Source: Cyanophora paradoxa CCMP329 (Eukaryota; Plantae; Glaucophyta). Taken from it: a stretch of DNA of 64,000 nucleotides. Both the position numbers and the translations under genes were made by a program. Shown piece by piece: positions 1 through 64,000 of the stretch. The first letter of the stretch is position 1, and every line of letters begins with the position of its first letter. The stretch spans positions 62,001 to 126,000 of the forward strand of contig QPMI01000143.1 in the NCBI GenBank assembly GCA_004431415.1, given 5' to 3'. Below the pieces are notes generated by a model. The model did no database searches and had not been told where the DNA came from. It saw only the letters and a list, made by a program, of their open reading frames with translations.

Positions 1-3000
1 CCCTCGCCTCAGCGGGCGGGCGCCGCGAGGTCTGGATTCGAGAGATTCGCACTGACCGGACCAGACCGCTGAAGTCGTATCGCGGGGATGGCTGCAGGAA
101 CTGTTAGTGACGTTTCGACGGTTAGCCAGACGGCGTCGACGCACAATGAGCTCGTTGGGGCTCCAGTCGGTTCGGAAGCTTCCGTTCGAAGTCAGCGCAC
201 CGGTGCTCTGCTCAATACCGGTTAGCATTCTCGTCCAGAGACCTCGGGAAGAAGCTCAAGCGTAAGGCGCGCGGGGCGCGGGCGCCGACCATTGCGAGCC
301 GCATCGCGGCGCGGGAGAACGAAGTGAGCGCCCAGTCCAGGCCCTTCGACGTCTGCGGCCGCAGTCGATCGCGGCTCGGCGAGTTGGACGGCGCCAACCC
401 CGTCGCCGGGGCTTCGAGGAGGCCCACCTCGTCCGTCCGGAGCGTCCGGTTGGCCGCGCCGCACTCGGAAGCATCCGTCCGCAGGCAGGAGCGCGCGTAC
501 ATCAAATCTGACGAAAGGCCGTCCGTCGACGCGCGCGGCGCGATCGACACCGCGAGCGGCGCGGGGCTCTACGGCTAAGAGCACCTGTCATAGCACCGAA
601 GTCGAAGGCCCGCGTGCCCTCCTGCAGCGAAAGTTGATTGGAATTGGAAATGTATACGTAGCGCGGAATTAAAGAGCGGGGTCCAGGACCGGTACCTCAG
701 GATTCCCGAACATGAGGTTGTCGTTCGCCTTGCGGGCCATCGAGATGGACTCGCCCAAGCGCCGCGCCGACTCGCCCTTGCTCGCGATCGCGCCGTCGTT
801 GACCATCATCTCCAGAGTGTACGTCTGCATCTGCCGCGCGTAATACTGACGCAGCCCCGACATGCGAATCTGCGAGACCGCAGCCGTCAGGCCATTCAGA
901 CCGCGGAATATGAATTGAACGCGCGAATTCGATAAAATCGATAGCAGGCACCTCCGCCGGCACTGAGGCGTTGTCGGTCAAGGAGATCATGCACATCATG
1001 TAGATGACGCAGGCGATGATGGCAAGAGACACGACCGACTGCAGAGATGGAAGGGGTTCTGATCAACGGCAACCCGCGGAAATGATGGTGGCGGTGCGAG
1101 AACGAAGCGGGGCACCAGGATGGCCAGAACGCGCATCCGGAAGAAGACGTCGCGCTTCTTCGTCTGGAGACCGCAGTCAACAACTCGCGATCGACGGCAA
1201 AGAAGCCGACACATCAAGCCATGGCCGGCCCAAGGCGTCGCACCCGAACCATGGCGTTCGTCAGCGTCACTGAGGCCCGCCGGATTTCCTCGGCGCCGGC
1301 GGGCATTCCAGAGTTGATCTTCGGCAAAACTAGCCCCGCCGCATCCATCTTCTCGCGCTGAAAGGCGTGCTGTAGCGTCAAGGCACGGCATGTGCACGCG
1401 ACTACAACTCGGAAAGGGCGCACCAGAGTGGCGCCGTCGCCGTCGTCGTTGCCAGGAGCCGCGGCCGACGGGTGGATCTTGGTTCGCCGTCGCAGGCTCG
1501 AGCCGCCCTGCGGCGCAGCTGCAGCGCCCGACGCGCGCGCCTCGTGGTCCGTGTCCCCCGCCGCGTCCGACGCGCGCCGCGCTCCTTTGAGGCCCTCGTC
1601 GGCCGCACGCGGCATGATCGACCCGAGGCCGGCGCCGGCGCCGGCCGCGGAGCTGCGCCGGCTCGCGCCCTCGAGCTCGGCCGCCTCGTCCGGCGGCGTG
1701 AAGCTCGCCCTCGGCGCCAGCAGGTGCGGCGCCGACGGCGCCGGAACGGGCGTGAGCGCAGAGTCGCGCTCGCCGCCCCGCGGCGTGCAGGGCGCCCCCG
1801 CGTCCCCTTCGGCCTTGGAATTCGGGCTCTGCTCCTCCGTGAGATCGAACGTCGTGATGAGCTGGAACGAGTCGGCCCGCGGGGCCTTCGAGCTCTGCCC
1901 GCCGACGCGCTCCTCGCGATCGGACGGCGAGGGGCCCGTCCAATGCGAGCTCGAGCCGCCGGACGCCACGCCGGAGCCGGGGATCGCCTCGACCGTGTCG
2001 GCGTCGCGCCGGCGCCGCGCGCTGGCGCCTGCGGGGGGCGAGGCGACGAGCCACGCCGGGAGCCGCCCCACCGGCTCCTTGTCGTCCGCCCTCGCCGGAA
2101 CTGGGAGTGACGTCAGCTCGACATCGAGCTTCTAAATGCGTGTGTCTAGTTGCAATTGGATAAATTAAACCAGCGCACGCGGCGAGGGGCCGCGGTACAT
2201 CTGCTCGGCGGCGTCTCCCCCCCTCGGGCTGGGCTCGATGGCGTCTCTCGGCGACTCGAGCGCCGCCGGCGCGCGGCCGCGGCCGCGCAGGGCGCCGGCC
2301 CCCACCGAGGACGCGTCCCCGTTGCCCGAACCCGAGCGCGGGGCCGTGGCCGCGCCCTGCTCCTTCCCGCCCTCGTCCGTCTCGTGCCCGCCCTCGTCCT
2401 GGGAGCCGTCGTCCTCGTCCAGGTCCTGGGGAGCGTGCACGCATAAGTACACGCACGCGCCAGGCACTTCACCGCTGTTCTGAACGTCGCGCGGTGGAAG
2501 CTCACCCGCAGCTTCTTGAAGTGGTGCGAGATCTCTCGGATGACTGCGGTCGCGGTGGTCGGGCGGCGCGGGGGCGACGTCGACGCCGACGCCGGCGTCG
2601 GCTCCGGAGCGAGAGAGCGCCAAAGCGAAGAAGACTAGGTGGCTAATAGCCTAAGGTGGCTTAGGTGTGGCGGTAGAGTTAAGACTAGGCTGTGCCCGGC
2701 ACGCGTGGCTTGCTTGCACTGGGTGTCCTTTATCAACTCTTTATCAACTCTCTTAGAGTCTTAACTTTTAATCTCCTTTTTAGGCTATTTCTCCGCACCT
2801 CCGTGGGGGAGGCGCGCGATGATGTGGGCGACGTCGTTCTTCGTCGTCCGCACGCGGTGTATGCTCGGCCTTCGGCGCGCGCGTCAGCGATATCGAAGTG
2901 AGCGCCGATTGCACGGGCACCGCACCTGAGCACGAGGAAGTGCATGCACGCGAGGAGGATCAGGATGGCGGCGAGGAGCCCGGACAGGACCGCCCGGCTC

Positions 3001-6000
3001 TGGTCCTTCTTGTGCGTCATCTGCAGCGCGGAAGGCGGTGATCAGGGGCGCGGCAGGAGCGCTCGGGCTGGTCAGCGAATGCGAATGCCTCGTGGGCGTA
3101 GGCGGAGCCGAGAGCGAAAAGGGCCGATCCGATTCCGCCCGTCGGGATTGCCGTGTTGTCAAGCCTGCGCGGCAGGCCGGGCCCCGTCTCGCAATCGGCT
3201 GCAGCGCGACCCAAAAAAAAGAGCGACGAGAAGGCCGCACAGGAAGCGGACGTGGTAGTTGGAGAGCGAGGCGTTCGGGCGCATCTGGTCCATGCCGAGC
3301 GAGGCGACCTCCTCCGACTCGCTGACCCACCTCCGGAACGCAGTCTGTCGACAAGTCAGTCTGAACCCGCCACGAGACATCGGAGTTCGATTTGAATTTT
3401 ACATATACTCTTCCGGCGCACCCACAGCGAGGTCGTGCGGACCACGCGAACGAACTGCGTGGGAAGCAGATCCGGAGGCGTCAGCGGCGGATGCGGGAAC
3501 ACTGCTTGGCAGAGTGCGGACGTCGCTGGCGTTGACATCGCTGGGGGTGTACTCGACGGTCGCGACGGGCAGCGCGTTCCACGCGTCGAGGACGTCGCGG
3601 AACTGAGAGGGGGGGACGCCCTGCGCTGGCCAGCCGTACAGGTAGAGGCCGTAGCAGGTCTCGCGCTGCAGCGCGATGCGCTCCGAGAAGCGCTGCGCGA
3701 GGGTCGACGTCGGCTCGCGCGGGTGCACGGCGCCGGCGGCCTGAGCGGCGCACGGCTCTGTCGGCGAGGAAAGAAGCCTCGTCGCCCTCGCTCGCGTGCA
3801 GCTGCATCATGCGCAGCCAGTACTGCGCGGGCGATCGCGATGAGGTGGCCTCGAAGCGAAGCGGAAACGGAGGAAATTAAACGGGGGGCACCACGTTGGC
3901 GGAGAACGTCCTGTGCTGCGTCGCCATCTTCGTCTGGCGGAAGAGCGAGCTCTGCGATCGCAAGCCCAGTCAGCCGGATTCGAATCCATGGCCAGGGCCG
4001 AGGACGGGCGCGGAGCGAGGCCCAGGCCTTCCTTCACCTGGAGGTCGGAGAACATGAGGGTGAGCTGGGCGAAGAGGGCCCCCATCAGGCCGGCCGCGAC
4101 CAGCAGCGCAGCGATCACGGCCCATCCGAGCAGCTGCGAATTCCCGAATTTCAGTCCCGCGTGTACAACGTTCGGCCGACGCCACCCAACGCCGGCCGAC
4201 GCCGCCCGAGGGTCTTGGAGCGCACCTTCACGGCGCGAGCCTCCCGCTCCTGGGCGAGGGACGACGAAGACTTTTTGATGGCAGACCACTTGCTGCCCGA
4301 CGATTTCGAGCCGCTGCCAAACGAAAAATGAACTCAAGAGCTCGGAAGCCGAAAGCTGAAGAGAGAGAGGGGCGGACGTGTGGGACGCGGAGCCGGTCTT
4401 GGCCCCCGTCCCGAGCTCGTTGTCGAGCGAGGGGCGGGACTCCTGGTCCTCCAGCTCGTCGGCGCGGGCCAGCAGTTCCTGTCGATCGCGATCGCGAGCT
4501 CGCAGTCAGCCGCGAATCCGAGCGGGAAATCTACGCTGCATCTAGGTGTAGGTCCCACCTGGGCGCGCTCCGGCTCGTTCTCGACGTCCGCGAGGAAGCA
4601 GCCGTAGGACCGTAGGAGGACTGCGGCGCAAGGGTCGGACGGCAGTGCGGCGGCGGCCTTGGATGATTCAAGATGAAAAGGTACCTCTCGAGTGAGGGAA
4701 CTTGCGCAGGAGGGAGCGGTAGTTGTGCCGCGCGGCGCGCTTGCTGCGACCGCGATCAAACTCAGACGTAGATCGAGCCATCAGACACAGGCGGGAAGCC
4801 GGCGCCGGCGGAGCGCACGCGATCTCGATCTTCTGCAGCTGCGAGTTGACCTCGGAGAGGTCCCCCGTGACGCCGAACGAGCGCGCCGCCTTCTTCGCCA
4901 GCCCCGCCCAGAAGGTCTGCGGGGGCCGGGATTCCTCAGATCCTCTAGATCTAGACGAAGGGCGCGAACTCGGAAGTTCACAGCCGAACGCGGCGTGGCG
5001 CGCGCGCCTTGCAGAGGTTGAGCGCGAGGGCGTGGTCCGCCTTGGCCCGCTCGTGCGTCGACTGCGTATGTAAATGGATATTGAATTTGAGTTTCAAACA
5101 AGCCTCAGAAAGTGCCAGAAGCGTTCTTTGAAAATGCAATTGGCACCTGAAATTCGAGGACGGATATGAAGTTGGCGCTGCCCACCGCCCCCGACGTGTC
5201 CTCTCGGTGATCCGCCTTCGAAGGCATTTAATTAGGAAAAGAAGAATTCGAAGCGGGGCAGCAGGAGAAATTAAGCGAGCGCGAGGAGGGGGCCCGGCGA
5301 AGCGGGGCAGCAGGAGAAATTAAGCGAGCGCGAGGAGGGGGCCCGGCGAAGCGGGGCAGCAGGAGAAATTAAGCGAGCGCGAGGAGGGGGCCCGGGCCCG
5401 GGCGCGCCTGCTCCGCCTCGAGGCGCTTGCTGCTGACGAAGTAGCGGAGGTCCAGAGAGGGGCCCTGATCAAGGCTGAGCGCTTCGAGCCGGAAATTACA
5501 CCGAAATCGTGAGACGCACCTTCGTCATGGCCTGCTTGAGCTCCAGGATCGCGGCGTGCGGGTGCCGCTCTGCGTCCTCTCAGCCACGCGAGCTGCCAAA
5601 GAGCGACGAACTCGGTGCCGCACCGTGGTGCTGGAGGAACGAGGCGTAGCAGACGTGCAGGTAGGGGGACTCTCTGTACCGATCGAACCTGCGGTGCCGG
5701 CCGAAGGTCGGTCGGGATCGACCGACACCGCGAGCCCCGGGCGAGGCGGAGGCGGCCCCTGGCCTGACCCGAGGCGGTAGATCGTCTCGACCTCGGCGGC
5801 CCGCGAGGCCCGCGCGGGGTCGGCCTCCGCGATCGTGTCGGACGTGGGGGCGTCGGCCTGCGCAGAATGCGAGAAGGTTAAACGGGCGAGAGCGCTACTT
5901 TGACGTTTACAGCGATCGCGAGCGAGCGAGATCGCGCACCGGCATGTCACCCAGCATTCCGGGCACCAGAGAGTTGGATCGGATCATGGGGTGCGCCAGG

Positions 6001-8620
6001 CCGCGGGGCACGTACTCCCACGCGAACCGCGTCGACAGCTCGACCTGCGAGTCCCGTCAGCTTTAAATTTGGACCGCGTCGGGAACGCCAGCCGAGTTCT
6101 CCACAGGAGCCGGAGCGCACGGGCGCCTCTACGAAGAAGCCGCCCGTGATGTTGAACCAGCGCTCGGCGAACGTGAGCTGGCGCCGCCTGTCGCGCGCCG
6201 CGGAGCTCCGCGGCGAAGTCACGGAGCCCGAGCCCGAGGACGCCAGCAGCGCGGCGACCGTCGCGCGGGCGGCCCCCATCGCGAGGCGGTAACGGACGGC
6301 TGCGCCGCCCTTTAGAATACGCGAAGGCGACGGCCCAAGGCCGCGGAGCGGACCGCAGAGGGCCGCGCAGAGGGCGCCGAAGAGCAGGACGCCGACGATG
6401 AGGGCCGCGCACGTGGCCACGCCGGCCTGCTCGCGCTCGCGGCTCGCGAGGGAGCACGAGGCGGCCGCGAAGAAGGCCACCCCGCCCAGGAGCCCCGAGC
6501 GGAGCCGGTTCATCGCCGGCGAGAAGTAGGCTGCGCACGCGCGCGCGCGTTGTGAGCTCGAGCTCGGGCGGCGGCCTATAATTATGGGCTTCAACTCGAG
6601 CGCACGCTGGAACCATATGAACCCGAACGACGCCGCGAAGGCTCCGAGGAGGATGAAGAAGTTGAGGAGCTGTCGTGGAGTCGGATCAGAGAGTCTCGTG
6701 GAAGAGAGTAGACGCGGGGGAGGCCCGGGGCCGCGCACCACGGGCTGGTTGTGTAGGAAGCGCGATGCGAAGACCAGCAGGACCTGCCACAAACATCGAA
6801 GGTTACTTTTGAGGGTGGCGCCGGCGCGCCTTCGCGCGCAGAATGGCGTTAGCGACCTGGACGAGGAGGTAGAAGAGCCGCACGCGGCCGTGCGCCATCG
6901 CGTCTGACACGGTGAAGACAGGCAACGTGAGACCACGCCCGGGGTGCGAGCAGGAGACGCTTGAGAAAGGGAGGGGGGTGGGGGCCCGGGCCGGGGCACC
7001 GAGGGAGTAGGAGGTGGCGTTGTTGTCGACGAGGAGGAGGGCGATGGTCGCGGCGTAGGGGACGAAGAGGAAGAGGAGCACGGAGGCGATGCCGGCGTAG
7101 GCCGCCCACGGGATCACCGCCGTCTGCCCGAGATCGCGAAGGTCAAGGTGGGCGGGGATCGGCAGTGCGCGCGCGCGGACTCGCCTCGGGCGGGGCCACT
7201 CGGAACCCGACGTCGCCGGGGTCGAGCCCCAGGCTGTACGCCGACGCGAATATCTGCGGACGGGGCGCGCACGCACAGTGAGAAAGGACCGACAGTGCCG
7301 GATCAATCTTAAAGCTTGCAAGTGGTCAATTGCAAGCGCGCACTTGGAGCGTGCTAATGAAGAGCATTTGGATGACGAGCTGCGCATGCGGATCCGGAGG
7401 GGGGCGAGCCCAGGCGCGGCCTCATGATCAGCAAATGATTTACGGCCGGGCGGATCGCGGTGACCTTGAGGAGGACGCGGAGGATCCGGAGGGGGAAGGG
7501 GCGGAACCGCTGCAGGCGCATCGTGAAGCCGACCAGGACGGTGAGTCCTGCGGGCCCATGGCCATCAAGCCCCGAAGCTAAGCGAAGTGGCCACGATTGG
7601 CATTATATTCGATGTTCAGATACTGACCCAGGATAAGAGCGACGATGACTGCCGCGGTCCAGAAGACGGACGCGAAGGAGAGGGAGAAGATCTGCCTCCG
7701 GATGAGGGGGTACAGGTTGACGCCGAGGTCCAGCCAGTTGATCGAGTCGGCGTTCTATTCGCTCGGCAGAGTCAGCGACTAGAGACGGCGCGGCATCAAA
7801 CCAAACGGATCAGAGAGCTCAAGCGGACCCATCCCGCCCGGTTGACGAGCCCGGCGAGCTGGAAGGCGTCGGCGATCGCGAAGAGGACGGGGAGGACGCG
7901 CTTCTGCACGATGCCGCGCGGCTCGCTGGCCGCCGAGCGCCCCGCCTGTTCAGGCCGGAGCGTGAGTTCAATGGAATGAAATTCAGAGCAAGCTTAAGTT
8001 AAGCTTGGAACTTCGGAAATCAAGTATGTACTGCGGCGCACCATCGTGAAGATTATGGAGAAAAGTATCTCCTCGTACTTGCTGCTCTTCAGGCTCCCGG
8101 AGGCCGCCCGGAGGACGGCCGCCGAGCTGGTTCCCGCGCGGGGCGGGCCCGCGGCCGGCGGGCGGGGGCGCTGAAGGTACCCGGGGCCCGGCTGCAGCTG
8201 GCCAGGGCCATGGCCGCTGGCGATGGAGGGCAGCTCACGCTCGAACTGCCCGGAGGGGCGCCCGGCGGGGGGGCTGGTCAGCCCCTGCAGCTGCGCCGGC
8301 GCCGGCGCCGGTCCCCCGCGGAGCATATGCATGCTGCCGGAGGCTGGGATGTGGCCGTGGGACACGGACGGCCTCCGCCGCGCGAGGGCGAGGGCGGTGC
8401 TGACTGCGGCCGCGTGCGCGTCCCGGGCAGCGCTGCTGCGCCGGCTGAAGGAGCCGTTGGTGCCGAACGAGAACGTGCTCGCGTGGTGGCCATGGTAGCT
8501 CGGCCGCTTCGAGGGCAGGCCCGGGTTCGCAGCTGCAGGCGGAGGGCGCGACACGATCCCTTCGTGCGACCGGACCACCGGCTGCGGCTGCCCATGATCG
8601 CTGTCACCGCCCGCAACCAT
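1..8620 (-). CDS. TmcB/TmcC (tiny macrocysts)-like multipass membrane protein, multi-exon, 3' end beyond window start
   Basis: Spliced exons give an N-terminal multi-TM block (PWAAYAGIASVLLFLFVPYAATIALLL, SDAMAHGRVRLFYLLVQV, LLNFFILLGAFAASFGFIWFQ), then TPR-like motifs typical of TmcB/C (ESPYLHVCYASFLQH, PSLDLRYFVSSKR, SVLEFQ, FWAGL, LLRSYGCFLADVENEPERA), more TM segments and a DLMYARSCLRTDASEC...SKGLDW segment. First ATG at 8620. Family recognised from motifs by eye. Confidence 0.7.
2645..2789. repeat. Nested inverted repeats (foldback) inside an AT-rich intron
   Basis: aatagcctaa (2645-2654) pairs with ttaggctatt (2780-2789); agttaagact (2677-2686) pairs with agtcttaact (2757-2766); internal direct repeat ctttatcaact x2 (2728-2749). 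Confidence 0.6.
5249..5395. repeat. 49-bp tandem repeat x3 inside a GC-AG intron
   Basis: cgaagcggggcagcaggagaaattaagcgagcgcgaggagggggcccgg begins at 5249, 5298 and 5347; lies in intron 5216-5407 between exons ...EAEQ and ADHREDT... Confidence 0.95.
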
Positions 8621-9108
8621 TTGCGGCAAGGTGCGCGCCGCTTCTGCTGTCGTCACGTGCACGTGCACCGAGCTCAATTGCAAGCTGAAGTGGAACGAAC
8701 GCCGTCAAGCCGCCGACGGCGCGGCGCATCCACCGCCGTCCCAGCGCGCGTGGCCGGCCGCGGCCGCCGGGCGCTGCGGCGAAGGAAATGACCCGCTGGC
8801 CAGGCCTAGGCTTAAGCTTGCCTTCGAGCTCAACGTTGGACCGTCGGACTAGAGACAGAGCGCCCGCGCCGGCAGCGCTGCTGCTCGCGCACTGGGGCAC
8901 GTGCCGTCCGGGCCCCTTCAAAACGTGCGCTGCGCCTTGCAGTGCAGCTGTCACCGAATGTTTTGGCGAAAGCCGCGCGCTGAGAGGAGGCTTAGGCCGA
9001 CAGCCGGGGGCTGGGCGCAGCTGGGCGCGCGCAGGCCTAGGCCCGGCCGCGCAGCTGCAGCTGCTGTCACCGTTCGGCGGTCGAGCACGGCCGCGGGCCG
9101 CGGCGAAG

Positions 9109-9116
9109 CTTTTATA
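9109..9116 (-). promoter_or_regulatory. Candidate TATA box (TATAAAAG) upstream of TmcB-like gene
   Basis: Minus-strand tataaaag in an AT-rich patch about 490 bp upstream of the ATG, next to a direct repeat aatcaagcaaaccaa x2. No TSS data. Confidence 0.25.
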
Positions 9117-9794
9117 ATCAAGCAAACCAATTTGCAAGCTTTAAGGTTCAAGGTTTACAATCAAGCAAACCAAGCCTGGCAAGCGCCACGCGCCGCGTGA
9201 CGCGCGCCGCAGATGTCGATGCTATATCTAGCAGCGCGCGCTTAGCGCCGCGGCCACAGCGGCGGCAGCGCTAGCAGCTGCAGGCTGCGCATGCAGCGAT
9301 CATCGGATGCATAGTATTGCATACTGTACTAGTATGCTCGCGAGGATGTTCGCTCGTTCGCGCCGGCGCCGCCAGGCCGCCGCCGGCCCGCCGGCCGCGG
9401 CCCGCGGCCCGCGGCGTGCAGCTGGGCTGCTAGCTCTCAAGTGATAGCGTACCCGTTTGGCGGTACCTGGTACCACCGGGTAGCCCCGGGATAAATCCGC
9501 CTGTGAGTTGAACTGACAACCACGTGCAGCTCCAAATTCCCGTAATCGTCATCTCGAAGCTCGGGAGCCTCTCTGGAGCCGGCGACCGGTACCAAGCGTC
9601 ACGGTGGTCCGGATCCGTCTACGTCACCCGTGCGGCCGTGCGGCCAGCCTGCAGCTGGTGGCGCACTGGTCACCGGGTGGGCCACTGGTTGCACGGCGAT
9701 GCACGCGTACGGCTCGGCCCGCACGCGCAAGGTGCACGGGCGGCGGGCCTGGGCTCAGCGGGCTTTAATATGGCCCCTGGGACTCTAGGACTCC

Positions 9795-12771
9795 TCAGGC
9801 TGGATCAGGATTCAGGATCTTTCTTATAATGAAGCTTAAGCCAAGTATTATGCAGCGACTCGGCGAGTGCGCGCGTGCACTGGGCGGGGTGCGGCGGCGC
9901 GCGCTCGCGAGCGGGCGACGCGGCGCGAGGGGCCGCCGCGCCGCCGGCTCGGGCTCGCCCTCCCTACTCGTCCTTCCTCCCTCGGCGGCGGCGGCGGCGG
10001 CGTCGGCGGCGCTCTCGGCGGCGCGCTCGCGGTGCCGTGCCGCCCGCTCCTCCAGGATCTCGTTGATCTTGTCGTCCGAAGCGTTCGCCAGCCCGCCCGT
10101 CCGCGCGTCCACTGCGCCGATCGCGACGCGGTCACAGGCGAGAAGGGGGGGGGGGGGGGGGGGGGGGGGCGCTGCTGCCCCGCCGCACGCACCGACGTTC
10201 CACGCGATCGCGCACGTCCCCCCAAGGCAGATGAAGAGCATGACGAGCATGGGTACTCCCCAGAGCACGCCGAGCGTGTCGGCCGCCTTGCCCAGCGCGA
10301 AGTAGGAGCCCAGCAGCCCGATGTTGATGACCGAGGTGAGCGCCCCGTAGGCCACCCCGTGCAGGCTGCGCGCGAGGGCGGGCAAGCTTAGGCGAGAGCT
10401 CGTGATCGAAGGAAGCGGGCGGGGGGTACCTGGGGTCGACGAGGATGGCCAGGGAGGGCCAGACGGCGGAGGGTACGAGGGAGAACATGCAGCCGATGAG
10501 GGCCATCCTGGCGGGAGGGGGGGGAGGGGGGGAAGGGGGTAAAAAGGGGGTACGTGGAAGAGAGACGGGGGTAGAGCGCACGGGAGGTACGGGGGTAGGC
10601 CGGTGAAGGTGAGGGTGAGCATGCACGGGATCATAACCGCCGCGCACATCGCCGCTGCGCCGAAAGGTGAGAAGGGGAAGAGGCTCGGGGGTGGGGAGGT
10701 ACGGGATGCGGACCGATAAAGGCGCGCTTGCCGACCCTGTCGATGCCCGCGCCGGCGACTGCGGCCGGGGTTAAGGCCGCGGCCGGGTACGGGTCCGTCC
10801 TTCTGAAAATCGCGTACCCGGGGAGAGGAACATGGAGACGGCGCCCATCGCGGAGGTCGCCCGCGCCGCCTGCTCGGCCCCGTACCCGAACTTCTGCTTC
10901 ATAAACTCGCTGCGAACGAAGCGTCGGGGGTACAGGATGTGAAGAGGAGGGTACGTCTGCGCACGGTGCGAAGGCCTGGAAGGGGTAGTACGTCGCGTAG
11001 TAGAAGAAGCCTGCGCGGAGGGGGCGTGGGCGCGGGCGCGGGCCCAGGAGGGAGGGAGGGGGGGCTACGCGGGCGCACAGACGCCGGAGATGATCCAGAA
11101 TACGGTGGGGAGGTCGACGACCGAGGTCAGGATCTCCTTGGCGCTGTCGAGGGGGCCCTTGGGCCCCGCCTCCGCGCCCCCCGCGGCCCCGGGCGGAGGC
11201 TCCTCCGCGTCCGGCCGCGGCGTCGCCCTGTCCAAAGAGCGTTGGGGGCAGGCGGGGTTGGGAGGGGGGTGGGGGGGGAGGGGGGGGAGGGGAGGGGGAG
11301 AGGCGCACGCGGGTATGGCGCTGTCTGCGAGGGAATCGAAGTACCCGTACACGAACATGGAGAGCGATGCCACGGCCGCGATCATCGGCGCTGCGGGTCG
11401 CGCTCAGGGGGGTACGCGCGATTCGAGGGGGGTTGCGGCGCGCCCGTGAGGAGGGAGTATTGGTACCCCCCGAGGCGCTCCGCGAGGGGCGGCGCGAGGT
11501 TGAACGAGAGCACGTCGCCCTGGGGGTACGTGAGAGGGTCAGAGGTTCGAGAGGGCCGGGGGTACGGCGCACGAGGCGGCCTGCGAAGGCGCCGATGCCG
11601 GCGGCAAAGGCCATCCCTGGCGTGAAGTAGGTCGTCAGCGGGGGGTACAGGGGGAGGGGGGGAGGGGAGGGAGGAAGGTACCCCTCCCGCTGAACCACTT
11701 CGCATACAGGACGTCCATCGCCACTGGGGTGGGGGAGGTGGGGGGGGGGTACGAGGTGAGGATGAGGGGAGGGGGCAGCGCGGCAGGGGTACGAGGGGCA
11801 CCGTTGAGGCCCTCGGAACCGATTCCGAAGAGGACGCGGCCGATAAGCATGATCCAGTACGCGTCCAGGAAAGGCCTGGGGCGGGGGAGGTGTTCGGGGG
11901 GAGGGTACGCTCTTTTGCGCAGGGGTAGGGTGGTACGCGGACCCCGCGGCGACGATGCCGACGCCGAGCAGCACGACGAGGGCGAAGATGATGGAACCGC
12001 GGCGGAGGCCCACCCGGTCTGCGGCCGGCCGGCGCCGGGCCGGCGTGGGCGGGCGCGGGGGGCGGCGGGGGGTACGGGGGCGCGGCGGACCGATGATGGC
12101 GCCATCCACGAGGGGCATGATGATGTTGGGCAGCTCGTACGCCGTGTAGAGCTGGGCGAACCCCGTGTTGTCGATCGCGAACGACTGCGGCGAGGGCGGC
12201 CAGGCGTCGGGCCTGGGCGGCGGGCGGCGGGCGGCGGGCGGCAAGCAGAGGGCGCTTCCGAATTTCGGGGATCCCACCTCCTTGATGTAGCTCTGAAGAG
12301 CCGAGGCGATTTCGTAGCAGTAGTAGTTGGAAAGGAGGGGGAAGAGGCTCTGCGGGCGGCGCGGCGGGCGTCGGTGCGCCCCTGCGCGGCGCTGGGCGGG
12401 CGGCGGGCGGGGCAGCCGACCAGGACAAGCACGATGTTGCGGATCGTTTCGGCCGATAGCGAAACGCTATCAAAGAAGGGGACGAGGATCTCGAACTGCG
12501 GCGAGGGGCGTCAGCGGTGCCGATCAAATGCGGCGTCGGGCCGGGCCTGCCTTCTCTGGGAGGACGGCATCCGCCTCCGCGACGCTCGTTCTCTTCTCGT
12601 CGCTCCCGCTGCGGCGCGGGTGAGGGGACGCGCGCTCGCCTTTCCGGGAGCGGGCGGCTGCTGACCTCGCGGCGATGAAGAACCGACGGCAGGGCGCGGC
12701 GAAGCTGCGATGGCCGCTCGAAGATACACCGAATACACGCCTTTGGGCGCGCTCGGAGAGCCGCGTCCCAT
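9795..12771 (-). CDS. MFS transporter, MFSD1-like, multi-exon
   Basis: Exons give SNYYCYEIASALQ, FAQLYTAYELPNIIMPLVDGAII-DRVGLRRG (MFS motif A), MLIGRVLFGIG, LYAKWFSG, FFYYATYYPFQAFA, GIDRVGKRA, GVAYGALTSVINIGL. Start and extreme C-terminus uncertain; one apparent 1-nt indel near 12330. Confidence 0.8.
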
Positions 12772-13641
12772 GGAAGGAGCTATGGGCACAGGCCTCAACG
12801 CCGCGAGACACCACGGGCGAGCCGCGCGATCTGCTGGCTGCGGCCTGGATAGCGGCCAGCGCGAACGCATTGCATGCGCGTGCCTGCCGAAGGCTGTCCG
12901 CGGCCCTGCAGGCTGGCCTGCCTCTCGGCGACATGTACGTGCTGTTTGAACTCGCGCTGCCCGTCGTCGGGCCGCCGACGCAGCGTCGAAGTCGGCGGCT
13001 CTTCCTGATGAAGCGCAGGCTCCAAAGCAGCGGCAACGCTTCGCCCTGTCCAGATCAGCTGTCTTCTTAATTGTACCCGCGTACGTGTTCGGCGGGTACA
13101 GGCAGTCCGATCAAACCAGTTCGCCAGGTCTCCGGATTCGGCTGCAGCGCGGGGCCTCGAAAATGACGGCGCTAGGCCGCACAGCGCGCAACCCGGCCTG
13201 CGACCCCCGCGTCCGGTCAACTTGGCAACGCGAACGGTCAACGCGTACGGCGGCTGCCCCGCGAGCTGGCCATGGAAGTCGGACGCCGCGGCCGGCGCGC
13301 CCACACGCGCAGGCGGACTGATCATGACGTACGCCCGCCCCGCGGCCTCTATGGCGCTGCACCGCGTCCCGCGGCCGTGCGAGCTCAACGACCTAGGCCT
13401 GTCCACGGAGGGCGCGCGGGGAGGGCCTGCAGCTGGCCGACCTGCTCTTCGAGGACGACGACGCTGTGCGAGCACCCGGAGCTCGAATTCGCCGAGGATC
13501 GCTCCCCGGCCGCCGCCACATGCGCGCGTGTCCCCTCACCCCCTCGAGCTCTGAGGCCCCTCACCCGCGTCCCCTGCATGCTTAGCTTGGTAAACGGTGT
13601 TTGTTTTCAAGGTTCAAAGAAATTAAAAATCCGATCCGCGC

Positions 13642-16546
13642 TCAGTCATAGATCGGGGTGAAGCCCTCGATGGGCTCGCGGCAGGTGGGGCAGGGCGCCC
13701 GGCCGGCGAAGCGCTGGGTGCACGCCTGGCAGAGGACGTGCCCGCATGAGACGGGGAGGCGCCGCTCCCCGCGGTCCTTCTCCTCGCTGCAGATCTGCAT
13801 ACGGCGCCGGAGTCAGGATGCGGCGGTGGCGCGTCGGAGAAGCCTGCACGCGCGCGCGCACCGGGCACTCGAACGCGGCGCGCGCCGCGGCGCGCGCCGC
13901 CTCGAGCCGCAGCCTCTCCACCCGCTTCGCGGCGGCCTCGAGCCGCCCGGCCGCCGCCTCGAGCTCCGCCTCGCTCAGCTGGCGGCCGCCGGGGGCGGGC
14001 CCGCCCTCGAAGAGCCAGAGCCGCCGCGCCGCCTCCGCGCCCGCCGCCTCCGACTCGGCGAGGCGGCCCGTGAGCTCCTCCTCGCGCTCCTGGAACGCCG
14101 CGAAGTCCGCGGCGGCCTCCGCGACGGCCCTCCGCAGCTCCGCCCCAAACGCAGCCGCCTGCTCCCGCATCTTCGCCCCCTCCGCCTTGACGACCTGCTC
14201 GACCTCCGCCAGCTTCCCCTCCAGCGCCGCCTCTCGAGCCGCCGCTCGGGCCGCCTGCTCCTCCGCCCCCGCCAGGCGCCTCCGGAGCTCGGCGGCGCCG
14301 AGCACCAGCGCCGCCGCCCGCTTCTCGTGCCCCGAGGACTCCGCGACGGCTTTCCGGAGCTCCGCCTCGAGCGCCTCCGCCCGCTCCCGCTGCCCCGCCG
14401 TCTCCACGGCGGCCCTCCGGAGCTCCGCGACCTCCGCCCGCAGCCCCGCCGCCCGCTCCAGCTCCCCCTCCGCCTGCGCGAGGCGCCGGCGCAGCTCCGC
14501 GTTCTCCGCCTCCAGCGCCGAGAGCGCGTTCGGCGCCGCGCCGGCGCGCGAGCGAGGGCGTTTCCGCGGGACCGGCGGCGTCCTCGCGGCCCACTCCCCG
14601 TCGCTGTCCAGCTCGATGAGCGCCTTGGGCCTCCGCGGCCGCTTCGAGCGCCGGGGGCCCCGGAGGAGCCTCCGCCGCCGCCGCTGCTGGCGGCCCCCCG
14701 GCGCGGGGCTTGCTGCACGTGGCCGGCGCAGGGGCGGGGGCGGCATCGGCGGCGCCCGAGGCGAGCTGGCGGCGCTCGACTTGGCCCGCCTCGTCCAGCT
14801 CGACGAGCACCAGCCGCGGGGCCACGAACTTCGCCTCAAACTGCGCCGCTGTGTTAGCCGGGCCGGGGGCCGGGGCGGGGGGGGGGGGGGGGGGGAAGGG
14901 GGATGGGAGGGAGGGGGTAGGGGGAAGGGGGTGCTTAGCAGGGTAGAGGACGGAAAAGAGGAGGGACAGGGAAGGCGGGTCCAGGGGGTAGGGGTGCAAG
15001 GAGGCGGCGGCGGCGCGGCGCGCACGCGCACCTCCTTGACGAGTCTGCGCGTCGCGGGGCTGGCGGAGCGCATGAAGCCGGCGCGCTCCTCCCACGTCCA
15101 CTCGTGGCGGGCCTGCCACCGGGCGCCCATCCAGCGCACCCAGACCGAGGTCTCCCCGGACGCGGCGTCCTTCTTCCACCCCATGATGGAATCCACGTCG
15201 AGGTCCTGCCGGCGGGGCGGCACGATCCGATCAGGGGCGCGCCCCGCGCCGCAAGAGCTTCGCCCCTCCCCTTGACTCGAACCTCGTCTTCGCTGTCCTC
15301 GCCGTCTACGAGCTCGGGGTCCTTCTCGTCGCGCGCCTCCCCCGAAGAATTCTGAGGGCGGCACAGCGCTGTCAGAGACCCGGCCCTCCCCCCGCTCCCA
15401 CGCCCAGCCCGATCGCTTACCGGGTCCTCATCTTCGGTGGCTGACGCCGCTGGAGGCGGGGTACCGGGCTGCGGAGGAGGCGGGGCCGTCAGGGGAGGCG
15501 AAGGCGCCGGAGAAGGCGGAGGGCACCTCGGTAGGCGGAGGGAGCAGGGCCGCCACAGGAGGCGGAGGGAGCAGAGCCAGCACAGGCGGAGGAGGAAGCA
15601 GGGCCGCCACAGGAGGCAAAGGGGGCGGGGACGGAGGCGGAGCAGTCGGCCGCACAGGCTGCACTATAATCAGTAAGGGGGCGAGTCAGGGCGACGCCGC
15701 TTGACTCACGGAGGCCACGGCGACGTCGAGGAAGCGGAGCCTTCGGAGGTAGGCGAGGGCAGCACTCCCGGACTCGCGAGCGTGCGCGGGCATGTCCGTG
15801 AGGGGGTTGCCACCGATGCTGAGCTCCTCCAGGGAATCCAGCTCGCCCACATCCCGTCGCAGCGTCGTCAGCTGATTGAGGCTCACGTTTAGGTGCTGCA
15901 AGCCGGCGAGCTGCCCGATCGCTGCCGGCAGCGCCGTCAGCTTGTTGTCGCTCATGTCCAGCCACTGCAGGCCGGCGAGCTGCGCGATCTCCGGCGGCAG
16001 GATCGTCAGCCGATTGCCGCTTACGTTCAGCTTCCGCAATCCCGTAAACTGGCACAACTCCGGCGGCAGCGCCGTCAGCTGATTGACGCTCACGTTCAGA
16101 AGCAGCAGGCCGGCGAGCTGCCCGATCTCTGGCGGCAGCGCCGTCAGCCGGTTGCCGCTAGCACGTAGCTCCTGCAGATTTCGAAGCTGCCCGACCTCCG
16201 CCGGCAGCGCCGTCAGCTGGTTGTTGCTGACGCTGAGCTCCTGTAGGGCCGCCAGCTGCCCGATCTCCGGCGGCAGCGCCTTCAAACGGTTGTTCGCTAG
16301 GTTGAGCACGACCAGGTTTGCCAGCTTCGGGAGCTCTTCGCCGGGAATGCTCGTAAGCGAGTTCTGCCTGAGGTCAAGCTTGAGGATGTTCGCGCGGCCG
16401 ACGAACTCGACATCCTCTGCCGGCCAATTGTCCAAACATTCGTCCTTCAAGCAAAGCATCCCCGTGGCGGCGTTCCAGCAGCGCGGATGCAAAAACTTGG
16501 GCCAAGACATCGACGGCGCGCATCGTATCAACTGCGAGCTGTCCAT
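13642..16546 (-). CDS. LRR - Pro-rich linker - chromodomain - coiled coil - RING-HC protein (putative E3 ligase)
   Basis: Nine 23-aa LRRs (LxxLxVxxNxLTALPPEIGQL) in one exon; phase-0 GT-AG joins lead to NSSGE...EDE, then chromodomain DLDVDSIMGWKKD...VWVRWMG...WTWE...LVKE/FE, a long EAR-rich coiled coil, and C3HC4 RING CP/ICSEE...CGHVLCQAC...CPTCREPI; stop 13642-13644. One apparent frameshift near 14655. Confidence 0.7.
15533..15616. repeat. 27-bp coding minisatellite x3
   Basis: aggcggagggagcagggccgccacagg and variants at 15533, 15560, 15587, in the linker exon between LRR and chromodomain. Confidence 0.8.
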
Positions 16547-16903
16547 TCTTCCACGCTGCACGCTACGGTGGCCTGCTCGCCGCAAACTCGCCGGCACCAG
16601 CGCGCCCGCCTGCTACGGCTGCTGCTGCGCACCCGCGCGCTCGCGCCTTTTTTCAAAGAATTGCTCGCTGTACCCGCCTGGGAGTAGAAGTTGGGCCGAA
16701 CTCGTCGTGCCATCCTGCGCAGCGCTCCTGGCGGCTACTTGCGCTGCAATTTCAGCTTCAGAACGCCTGCTCAGCGCGCCCGCGGCCGGACAAGGTTCAT
16801 ACGTCGCCGGCGCCTCATCTGAGCGAGAGCAGTTGAGTGCCCTCCTCTTCATCCCCGGCCCGCTGTTATCTAATCTCGTCCCGCGCTCACGCCCGCCGCC
16901 TCC

Positions 16904-19900
16904 ATGGGGCGCCGCGCCAAGCAGAAATCACGCCGAGCGAAGCCCGCGGACGCATGCCGATCGCCGAATCCGAAGCCTGTATGCCTGAACATCGAGGATC
17001 TGCCGGGTCAGCAACCGCGCGGCTCCCGCCGGCGGGACCGGCGCGGCTGACGGCTCCGCTGCGCAGACGGCGTCCTCGTGGGCGTCTTCGCACGCCTGGC
17101 GGCCGAATCAGGGCTCCCGCGCGCCGTCTCGACGCTCGCGGCCGTGTCGCGGCGGTTCCGCGAGCTCGCCTGGTGCCCCTCCCTCATCGACGGCGCCCTT
17201 AAGGTGCCCGCGCGAGCTCCCCCGCGCGCGCGCCCCGCTCGAGCCCGACGGCGCCGCGCGCGCAGCCCGAGCACCCGCGGGACTTCGTCGTGGGGGCGCT
17301 GGCCAAGGTCGGGGCCAGCCTGCGGCGCCTGGACCTGGCGCGCCTGCCGCAGCTCGCCGAGGAGGACGCCCTCGAGGTCCTCGCCGCCGCCCCGGGCCTG
17401 ACGCACCTCTCGGGCGCCTTCCGCACCGCCCGCCCCGAGCGCCGCCGCGGCCCCGCCGGCGGGCCCGCCCCCGCCGTCCACCGCTGCCTGTACCCCCAGC
17501 CCCGCCTCGAGCACCTCGACCTCTCCGGCTCCCGTGTCTTCGCCGACGCCCTCCGAGGCCTCCTCGCCGCCTGCGCCCCCTCCCTCCGCGCCCTCTACCT
17601 CTCGTGCGTACCCCTCCACTCCGCCCCGCTTCGATCTCGTACCCCCCTCACGCCCTTCGTTCCCCTTGCAGGACGGTGGTGATCGCGCACAAGGGTACCG
17701 TGCACTTCCTCAAGGGCGCGCCGCACCCCGCCTCCGTCCTGGTCCCCCTCCGCGGCCTCTCGTGCGCACGCACCCCTCATGCACCGCCCCCCCGCCTTCT
17801 CCGCCCACGAGCCGACGCGGCGCGGCGGCATGCAGGCTGCCGCGCCTGGCGTCGCTGGACGTTTCCCACTGCGTTCTGGAGCCGGCGCACCTCTCCGCCG
17901 TCCTCGCCGCCTGCCCCCGCCTCGCCCGCCTCTTCCTTGCACGGCCCCGCGCCCCCCCGCACGCCCCGGAGTGCTCCTGGGCCGAGTTCCGGGCGCTGCC
18001 CCCCTGGGAGGCGGGGTACCATCGCGTGCTGGCGCCGGCGCTGGCGCGCCCCGGCCTGGCGGTCGTCTCGCGGGACCCCTTCGGCGAGCTGGAGGCGGCC
18101 TTCCGCGAGAAGGAGGCGCGCTGGCAGCGCCTGCGCGCCCGCGAGGCCGCCGCCGCCTTCTGCGCGCCCCTCGCCGCCGGCCTCGACGCCTTCGACGCTG
18201 ACGGCCTCACCCCCTTCCTCCGTGCCCTCTCCTCTTCTTTCCTTGCCTCTTTCTTTCTCGAACGCAAGCTCACGCCCGCCGCAGTGGCCGTCCGGGCCGG
18301 TGCTTTCCACGCGGCCCGCGAGCTCCTCGGCATGGGCGCCCCGCCCCGCCTCGCCCCGCTCGGCCCCGCCGCCCGGCCCCTCCCCGCCCCCTGGTCCGCC
18401 CCGTACCCCTGCGAGGCCTTCCTCCTCCGCGAGCCGTGCGCCCGTACCCCCCTCGCCCTCCCGCGCGCCTCACGCCCTGGAGGGCAGCCTGGGGCCGCCT
18501 CCGCCGGGGTCGCTCCACCGGCTCCTGCGGGAGAAGGCCCACACCGGGCTCGTCCCCGTCGCCCTGGCCCTGGTCTCGCTGGGGGCCGACCTCTACGAGG
18601 AGGACGAGCGCGGCTGCACGCCTTTCGAGGCGCTCGCGTGCGGCGGCTGGGCGGGGCGCGACCGCCTCGCCGCCCTCCGCGCCCTCGCCGGCGTCGAGGG
18701 CTTCGCGCGGCGCGAGCGCGGCGCCCTCCTCGCCGTCCTCGCGGAGGACGAGGAGGAGGCGGAGGGCGGGGCTGACGGGGAGACGGCGGCGGCGCTGCTG
18801 GCCGCGGGGGCCGACCCCTGCGTCCGCGACTGGGCCGGTGCGCCCCGCCGCCTTTCTTCGCCTAAGCCTTCCTTTTTCTTTCTTTCCGTCCGTGTGAGCC
18901 TCCCGCGGCAGACGAGACGCCGGTGCACCGCGCGGCCGCCCTGGGCCGCCACCGCGTCCTCCTCGCCCTCCTCGGTTCGCCCCTTGCACAATTCCTTTCT
19001 TTCCTTTTTCTCTCTCTTTCTTCGAGCCGTGAGCGGCGCGGCAGCCTCGCCGAACGCGGGGCCGGACGGGCGGAACGCGGGCGGGCGGACGCCGCTGCAC
19101 CTCGCGGCGGCGGCCGGGGAGGCCGAGGCGGCGCGGGCGCTGCTCCAGGCAGGGGCCGACCCGGCGGCACGGGACGCGGAGGGGGATACCCCGCTCCACG
19201 CCGCCATCCGGGGGCGCCACTTCGAGCTGGCGAAGCTGGTGCTGGGCCACGCCTCCTGCGACCCGTCGGGCCCCGGGAGGGATGACGAGACCCCGCTCCA
19301 CGCGGCGGCCGCGGCCGGCCCCCGCGCCCTGCCCCTCGCCGAGCTCCTCCTCGAGCGCGGGGCCGACCCGCACCGCCTCGACAGCGCCCACGGTTGTACC
19401 CCCCTCTGGGCCGCCCTCCGCTGCGGCAACCGGCCCCTCGCCGCCCGCCTCCTCTGTGCGCGCCCCCGAGCCCCTCTCTTTAATCCCGTACCCCCCGAGC
19501 CCTTCGCCGCAGCCGTACCCGGAATCGACGTGAACGCGCGGGCCTCCTGCGGCTCCTCCCCCCTACACCTCGCCCTTTTCGCGGGGGACGCCCCCCTCGT
19601 TTCCGTGCGTACCCCTCCCCGCCCCGCTTCCCCCCTCTCCCCTCCGCCCGTCCGACGCCTGTACCCCCCAGGAGCTGCTGTCGCTGGGAGCGGACCACTC
19701 GGCGCCGCTGACGTACGGCGTGCGGCCGCTGCACGTGGCGGCGGCGCTGTCGCCCGAGCGGCCCGACCTCGTCCGCCTGCTGCTGCAGGCCGGCGCCGAG
19801 CCCGACGCGCGCAACGCGGCGGGGCGCGCCGCGCTGCACGCGGCGGTCGAGGCCGGCGCCGCCGCCTCCGCCGCCGAGCTCCTGGAGGCGGGGCGGACCC

Positions 19901-20356
19901 CAACGCCCGCGCCGCCGGCGGCGCCGCCCCGCTGCACCTCGCCGCCGGCTCGGGCCGCTCTGACATCGTCCGCCTCCTGCTGGAGGCCCCGCGCCTCTTC
20001 GCGCCGGCGGCGGCGGCGCGGCCGGCGCCGGCCCCGCACCCCTTCACGCACCGCCTGGCCGTGGGGCAGGGCCGGCCCCGCCCCCGCCCGTCGAGGTCGA
20101 TGCGCGGGACGGGTACAGGGCGACGCCCCTCGCGGAGGCGGTCCTCGCCTCGGACCTGCCGTCCGCCCACGCCCTCCTCGCCGCCGGGGCGGACCCCCTC
20201 GCGGCCGACCCCGCCGGCCTCCACCCGCTCGCCCTCGCCGCCGGGCGCCTCCGCGCGCCCTCCGCCGCCGCCCTCCGCGCCGCCCTCGCCGCTCTCCTCG
20301 ACGCCGCAGCCGCCCGCCTCGGCGAGGGGCCGGGGGCCCTACGGGCGCCCTACTAG
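16904..20356 (+). CDS. F-box + RNI-like LRR + ankyrin-repeat protein
   Basis: Spliced N-terminus IEDLP/DGVLVGVFARL...AAVSRRFRELAWCPSL is an F-box; then LRRLDLARL, LEHLDLSGS, LRALYLS, LASLDVSHC LRRs; many ankyrins (GRTPLHLAAAAG...LLQAGADP, GDTPLHAAIRG, DETPLHAAA, GCTPLW, GSSPLHLA); stop TAG 20354-20356. Confidence 0.85.
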
Positions 20357-20847
20357 AGCCCCCTTGATCATTTCATGATCTGTTATTCCGAATATTTCAT
20401 GATCATTGATCATGATTTCGATCATCAATTCAAGAGGGCCGTCGCGGCCCGGCGGTCCCCGGCGACTCCCCGCGGGACCCCGCCCCCGCGACGGCTCGCG
20501 CCTCAGGCTCTCAATTGCAAGTGCCAGCCTGGCAGCGCCATGCAGCATGATGCAGGCCCTGAGGCTCCGCCGCCTCCGCGAGCACTGCGCATGCGATCAC
20601 TGAGTCAGCCTCCCTGACTGTGACTGACTCAGTCAACCCGAGCTCGGTTCAGTCAGGCTACCGTGCAACTTTCAAGTTTGGCAAATTTAAAAACTGCGAT
20701 ACAATGACCGTCGGACCCGGAAATGATTCAAATGCGATTTATCTAAGTTGCCAAGCATCAGCCTGGCAGGCACGGGCAGTATTTATAATTATACCGTTAC
20801 TATTACCGTAGACTGGTCCGTACGCGTAGTACTCCATACTACGGTAG

Positions 20848-21001
20848 TAGGGGTGGGCGTAGCCGCGCGGCGCTACCCCCCCTATACTATGATAGCTAGT
20901 TTGTATGGCACTGGGACGTTGTATGTAGTGGCAAAAATCGCCACTGAGTGAGTCCAGTGGCGGGGTCCCACTGGCCACTGGCGCCACTGTGCCCAGCCCT
21001 A
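20848..21001. mobile_element. hAT-family MITE (154 bp)
   Basis: TIRs TAGGGGTGGGC / GCCCAGCCCTA (10/11 match); flanking 8-bp target duplication tacggtag (20840-20847) / tacggtac (21002-21009); subterminal ccactg/cagtgg repeats. 8-bp TSD and TAGGG termini are hAT hallmarks. Confidence 0.8.
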
Positions 21002-21029
21002 TACGGTACTACTACTACTGTAACGGTAG

Positions 21030-21956
21030 TTGCAAGGGGGGAAAGAAGACCGAAGGTCTTCCCCCCTTGCTTCCCGTTCCCTCGCTTCAGCCAAAATTTC
21101 TTCTATGAGGCCGTTTTCGAGGTCCAGTTTGCAACGCGGGAAAAAAATGGGCCGAAATTCGGTTGCAGCGACACGTGTTTGTCGCTGCGGCCGTCCATGC
21201 AAAAAAAGGTTTTCGAGGGCGAAGACCAGTTTTCCTTGACTTGAAGCCTGGAAACCAACTTCTCTCTCATTCCGATCTTCGAATTCCTTCCGCGGTTCTA
21301 GCGAAGACCAGTTTTCCTCGACTTGAAGCCTGGAAACCAACTTCTCTCTCATTCCGGTCTTCGAATTCCTTCCGCGGTTCTGCATGGAACCAGTTCTCCC
21401 TATAGCTAGCTGTCTCCTGTAGATTTCGGCTTCCTCGCAGTGCGTCGCGTCTCCTCTAGATTTTCACTTCCGATCTCCTCTAGATTTTCACTTCCTCGAA
21501 CTGCGCCGCGTACGCCGCACGGAATTTCTTAAAAATTCTCCCTAGCTGTCTTGCTCGATCTCCTCTGGATTTCCACTTCCTCGCAGTGCGCCGCGTACGC
21601 CGCACGGTACCCGTGCCGCCTGATCTACTTTTGACTGCATCAAGCTTGCACCGCAGCACGTGCACCGAAGCACGCGCAGCCCGTGGGCCGGATTGGCCCG
21701 TACCGCGTAGCTTTTCCTCGCGATCCAGCCTCTGCATGCTCGCAGCCGCGCGCATCGCTGCGCCGACCTCGTTGGCGCCCCCGCCGCTGTCCCTTCGCGC
21801 CGGGCGGTCTTGCGAGCTGACCAGCTCTTGCGAGCGCATCAGCGGCAAACCGATCGCGAGCGTTCGAGTTGCATGTTCGTGCCACTACTACTCTTTCATT
21901 ACATCCCGATTCCCCCCTTGCACCCCCGGCGCGCCAAAACGCGGCCGGGCCACTAG
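21030..21956 (+). mobile_element. Non-autonomous Helitron2/Helentron-like (HINE/DINE-1-like) element
   Basis: 13-bp subterminal IR tgcaaggggggaa (21031-21043) / ttccccccttgca (21910-21922); extra partial IR beside the 5' copy forming a GAA-loop hairpin (21032-21070); central tandem repeats; 3' GC hairpin cccggcgcg-ccaaaa-cgcggccggg followed by CTAG (21953-21956); no TSD seen. Confidence 0.65.
21219..21382. repeat. 82-bp tandem repeat x2 (plus degenerate tctcctctagattttcacttc repeats to about 21610)
   Basis: gcgaagaccagttttcc...ttccgcggttct at 21219 and 21301 with few mismatches; inside the Helitron2-like element. Confidence 0.9.
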
Positions 21957-23229
21957 TACGTAAGCCTCGTAAGGGGTCTCCGGGTCTCCGGGTGATAATG
22001 CGAGCAGAGATCGAGAGGACGGGAAAAGGAAATTGGGCCCCCGACGGCGCCAGCCTGGCAACGATTGCAAAAATTGCGCGGGCGGTTCAACAGTTTCTTG
22101 AAGATTGCGACGATTTCCTGAAGAAGATCATTTTTTGCAATTGGTCGACCCACGTGACTGAGTCAAGTGCTAGCTTTTTAAGCTTCAGATCTAGATCACT
22201 GAGCTCGAGTCAGATGGGAAAAACCCACAGGCCGGCCCGCGGCCGACGGCCGCGCCGGCCGCGGGCGGCGGGCGCGGCGGCGGCCGCCGGCCCGGCGGCG
22301 CCGGCGGGGCGCCGGGGCGTTCGCAATTGCCACTGGGCCAGATTGCCAACTTGCAATTAATTGCAATTGCAAGTTGCAAGAACTTGCAACTTCGAGACTT
22401 GATGATGAATCGGCCACTCACCGAGTCAATATCAACTGCAAACATTAACAGCCTCAAGCTTAAGTAAATTAAAGTAATCCAAGCTCAACTTGGCAAGCCT
22501 AGGCCTGCTGTCAGGCTGCTGATCTTAATTATAACCGTTGATCATGAACCATGATGAACGTCGCGATCGTTAACGATATCGATTTTTAAGTAATGTGCGA
22601 AGCACTGCGAACGCGTTTCCTGAAACATGAAATTTGATTCGGATCGAATATATCTATATATATACGTATACCTGCGGCGCAATTCAGACTTATGATCATA
22701 TTGGCATGCGCAATGTTAACAGTTACGGTAACGTTGGCATGCGCAGTCTTTGCAGAGTCTCCGATATATATATACTTCGAAATTCGAATTCGAATTCGGA
22801 AGTTTGAACTTCGGAACTACTATAGACTCGCTAGTATAGAGTGCACTTTTCAGTCAACTATCAACTTCGATCAAGGCCGCGCCCAAACTCGAATCAAGGC
22901 CCGTGATTCAAGGGCCAATCAAGGCTTCCTTTTTACAAGTTCCGAATTAAAAGCTTGAAGTTCCCCGAAATTGCCCGAACAAGCCGCTTTTTTTAAGCTA
23001 AATATTAGAGACCATCGAGGTCGCGACTCGCGAGCAAGCCCGAGGCTGGCGGCCGTTGGGCGGCGCTGGCCCCGAGCAGGTGACTTTCGAGCCCTGACAG
23101 AGACGCGTGAGCCGCTGTCACCCGCTGAGCGTTCGCTGTACCCAAGGGTTTTTCGGCCGGTCACCAGCTGGAAGACACTTCAAGCTTGAGCCGGCAACGC
23201 ATCTTGTTCAGTAGCTTGCAGCTCCAGCC

Positions 23230-24330
23230 TGCATCAGCGAGCAGCGCGCGCCGAGCAGGCGGTGCAAGCCTGCACGACGCTGTGAGTATCGAGGCCCGGA
23301 GGAGCGCGCAGATCTAGAGCCCCACAGGGGAATTCGCGATCGGCGTCGATATCGAGCCGAAGAACACATCGAAACTGGTGCGGGCGCGCGCCGTTCATCT
23401 TACCGAAGACGAAGCAATTCTCACGAACGTGCAGGATCGTTACTTGTAGTCGCTTCTGGCGCTGGGCGCGCGCACGCCGCGGCGCACAATCCCGAACCGA
23501 ACCTCCGCACGCGGCCGCCGCGGCCCGCCGGGCGACCCAGCCGGCCCGTCGGCAGCGCGCTGCAGAGGCGCGACGAGCGCGATGGACTTCGACGAGCACG
23601 TCGGCATCGTCGGGCGCGAGTGCGCCCAAGAGGAGCCCGAGCTGGCCGCCGTCCTGCACCGGCCAGACGCGGCCATCCATCAATTGAAGTGCGTACGGCC
23701 GAGCCCTCGGCGGGGGGGGCGCTTCCCATCGCGACTCTATGTGTCCATATATCGATTGTGCGCGGTTTTCTGACCGCACATCCGCGCGGCAGGCCGGACA
23801 GGCGCCCGAACTTGCGGTTCCCCGCGGCCGCGGCCGAAGCGCTCGCCCAGCGGCTCGTCCTGGCGCCTCTGGACACGAACATTCCCTTCGAGCTCGCGTA
23901 TCAAGGCCGCGCCGGGCAGCCGATGCCGGGCCAGCTTCAGCACTTCCCGCCGCAGTGTGCGTGAGATCCGCAGAATTTGATCTCCGAGGCTTGCTCGCAT
24001 CTGACGACGGGGACTGATACCGATCCCGCGCAGATGCTCAAATACAAGCGCCGTCGCCTGCCTTCTTTAGGCCCGCTGCGCCCTTCGATGCACATGGTGC
24101 GTTCCTGCAGCTGGACCCCAGGGCCGGCAACGGCCGCGGGGCGCCCCGCCCGCCCCTCCGGCGGCTCCGAGCCGACGCCCCTGATTCGCAGAGCCGCGTT
24201 GGGAGCCCGTCGGGTTTCGAATGACGGCTCGAGGCCCACAGGCCGCCGATCGCGAGATGCCCCCCGGCATATGCATGGTGCGCCCTACCCTATACGTACC
24301 GAGCTTCGTGCGCGCGGTTGTCCCCGCTGA
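23230..24330 (+). other. Possible spliced hypothetical gene or pseudogene
   Basis: Several donor (gtgagt, gtgcgg, gtgcgt) / branch / cag sets join MDFDEHVG...HQL/KPDRRPNLRF...QHFPP in frame; one upstream reading hits TAG near 23447. No recognisable domain. Confidence 0.3.
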
Positions 24331-25867
24331 TCACGACATTTACCCCCGTCCCCGTCGCTCAGCTGCTGGAAGCCCACGCCCTAAGCGTCGGCTTCGCACT
24401 GCAGTGCAGCCTGTAATTTGATCGGGTGCGCCCAGACCCCCCTTAAGCTTCTTCAGCCCTAGGCCTGTACCCCCGCCGCTTTCGAGCGAATTCGAATGAT
24501 ACCCCCGCGACGCGGCTTTGAACCCGCCGGCCGAGTCCCGCGATAGTTAGTTCGAAGTCAGCGTGTGCTACCGTTCCCTGTGTCTTCCCTCTGGACCTCC
24601 TCTGCCTCGCTGCCTCTCCAGATCGATAACAGTTTGACGTTAACGGATCTAGATCCCGGCCCGGATCATCGGATCAACTCTCAGTCTCGCGCGCCCGGTT
24701 CTCGGCTCACCTCCCCTTCCTCCCGCCAGGTCTCCCACCGGACCCCGCGATGAAGCGGCCCGGTACTAGTGGCCCCGGTGTGCACGAGAATGTGGACGTC
24801 AGATGCATATGGCTCCGCGGGGGCCGCAGTGCAGCTTTTCCTTTTTCCTTTTTCCTTTTTGTCTCCCCTCCAGCTTTTTGGTCCCGCATTTCGGCTCGAC
24901 AACCGGCTCTCCGAGGCAGCTCTGGATCTCCTGGACCAGCCACAGCTCGCGGAGTCAGGCCTTGGGGCCCGCCCCTTCTTGGGGGCGGACCCCGCCCCTA
25001 CCGTTCCACTTTCAAGTCTAATTAATAGTTTGATCATCGGATTCGACTTCAGTGACTAGTAGATTTGCTTTAATCCATCGCATCATGGCATCCACAGTGC
25101 GCATGTGCGTGCGCGCACAGCGCCGCGGCGCTCTAGCTCGTGCTTCTTTTCCCTTCATATGCATTCGAATTTTCGAATTCAGCTGCAGATTCGATTCACT
25201 GATTTCCTTCCGGCCCCTTCGTTTCGCGGCCTACAGCTAGCAGCTTGAGACTCATGTGCACGTGTCAGTTTCGAAGTTCAGCTGCAGCTGCGCGTGCGGT
25301 GTATATAGCTAGTTCGAATTCCAAAATGGCATTAATTGTATAATTAGTACTCGTGTACGTACGTGTACGTTTGCGTTTGCAGATCTAGAGATCGCCGAGA
25401 CGATCAATACTGTACTGTACGTGTGCTCGCGATCGTGTGTAATTCTTTGATTTCAGCTTCGCAGTCATGTTCGAGTGCGCGCGCCATCTGCCCCCTGCTC
25501 CCCGGATCTTGACCTGCAAGGCAGCGCGGCACTCTCGAGCTCGCACGTTTTGAAAGCAGATCGCTGAATTTGAAACGTACAAGCGACTCTCACGCTGTAC
25601 AGACAATGAACTAAGGAATTCGATGAAAAGAAGAGAACTGCCTTGAAGCTGGTGGAACACACGCTGTACATAGAATGCTAAAACACTGAGACTGCAGATT
25701 TTCGTGAAGAGGCGAAATTAGGAAACTCGTGGCACCCGCATACTCATCTGGAAGGGCGGCCATGCTGGGGAACCCTTCGGGGAGGACTACGCTATCGTTC
25801 TACGGAAAGGACGCGCGCGCGTCGACTAGAGCACACTCTCCTCCTCCTCGAGCGAGCGGGCTTCACT

Positions 25868-26624
25868 TCAAGCCTTGAGGCGGCGCTCGAGCTCGTCGAT
25901 CTGGCCGAGGATCTCCTTGGGCATCTTGGGCTCGAACTCCTTGAAGTAGGCGCGGAGCTCGTCAATGTTCTCCTGCCACTCGTCCGGCCGCACCGCGAAG
26001 AGCTCCGCCATCGTCGCGTCGGTGACCTCCAGGCCCTCCACGTTGATGTCCGAGGGCTTGGGGTGCAGCCCGATCGCGCTCTCGACGTAGTCGGCCTTGC
26101 CGTTGCAGCGGTCGAAGACCCACGCCATCACGCGCGCGTTGTCCGCGTAGCCGGGCCACAGCCACTCGCCCGCCTCGTTCTTGCGGAACCAGTTGACGGT
26201 GAAGAACTTGGGGAGCTTGGAGGGGTCCTGGGCGGCGGCGCCGAACTCGAGCCAGTGCTTGAAGTAGTCGCCCATGTGGTAGCCGCAGAAGGGCAGCATG
26301 GCGAAGGGGTCGTGGCGCAGCTGGCCGGCCCCGCCGGTGGCCGCGGCGGTCATCTCGGACGAGATGGAGGCGCCCATGTAGACGCCGTGCTTCCAGTTGA
26401 AGGCCTCCGTGATGAGCGGCACGACGCGCGCGCGGCGCCCGCCGAAGAAGACCGCCTCGATCGGCACGCCGGCCGGGTCGTCCCACGCCTCGCGGTCGAA
26501 CACGGGGCACTGCGTCGCCGGCGCGGTGAAGCGGGCGTTCGGGTGCGCCGCCTTCTCGCCGCTCTCGGGCGTCCAGTCGTTGCCGCGCCAGTCGATGAGG
26601 TGCTTCGGCTTCTCGTCGGTGAGG

Positions 26625-26656
<32 letters not shown>

Positions 26657-28678
26657 CGCCACGTTCGTGAAGATGGCGTTGCGGTCGATCGCGCGCATCG
26701 CGTTGTAGTTCGACTTGTCCGACGTGCCCGGCGCCACGCCAAAGAACCCGCACTCGGGGTTGATCGCTGCGCGGCAAGCCGGAGGTCAGCGGTGGAGGAG
26801 AAAGGAAGGGAAGGGACGGGGCCGGGCGCGGCGCACCGCGGAGGGTGCCGTCGGGGCCATACTTGAGCCAGGCGATGTCGTCGCCGACGCACTCGAACTT
26901 CCAGCCCTTGAGCTCCGGCGGGGGCTCGAGCATGGCGAGGTTCGTCTTGCCGCACGCCGACGGGAAGGCGGCGGCCATATACTTCTTCTCGCCCTGCGCC
27001 GCCGCGTCAGCCGCCGCCGGGCGCGCGCGCAGAGGTGGCGGGCGGAGCGGGGCGCGCCTGCGGGTTGGTCACGCTGAGGATGAGCATGTGCTCCGCGAGC
27101 CAGCCGTTCTTGCGGCCCATGTTGCTCGCGATGCGGAGCGCGCTGCGCGAGAGGAAGGCTGTGTCAGCGGAAAGCGGGCGATGAAAAGAAAGGAAGGAAG
27201 AACGAGCGCACAAGCACTTCTTGCCGAGAAGGGCGTTGCCGCCGTAGCCGGAGCCATACGACCAGATAGTGGTCTCCTCGGGGAAGTGCGTGATGTACTT
27301 GTTGTCGTTGTCGCACGGCCAGGGGACGTCCTTCTGGCCCGGCGCGAGCGGGTAGCCGACCGAGTGCAGGCACCTGCGCGCGAGGAAGGGATAAGAAAAG
27401 GAAGAGAGAAATGCGTGCGAATGGCAATTGGGCGCACTTGACGAACTCGCCGTTGCCGAGGGTCTCAACGACATCGTAGCCCATGCGCGTCATGATCTTC
27501 ATGTTCGCCACGACGTACGGTGAGTCCGAGAGCTGCGCAAAACGGGCGTCAGAGGAAAGAAGCGCGGAGAGAAGAAGAACATGCAGCCACCTCCACGCCG
27601 ATGTGCGAGATGTCGCTGCCGAGGGGGCCCATGCTGAACGGGATGACATACATGGTCCGGCCGCGCATGCAGCCAGTGTACAGCTTCGTGAGCTTAGCCT
27701 TCATCTCCTGCGCGCGGCAAGGCATAAGCGCGGCATGGGAAAGGCAGAGGACGAGCCCGCACCGTCGGATCACACCAGTTGTTGGTCGGGCCGGCGTCTT
27801 CCGGGCGCTTCGAGCAGATAAAAGTGTTCTGCTCCACACGTGCGACATCGCCGGGGTCCGAGCGGGCGTAGAACGAGCCCGGGCGCTGAGGGCAGATGTA
27901 CGTCAGGGATCCCGCCGAGCAGGCCGCCAGCGAGGAGCAGCCACGCGCGCAGCGTCACACACCTTGGGGACGGCAGTGAATGTGCCGCCCTTCACCAGCT
28001 GCGAAAGGGGACAAGTAAGTTTTTGAACCGACGAGATCGCGCGGCGAGCTCTAGGCGAGCCCTCCGGGGCGGGACGTGCTTCTAATGCGCATCTACATGC
28101 ACGTAGCTTCACGCAAAAATGCACAAGGCTGCCGCTCACCTCGTTGCACATGAACTCGTACTCGGACTGGGAGCCATCGCAGAGATAGACGCGGTCGGGC
28201 TGCGTCATGGCAGCAGTCTCCAGGATGAACTCCACCAGCTTCTCATTCTTGGTCCACGCCTGCCAAAGCAACCGGGCGTCACGGCGAGAAGGCGAGGACG
28301 GCTTCGCAAGCTGCAACCAACGCACCCGGACGTACTGCTCCAGCGCGGTGGGGGCCGACACCTTGAACTCAACATCGACAGAGCGCTGCCGAAGGGACAA
28401 CCGTCAGGCCGGGGAACAGGCGGGGGCCCGCCCGAACGACCACGCACGCGGGTCTTCCGGGCAACGTCGACATCAGAGGCCTCGCTGCGGACGCTGAACC
28501 TTGTCCTTGCAGAGTAGCTGAACTGAGTCTTGTGCTGGAGGCCAAACTTGGCGCGACCGCCAAAGAATTCGCTCCGCCCAACGGCGGCCGGCCGGTGGAG
28601 GGCGGCGAGCTGGGATGTGACGCTCAGGGAAGCGGCCACCCGGGCCGCTGTGGGCACTGGCGTAATGAACGACGCCAT
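25868..28678 (-). CDS. pckG: Phosphoenolpyruvate carboxykinase (GTP-dependent) with N-terminal plastid transit peptide; 10 exons
   Basis: Spliced product has [73 protein letters not shown] (P-loop), [48 protein letters not shown]-terminus MASFITPV...SEFFGG...RFSVRSEA is Ser/Ala/Arg-rich and acid-poor. Confidence 0.97.
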
Positions 28679-29190
28679 AATTCTGGAGATAAGGGAATGG
28701 CGGCGCAGGTTGAGCAGAGCCAACTTGCCGCTTTCTGAAGAGGGGTACGAGAGACGGTGAAAAAAGATGAGTCAGCGTCCACGCTTACCGCCTCTTTTTG
28801 AAACAGGCGCTTTCCACGTCCTCGCCCGTCCTCGCTCGCGGGCTCCCTTCTGCGCTGAGTCCAGTGCCGGGCGCGCCGCGTCCCAGCCCGCTTGCCCCGC
28901 CGGCCAGCCCCGCGGCCCTTCGCGGCGGGCCGTACCCGCCGCGGCCCGCGGCAGCTGTGCAGAGCGATCCGATGATCGCAAAACTTCTGAATTCATGTTA
29001 TGATTAAATGTAAAGCTACAGAGCATTTCTCCGGACATTTACAGTAGCTATCAAGACCGTCGGACGCCTGCTAGCTGGCATTCGAATAAAGACTCTGAAA
29101 AGACGGGAACATGAAAGGGAATTCGAGGCAGCTTGTGACGGATAGCCGAGGGCCCGGGGCGGGGCCCCCCGGGGGGCGAAGGGAAGGTCC

Positions 29191-32028
29191 TCAGGGGCGG
29201 GGGCGGGACGGGGGCGGGACGGGTACGACGAGAGAGCGACCGAGGTCCATGCGGCGGGGCTCGACCTCGGGGTTGGCGCGCGAGATGCGGGGCCAGCTGG
29301 GGGCGTCCCCGTAGAGCTCCCCAGCGAGGTCCCACATCGTCTACCGGTACCCCGCCGCGTCAGCCGCGGGGGGGGCGCCCTCGCCACGCGCCGCTGGCCG
29401 CACCATGCCCCGCCGGACGCGCACCGCCGCCGGGCCCGTCGCCGGCGTCGGAGGGGCACGCCCGCCGGCACGGGCCCCGCCGGCCGCCCGCGTCCCCCGC
29501 GGCAGCGGAAGGAGGAGGGGAAGCCGGGCGCGGGGAGGGGAGGGGGCGGGGGCGGGGGCGGGGCGGCTGGCCCTGTCTGCGGACTCGGCGACGGGGCCGG
29601 CGGGCGCGGTGAGGCGGGCCGCGGCTGGACGGAGCGCCGGCCGCCGGCTGGGCGGCCGGCGAGGCCGGTCTGAGAGAGGCCGGCCGCGGGCTCGCCGGGG
29701 GGAAGGCGGCCCGCGGCGGACGGGGAGGCCGGCCGCGGGGCGGCCGCCGCTTCGCTGGACTCGGGCGCCGGCTTCGGGGCGGGGAGGCGGGCCGGGGCGA
29801 GGCGGGGCGCGGGGAGGCGGGCGGGAGAGGGGCGGGGAGCGGCTGCCGGGCGGAGGCGGCGGGCGATGGCGGAGCCGGCCCCGATGGAGAGGGTGAAGAC
29901 GAGGCCCACAGAGGCCGCGACGAGGGCGGCGCGGACCATCGCCGACCGCAGGAGCCGGCCCGCGGCCGCCTGGCGCCGGGTGAGCGCCGGCGGGCGGGCG
30001 GCGAGGGCAGGCGGCCCGGCGGGCACGCACGGCGAGCGAGACGACGATGTCCCTCAGGGCGGCCGGGGTACCGAGCTCCCAGCGGGCAGGGCCAGTCTTT
30101 GGGGGACAGGGACCGCGATCGGGGCGAGGCCGAACGGCGGGGCGAGGCCGAACGGCGGGGCGGGGCCGGGGCTGCCGGCGGGCGCGGGCGGCGGGGCGGG
30201 CGCGGGGCTCGGGGTCCGGCCCAGCGCCCTTTGGACGGGCGCCGACGGGCTGCCGGGGGCGACGGGGCGAGGCGGCGACCGAAGGGCGCGGCGCGGGCTC
30301 GACCACGAGAGGCGGGCCGCGGGGCCCGAGCAGGATCTGCCCGGCGGGCGGGGCGGGGCGGGCGGGCGGGGCGTCGCCGGCCCGGCGCGACGAGGGGGGC
30401 GGGGGCGCGAAGGGGAGCGCGAGGGCGAGCGGGAGGGGGAGGAGCGGGGGGTACGTGGCTGCGGGCGCTGGTGGGGAAAACGAGGGCACCCAGAGTCCTT
30501 CGGATCGATGGGGGTAGAGGGCTCGGGCTCGGGCTCGGGCGGGGACGCTGGCTCGGGCTCCGGCTCCGGCTCAGGTGAGGGCGCGGGAGGGGCGAGGGGC
30601 TCGGCGTGGGGACGGGAGGGGCGGTGGGGCGGCGGGGCGGGGGTGGCGGGGGCGGCGGGGCGGAGAGGGCTTAGGAGGAGGGCGGGGTAGGGGAGGGGAG
30701 GCGTCGGGGACGGGGAGGGGACGGGGGCCGCGGAGGCGGCGGCGCCGGCGGGGCCAGAAGAGGGCGTGGAGCGATCCCGGGGCGGGGCGGGCGCGGCGGG
30801 GAGGGCACGGAGGCGCTGCGGCGGCCGAGGAAGCGGTTAAGGTCGAAGGCGGCGGGGGGCCGGCCGACGAGGCCCAGCGGGCTCGGAGGGCGCTCCGGAG
30901 AGGCCCGGGGGGCCACGTGAGGCTCCCGCGGCGACGGCGGCGGCGGCGAGCCGACGAAGCGCGCGGCGGCGTCCGCCGAAGTCCGCGGGGGACGCGCCGC
31001 CGGCCGCTGCGGCTGCGGCGCGCGGCCGCGGGGGGCGCCGGCGACGCCGCGGGGGGCGGGGTGCGGGAGCGGGGGCGGGCGCTGCCTCGGGCCCCTGCGG
31101 CCGCGGCGCTCCGTTGCTACGGGGCAGCGGCCCGTCCGAGGCGAAGCCGCGCGCCTTCGGAGATGCCGACCGGGCCCGAGGCGGCGGCGGCCGCGGCGCG
31201 GGCCCCGACGGCGCTGACGCCTGGCGGGGCGCCCCGAGGATGGTTGGCGGGCCGGCAGGGGGCGCTTGGGAGGGCCGCGGCGGCTGCGCGGGCAGCGGCG
31301 GCGGAGGCGGCGGCGCGGGCCTCGAGGGCGGCTGCGAGCCCGCGCCGGCGAGCCACGGCCAGGTCCTGGGCCACGGCTGCGGGGCGCGTGAGCCGAGCGG
31401 CGCCGACACGGCCCAGATAGCGGAGCAGGCGAGCCGACCTGCTCTCCCTTCTCCTCGTCCTGCTCCGGGCCGGAGCGCATCCGCCGGCTCGGCTTGGCGG
31501 TTCGCGGCTGGCCCATCTCGGCGATCATCGACGTCACCAGCAGCGAGAGAGGCGCCAGCTCCGGATCCTGCGAGGCGAGCGCGGCGCGTGGGCTTCACTC
31601 GGCGTCCGCGGCGGCGGCGGAGCGCTGACCCGCGCGAGGGCGTTCAAAGTTGCGAAGAGGTCCTCGACGTGGAAGTCGAGGGAGGGCAGCTCGGGCGAGT
31701 GGGCGGCGCCATCTCGGTCATCTCGTCCGCGCGCCCGCGCGTCGCCGCGGCCGTCGGGTCCCGCCGACGCCACTATGACCGGCGAGATGGGCGCCGCGTT
31801 CGAAGGCGCGGCCAGGCGCCGGACGAGGAACTGCCTCTTGAACAGGGCGATGCTGTCACCAAGGTGAGCGCCGCAGAATCGCACGCGGCGGGCGGCGGCT
31901 GCCCGTCCAATCAAGCTGATCGCACGCGCGGCCTCCCCGCGGACGCTGAGCAACGACGATTCCGGTCGATGAAATGGGAGAGACGACGCGGAGCCGGGGA
32001 TGGCGCCCAGCGCGAAGGCGGCCGCCAT
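29191..32028 (-). CDS. Plastid-targeted single-pass membrane protein with C-terminal LysM domain
   Basis: Exon 1 MAAAFALGAIPGSASS...RRVRFCGA...SPVIVASA resembles a glaucophyte transit peptide; long Pro-rich region; TM AMVRAALVAASVGLVFTLSIGAGSAIARR; last exons splice to VRVRRGM/TMWDLAGELYGDAPSWPRISRANPEVEPRRMDLGRSLVVP (LysM consensus V..GDTLW.IA...YG....W..I..AN......L..G..L.IP); stop 29191-29193. Frame is ambiguous in the Pro-rich GC runs. Confidence 0.75.
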
Positions 32029-32263
32029 CGCGACTTTGCCGCCACCTTGAGCTTCGAAGTCTCTCTACCGTACCCCGCTCCCCTCCTCCCCCCCCCCAGT
32101 TGCAGATCGCTCTCGAACTGCGCGCATGCGCGCCCCTGCAGCTGCACTATCGACATCTGTCTGGTGCCGATTCCTAGAGGGCTATCTCCCTGCTACGCCT
32201 GGCTACATGTACAAGCGAATTCGAAAAAGAGCTCGGCTAGCGCTCAGAAACGGTCGCTGCTAG

Positions 32264-32681
32264 CTAGTACTGGTTGAAGTACGTCGGGTCGTGGTAGGCA
32301 GGGACGTAGGAGGCGCGGCTCCAGACGAGCATCATGTCCGTGCGGTCCTCCTTCCGCCGCCGGCCCTTGGGCGACCCGCCGCCGCCCTCCGTGCCGCCGG
32401 CCCCGGCCGCCGCCTGCGTCTTGGCCTTCGAGCCCTTGGCCTGGGGCAGCGCGTAGGGCGAGACCGAAGGCTTGGTCCGCGGCGGCTCCGGCGGGGGCGA
32501 AGGGGCCGGGCGGGCCGGCGGCGGGATCCGCTTCTGGTGGCGCACCTCCGGCGCAGGCGCCAAAGCCTTCTTGCCGGGCCGCCTCCCCCCCTCCTCGGAC
32601 CCTTCGTCCAGCAGCGCCCGGGTCTCCGGTATCGGCGCGATCGATGGCGCGCTCGCCGTACCCCGCCCGCCGGCCCCGAGC

Positions 32682-32717
<36 letters not shown>

Positions 32718-35700
32718 TGGCGCGGGCCCGGCTGCGGCAGGCTCGGCTCGCTCTGCGCCCGCCCGAGCCCGTGGCCGGCGCCGGGGCCGGGGCCGGGGAC
32801 CGGCGAGGCCGAGCGCCCCTCGCCCTCGGACTCGAAGGACTCCTCCGCGTACCCCTCCTCGCCGCTCGCGGAGGCGCCGCCGGGCCCGGGGGAGGCCGGG
32901 GCCGAGCCCCGCCCCCGGCCCCGGCCCCGCCCCCGCTCCTCATGCTCCTCCGGCTCTTCCGGCTCCTCTGCCGCCCCCTCCTCCTCCTCCAGCCGGCCCA
33001 GAGGCGGCTCGGGCCCCGGCGACGTGGACGGCGCAGCCGCCTCCCGCGGCGGCCGCGGCTCCAGCGACACGTCCGCGGCGGAGAAGCGGTGGGGGTACAG
33101 CTCCTTCGCCAGCCGCTTCCTCGCATCCCGCTGCGGCGGAATAAACAAGCAAACGTGAGCCGGGGGGCGAGCCAGCAGATAAGGGCGCGAAGGGAGCGCA
33201 CCTTCTCCTTGAGGAAGGCGCGCTTCTTCTCCTCCCACTCGCGCTGGCGCTCGGCGCGCCGCCGCTCGTCCCGCGAGAGCATGGAGGGCGGCCGGAAGGG
33301 CGCAGCCGAGCCCGAGGCGGAGCCCGAGCCCGAGCCGACGGAGGGGGCGCTCTGGCTCCGCCGCATGGAGCCCGGGGCGGAGGAGGAGCCGCCGGGCGGC
33401 CCCGGCGGGGGCAGGAGCCGCCCCGGGGCCTCCCCCAGGTCCTCCCCCTCCTCCGACTCCCCGCCCGACTCCTCGCCGCCCTCGGGGCCGGACTCCTTGA
33501 GGGGCGGCATGCGCCGGCGGCTGAAGTTCTCCGAGGGCGTCTCGAGGCCGGCCTGGGTGATCGCCTGCGCGGTCCAGAGCTTGTCGGGGGGCGGCCGCAG
33601 CCCCTCGAAGCGCCGCTCCATCGCCACCCGCCGCGCCTCGTCGATCGCCGTGTACACCCGGTAGCAGTTCCTGCACACCTTGACCTGCGCCCCAGATCGG
33701 ATCAGATCGGATGATCCGATATGATCGGATTTCATCTGATCTGATCTGACCTCGGAGTAGTACATGGCGGGCTTGATCTGCTCCCAGCCGGGCAGGCTCG
33801 TGTAGCAAGCCTCGAGGGGGGGTACGTCGGGCGTCTCGGGGACGACCCGCACGGGGGGGAAGAGCGTCAGCCGCTTCTTCCTCCGCTCCGCCAGCGCGCC
33901 CAGCATCGCCGAGATCGCTGCGGGGCGGCGGCGCGTCAGGGGGTACGGGGTCGGACAGGTCGCGGGGTACAGCGAAAAGCGCGGCGCGCCCTCCTCGTCC
34001 TCGGGGGTGACGAAGGTGCGGTCGGATAGGATGGCCTTGCGGGTGCGGTGCCGGTTGGGGATGGGGCGAACGGTCTCCTGCACGGAGCCGACGACCTTGC
34101 GCTCGCCGGCCCGCCGGCCCGCCGCCGCCGCCTCCTCCGCCTCCTCCTCGTCCTGGTAGTACGCCCTGCCGGACGGCGCTAAGCGCGAGCCGCGAGGCGA
34201 GGAGGGCGAGGGCGGGGCGGGGTAGGGGCGCACGCGGCCGGCTCCTCGCCGTCGTCGGTGGGGGAGGCGAAGCCCGGGCGGGCCCCAGGGTCCAGGATCC
34301 GCCGCACCTGCCCGCCCCGCCCGCGTTAATCCAGCAGGGGCACATCGAAGTGAGCGGGAGAGCGGCGCCCGGGCGGGCGGGCGGACCTTGACCTCCTCGG
34401 CGCGGAGGCGGGCGACCCTGCGGCGGGCGGCGGTGTGGAGCTGGCGCCGCCGGCTCCGCTCCATCCGGTCCAGCACGACGCTCTTGTACAGCACCTGCGC
34501 GCCGGCAGGGCGGCCGGATCAGATCGGATCGCTACAGGGCGGACGGATGAGAGAGAAGGGGAGTGCCTTGTAGTAGCCGGCGTCCTCGTCCTTGCGCTCG
34601 ACGACGGCGCGCTTGATGTTCTCGATGAGCATCAGCAGCTCGTGGTTGGCGACGACGTCCCGCCGCGCCGCCCCCGCCTGCACCGTCTCCACCACCTGCC
34701 CGGGCGCGACGCCGTCAGCCGCGGCCGGCTCTCGCGAGCCTCGCGCCTCGCTCGCTCGCCTGGAGGACGCGGGACTTGCGGAGGCCCTCCTGCTCGGCCT
34801 GCATGTCCACGTCGCAGTAGTCGCCCCGGCAGAAGTTCCGCTGCTCCCGCACCACGGGCGCCGCCCGGCCCCGCAGGATCTCCGAGAGCGGCGCGCCCGG
34901 CCCCGGCGTCCGCATCCGGAACGCCTTCACCTGGATGAACCACCAGTCGCCCCGCTTGTCTGCGGAGAGAGAGAAGGAACCCGATCGATCAGGGGCGACC
35001 TAAGAATGAGAGTGGGAGGCGGCGGGCGGGCCCTTGATCCAGTCGGCGACGAGCTCGTCGAATGGTACGCTGAAGACGGTCTGCTCCATGTGGTGCCGCA
35101 GCGCCCCCGTCAGCTCCTGCAGCTCCGCGTTCGCCTTGCCTGCGGCGGGATGAGACGCGCGAGCGAGCGAGCGAGGGGGCGGGGCGGGGCGGGGCCGGGC
35201 TGAGGCGCGCCGGCGACGGGGATCATGGCGCAGCCGTCGAAGCGCTCGGCGTCGGTGCAGTAGCGGCGGCGCGGGTCCGCCTCGGCGCTCTCCTCGCAGA
35301 GCTCCCGCCCCGAGATCATCCAGGTGAACGACTTGCCGGCCCCGGCGCGCCGGTGCACGCAGCGGGCGACGAAGGGCTTGCCCCCGTTGCTCCAGACGAA
35401 CTTCTGCAGGACCCAGGCCTCCAGCGACGAGACGCTCTCCGAAAAGGCCTTGAGGCCGTTGTAGTCCAGCACCGCCAGCTCGTTCCTCGTGTAGCGCTCC
35501 GAGGCCGGCTTCGCCATCTTCTTCAGCACGGCGACGGGGTACCCCTCCGGCGGCTCCTCCCCCGCGCGGGGCTTGAAGATCCGGTCGGCGATGCCGCGCT
35601 CGTCGATGTGGTCGACGCGGCGGACGCAGCCGTCGGCGCGGGGGGTGTAGAAGAGGGACTGGATGGGCGCCCCCACGTCGTCCGGGTCCGACGAGAGGCC

Positions 35701-37184
35701 CTCCGGGGGGCCCTCCGGCAGGAAGACCACCGTGGGGGGTACCGGGATCCGCAGCCGCGACGCCCCGCCGTCCCGCACGATGAACTGGCGACGCCGTCAG
35801 GGGCGGGTGGGAAAGAGGGGAGGGGGGGGGAGGCCGCACGGGGTAGAAGGCGAGGCAGGGCTTGACGCCTGGGGGCATGGAGTTCTCGTAGTCGTACTCC
35901 GGGGGCTGGAACGAGGCCTTCTTGAGCGTCTCCGCGTAGACCTTCTTCCGCTGCCTTAGCTCTGCCGCCTTCTTGGCCTTCTCCGCCCTGGGACCGGGGC
36001 CGGGGCCGGCTCGACGGGTGGCGGGTGGCGCGGGGCGGGGGGCGTGGGGCACGGGGGCGAACGCACTCGAGGTTGGCCCTGTGCCTCGCGAGCTCCTCGG
36101 CGGTCATGGGCGGCGGCGGCGGCGGCACCGTGAACTGCGAGACGAAGGGCGGCGCCGGCGGCGCCGGCGACTGCGGCGGCGGCGGCGGCGCCTCCGGCTC
36201 CGACTTGGGCGGATCCTGCGCCCCGGCCGGCTCGCTCGCTTGAGGGCGGGAGGGCGGGCGGGCGGGCGGGCGGGGCGCGCCTTGCCGGCGAGCGCGTCGT
36301 CGTACGTGGCGAAGTCGAACTTGGCTCCTCCCTCCGCGCCGCCCTCCCCGCTCGCCTCGCCCTCGTCCCGCTGGCCCCCGCGCGCCCCGCCCCCGCCCCG
36401 CCCTCCTCCTCCCCTTCCGAGAAGCGGGCGCGGCGGCCGGCCTCATCCTCCCCCTCCGACGAGGCGGGGGCCTGCAGGGCGAGCCTCCGGCTGCTCCCGG
36501 CGGACCGCTGCGTCCCCGTCCTGCCCGTCGTCGATCCCGCCCGCGAGGAAGGCTGCGGGCGCGCGCAGGCCTCGGCCCGGGGCGTCGGGCGGGGCCGGGC
36601 TGGGCGGCGCCGCGGACCCTGTTCTCGCGGGAAGAGCCCGAGAGGCGCCCCGTGCTGCGCGGCCGGGCCGCATCCTGCTCTGCGTCCGCCGGGGGCGACG
36701 GCTCCTCCGGCGCGGCCGGCGCGGGGGGCGGCGACGCCCGCAAGTCGTCTCCGCTCGCCGCGCTGCGGTCGGGTCGGCCGGGCGCTGCGGAGCGCGCAGG
36801 CGGGGCGCGACAAACCTGCCGCCGCCTTCTCGCCTGCTCTTCGCCGCGGGGGCCTCTCCTATGGCCGTAAGCCGCTGCTCATCGGCGTCGTACTTCAGGA
36901 GCCGGTTCAGGTCGCTGCGGACGTTCTTCGCTAGGCTCATAGTATCCTTGCCGAGGAAGTTCTCCCCATCGAACTCCCATTCCTCTGCACGCCGCGCGGG
37001 TCCTAGGTTAGCGGCCACCGGCTACTTCCGCTGCAGGCGCGGGGCGGTGCTGGAGCGAGAGCTGAGCTTCTCAAGCTTAGCTAGATGACCCGTGTGTGCT
37101 ATCTGCGGGTGCAACTGGCCGCCCACTCGCACCTTTCGGGTCCTTCTGGACGACCTTCTTTGGGAGGTTGTGCTTCCACGACAT
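32264..37184 (-). CDS. Gene A: uncharacterised protein with ATP-grasp-like segment and Cys pairs (intact copy)
   Basis: Spliced MSWKHNLPKKVVQKDPK/EEWEFDG...; globular core LRIPVPPTVVF...VAVLK...WVLQKFVWSNGGKPFVARC...ELVADWIK/DKRGDWWFIQVKAF; FCRGDYC and VCRNCYRVY; acidic/Pro-rich tail to stop at 32264. Fold is a guess from motif spacing. Confidence 0.7.
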
Positions 37185-37618
37185 GCGCTCGCGTTGCCGA
37201 GAAGCGCTCTCTCGGCCGTTCCGCGAGCCCTTCTATCGCGCTACGCTTTTGGTCTGGGGGAATGTTTGCGGTGGGGGTACAGGGGCGCTGGAGACTCTGA
37301 CCTGACTCGGCTCTCGGTCCCGCGCTCAAGCTCTGGGCCGAAGTCACAGCGTTGTAAACACCCGCTTGCGGGGCCGGCGGGGTCGATCCTGCGAAGGAGG
37401 AGAGCACCGCAGCTGGTCGAGGTGAGCAGAGCACGCGCGAAGGCGCAGAGCGCGCGTTCGAGCGCTTCGCCGGTTCTTGTTGCTTGCTGACGCTGCCGGG
37501 CACGGCAGCTCGGGTCGCGCGGGCTGCGGCGGCGAAAGTGAAGCTTCGCATGGCCCCTGGCGAGTGCTGAGCGGTCGACGACCTCGACGCTGCGCTTCCT
37601 CGTCGCACTCGGGCGACA
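37185..37618. promoter_or_regulatory. Putative bidirectional promoter of genes A and B (copies at 43272-43703 and 48196-48629)
   Basis: About 430-bp, lower-GC spacer between divergent start codons; nearly identical in all three copies. Confidence 0.6.
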
Positions 37619-39959
37619 ATGTGCGCATACGTCTCACCGCGCACCGCCTCCCGCCTCCCGCCTCGACGGATCGAGCTCAAGCGTTCGCCTCAGGTCGCGC
37701 AGCGCGCCCGTGCACGGCCTCGATCACCTGCACACCTTCGAGGACTTCAAGAGGTTCTTCCCCGAGCTCGGCGCGCCTCAGGTGCGATCCGCGGGGGGCG
37801 CGTGGCCGCTCGTTCGCCTGGCGCCGACGCGGCCGCGCGGCGCAGCACGGCCTCTCGTGCCTGGAGGACGTCGCGTGCCTGGAGCGGGATGACTACAAGG
37901 AGCTCAAGATGCCTATGGGCATATTCCGCCGCCTCTGCCGCCGGGCGACGGAGCTCGTCGAGGCCCTAAACCGGTGCCCCCGCCCGCGCCGCGCCGCGCC
38001 GCGCCGGCCGCGCCGCTGCGGGGCTCCCGGCGACGCGCGCGCACGCGCAGGCCCGAGGCGGTCGTAGTCGACGATGCGGAGCCGCCTCCGGCGACCGCGC
38101 CCTCCGGATCGGCGACGCCGGCGCCCTCGCCGGCGCCGGCGCCAGCGGCCCCCTGGCACCTCCTCGGCGGCGACGCCGGCGCGGGGGCGGCGCGGGAGAG
38201 CGACGGCGAGGCGCGCGCGGCGACGCCGCTGCCCGCGCCGGCGGCGGCGGCGCGGCTCGCGCTGGGCGAGTGGCACCCGACGGAGGTCGAGGTGGCCGAG
38301 GCGGAGGACGAGGGCGAGGCGGCGGCGCCGGAGGCGGCGGCGGCGGCGGCGGCGGAGCCCGTGGAGCTGCAGCCCGCTCCTGACAGCGCGGACGCCGAGA
38401 TGGCCGGTGCGCCTGCCGCCGCGCTCCCGCCTCCGCCTGCGCGCCTGAGCGCCCGTGCAGAGGCGCCGCCGGTGCCGGAGGAGAAGCCGCGGCGCCTGGT
38501 CGTGCCCCTGGGGCCGTTCCGGCCGGACGCGCCGGGCGAGCCGGCGCGGGTCTCGGGCGGCGGGCGGCGGCGCGGGGGCGCCCTCGGCCTCCCCCTCTGC
38601 CTCCTCCTCGAGGCGCACGCGCGCCACGCCGAGGTCCTCGAGCGGGCCGCCCTGAAGCGCGCCGCGGGGGCGGGCGGCGAGGAGGAGGCGGAGGCGGAGG
38701 CGGAGGCCGAGATCGCGGAGAGCCTCTGCACGGACATGAGCGAGGAAGATGAGGAGGAGGAGGAGGAAGAGGAGGCGGGGGCGGCGGCGGGGGCCGCGCG
38801 GGCGCCGTCGGAGGAGGCGGAGGAGTCGGACGCGGTGGACTCCGAGTCGGTCGGGGGCGACGCGGGGCTCGAGGCGGCGGCGGCTGCGGAGGAGGAGGAG
38901 GAGGAGGAGGAGGAGGAGGCTTTGGAGAGGCGGGATGAGGCGGGGGACCCCGAGGAGGCGAGGAGGCGGCGGGACGAGGCGGCGGCGGCGAGGCGGGCGG
39001 CGCTGGAGGCGAAGTGGGAGGCCCGGGCCGACCGCGCCGCGCGGGGCGTCCCCGGGGAGGGGTACGCGGAGCTGCGGGAGCGGCTCGCGGGGCGCCGGCC
39101 GAGGCTCGTCGAGTGGCTCTCCCGCCTCGAGGGGGCGCCGAGGCGGCGCCGGCGCCCGAGGCTGGGCCCTCCTCCTCCGCCGCCGCCGCCGCCCGCCCCT
39201 CAGCAGCCGGACCCTCCCTGGGCGGCTCGTTCGGTGCGGGGCGCCGCGCGGGGCCCCGGCACGCCTGCTTCACTAACAGGCGGCCGGGGCGGGGCAGGGG
39301 AGCCGCCGGCGTGGTGGGCGGAGGAGCTGGCGCGCATGCAGGCGGCCTGGGAGGCGGCGCGGCGGCCCACCCTGGAGCGGGCCCAGCGCTCCTTCTGGTG
39401 CCGCCGGGGATCCGCCCCCGCCCCCGCCCCCGCCGGCTTCGCTCACGCGGTGCGGGGTACAGGCGGCGGTACCGGGGGTACGACGTGCGTGTCTGGAAGG
39501 TGCACGAGCTGCGGAGGCAGTCGGAGGGCCTCTCCAGGCGCCTCGGCGAGCTCGCGGGGTGCGCCCTCCCTTCCCCTCAGCTCTTAGCTTTCCCGGCTCC
39601 GCCCCGCTTCTAAATTTAGCTTCTCCAGGGAGATGCCGCGGCTCGAGAGGCACCGGAAGGCCGCGCGGGCCGCCGAGGAGACCTTCTTCGCCCTCCGCGA
39701 CGCCGAGTTCAGGTGAGCCCGATCTGATCTGAGCGCGATAGATCGGATCGGATCGGATCTGAGCCGGCGCCGCGCCAGGATCGGGCTCCTGCAGAGGGCG
39801 GAGGAGCCTGAGGCGGGGGACGAGCGCGGCTCCTCCGGCGAGGAGGGGGAGGAGGAGGAGGCGGGCGGGTACGGGGGGCGGGAGGAGTTTCTCCTGGAGG
39901 GGCCGCCCAGTCCCGACGTCGGTGCGATCCCGTACCCCCGCCCCCCAACCGGTCCGGTC
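37619..39959 (+). pseudogene. Gene B copy 1, 3'-truncated (SAM-like and acidic N-terminus only)
   Basis: Colinear with 48630 to about 50950, then breaks inside an intron; lacks all helicase motifs. Confidence 0.8.
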
Positions 39960-40072
39960 GACAGCCTTTTGGCCGCTGGTACCTCCTAAGGGGTGGACGC
40001 AGGTCGTCCGGTGAGGATGGGAGCGCCTGTGAGGATGGGAGCGCAGCCGTTGCGCGCGATACTACCCCCGCC
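39960..40072. other. Junction filler DNA with internal 16-bp direct repeat
   Basis: About 113 bp matching neither flanking unit; gtgaggatgggagcgc at 40011-40026 and 40029-40044. Confidence 0.8.
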
Positions 40073-43000
40073 ACGAAGGTGCGGTCGGAGAGGATGGCCT
40101 TTCGCGTTCGGTGCCGGTTGGGGATGGGGCGGACGGTCTCCTGCACGGAGCCGACGACCTTGCGCTCGCCGGCCCGCCGCCCCGCCGCCGCCGCCTCCTC
40201 CGCCTCCTCCTCGTCCTGGTAGTACGCCCTGGCGGAGGCGCTAAGCGCGAGCCGCGAGGCGAGGAGGGCGAGGGCGGGGCGGGGTGCGGGCGCACGCGGC
40301 CGGCTCCTCGCCGTCGTCGGTGGGGGAGGCGAAGCCCGGGCGGGCCCCAGGGTCCAGGATCCGCCGCACCTGCCCGCCCCGCCCGCGTTAATCCAGCAGG
40401 GGCACATCGAAGTGAGCGGGAGAGCGGCGCCCGGGCGGGCGGGCGGACCTTGACCTCCTCGGCGCGGAGGCGGGCGACCCTGCGGCGGGCGGCGGCGTGG
40501 AGCTGGCGCCGCCGGCTCCGCTCCATCCGGTCCAGCACCACGCTCTTGTACAGCACCTGCGCGCGGGCGGGCGGGCGGGGCGGGGCGGGGCGGGGCGGGG
40601 CGGCCGGATCAGGTCGCTGCAGGGCGGATGGATGAAAGAGAAGGGGGGCTCGCGCGCCTTGTAGTAGCCGGCGTCCTCGTCCTTGCGCTCGACGACGGCG
40701 CGCTTGATGTTCTCGATGAGCATCAGCAGCTCGTGGTTCGCCACGACGTCCCGCCGCGCCGCCCCCGCCTGCACCGTCTCCACCACCTGCCCGGGCGCGA
40801 CGCCGTCAGCCGCGGCCGGCTCTCGAGCCTCAAGCTTTGCTCGCTCGCCTGGAGGACGCGGGACTTGCGGAGGCCCTCCTGCTCGGCCTGCATGTCCACG
40901 TCGCAGTAGTCGCCCCGGCAGAAGTTCCGCTGCTCCCGCACCACGGGCGCCGCCCGGCCCCGCAGGATCTCCGAGAGCGGCGCGCCCGGCCCCGGCGTCC
41001 GCATCCGGAAGGCCTTCACCTGGATGAACCACCAGTCGCCCCGCTTATCTGCGGAGAGAAGGAACCCGATCGATCAGGGGCAGCCTAAACCTAAGTCTGA
41101 GAGGAAGGACGAGGCGGGCCCTTGATCCAGTCGGCGACGAGCTCGTCGAAGGGTACGCTGAAGACGGTCTGCTCCATGTGGTGCCGCAGCGCCCCCGTCA
41201 GCTCCTGCAGCTCCGCGTTCGCCTTGCCTGCGGCGGGATGAGACGGGCGAGAGAGCGAGGGAGCGGGGCGGGGCGGGGCCGGGCTGAGGCGCGCCGGCGA
41301 CGGGGATCATGGCGCAGCCGTCGAAGCGCTCGGCGTCGGTGCAGTAGCGGCGGCGCGGGTCCGCCTCGGCGCTCTCCTCGCAGAGCTCGCGCCCGGAGAT
41401 CATCCAGGTGAATGACTTGCCGGCCCCGGCGCGCCGGTGCACGCAGCGGGCGACGAAGGGCTTGCCCCCGTTGCTCCAGACGAACTTCTGCAGGACCCAG
41501 GCCTCCAGCGAGGAGACGCTCTCTGAGAAGGCCTTGAGGCCGTTGTAGTCCAGCACCACCAGCTCGTTCCTCGTGTAGCGCTCCGAGGCCGGCTTCGCCA
41601 TCTTCTTCAGCACGGCGACGGGGTACCCCTCCGGCGGCTCCTCCCCCGCGCGGGGCTTGAAGATCCGGTCCGCGATGCCGCGCTCGTCGATGTGGTCGAC
41701 GCGGCGGACGCAGCCGTCGGCGCGGGGGGTGTAAAAGAGGGACTGAATGGGCGCCCCCACGTCGTCCGGGTCGGACGAGAGGCCCTCGGGGGGGCCCTCC
41801 GGCAGGAAGACCACCGTGGGGGGTACCGGGATCCGCAGCCGCGACGCCCCGCCGTCCCGCACGATGAACTGGCGACGACGTCAGGGGCGGGCGGGAGAGG
41901 GCGGGGAGGGAAGGGGGGGCAGAAGCCGCACGGGGTAGAAGGCGAGGCAGGGCTTGACGCCGGGGGGCATGGAGTTCTCGTAGTCGTACTCCGGGGGCTG
42001 GAACGAGGCCTTCTTGAGCGTCTCCGCGTAGACCTTCTTCCGCTGCCTTAGCTCCGCCGCCTTCTTCGCCTTCTCCGCCCTGGGGCCGGGGCCGGCTCGA
42101 CGGGCGGCGGGGGGCGCGGGGCGGGGGGCGCGGGGCGCCGGGGCGAACGCACTCGAGGTTGGCCCTGTGCCTCGCGAGCTCCTCGGCGGTCATGGGCGGC
42201 GGCGGCGGCGGCACCGTGAACTGCGAGACGAAGGGCGGCGCCGGCGGCGCCGGCGGCGACTGCGGCGGCGGCGGCGCCTCCGGCTCCGACTTGGGCGGAT
42301 CCTGCGCCCCGGCCGGTTCGCTCGCTTGAGGGCGGGAGGGCGGGCGGCGGGCGGGCGGGAGGGCGGGGCGCGCCTTGCCGGCGAGCGCGTCGTCGTACGT
42401 GGCGAAGTCGAACTTGGCGCCTCCCTCCGCGCCGCCCTCCCGCTCGCCTCGCCCTCGTCCCCGCTGGCCCCGCGCGCCCCGCCCCCGCCCCGCCCTCCTC
42501 CTCCCCTTCCGAGAAGCGGCGCGGCGGCCGGCCTCATCCTCCCCCTCCGACGAGGCGGGGGCCTGCAGGGCGAGCCTCCGGCTGCTCCCGGCGGACCGCT
42601 GCGTCCCGTCCTGCCGGTCGTCGACCCCGCCCGCGAGGAAGGCTGCGGGCGCGCGCGGCCTCGGCGCGGGGCGTCGGGCGGGGCCGGGCGGGGCGGCGCC
42701 GCGGACCCGGTTCTCGCGGGAAGAGCCCGAGAGGCGCCCCGTGCTGCGCGGCCGGGCCGCATCCTGCTCTGCGTCCGCCGGGGGCGACGGCTCCTCCGGC
42801 GCGGCCGGCGCGGGGGCGGCGACGCCCGCAAGTCGTCTCCGCTCGCCGCGCTGCGGTCGGGTCGGCCGGGCGCTGCGGAGCGCGCAGGCGGGCGAAACCA
42901 ACCTGCCGCCTCCTTCCCGCCTGCTCTTCGCCGCAGGGGCCTCTCCTATGGCCGTAAGCCGCTGCTCATCGGCGTCGTACTTCAGGAGCCGGTTCAGGTC

Positions 43001-43271
43001 GCTGCGGACGTTCTTCGCAAGGCTCATAGTATCCTTGCCGAGGAAGTTCTCCCCATCGAACTCCCATTCCTCTGCACGCCGCGCGGGTCCCAGGTTAGCG
43101 GCCACCGGCTACTTCCGCTGCAGGCGCGGGGCGGTGCTGGAGCGAGAGCTGAGCTTCCTAAGCTTAGCTAGATGACCCGTGTGTGCTATCTGCGGGTGCA
43201 GCTGGCCGCCCACTCGCACCTTTCGGGTCCTTCTGGACGACCTTCTTTGGGAGGTTGTGCTTCCACGACAT
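40073..43271 (-). pseudogene. Gene A copy 2, 3'-truncated
   Basis: Colinear with 34010-37184; ends at ...SDRTFV and reads on into the filler; lacks the VCRNC motif and tail. Confidence 0.8.
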
Positions 43272-43703
43272 GCGCTCGCGTTGCCGAGAAGCGCTCTCTC
43301 GGCCGTTCCGCGAGCCCTTCTATCGCGCTACGCTTTTGGTATGGGGGAATGCTTGCGGTGGGGTACAGGGGCGCTGGAGACTCTGACCTGACTCGGCTCT
43401 CGGTCCCGCGCTCAAGCTCTGGGCCGAAGTCACAGCGTTGTAAACACCCGCTTGCGGGCCGGCGGGGTCGATCCTGCGAAGGAGGAGAGCACCGCAGCTG
43501 GTCGAGGTGAGCAGAGCACGCGCGAAGGCGCAGAGCGCGCGTTCGAGCGCTTCGCCGGTTCTTGTTGCTTGCTGACGCTGCCGGGCACGGCAGCTCGGGT
43601 CGCGCGGGCTGCGGCGGCGAAAGTGAAGCTTCGCATGGCCCCTGGCGAGTGCTGAGCGGTCGACGACCTCGACGCTGCGCTTCCTCGTCGCACTCGGGCG
43701 ACA

Positions 43704-46700
43704 ATGTGCGCATACGTCTCACCGCGCACCGCCTCCCGCCTCCCGCCTCGACGGATCGAGCTCAAGCGTTCGCCTCAGGTCGCGCAGCGCGCCCGTGCAC
43801 GGCCTCGATCACCTGCACACCTTCGAGGATTTCAAGAGGTTCTTCCCCGAGCTCGGCGCGCCTCAGGTGCGATCCGCGAGGGCGCGTGTCCGCACGTTCG
43901 CCTGGCGCCGACGCGGCCGCGCGGCGCAGCACGGCCTCTCGTGCCTGGAGGACGTCGCGTGCCTGGAGCGGGATGACTACAAGGAGCTCAAGATGCCGAT
44001 GGGCATATTCCGCCGCCTCTGCCGCCGGGCGACGGAGCTCGTCGAGGCCCTAAACCGGTGCGCCCGCCCGCGCCGCGCCGCGCCGCGCCGGCCGCGCCGC
44101 TGCGGGGCTCCCGGCGACGTGTGCGCACGCGTAGGCCCGAGGCGGTCGTAGTCGACGATGCGGAGCCGCCTCCGGCGACCGCGCCCTCCGGATCGGCGAC
44201 GCCGGCGCCCTCGCCGGCGCCGGCGCCGGCGGCCCCCTGGCACCTCATCGGCGGCGACGCCGGCGCGGGGGCGGCGCGGGAGAGCGACGGCGAGGCGCGC
44301 GCGGCGACGCCGCTGCCGGCGCCGGCGCCGGCGGCGCGGCTCGCGCTGGGCGAGTGGCACCCGACGGAGGTCGAGGTGGCCGAGGCACAGGACGAGGGCG
44401 AGGCGGCGGCGCCGGAGGCGGCGGATGCGGCGGCGGCGGCGCCCGCGGAGCTACAGCGCGCCCCTGACAACGGGGACGCCGAGATGGCCGGTGTGCCTGC
44501 CGCCGCCCTCCCGCCTCCGCCTGCCCGCCTGAGCGCCCGTGCAGAGGCGCCGCCGGTGCCGGAGGAGAAGCCGCGGCGCCTGGTCGTGCCCCTGGGGCCG
44601 TTCCGGCCGGACGCGCCGGGCGAGCCGGCGCGGGTCTCGGGCGGCGGGCGGCGGCGCGGGGGCGCCCTCGGCCTCCCCTCTGCCTCCTCCTCGAGGCGCA
44701 CGCGCGCCACGCCGAGGTCCTCGAGCGGGCCGCCCTGAAGCGCGCCGCGGGGCGGCCGGCGAGGAGGAGGAGGCGGAGGCCGAAATCCCGGAGAGCCTCT
44801 GCACGGATATGAGCGAGGAAGATGAGGAGGAGGACGAGGAGGAAGAGGAGGCGGCGGCGGGGGCCGCGCGGGCGCCCTCGGAGGAGGCGGAGGAGTCGGA
44901 CGCGGTGGACACCGAGTCGGTCGGGGGCGACGCGGAGGCGCCGGAGGCGGCGGTGGCGGAGGAGGAGGAGGAGGAGGAGGCTTTGGAGAGGCGGGAGGCG
45001 GGGGAGCCCGAGGAGGCGAGGAGACGGCGCGACGAGGCGGCGGCGGCGAGGCGGGCGGCGCTGGAGGCGAAGTGGGAGGCCCGGGCCGACCGCGGCGCGC
45101 GGGGCGTCCCCGGGGAAGGGTACGCGGAGCTTCGGGAGCGGCTCGCGGGGCGCCGGCCGAGGCTCGTCGAGTGGCTCTCCCGCATCGAAGGGGGCCCCGA
45201 GGCGGCGCCGGCGCCCGAGGCCGGGCCCTCCTCCTCCTCCGCCGCCGCCGCCCGCCCCTCAGCAGCCGGCCCCTCCCTGGGCGGCTCGTTCGGTGCGGGG
45301 CGCCGCGCGGGCATCCTCTTGCTCGCTCGCCTCGCTGACGGGCGGGCGGCCGGGGCGGGGTGCAGGGGAGCCGCCGGCGTGGTGGGCGGAGGAGCTGGCG
45401 CGCATGCAGGCGGCCTGGAGGCGGCGCGGCGGCCCGCCCTGGAGCGGGCCCAGCGCTCCTTCTGGTGCTCGCCACCGCCCCCGCCGCTTCCGCCCACGCT
45501 CACGCGGGGGTACAGGCGGCGGTACCGGGGGTACGACGTGCGTGTCTGGAAGGTGCACGAGCTCCGGCGGCAGGCGGAGGGCCTCTCCAAGCGCCTCGCC
45601 GAGCTCGCGGGGTGCGCCCTCCCTTCCCCTCAGCTCTTTGCTTTCCCGGCTCCGCCCCGCCTCTAAATTTAGCTTCTGCAGGGAGATGCCGCGGCTCGAG
45701 AGGCACCGGAAGGCCGCGCGGGCCGCCGAGGAGACCTTCTTCGCCCTGCGCGACGCCGAGTTCAGGTGAGCCCGATCTGCTCTGATCTGAGCTCGGATTG
45801 CGGGTCGGGTCGGATCGGATCGGATCTGATCTGAGCCGGCGCCGCGCCAGGATCGGGCTCCTGCAGAGGGCGGAGGAGCCCGAGGCGGGGGACGAGCGCG
45901 GCTCCTCCGGCGAGGAGGGGGGGGAGGAGGCGGGGGGGTACGGGGGGCGGGAGGAGTTTCCCCCGGAAGGGCCGCCCAGCCCCGACGTCGGTGCGATCCC
46001 GTACCCCCGCCCCCGACCGATCCGGTCCCTCCCGACCCGCGCGCCCCGCCCCGGCAGACGCGCCTCAAGAAGAAGAGGAGGGGGCCGCGCCCATGGCCGT
46101 GGACTGGGCGCGAGACGACGACGAAGAAGACATGGCGGAAGCGGCGAACGAAGAGGAAGAAGTAGTGGAGGGCTCGTCGTACGGGGGCAGCTTCATCGAC
46201 GACGGGGAGGCGGGGGAGTACGAGGCGGACGACGCGGCGTTCCTCGCGTTCCTCAGGGGCAGGCTGGGCCCCCTGGCCTACGAGGGGGAGGGGGCGGGGG
46301 CGTCCCCGGCGGCGCCGCGCCTCCCGCCGGAGGCCTTCGAGCGGACGGAGGGCGCTCGGCGCTCCAGGAGGAGGCGCGCGGCGGCGGCGGCGGCGGCGGC
46401 GGCGGCAGCCGGCGAGGCAGACGGCGGCGGCGACGTCGCGGGCGATGAGGAGGCGCCGGAGGCCCCCGCCGCCGCTCCGGAGCCGGAGCCGGAGCCAGAG
46501 CCTGTGGCGCCGGAGGAGGGGAGGGGGAGGAGGAGAAGCCTCCGGTCCCGCCGGCGCCGCCGGCGGCTCCTGCGCCGCCGGCCGCCCCGCGGGCGTCGAG
46601 CCCGCCGGAGGTCATCGACCTGGTGAGCGAGGACGAGGAGGAGGAGGCGGGGGCCCGGCGCCCCGCGGCCCGCCCCCGCCGAGGCCCCGGGCCCCCGCCG

Positions 46701-46776
46701 CCCCCCGCGCCGCCGCGCGCCCCGCGGCCCCGCGCCGCGAGCCCGAGCCGCCCGTCGACCTGGACGAGGACGCCGA

Positions 46777-46823
<47 letters not shown>

Positions 46824-47700
46824 AGCCGCAGCCCAGCGACCGCGCCAAGTGCGCTCGCCCGCGCCTTCGCTTCCCCTGCTTCTTCTTCCTCTGCTCACGG
46901 CCTCCGGATGCGCAGGAAGGCGCGGGAGGCGGCGCGGCGGCAGAACGCGCTGGCCGAGGCCGCCATGCAGCGCGCCCTCTCCGCCAGCCAGGACCAGGAG
47001 GGGGCGAGGCGGCGGCGGCGCCGGCCCCCGCTCCGGCCCCGCGCGGCGCGGCGAAGGGGCGGGGCAGGGGCCGCGGGCGGGGCGGGGCCGCGCCCACACC
47101 CAAGCGCGCGGCGTCCCTCGAGCGGGCCGCGTCGCTTCAGCTGCAGCGGGCGGCGAGCGGGGCGAGCGGGGCGGGCACCATCATCGGCGGCAAGCAGGAC
47201 GACGCCGGGAGCACCGAGCCGGACACTCTGGACCCGCACTTCGCCATCCTAAAGGTCCCTTTCCTTCCGCGTTCAAGATTGAGCTGTTCTAACCCTGGGC
47301 GGCAGGACTACCAGGTGGAGGGCGTCAAGTTCCTCTGGCGGCGCACGATCAACGGCCCGGAGAGCGCGGAGTACCAGCGGCGGAAGCGGGAGGAGGCGCG
47401 GCGCGGGAGGCGCAAGCGGCGGCGCGCCGGCGAGGAGGACGAGGACGAGGACGAGGACGAGGAACTCGGGGGCGGGGCCCTCCTGGCGCGTCGCTTGCTT
47501 GCTTCCCTCCCGAAAGCCTCGCTTCGCGGCTAACCGACCGGGTCGGCCCGCCCGCCCGCCCGCCCGCAGGCGCACTCGATGGGCCTGGGCAAGACGGTGA
47601 CGTCCATCGCGTTCGTGCACGCGCTGCGGCGGAACCGCTGCCGCCACCGCGACCTCCGCCGCCTGCTCATCGTCACCCCCTCGGTCCGCCCTCGCCCTCG
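43704..47700 (+). pseudogene. Gene B copy 2, truncated after Walker A within motif Ia (LLIVTPS)
   Basis: Near-identical to 48630-52619; breaks in the intron after LLIVTPS. Confidence 0.8.
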
Positions 47701-48195
47701 TCCCCGCTGGCCCCCCTCCGGCGCGGCCGGCGCGGGGGGCGGCGACGCCCGCAAGTCGTCTCCGCTCGCCGCGCTGCGGTCGGGTCGGCCGGGCGCTGCG
47801 GAGCGCGCAGGCGGGGCGAAACCAACCTGCCGCCTCCTTCCCGCCTGCTCTTCGCCGCAGGGGCCTCTCCTATGGCCGTAAGCCGCTGCTCATCGGCGTC
47901 GTACTTCAGGAGCCGGTTCAGGTCGCTGCGGACGTTCTTCGCAAGGCTCATAGTATCCTTGCCGAGGAAGTTCTCCCCATCGAACTCCCATTCCTCTGCA
48001 CGCCGCGCGGGTCCCAGGTTAGCGGCCACCGGCTACTTCCGCTGCAGGCGCGGGGCGGTGCTGGAGCGAGAGCTGAGCTTCCTAAGCTTAGCTAGATGAC
48101 CCGTGTGTGCTATCTGCGGGTGCAGCTGGCCGCCCACTCGCACCTTTCGGGTCCTTCTGGACGACCTTCTTTGGGAGGTTGTGCTTCCACGACAT
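47701..48195 (-). pseudogene. Gene A copy 3, 5' stub with internal deletion
   Basis: Matches 42793-43271 plus a short patch from about 42447-42471. Confidence 0.8.
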
Positions 48196-48629
48196 GCGCT
48201 CGCGTTGCCGAGAAGCGCTCTCTCGGCCGTTCCGCGAGCCCTTCTATCGCGCTACGCTTTTGGTATGGGGGAATGCTTGCGGTGGGGGTACAGGGGCGCT
48301 GGAGACTCTGACCTGACTCGGCTCTCGGTCCCGCGCTCAAGCTCTGGGCCGAAGTCACAGCGTTGTAAACACCCGCTTGCGGGGCCGGCGGGGTCGATCC
48401 TGCGAAGGAGGAGAGCACCGCAGCTGGTCGAGGTGAGCAGAGCACGCGCGAAGGCGCAGAGCGCGCGTTCGAGCGCTTCGCCGGTTCTTGTTGCTTGCTG
48501 ACGCTGCCGGGCACGGCAGCTCGGGTCGCGCGGGCTGCGGCGGCGAAAGTGAAGCTTCGCATGGCCCCTGGCGAGTGCTGAGCGGTCGACGACCTCGACG
48601 CTGCGCTTCCTCGTCGCACTCGGGCGACA

Positions 48630-51600
48630 ATGTGCGCATACGTCTCACCGCGCACCGCCTCCCGCCTCCCGCCTCGACGGATCGAGCTCAAGCGTTCGCC
48701 TCAGGTCGCGCAGCGCGCCCGTGCACGGCCTCGATCACCTGCACACCTTCGAGGATTTCAAGAGGTTCTTCCCCGAGCTCGGCGCGCCTCAGGTGCGATC
48801 CGCGAGGGCGCGTGTCCGCACGTTCGCCTGGCGCCGACGCGGCCGCGCGGCGCAGCACGGCCTCTCGTGCCTGGAGGACGTCGCGTGCCTGGAGCGGGAT
48901 GACTACAAGGAGCTCAAGATGCCGATGGGCATATTCCGCCGCCTCTGCCGCCGGGCGACGGAGCTCGTCGAGGCCCTAAACCGGTGCGCCCGCCCGCGCC
49001 GCGCCGCGCCGCGCCGGCCGCGCCGCTGCGGGCTCCCGGCGACGTGTGCGCACGCGTAGGCCCGAGGCGGTCGTAGTCGACGATGCGGAGCCGCCTCCGG
49101 CGACCGCGCCCTCCGGATCGGCGACGCCGGCGCCCTCGCCGGCGCCGGCGCCGGCGGCCCCCTGGCACCTCATCGGCGGCGACGCCGGCGCGGGGCGGCG
49201 CGGGAGAGCGACGGCGAGGCGCGCGCGGCGACGCCGCTGCCGGCGCCGGCGCCGGCGGCGCGGCTCGCGCTGGGCGAGTGGCACCCGACGGAGGTCGAGG
49301 TGGCCGAGGCACAGGACGAGGGCGAGGCGGCGGCGCCGGAGGCGGCGGATGCGGCGGCGGCGGCGCCCGCGGAGCTACAGCGCGCCCCTGACAACGGGGA
49401 CGCCGAGATGGCCGGTGTGCCTGCCGCCGCCCTCCCGCCTCCGCCTGCCCGCCTGAGCGCCCGTGCAGAGGCGCCGCCGGTGCCGGAGGAGAAGCCGCGG
49501 CGCCTGGTCGTGCCCCTGGGGCCGTTCCGGCCGGACGCGCCGGCGAGCCGGCGCGGGTCTCGGGCGGCGGGCGGCGGCGCGGGGGCGCCCTCGGCCTCCC
49601 CCTCTGCCTCCTCCTCGAGGCGCACGCGCGCCACGCCGAGGTCCTCGAGCGGGCCGCCCTGAAGCGCGCCGCGGGGGCGGCCGGCGAGGAGGAGGAGGCG
49701 GAGGCCGAAATCCCGGAGAGCCTCTGCACGGATATGAGCGAGGAAGATGAGGAGGAGGACGAGGAGGAAGAGGAGGCGGCGGCGGGGGCCGCGCGGGCGC
49801 CCTCGGAGGAGGCGGAGGAGTCGGACGCGGTGGACACCGAGTCGGTCGGGGGCGACGCGGAGGCGCCGGAGGCGGCGGTGGCGGAGGAGGAGGAGGAGGA
49901 GGAGGCTTTGGAGAGGCGGGAGGCGGGGGAGCCCGAGGAGGCGAGGAGACGGCGCGACGAGGCGGCGGCGGCGAGGCGGGCGGCGCTGGAGGCGAAGTGG
50001 GAGGCCCGGGCCGACCGCGGCGCGCGGGGCGTCCCCGGGGAAGGGTACGCGGAGCTTCGGGAGCGGCTCGCGGGGCGCCGGCCGAGGCTCGTCGAGTGGC
50101 TCTCCCGCATCGAAGGGGCCCCGAGGCGGCGCCGGCGCCCGAGGCCGGGCCCTCCTCCTCCTCCGCCGCCGCCGCCCGCCCCTCAGCAGCCGGCCCCTCC
50201 CTGGGCGGCTCGTTCGGTGCGGGGCGCCGCGCGGGCATCCTCTTGCTCGCTCGCCTCGCTGACGGGCGGGCGGCCGGGGCGGGGGTGCAGGGGAGCCGCC
50301 GGCGTGGTGGGCGGAGGAGCTGGCGCGCATGCAGGCGGCCTGGGAGGCGGCGCGGCGGCCCGCCCTGGAGCGGGCCCAGCGCTCCTTCTGGTGCTCGCCA
50401 CCGCCCCCGCCGCTTCCGCCCACGCTCACGCGGGGGTACAGGCGGCGGTACCGGGGGTACGACGTGCGTGTCTGGAAGGTGCACGAGCTCCGGCGGCAGG
50501 CGGAGGGCCTCTCCAAGCGCCTCGCCGAGCTCGCGGGGTGCGCCCTCCCTTCCCCTCAGCTCTTTGCTTTCCCGGCTCCGCCCCGCCTCTAAATTTAGCT
50601 TCTGCAGGGAGATGCCGCGGCTCGAGAGGCACCGGAAGGCCGCGCGGGCCGCCGAGGAGACCTTCTTCGCCCTGCGCGACGCCGAGTTCAGGTGAGCCCG
50701 ATCTGCTCTGATCTGAGCTCGGATTGCGGGTCGGGTCGGATCGGATCGGATCTGATCTGAGCCGGCGCCGCGCCAGGATCGGGCTCCTGCAGAGGGCGGA
50801 GGAGCCCGAGGCGGGGGACGAGCGCGGCTCCTCCGGCGAGGAGGGGGGGGAGGAGGCGGGGGGGTACGGGGGGCGGGAGGAGTTTCCCCCGGAAGGGCCG
50901 CCCAGCCCCGACGTCGGTGCGATCCCGTACCCCCGCCCCCGACCGATCCGGTCCCTCCCGACCCGCGCGCCCCGCCCCGGCAGACGCGCCTCAAGAAGAA
51001 GAGGAGGGGGCCGCGCCCATGGCCGTGGACTGGGCGCGAGACGACGACGAAGAAGACATGGCGGAAGCGGCGAACGAAGAGGAAGAAGTAGTGGAGGGCT
51101 CGTCGTACGGGGGCAGCTTCATCGACGACGGGGAGGCGGGGGAGTACGAGGCGGACGACGCGGCGTTCCTCGCGTTCCTCAGGGGCAGGCTGGGCCCCTG
51201 GCCTACGAGGGGAGGGGCGGGGCGTCCCGGCGGCGCCGCGCCTCCCGCCGGAGGCCTTCGAGCGGACGGAGGGCGCTCGGCGCTCCAGGAGGAGGCGCGC
51301 GGCGGCGGCGGCGGCGGCGGCGGCGGCAGCCGGCGAGGCAGACGGCGGCGGCGACGTCGCGGGCGATGAGGAGGCGCCGGAGGCCCCCGCCGCCGCTCCG
51401 GAGCCGGAGCCGGAGCCAGAGCCTGTGGCGCCGGAGGAGGGGGAGGGGGAGGAGGAGAAGCCTCCGGTCCCGCCGGCGCCGCCGGCGGCTCCTGCGCCGC
51501 CGGCCGCCCCGCGGGCGTCGAGCCCGCCGGAGGTCATCGACCTGGTGAGCGAGGACGAGGAGGAGGAGGGCGGGGGCCCGGCGCCCCGCGGCCCGCCCCC

Positions 51601-51698
51601 GCCGAGGCCCCGGGCCCCCGCCGCCCCCGCGCCGCCGCGCGCCCCGCGGCCCCGCGCCGCGAGCCCGAGCCGCCCGTCGACCTGGACGAGGACGCCGA

Positions 51699-51745
<47 letters not shown>

Positions 51746-54700
51746 AGCCGCAGCCCAGCGACCGCGCCAAGTGCGCTCGCCCGCGCCTTCGCTTCCCCTG
51801 CTTCTTCTTCCTCTGCTCACGGCCTCCGGATGCGCAGGAAGGCGCGGGAGGCGGCGCGGCGGCAGAACGCGCTGGCCGAGGCCGCCATGCAGCGCGCCCT
51901 CTCCGCCAGCCAGGACCAGGAGGGGGCGAGGCGGCGGCGGCGCCGGCCCCCGCTCCGGCCCCGCGCGGCGCGGCGAAGGGCGGGCAGGGGCCGCGGGCGG
52001 GCGGGGCCGCGCCCACACCCAAGCGCGCGGCGTCCCTCGAGCGGGCCGCGTCGCTTCAGCTGCAGCGGGCGGCGAGCGGGGCGAGCGGGGCGGGCACCAT
52101 CATCGGCGGCAAGCAGGACGACGCCGGGAGCACCGAGCCGGACACTCTGGACCCGCACTTCGCCATCCTAAAGGTCCCTTTCCTTCCGCGTTCAAGATTG
52201 AGCTGTTCTAACCCTGGGCGGCAGGACTACCAGGTGGAGGGCGTCAAGTTCCTCTGGCGGCGCACGATCAACGGCCCGGAGAGCGCGGAGTACCAGCGGC
52301 GGAAGCGGGAGGAGGCGCGGCGCGGGAGGCGCAAGCGGCGGCGCGCCGGCGAGGAGGACGAGGACGAGGACGAGGACGAGGAACTCGGGGGCGGGGCCCT
52401 CCTGGCGCGTCGCTTGCTTGCTTCCCTCCCGAAAGCCTCGCTTCGCGGCTAACCGACCGGGTCGGCCCGCCCGCCCGCCCGCCCGCAGGCGCACTCGATG
52501 GGCCTGGGCAAGACGGTGACGTCCATCGCGTTCGTGCACGCGCTGCGGCGGAACCGCTGCCGCCACCGCGACCTCCGCCGCCTGCTCATCGTCACCCCCT
52601 CGGTCCGCCCTCGCCCTCGGTCGGTGATCCATCCGTCTATCGTAATCTGACATCTTCGCCCGCCCCGCCAGAACGTGCTGATGAACTGGAAGAAGGAGTT
52701 CGAGGCGTACCTCCCGAAGCACCGGCGGGACAGCGACGTCCGCGTCTTCGTCGCCGCCTCCGACGCCCGCGCCGACCAGTCCGTCGCCGCCTGGTTCCAT
52801 ATGGGCGCCCCGGCGGCCGAGGGCGGCGACCCAAATGGGCCCGTCTCGGGTCCGTCTCCTCTGCGGTGCTCGTGTGAGGCTCTGCGGCTCACGTGAGGCC
52901 CTGCGGCGGCGCAGTGCTGCTCATCTCGTACGACAAGTTCAAGAACTACGTACTCCCCCAGTCCCGCTCCGGCCGCCCGCCCCGCAAGAGCGCCACGCCG
53001 GCGCCGGAGGGCGGCAGCAGCCCGTCGAAGCCGGAGGAGGGGGCGCCGGCGCCCCCCGGCCAGACGCAGACGCAGCCGGCGGAAACGGCGACGCCAGCGA
53101 AGGGCAAGGCCCCGGAATCAAACCCGAGGCCACCCCAGTCGCCGCTCCCGACGCCGCCGCCGCCCACGCAGGCGCCGCCCCTCCGCCCGCCCGCGCACCC
53201 CGCCGCTGACCGAGGGGCCGCAGGCGGCGGCCGGGCCCGAGGCCGGCCCCAGCACGGGACCCAAGGCGCGCCGCGCCTCCGCGCGCACGAGCGAGCCGTG
53301 CGAGGCTGCCCCGTCCCGCCCCGCCCCACCCCGCCCCGCACTCCCCCTCCTCTGAAAGCAAGGGCAGGCCGGGCCCGCCCGGGGAGGCGGCGGGGCGGCT
53401 GCTGCTGGCGGACCTCGTCATCTGCGACGAGGCGCACGTGCTCCGGAACCCGGAGGGCGCCCGCAAGCGCGCCCTCGACAAGATCCATACCCAACGCCGG
53501 GTCCGCTCCCTTGTTCCCGCCCCTTGGCCTGCGGCTGACGTCGACGCCGCCGGCGCAGATCGCCCTCACGGGGTACCCCCTCCAGAACAACCTGGGGGAG
53601 TACTGGTCGATGATCGACTTCATCTCCCCCGCGCTGCTGGACGACGCCGACACCTTCCACGACACGTTCACGTACCCCATCAAGCGCGGCATGGCGCCCG
53701 ACGGCACCGAGGAGGAGCGCAGCGACGCGCGCAAGAAAGTCTTTCTCCTCCAGCAGGTACCCTCCGCCTGTCCCGTACCTGTACCCCCCGGAACGACGGT
53801 ACCCCCGCGCGCCGCAGGAGCTCGACCCGATGATGCAGCGGAAGGACGCCGAGGCCCTTCGCTCGCAGCTGCCCCGCAAGGCGCGCCCGCGCCCCGTACC
53901 CCCCCCCCTCCCGTCTCTTCTCTGAGCTGTACCCCCGGGCGCAGCACGAGGTGGTGCTCAAGTGCCGCCTCTCGGCGCTGCAGGAGCGGCTGTACCGAGG
54001 CCTGTGCGCGTGGGTCGCCACGGGCTCCGGGGCCGCCGAGCTCGCCGCCGCCTCCGCCGCTGTCCGGGGCGAGGGCGAGGGCGAGGAGGAGGAGGAGGAG
54101 GGCGAGGAGGCGGCAGCGGGGCCATCCGCCGCGGGGCCGTCCGCCCCCGTCCGGGGCGCCGGCGCCTCCTCGAAGCCGGGGGCCAAGAAGAAGCGCGCCA
54201 AGACCAACCTCGTCGTACTGCAGAAGCGCTGCGTGAGCCTCTGGAACCGTGCGGCCGTCCTTCCCTCGCTCTCTCTCTCTCTTCCTCTCTCGTCTCTTCT
54301 CTGATGGTGTGTGCGCCCCCCGCAGACCCGGACGCGCTGTTCGACCAGCTGGACGTGGCCGGGCGGCGCTGGAAGCCGACGGCCGCCGCGGCACGGGCGT
54401 GCAAGGCGCAGGGCGAGCCGGCGCCGCCCCCGAGCGGGGACCCCCGCTGGGCCCTCGACGCCTTCGGCGACTCGCACGCGCGGCGCGCGCTGGAGCACGG
54501 CAGCAAGCTGCGGGCGCGCGCCCCTCTCTCCTCTCCCCTCTCTCTCGCCTCCCTCTGAGGGGCGCCGCAGGTCCTCATCGAGCTCGTCCACGCGTGCGTC
54601 TGCGAGGAGAAGGAGAAGATGCTGGTCCGCCCGCCCGGAGCTAGCTCGGACCCCAAAGTTCAGCTGAGCTGCCTTCGGGCAGGTCTTCGCGTACTCGCCG

Positions 54701-56460
54701 GGGACCCTGCAGCTGCTGGTGGAGCTCATGCGCGCCTGGCGGCCGGCGGCGCAGGAGCCGGGGGCCCGCCCCTGGCCCGCCGCTTGGGTCGAGGGCGAGG
54801 ACTTTCTCCGGTGCCTGCCCCCGCCCCCGGCCCCCGTCCCCGCCTCGCAGCCGCCCCGCTCATGCTTGACACGACGCTGCGCGGGCGGGCAGGATCGACG
54901 GGGAGACGCGGGCGCGGGTGCGGCAGGAGCGCTGCGTGCAGTTCAACAAGCCCGGCGGCCCCGCCCTCATGCTGGTCCCCGCCCTCCCGAGCCTGGCTTG
55001 CAGTAGTGCCCCTCGAGCGCCCCCGCAGGTGTCGGTGCTGGCGGGGTGCGAGGGGGTGAACCTGCACGCCGCCTCCCGCGTCGCTCTCCTCGACTTCGGG
55101 TGGAACCCGAGCCACGACCAGCAGGCCCGCCCCCGCCCCCGGCCCCGCCCCGCCCACCGTTTAGATCTTGGATGCCAGCCTTCCTTGCCCCGTCTCCTGT
55201 CGCGAAGTTGTACCTCCCCGCGCTTTTCGATGCGCCGCCGCCCATTCCACTGTTCCTCACCTTCCTTCTCACCCCCATCTGCAGGCGATCCACCGGGCGT
55301 ACCGGCTGGGGCAGGGGCGGCCCGTCTTCGTGTACCGCCTCGTGGCGGGGGGCACCCTCGAGGAGCACCTCCAGGAGCAGCAGGTCCGCCGGGCCATCGC
55401 GGGGCGCTCTAGATCTAGATCTAGTGTCCAGCGCGTCTAGAGCGCTCGCTTGCTTGCCCGCTCTCTGATCCGGGGCGGCGGTGGGGGCGGTGCCAGGTGC
55501 ACAAGCAGGCGCTCTTCGAGCGGCTCGTGGACCGGCAGACGACCCGCGCCCGCGGCGGGGGCGACTCGGCGGGGGGCGGGCCCCGCGCCGCCGCCGCCGC
55601 TGGCGCCGCCAAGTGGGACTACCGGTCCGCCGCTTTCTTCTTTCGTTTAAACAAGTCCGTCTGACGGCGGGGCACGGCCGCGGGCAGGCCCCCGCCCCCG
55701 CCGGCGTCAGAGACGGGGGAGCTCGAGGGGGGGGAGGAGGAGGGCGCCCGGGCCCTCCTCGAAGCCGACCCCGCCCTCGCCCGCGCCACCCGCCGCACCG
55801 CGCCCCTCGTCGTGCGCCCCGCGGCCCCGCCCCGCTCGCTCCCCTCCGCCCATTCTCACGCGAAGGCGCGGGGCTCGCAGTACGAGGCGAAGGCGTGGGA
55901 CTCGTTCATGTGCAAGGACGTCACGCTCAACGAGCGGGAGCAGGCCGAGGCCCTCGCCCAGTGCGCCCCGCCGTACCCCCCGCCGTGCCCCTCCGAGCTG
56001 AAGCTTGTGTACCCCCAGAAAGGAGAAGTACGACTTGGAGGCGAAGGCGCGGCGGCGGAAGAGCGAGCGCACCCGGCGCCGCCGCGTGGTCCGCGACGAG
56101 GAGGACGAGGGCGAGGAGGGGGAGGGGGAGAGGGCCGGCGAGGGGGAGGGGGAGGGGGAAGGGGAGAGGCCCGCCACCCGCCCCCGGCCCGAGCCCGCCC
56201 CGGCCCCCGCCGAAGCGGGCGCCTCGCCCTTTTGGAAGCTTTTTGCCCCGTCCCCTCGAGCTCCCGCGCCGACCCCGCCGCCCCCGCCCCGGTTCCCGCC
56301 CCCGACCCCGCCTCCGCCCCCGCCTCCGGCCGAGCCGGCGGCGTCGGGTACCCTCGAGGGGGGGGAGGAGATGGACGTGGACGCGGAGATTGCGCGGGGG
56401 TACGGGCTCGACGACGACGAGTACCCCGACATCGTGCGCGTCGGCGACCCGGATCGCTAA
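48630..56460 (+). CDS. Gene B: SNF2-family helicase, RAD54L2(ARIP4)/ATRX-like, with N-terminal SAM-like domain (intact copy)
   Basis: LK/DYQVEGVKFLW (Q), GGALL/AHSMGLGKT (I), IVTPS/NVLMNWKKEF (Ia), ICDEAHVLRN (II), ALTGYPLQNNLGEYWSMIDF (III), WNHPD, EKML/VF, FLR/IDG, AGCEGVNL (V), WNPSHDQQ/AIHRAYRLGQ (VI); N-terminal LEDVACLERDDYKELKMPMGIFRRL is SAM-like; stop TAA 56458-56460. Confidence 0.9.
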
Positions 56461-56513
56461 GCCTGCGCTCAATGTTGGCATCGTCTGTGTTTGAAAATCG
56501 GATTCGGAAGTCA

Positions 56514-56770
56514 ATCACTCTGCCCGAAGCGAAGCGATCACTAGAGCTAGAGGGCCCCCCACAGGGCCCGGCGGCCCGGCCTAACGTGAACTGGCTTAAG
56601 ATCAGAGGGCGCCCCATACGGCCCGACGCCGGCCTAACTGGCACATGATCATGATTCTGAATCACCGTACGCGTGACGGATGCATGATCACTCTGCGCGA
56701 AGCGAAGCGATCACGAGAGGGCCCCCCATAGGGCCCTGCTGGCTCATGATTCTTTATCGCCGTGACGGAT
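56514..56770. repeat. Degenerate direct duplication (period about 173 bp) downstream of gene B
   Basis: atcactctgc(c/g)cgaagcgaagcgatcac...gagggcccccca(c/t)agggccc...catgattct...cgtgacggat at 56514 and 56687. Confidence 0.75.
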
Positions 56771-57516
56771 ATTGATGATCATCATGACTCAGTGAGCCAT
56801 CAGTCGTAACTATAACTTGTAATTTGGAAGCTGATCATGATATTTGATCGGTGATAATGGGATCATGGGATGTGACTCAAGGAGACGTTGGCTAAACCCG
56901 TCTGTTTGAATTGATAAAATTGTTTGCTCATATGCGTGAATAACATGCATACGTAGTTGTCCATGGCGCTGACACCGCGCGCAAAGCCTCGATCATGCAT
57001 GAATTCGAAGCCTTGTAATTCACCGATCAAAGCCCTGCATTGATTGATTCAAGACTAGTACTTGGCTATAGCTATGGCATGATGGTACCGCACGTTTAGT
57101 GACTTCAGCAGCATCGCCCCCCCGCCCCGGGACCCCCGAGGCTCAGGGCCTCCGATCCAAAAAGGACACGTATTACGTATGCACAAACTAGTTTATTCGA
57201 CATGCGGAAGCTACAAAACCGGCCGCCACCCCTGTACACATATGCACCCGCGGCCCGCGGTTTGGGCCGGGCCACGGACACTACCCACCCCCGAAACGAA
57301 AGGAATCGCGGCCTAGGCCTAGGCCTACGGCGGGCCTAAGCCCCAGCGGTCCGGCGCCCCGCATGCGGTGACTCGGCGGAGCGATCGCGAGCGAGGATCC
57401 GGCCGCGGCCGCGGTCCGCTGTCCCGGCGAAGCCGAGACCAGGCCCAGGGGCATAGGCGCCCATCCGGAAGTCCGGACCGGACCCGGCGCTCGCGCTCGC
57501 AGCCGCGCGCGGCGCG

Positions 57517-58908
57517 CTAAGCGGCGAAGGTCATCCCGCTCAGCTGAGCGAGGTCGGCGGCGTGCTGGGCGCAGCGCGCGATGGCGCCGGCGCCGGCGGC
57601 CGCCCCGTCACTCTGCGAGGGACGCCTGATCACGATCACGGATCCCGAAGGGAATCGAACGGAAGGCGGCCGGATTCGTAACAACAAGGAGACAACAAGC
57701 AAACGGGCGCGTACGATGAGATAGCGGAGAAAGCTCGCCTGGGCCTCGCGGTCGCCGGCCAGCTGCTGCCGCTTCTGCGCGAACGACGTCGCCGTCGCCC
57801 CGTTCCACACGGCGCGCATCAGCGGCTGGCAGAACTCCGGCCGCTCGCGATCCAGGCGGGCGGCTGCTGCCGCCGCGGCGCGAATGGGCGTCACTCGGCG
57901 ATCGCTTCGAGCGCGCGCGCGCGCGATCAAATCTCGCACCGGAGGGCGGGGGCCCCGGGGAGCGCGGGAGGACGCCGGCGCCGCCCGCGACGCCGTGGAC
58001 GGGTCGCGCGTGCGTGGCGCGCTTGGGGCCCTGCTGCACCAGGAACTTGGCCGGCAGGGCGCAGGCGGAGACCGCGTGCGGCCGCTTCTTCGGATTCGCC
58101 GCCGGCGCCGGCGCCGGCTGCCTCGCCTGGGCCTCCGCAGGCGCCTTGGAGGGTCCTGTCCGGCCGCGGGGCACTGAGCTCGAGTACGATCGCGCCGCGC
58201 AAGCGGAGTGGAGCGGGCGCACCGGCCTTGAGGCGTGAGGCGGCGCGCAGGAGCGCGGGGTCGATCTCCCGCCTCGTGCAGGAGAAGAGCACGGCGACGC
58301 CGCGGACGACTCCGGCCGTCGCCGCGATCGGGATCAGCAGCGCTGCCGCGCCCCGACGGCGCGTGAGCGAGCGAGCGGGACCGTGGCGAGACGCAGATCG
58401 AAAGCGACCGCGAGCGGGCGCACCGGACGCGAGGCCGGCATCCACGAGGAGCGACGTTCCGCCGACGCCGCCCAGATCCGCGAGCCAGAGCGGGTGACCC
58501 GTCTGGAACACACGGCGCACGAAGAGCGGCAGCCGATACGAGAACCTGAGCGAACCGGCGCTTACATGTCGAGGGAAGGACTGCGCGGCGCGCGTGCTCA
58601 CGCGCAGTGCTTCTCTGCGTTCTGGAGGCTGGAGATCTTCGAGAAGCCGGCGCCCGCCTTGAGCTGCTCGACGACGCCCGGCGCGATGAGCGACGGTCGG
58701 ATCGGGAGCCGAATTCAACGGGCTCACCGCGCCACCTGGCTCCGTCAGGTACCACGACTCTCCCAGGTCCCTGTTAAAGCGTCAGATCTAGATGGTACCG
58801 GTGCGACGCCCCGCGGCCGTTCGATGCGCGCGGAGCGCGAGCGCACCAGTCCAGGATCTCCAGACCGCGCATAAACTCGCTGACTTCATGATCGGTGCCC
58901 GTGGCCAT
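57517..58908 (-). CDS. Hypothetical protein, multi-exon
   Basis: MATGTDHEVSEFMRGLEILD/WDLGESWYLTEP... and C-terminal RPEFCQPLMRAVWNGATATSFAQKRQQL...FLRYLI/...LAQLSGMTFAA* flanked by plausible introns; no domain recognised. Confidence 0.5.
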
Positions 58909-59197
58909 GCCGCATACGCAGTGCGGCAGGCCGCTGCTCTCCGGGCCGATCAGGCTGTCGCGGGCGCGGGCTAGCTGCTGAAGAAACGATGCGAAGCAAG
59001 CAGCGAGCCGTGCTAAAACGATGGGCGACAGCTGAGCGAGCGCGGGCTTCCGCGCGGGTTGTCATTTTCTCCAAGCGCCGCCGATCAACCCGTTTTTTTC
59101 GCCGTGTTGCCATCTGGCCTAATCGTGCACCCGGCTGTGATTTCGAAGCGTTTGGCGGCGAAGGCAAGCGCGCGGCGCAGCGACCCGTCTTATGATC

Positions 59198-60349
59198 ATG
59201 GACCCGGCGGAAGCTAGTCCAGGCGAGCCGTTCATCCTGCGCGCCGCGGCAGCGGCAGCAGCAAAAACCGCAGAGCTGGCCAGGCCGATAGCGCAGTCGC
59301 GCAGCGCTAGTGAAGCCACGGTGCGATGCTCGAGAGCCCGCGAGTCTTCTTGGAGCGGCCCACGTCGGCCCGCGGGCTTCCGCTCCAAAGCTCGCCCGTG
59401 CCCAGAAAAGTATCCAACCGCATCCCGAGGCCGGCCAAGATGACACCCGCGGCCGTAGTTGCATCGCCCACAGCCCGCCGCGCAGCCGGCCCGCGGCCGC
59501 GACTCTGCCTCGGCCTGCAGCTCGACTCCGCGGCCGGCAGCTGCAGGTTCAAGCCGGCGCGTTCTTGCCGCGTCGCGCCGGGGGCGAACGAGTCCAGCGA
59601 CGAGGACGAGGAGGGCGGGGGCGAGGAGAGCGCTTCTTTCGATCCGGACGCCGACCCGAGGTCGCCACGGCCAGCGCCGCGCGAGCCGGCGCGCTCTCCC
59701 GCGGAGGCGGCCGCCGCCGGCGCCGCGTACGCTGCGCTTCGGCTCCCGCCGCGTCCGCGCGCCGCGCCGGAGCCCCCGCACTCCTGCCCTTCGGCGCCGA
59801 CGCCAGCTGCAGCTTCCGACCCCAGCCCGCCGGCGCCGGGGCCGGGGCCGGCGCCCGCACGCGACCGCGCCCCGAGCTTCGACGCCGAGGCGGTGGGGGA
59901 GCCCGCGGATCCCGAGCCATCGCCGTCCCTGCCAGCGCTGCAGCTTGCCGGGCGGCTGCACAAGCTCTCCGCCGGCTGCTGGCGCCCGTACCACGCCGCC
60001 GCCTCCGCCGACGCCCTGACGCTCCACTTCCGCCCGGGGGGCGCCCCCGTCGCCCTCTTCGACCTGGGCGAGGTGCGGCCTCGCATCTGCCCAGGCCTTC
60101 CTCCGCCGCCGCCGCGGCTGAGGCCGGCCGGCGCAGGTGCAGGAGGTGAGGGCCGTGCAGCTGGAGCCCGACGCCGCCGGCCCGGGCGCCCACGCCCTCC
60201 TCCTTCGCCTCCCTTGGACCGCCTGCCTCCTCGCCGCCCCCAGCGCCCCCGAGCGCGACCGCTGGCTCGCCTCCCTCTCCGCCCTCGTCCGCGCCCGCCA
60301 GACCGCCGCCCGCGCCCGCGCCCTCGCCAGCAGCGCCCCCATCGAGTAG
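59198..60349 (+). CDS. PH-domain protein
   Basis: C-terminus LAGRLHKLSAGCWRPYH...LFDLGE/VQEVRAV...HALLLRLP...LLAAPSAPERDRWLASL fits PH consensus (G.L.K...W ... A.S..E...W...L); start and first join uncertain. Confidence 0.7.
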
Positions 60350-60505
60350 CTATAGAGTGGGGCGATCCGGAGCAGAGCAGGCCCACTAGTGCTAGGCTAG
60401 ATAGGACCCCGCGGCCCCTCCGGGCCCAGGCAGTGCAGTCAGGAGGTGAACCAACGCGTGCGCTTGTACAGAGCCCTACATTACGAAAGCGCGGCTAGCT
60501 GCAGG

Positions 60506-63464
60506 CTACGAGGCGATGAGCTGGGCGTAGGCCTCGGAGAAGGCGGCAGTGTCCGGGAGTGCCTTCATGGCGCGCCAGTGCACGGTGTTGGCCTTGGCGT
60601 GGTCCCTGACGCCCTTCCGCAGCCACGTCACGTACAGCAGCCAGAGCACTGCGTCCGTCCGCCGTCGGATCAAATTCGACTTTGAATTTGAATTCGAACG
60701 CGAGTTCGGCGTACCCGTGTCGTGGGGGCAGTCGACGACGGCGAGCTCGAAGAGGCGCGGGAGCTCCGCGTGACGCGGCTCCCGCTCGCCCAGGAGCCCC
60801 AGCGCCGCCCTGTGTACCCCGGCCTCCACCGGCGGCCGCTCCAGCAGCCTGAATGCCACCGGCGTGAGCGGGGTACAGGGCAACGGCTTCTTTTTTTTTG
60901 GGGGGGGGGGGCGCGCCTCTGGTACGCGGAGCGGAGGGCGTCGGCGCCGCCGGCGGCAAAGGACCACTCGAGGAACTTCTCCTTGAAGAGGAGCGACCCC
61001 CCGCACCGCGCCCGCGACGCCCGCTGCGGCCCGGGCTCGAATCCGCGCCGGGGCCGTTTCGAAGTGTGGGGCGGGGTACGGCGCGCACGAGGAAGGCGGA
61101 CTGGACGGCCTCGGGGTCGGCGGCGTGGCGCGGGTCGGTGCAGACCTCCAGCAGCCGCTGCCAGAGCGGCCCCGCGCCTGCCCCGCCCCGCCTCATCGGG
61201 GGGATGGGGGGAGGGGGGGCGGAGGGGGGGGACGGACCGTCGGGGGGTACCCTGCGGATGCCCTCCTCGAGGACGGCAAGGACGTCGGAGGCTGTGGGGA
61301 GGGGGGAGGAGCCGTGGGCGGAGGAGGAGGAGGAGGAGGCGGCGGGGCCGCCGGAGGGCGTCGGGGCGGGGGAGGGGGCGGCGCGGCCCTTGCGTGCCGA
61401 GGAGCGGGCGCCGGCGCGGGAGCGGCCGGGCGCCGGCGTGGATGCCTCGCTGTCCGAGGCCGGCGCCGAGGCCGAGGCCGAGGCCGCCGACGGGCCGGCC
61501 GCGAGCCGCGCCAGCATGGCGTCCGCCCGCAGGAGCCACGCCGCCGCCGACGCCCCCGCCGCCGCCGTCGCCGCCGCAGCGACCGTCTCCGCCTCCGCCG
61601 CGTGGCCCAGCTGCTGAAAGGTAAGAAGAACGAGCTGGAAGAGGGTGTAGGGGGGACACGCACGTCGAGGAGGAGCTGGGCGTAGGCGCGCCGGAGTGCC
61701 TCCGAGGCGCGCCCCGCCGCCGCCGCCGCCTCGTGCACCTCGCCCGCGCCCCGCAGAAGCGCCGCCGCCTGCGGGGCGGCTCGAAGGCTGGACGGGCGGG
61801 CGGGCGGGCGGGCGGGGACGCACGGTGGCGGCCCGGGGCGGCGCGCGGCGTCCTCCTCCTCGCGGGCCGCCCGCGCGCGCTCGATATGGAAGGCCAGCGC
61901 CCGCTCGTGCATCCCCTCCGTCCCGACCGCCTGCGCCCGGCGCAGCCCGCCCGCCCGCCCGTCGGCCGGGGCGGCGCGGGTGGGGTGGGCGGCGTGCGGG
62001 GCGCGGGTCGCGGGCGCACGTCGCACGCGCGGCGGAAGGTGGTTTCGGCGGCGGAGCAGGCGGCGGCGTCGTCCCACCAGTCGGCCGGGCCGCCCCGCAG
62101 GCCGCGCCGCGCCAACGCATCCCACGCCTCCTGCCCCCCGACCGCGCCGGTCAGATCCGATCCGATCAAATCAGCTCAGATCGGGGGGCGCGCCTCGCTG
62201 TCGGGGAAGTCGCGCTCGAGGGAGTCGAACACGTCCTGCTCCAGCTGCCGCCCGATCCCGTCGAAGTCCCTCGCCATCTCGGCGAAGCGGAGTCGGAAGG
62301 GCACGTCGCCCGGGACGGCGGCGGCGGCGTTGCGGTAGACGGCGCAGGGGACGGCGCCGGCGAGGAAGCGCCGCTGCGCATCCGAGCGCTTCGAGGTCTC
62401 GCCCCGCTCCGCCTTGCGGAGGCCCAGGTCGTCCGCCCCGTCGCCCTCCCCGCCCGGGATCGCCGCCACGTCGATCGAGGCCGCCCCCGCCGGCCCGGCG
62501 CCCCCGCGCCCGCCCTCGTCATCTCCGCCGTCGATCCCGAGGATGCGCCGCCGCTCCGCGACCTTGTACACGTAGAGCAGCTCCAGGCGGCAGTACTCGT
62601 GCCACAGCTTCTGCGCCGCCGGGTTGATCCGCAGCGCCCGCTGCAGCAGCACTGCGCGGCGCCCGGGCCCGGGCGTGAGCGGCGGGCGAGGGAAGGGGGG
62701 CCGGCCGGGCCGCACCGCGGGCGGTCTGGATGTTGTTGTTCGACTCGAACTCCCACGACGCCGCCGCGATCCACAGCCCGGGCTTCGTCGGGTGCAGCTG
62801 CAGCGCGCTGCGGGGCGCGGCACGGCGCGGGTCGGGTCGGGCGGGGCGGGGTGCGCGGGCGCGCCGGCGGGCGGGGCGCGGCGCACCGCGCGAAGGTCTT
62901 GCCGAGGACCTTGGAAGATCCCTGCTTGCGGCAGAAGTCGATGTACTGGAGCCAGAGGCGCACGTCGCCCTTGAACTTGCGCAGCGCCCGCTCGAAGATG
63001 AAGTGGATGCGGCGGATCATGCCGAAGTCGCCCGCCCCGGGCTTGCTCTCGATCTCTGCGGGTGCCGCTCTCACGCGCGCCAAGGCACGCGCGCGACGGG
63101 ACGCACGTAGGCGGGCTCGGCGGAGCGCGCGCAGCTCCTCAAGCTGCAGCTCGTACTGCGCGTAGCGGATGAAGTCGGCCTTGAGCGGCGCTCGTCGCCT
63201 CAGCAGGTACTCGAAGTTCGTCCGCTTCTTCACGATCGCCTTGATCTCCTCCTGCGCTCCGCGGACGCGACGTCAGGCGCGATCGCGGCGAGCGGTCGGG
63301 AGCGCGGAGGTCGACGACCGAGGCGGCCCGCGGATCGCTCCTGGGCCTTAGCTAGAGCACGCTGGAAGCCGCCGCGTACGCACCGAGCTGAAGATGCCCT
63401 TGCGCTCCAAGTCCTGCAGCTCGGGCACCATCTCTTCGAGGATCTGCTGCACTACGTCTCCCAT
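60506..63464 (-). CDS. UTP6: U3 snoRNA-associated protein 6 (HAT repeats)
   Basis: MGDVVQQILEEMVPELQDLERKGIFSS/EEIKAIVKKRTNFEYLLRRR...DFIRYAQYELQLE...IHFIFERALRKFKGDVRLWLQYIDF...ALQLHPTKPGLWIAAASWEFE...LLQRALRINP..LWHEYCRLEL; C-terminal LWLLY...VHWRAMKAL. Confidence 0.93.
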
Positions 63465-64000
63465 CTTCGCTCCCGGTTCCCAAGTCCACGCCCGAGGCGG
63501 ATTTGAAGGTGCCGGCTCGCCGGCTTGCTTGGAATGCCCGGGTACGGCAAATTCTGCTTGTTGGACGAGCGGCTCGTATTCTCGCGGAGCCCGCCAGCGG
63601 AGCCAGTTCTGTCGCTCCCTGTCTCATCAGAGGAGCCAGCGTATTCGAAATCGAGCGCCTCGTTGCGGCGTGCGACGCCGGCGGAGCGCGACTCGCACAC
63701 TCGACCGGCCGCGGCGCGGATTCGCAGAGGAAGACCTTGTGCAGTGTTCAACATACAAAAATAGCGGCGGCTTCTCCCCGGCGGCACCCGGTCATGGCGC
63801 CGGCTTGAGATTGACCCGGCGAACGTCGGAGCTGACTCCGGGCGTACGCGTGCCCCGCAGCTCGCGTGAGCTCGCTAGAGGGTGAGTATGTGTGTGCGCG
63901 TGTGCACTTCGTGCCGTCGCGTCGGCCTCACGAACGCATCGTTTGCGCAGATTGGAACGATCAAATTCGACTGCAGCTGCCGAGCTCGAGCGCGGACGCG

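Follow-up and report, generated by a model that had tools for sequence, protein, structure and literature searches.

A minus-strand locus of Cyanophora paradoxa encodes a hydrophobic segment and a divergent, intron-split LysM domain, a possible link between the bacterial wall of the plastid and its envelope

Here, we present a computational analysis of positions 29191 to 32028, read on the minus strand, in a 64-kb window of the Cyanophora paradoxa genome (the window being the whole stretch of DNA that was analyzed). In the direction of translation, the features are as follows.

31630..32028, minus strand: first coding exon(s), frame 0, with the ATG at 32026-32028; begins MAAAFALGAIPGS..., Ala/Ser/Arg-rich and presequence-like, and then reads ...LDFHVEDLFATLNALAR
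31568..31629, minus strand: intron of 62 nt (GTCAGC...CTCGCAG), leading from frame 0 to frame 2
31439..31567, minus strand: short exon in frame 2 with normal composition, DPELAPLSLLVTSMIAEMGQPRTAKPSRRMRSGPEQDEEKGEQ
31377..31438, minus strand: intron of 62 nt (GTCGGC...GCTCAC...CCGCAG), with an alternative GC donor at 31434
30031..31376, minus strand: central low-complexity region, coding-like, in frames 1 or 0, then 2, 1 and 0
29970-30030, minus strand: intron of 61 nt (GTGCGT...GCTCAC...GCCAG), leading from frame 0 (...RDIVVSLA) to frame 1 (AAAGRLLRSAMVR...) and matching the consensus motif
29862..29930, minus strand: hydrophobic segment of 23 residues, AALVAASVGLVFTLSIGAGSAIA, a transmembrane helix or signal-peptide core, with MVR ahead (ATG at 29937-29939) and RRLRP after
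29404..29861, minus strand: Pro-rich spacer that follows the segment in frame 1 and reaches the LysM intron in frame 0, with ...GPAAVRVRRGM as its last residues
29341-29403, minus strand: intron of 63 nt within LysM, after its first strand (GTGCGG...GGCTGAC...CCGGTAG), phase 0, with an in-frame TAG at its end
29191..29340, minus strand: last exon, which encodes both LysM helices and the final strand (TMWDLAGELYGDAPSWPRISRANPEVEPRRMDLGRSLVVP) and closes with a PPPSRPRP tail and TGA
29191-29193, minus strand: stop codon TGA, 9 residues past LysM

Protein searches, domain scans and folding were run exon by exon. Using the LysM exon (29194-29340) to search a library of 1.84 billion representative proteins, we found 744 matches at E<=1e-3, the best at 3.7e-24; all 10 of the top matches scanned carry PF01476, nine of them with two to five matched stretches. 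Against a LysM subfamily profile of 390 repeats, the exon scored 49 bits (E 2.6e-14, profile positions 10-49 of 50), a score that is somewhat inflated because the repeats were picked from the matches to this same exon. The terminal LysM domain claimed in a first-pass annotation, made from the letters of the DNA, is thus borne out, and searching the whole 64-kb window with the subfamily profile revealed no second LysM. In a Pfam scan of the exon alone, rather than of the spliced domain, PF01476 was not reported at E<=10, and the exon fell below the Pfam gathering threshold for LysM; the sole report was PF23457 (the NFP LysM2 model) at E 0.02 and 15 bits vs. a cut-off of 36. In the control, PF01476 was matched at E<=0.01 by 81 of 90 equally truncated bacterial LysM repeats.

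Of the family's residues, the exon retains the invariant Y, N and P together with five that hardly vary (G, I, A, P and G). Another residue stands in place of the usual Asp. Its AlphaFold model (pLDDT 81.6) has helices at residues 2-10 and 13-22, and the best PDB matches of the model are LysM domains (TM 0.64-0.72, rmsd 1.4-1.9 Å) at E values of only 0.24-4, several of the nearest solved folds being chitinase LysM domains of Volvox and ferns. The codon score of the exon, 19.0 bits per 40 codons, is the highest of the region, and its GC3 in frame is 0.92. Altogether, judged from its sequence, exon 29194-29340 is a real but divergent bacterial-type LysM of the 'YGD..W..I..ANP' type.

As the first-pass annotation had it, the LysM is split by an intron. 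This intron (29341-29403) is of the consensus type and resembles the PEPCK introns of the window in donor, branch motif and length. The consensus intron motif is four-fold enriched in the window (31 occurrences vs. 7.7 expected), all three matches at the locus lie on the minus strand, and the two introns flanking the part with the hydrophobic segment and LysM (29341-29403 and 29970-30030) agree with the genome's intron consensus. An exact look-up of the window's PEPCK ORF retrieved no record, and in a word search the PEPCK exon matched only bacterial-type PEPCK, at ~60% identity; the top match was an internally duplicated bacterial protein. The exon upstream of the LysM intron supplies the putative first LysM strand, AAVRVRRGM, which is the top-scoring among 11 GT-donor options for profile positions 1-9 and yet reaches only -0.2 bits there, a score that is not significant. 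No consensus intron leads from frame 1 of the exon with the hydrophobic segment to frame 0 of the first LysM exon; candidates are introns at 29584-29630, 29573-29721 or 29577-29656, or an assembly indel. Splicing frame 1 straight to the last exon by a 119-nt or 131-nt intron is less likely, because the first LysM strand is then lost and the fit is >8 bits worse.

The best sequence matches of the exon are bacterial LysM peptidoglycan-binding domain-containing proteins of the same YGD..W..I..ANP type, with 33-47% identity per repeat. The named ones belong to Planctomycetota/Phycisphaerae, are annotated as peptidoglycan-binding and in some cases are labelled YgaU; RANPEV(D/E)PRR is common to the exon and one relative (P0027). 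The locus and these relatives share the order of an N-terminal hydrophobic segment, a Pro-rich linker, LysM and a PP.P tail, and 111 of the 150 closest bacterial LysM proteins (the best 150 of 744) have such a segment followed by Pro-rich linkers. By contrast, the relatives usually have three or more LysM repeats (among the matches listed) and the locus has one (in the window), and the locus copy differs from them in its spliceosomal introns, its extreme GC content and its greater distance from Pfam LysM. Nothing above 44% identity was found among the matches listed (the best 150 of 744), and, therefore, no gene model, transcript product or orthologue of the locus is among these 150; because the ranking favors multi-repeat proteins, single-LysM orthologues could rank lower. 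Neither the 336-aa ORF containing the hydrophobic segment nor the 164-aa N-terminal ORF had a match in word searches, and the protein library and word searches together provided no transcript, gene model or orthologue for the exons.

Over 19 residues, the hydrophobic segment averages 1.97 on the Kyte-Doolittle scale, above the threshold of at least 1.6 for a single-pass membrane segment. Only 29 comparably hydrophobic segments are present in the six frames of the 64 kb, and this one sits in the locally best codon frame (frame 1, score 13.3). The spacer that follows is 31% Pro. Both the single transmembrane helix and the Pro-rich spacer before LysM that had been proposed are, accordingly, present as candidate features. 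Arg-rich stretches lie on both sides of the segment (RLLRSAMVR before, RRLRP after), which makes its topology ambiguous. Upstream of the LysM exons, the minus-strand ATGs are either the one at 29939 or at least 1.5 kb further up. Because the only nearby one, 29939, directly precedes the segment, the segment and LysM are almost certainly part of the same polypeptide, with the segment on the N-terminal side.

At the other end of the locus, the ATG at 32028 starts a 164-codon ORF with an in-frame stop 13 codons upstream. The first 60 residues contain 23% Ala, 13% Ser, seven Arg plus Lys and three Asp plus Glu, and Phe is at position 5, in agreement with the MAAAF-type start described earlier. Cyanelle presequences have a Phe among their first 10 residues (PMC4510345). 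The start MAAAFALGAI has the features of a cyanelle transit peptide (Phe, Ala/Ser-rich, net positive, few acidic residues), which are necessary and not sufficient, and one protein of the cyanelle proteome provides a precedent with the start MAAAFACSIP. Peptides of the locus and its neighbor have no match in the text of one cyanelle proteome supplement. Codon log-odds on the minus strand are weak at 31855-32028 and positive at 31582-31900. A possible in-frame intron of 135 nt (31853-31987) lies within the region of the first coding exon; a consensus-looking GTGCGA intron at 31853-31925 was rejected because it is out of phase with ATG 32028 and runs into a stop at ~31775. The intron at 31568-31629, of a length typical of the genome's introns, was picked at every penalty in the gene-model search. 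It is followed by the small exon 31439-31567, which is among the strongest of the region (18.5 bits per 40 codons; GC3 0.86-0.90 vs. GC2 0.56-0.62). The donor choice at intron 31377-31438 then sets the following frame to Ala-rich or Pro-rich.

The long Pro-rich region that had been described is recovered between ~31376 and 30031, where Pro makes up 25-36% in all minus-strand frames and codon scores are positive in one minus-strand frame after another; on this strand, neither an ATG nor an AT-rich spacer was found within 30031-31376. The 60-nt GC content within 29191-32028 is always at least 0.60, and both flanks fall to 0.33-0.57. In a tandem-repeat scan of 29100-32100, the period is divisible by 3 in 21 of 32 rows. 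Passing through the middle of the gene requires several frame changes by non-consensus or GC-AG introns, and the intron number in gene models from a dynamic-programming parse varies between 5 and 13 with the penalty set on introns; this middle part of the models is unreliable. On average, C. paradoxa genes have 9.2 introns of 86 bp (PMC6704402).

We tentatively read the locus as one intron-rich nuclear gene, running on the minus strand from 32028 to 29191, for a plastid-targeted protein that would tether the wall to a membrane by its transmembrane segment and LysM, a reading to which we give somewhat less than an even chance. A coding-like minus strand all the way from 32028 to 29191, repeat periods that favor multiples of 3 and a GC content that stays high between the two flanks speak for one transcription unit; that there is one transcript, where its product goes, how it is oriented and what it binds are what we infer. 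The product would begin with a presequence of cyanelle type (MAAAF...), followed by a short part with normal composition, an extended disordered region rich in Pro, Ala and Arg, a transmembrane helix, a Pro-rich linker and a single LysM. In this model, the precursor would be imported via the envelope import machinery, and the hydrophobic segment would lodge in the inner envelope, either by stop-transfer or by re-insertion from the stroma by the Sec translocon, which is present in the cyanelle inner envelope (PMC2600650). The N-terminal low-complexity part would remain stromal, while the linker and LysM would face the space holding the peptidoglycan wall, where LysM would bind glycan strands and not cut them; the outcome would be a wall-to-membrane tether. 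By analogy, the layout of the bacterial relatives (N-in transmembrane segment, linker, periplasmic LysM) speaks for this topology.

DipM/NlpD, in which LysM repeats are combined with an M23/LytM peptidase, is the LysM protein already known from the C. paradoxa plastid (PMC4015805), and the literature searched contains no other plastid LysM protein. DipM, from the same organism group, has LysM recognition of plastid or septal peptidoglycan, and its C-terminal M23 hydrolase cuts peptidoglycan. The locus, in contrast, has a different domain order and, among the ORF pieces of the three minus frames, no Pfam match to an M23 peptidase or to any domain other than the weak LysM match, in line with the absence of M23 recorded in the first-pass annotation. 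Inner-envelope proteins of the ARC6 type have a transit peptide, a J-like FtsZ-binding stromal domain, one transmembrane segment and a domain in the intermembrane space. The proposed protein would share with ARC6 the topology (N terminus in the stroma, C terminus between the envelope membranes) and trans-envelope coupling; ARC6, however, is not known to have a LysM or a sequence relation to the locus, and the stromal part encoded here would be of low complexity. We speculate, as a more elaborate and doubtful version of the single gene, that the protein is a glaucophyte-specific trans-envelope coupler with a disordered stromal scaffold, one inner-envelope helix and a wall-bound LysM, which might have arisen by adding a plastid presequence and a large extension to a gene for a transmembrane segment, linker and LysM that came from non-cyanobacterial (Planctomycetota-like) bacteria. 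Such a coupler would physically link stromal processes (the FtsZ division ring, nucleoid or thylakoid attachment) to the peptidoglycan septum.

It is also possible, although less likely, that the region holds two genes. The downstream gene would start at ATG 29939 and encode ~200 residues, in which a signal peptide or anchor (MVRAALVAASVGLVFTLSIGAGSAIA, with RR behind it) would be connected to a single LysM by a Pro-rich linker; lacking a transit peptide, its product would go to the secretory pathway or the outer membrane, and the upstream MAAAF gene would be unrelated. This ATG is the sole one on the minus strand between 31480 and 29406, and its position directly before the hydrophobic segment matches the start of the 111 bacterial proteins described above. 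Moreover, the segment ends in AIA followed by RR, which resembles a signal-peptidase site, a frame-1 stop at ~30050 could close the upstream gene, and genes are reported to be tightly packed in the C. paradoxa genome, lying end to end and overlapping in their UTRs (PMC6704402). Against a boundary at this point, the locus has no AT-rich spacer of the kind seen at the two flanking gene boundaries, and GC is 0.73-0.95 over ~470 nt upstream of 29939 and at least 0.60 throughout the 2 kb to 32028. The coding-like signal runs on to ~30256, and its strength in frame 0 at 30256-30490 leaves at most ~300 nt ahead of ATG 29939, in which one gene would have to end and the promoter of the next to lie. In addition, the consensus 61-nt intron ends 31 nt upstream of ATG 29939 and joins an open frame, and a word search covering products of 185-588 aa gave no match.

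A published protein has the layout that two genes would give. PPASP, known from streptophytes with a retained peptidoglycan pathway, combines a transmembrane segment at the N terminus with a LysM at the C terminus; its hydrophobic N terminus of 21 residues is conserved, it has no transit peptide, and its authors suggest an outer-envelope location and propose that it touches wall sugars between the envelope membranes (PMC4815162). The same survey did not detect any PPASP in the glaucophyte (PMC4815162). Compared by layout only, PPASP and the locus are alike in that a hydrophobic segment precedes one LysM at the C terminus and no catalytic domain is found. The PPASP segment, however, lies at the very N terminus, whereas a single gene at the locus places ~600 residues ahead of the segment, an extension far exceeding any transit peptide; the PPASP layout fits only with a separate downstream gene starting at 29939. 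Together, PPASP (PMC4815162) and the 111 of 150 closest bacterial LysM proteins (the best 150 of 744) contradict the view of the first-pass annotation that this architecture is undescribed.

We consider it improbable, under either gene model, that the LysM works away from the plastid wall, at the cell surface or in endomembranes, where it would serve sensing, adhesion or feeding by binding chitin-type glycans, other GlcNAc glycans or peptidoglycan from external bacteria. LysM domains bind peptidoglycan and chitin alike (PMC4815162), the nearest solved folds include the Volvox and fern chitinase domains, and plastid targeting is a prediction from the N terminus of the gene model. However, the closest relatives in sequence are bacterial envelope proteins, the named ones annotated as peptidoglycan-binding, and the N terminus obeys the cyanelle presequence rule, provided that the single-gene model holds. 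In plant LysM receptors (LYM/LYP/CEBiP and LysM-RLKs), which are located at the plasma membrane, Cys-x-Cys linkers connect three LysMs, and a signal peptide and either a GPI anchor or a kinase are present. They resemble the locus in having LysM on a membrane anchor, here a putative one, and the weak match of the exon to the NFP LysM2 model adds to this resemblance; Cys-x-Cys linkers, a GPI anchor and a kinase were not seen at the locus.

We find it quite implausible that the locus is a decaying or mis-assembled relic, that is, a transferred bacterial LysM fragment in low-complexity GC-rich DNA that encodes no functional protein, or a gene with frameshifts from homopolymer errors. Several observations would fit decay: the single LysM compared with three in relatives, the degenerate first strand and replaced Asp, an exon that unlike its relatives escapes Pfam LysM detection, and frame changes made without good introns. 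Yet, the LysM exon is the one with the highest codon score and high in-frame GC3, keeps the family-invariant and nearly invariant residues, folds with a pLDDT of 81.6 and adjoins a well-formed intron. Finally, the reading in which the true product is a Gly/Arg-rich protein of the G-rich plus strand, and the minus-strand frames are an antisense artefact, is rejected on codon scores (18 windows of at least 8 bits on the minus strand vs. 2 on the plus strand), despite long plus-strand ORFs (e.g., 29866-30690 and 30575-31420), a score of 15.2 bits for one of the two plus-strand windows (31309-31428) and the bidirectional ORFs noted in the published C. paradoxa genome (PMC6704402), since all three consensus introns, the LysM homology, the hydrophobic segment and the exons of normal composition are on the minus strand.

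Returning to the single gene for a plastid-targeted protein, we suggest that its product may fasten the bacterial wall of the plastid to the envelope, because a real but divergent LysM has one putative membrane-spanning segment ahead of it. To our knowledge, no plastids other than those of glaucophytes have a thick bacterial wall, and the attachment of this wall to both envelope membranes and its coordination with division are poorly understood. A LysM protein that is anchored in a membrane and has no enzymatic activity would, if true, be a concrete candidate for the link between wall and membrane and would be a counterpart of PPASP, the streptophyte protein that was not detected in the glaucophyte (PMC4815162). 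The locus also illustrates how short, intron-split domains evade ORF- and HMM-based annotation in the C. paradoxa genome. Moreover, the kinship of the nearest named relatives with Planctomycetota, if it holds, would suggest a non-cyanobacterial input to the envelope.

The last exon of the candidate gene, comprising the 49 codons ahead of the TGA at 29191-29193 on the minus strand (TMWDLAGELYGDAPSWPRISRANPEVEPRRMDLGRSLVVPVPPPSRPRP), encodes a LysM domain that, judged from its sequence, is real but divergent. All searches were run exon by exon. Against 1.84 billion representative proteins, this exon gave 744 matches at E ≤ 1e-3, of which 102 reached E ≤ 1e-10 (best, 3.7e-24), mostly through three or more repeats, and PF01476 was present in all 10 of the top matches scanned. 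With a profile made from 390 repeats of these matches, the score for the exon was 49 bits (E = 2.6e-14; alignment to positions 10-49 of 50), which is generous because the exon itself had selected the matches; a scan of all frames of the 64-kb window with this profile gave no second match. Y, N, and P, invariant in the family, are all retained by the exon, as are G, I, A, P, and G, which are nearly invariant. In the PDB, LysM proteins make up four of the top five matches to the exon sequence (E = 0.05-0.6). An AlphaFold model (pLDDT 81.6) predicts two helices at LysM positions. Stand-alone LysM domains, from chitinases or from chains of baseplate complexes, account for seven of its top eight PDB fold matches (among them one in entry 9gtp, a LysM-domain protein by sequence); TM-scores reach 0.72, with an rmsd of 1.4 Å, although with a fragment this small the E-values are weak. 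In Pfam, the exon alone matched a LysM2 model below threshold (E = 0.02) and did not match PF01476, whereas 81 of 90 bacterial repeats cut off at the corresponding point did. For the LysM assignment of the first-pass annotation, the library matches are strong evidence, and the Pfam and PDB sequence matches of the exon alone are weak evidence.

The domain had also been described as split by an intron, and this is supported by the homology together with a 63-nt stretch built like the introns of the adjoining gene for GTP-dependent PEPCK (PF00821, E = 1.7e-128). The LysM exon begins exactly at profile position 10, just past the expected end of the first strand and the "GD" turn. The PEPCK introns, at least five (62-72 nt), have the donor GTGCGC (GCGCGC in one), the acceptor GCGCAG and, in most, a CTGAC branch motif; the intron at 29341-29403 shares their donor, branch motif, spacing, and length. 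In the window, the motif GTGCG, 30-58 nt, CT[GC]AC, 6-22 nt, AG occurs 31 times on both strands versus 7.7 ± 3.6 times in shuffles, and could be used as a simple intron finder in this genome. The introns and motif examples are as follows:

29341-29403, minus strand, intron splitting LysM (63 nt, GTGCGG...GGCTGAC...CCGGTAG)
29970-30030, minus strand, consensus intron (61 nt, GTGCGT...GCTCAC...GCCAG)
2864-2925, intron-like motif
6531-6605, intron-like motif
17604-17671, intron-like motif
33131-33201, intron-like motif
62652-62715, intron-like motif

The nine codons ahead of the LysM intron (AAVRVRRGM) are the best of 11 GT-donor options within 560 nt for profile positions 1-9, and rank second among 106 with GC donors included; because they score only -0.2 bits, they are compatible with a first LysM strand but by themselves not evidence for one. 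Introns of 119 nt or 131 nt that bypass them are more than 8 bits worse. The G+C content of the window (64-82%), which is eukaryotic, its introns, and its gene density agree with the published C. paradoxa genome (G+C 67.6%, 9.2 introns per gene, mean intron 86 bp, genes densely packed; PMC6704402).

The hydrophobic segment AALVAASVGLVFTLSIGAGSAIA, at 29862-29930 in frame 1, averages 1.97 on the Kyte-Doolittle scale over 19 residues; it is one of only 29 comparable segments in the six frames of the window, and the codon score of this frame peaks there (13.3 bits per 40 codons). The intron at 29970-30030, 31 nt upstream of the ATG at 29939, would connect an open frame-0 exon to the hydrophobic-segment exon. 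Because the LysM exons have no other start codon, the segment and LysM almost certainly belong to the same polypeptide under either gene model, and LysM is very likely associated with a membrane segment. With Arg residues on both flanks (RLLRSAMVR and RRLRP), the positive-inside rule favors neither orientation; in the bacterial relative P0047, too, the membrane segment is followed by Arg.

Tentatively, we read the region as one gene for a plastid tether. Codon log-odds, trained on the window's confident exons, stay positive in successive minus-strand frames from 32028 to 29191, with 18 minus-strand and 2 plus-strand windows scoring at least 8 bits, and the period is divisible by three in two thirds of the short tandem repeats. 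Exons 1 and 2, with their 62-nt introns, are convincing. The middle part (31376-30031) can be read only with several frame changes via poor or GC-AG introns, the best parse falling from 13 to 5 introns with rising penalty, and the transmembrane exon (frame 1) reaches the first LysM exon (frame 0) only through non-consensus candidates (29584-29630, 29573-29721, and GC-AG 29577-29656). A serious rival, though a less likely one, is a separate gene downstream whose product, resembling the streptophyte protein PPASP, would consist of a signal peptide or anchor, a linker, and LysM. The ATG at 29939 is the sole minus-strand ATG between 31480 and 29406 and stands exactly ahead of the hydrophobic segment, which ends in AIA followed by RR; since the 1.5 kb of coding strand at 29940-31479 (minus) has no ATG at all, any transcript beginning inside the gene would have this ATG as its first start codon. 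The bacterial relatives share this layout: in 111 of the best 150 of 744, the protein opens with a hydrophobic segment, and Pro-rich linkers and LysM repeats come after it. However, the minus strand is coding-like throughout, no AT-rich spacer lies inside the region (both flanks drop to 33-57% G+C), and at most about 300 nt separate the strong frame-0 signal (30256-30490) from this ATG.

Under the one-gene reading, the membrane segment would come after a plastid presequence and some 600 residues of low complexity and, with the topology of ARC6 as comparison, LysM would be the wall-binding head in an ARC6-like arrangement. Insertion from the stroma would be possible through the Sec translocon that the cyanelle inner envelope contains (PMC2600650); stop-transfer during import would be an alternative route. 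Cyanelle presequences have Phe in the first ten residues (PMC4510345), a rule obeyed by the MAAAF N-terminus and by a second N-terminus in the window. The first-pass annotation was largely right in what it observed; plastid targeting, the single transcript, topology, and ligand we infer.

The best single repeat among the relatives, in the bacterial protein P0027 (40 bits), shares RANPEV(D/E)PRR with the LysM exon, and similarity often extends into the PP.P tail past the domain. A source name was available for only 5 of 20 relative clusters looked up (three Planctomycetota or Phycisphaerae, two only "YgaU"); this handful of names and a 40-residue domain hint at a non-cyanobacterial source of LysM. 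Pfam found no M23 peptidase or other domain in the ORF pieces, as the first-pass annotation had stated, and the protein is therefore not DipM/NlpD, of which this peptidase is a feature (PMC4015805). The architecture, previously taken as undescribed, is not new in kind: PPASP (Van Baren et al., PMC4815162), found in embryophytes of a Phytozome survey that keep the peptidoglycan pathway, already combines an N-terminal transmembrane segment with a C-terminal LysM. Unlike in PPASP, the presequence and low-complexity residues come before the membrane segment in the one-gene reading, and they would be its new element. A literature search found no paper joining "muroplast" and "LysM."

Among neighboring loci, the PEPCK gene (25868-28723, minus strand; N-terminal domain at about 28200, PF00821 match in the last exon, 25871-26785) begins with a cyanelle-type N-terminus. 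The closest relatives of its exon are bacterial-type PEPCKs (about 60% identity), the only relatives it gave in protein collections, in which nothing from this genome matched; by sequence, it may encode a plastid-targeted PEPCK of bacterial type. Its top match, P0158 (locus L001, ENA metagenome contig, 9573-11000), is a bacterial PEPCK with an internal duplication of about 100 residues, unrelated to the LysM protein. Upstream, a gene at 32264-34345 (minus strand; codon periodicity strong, GC3 0.94-0.98) ends in ...AYHDPTYFNQY* at 32264, 235 nt from the ATG at 32028; its 693-aa ORF piece has no Pfam match. Large tandem duplications at 34010-52619 (34010-39959 versus 40073-46027, 94.6%; 42793-47700 versus 47715-52619, 99.5%) place the genes upstream in an array of about 5- to 6-kb units, whose repeated ORFs (e.g., 35113-35796 and 41077-41880) have no Pfam match. 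A leucine-rich-repeat protein exon lies at 15689-16612 on the minus strand (LRR_8, E = 2.5e-43).

Altogether, the TM-LysM protein, made of known parts and resting on a predicted gene model, offers a candidate, open to test, for how the wall may be linked to the envelope in the only plastid type whose wall is thick.
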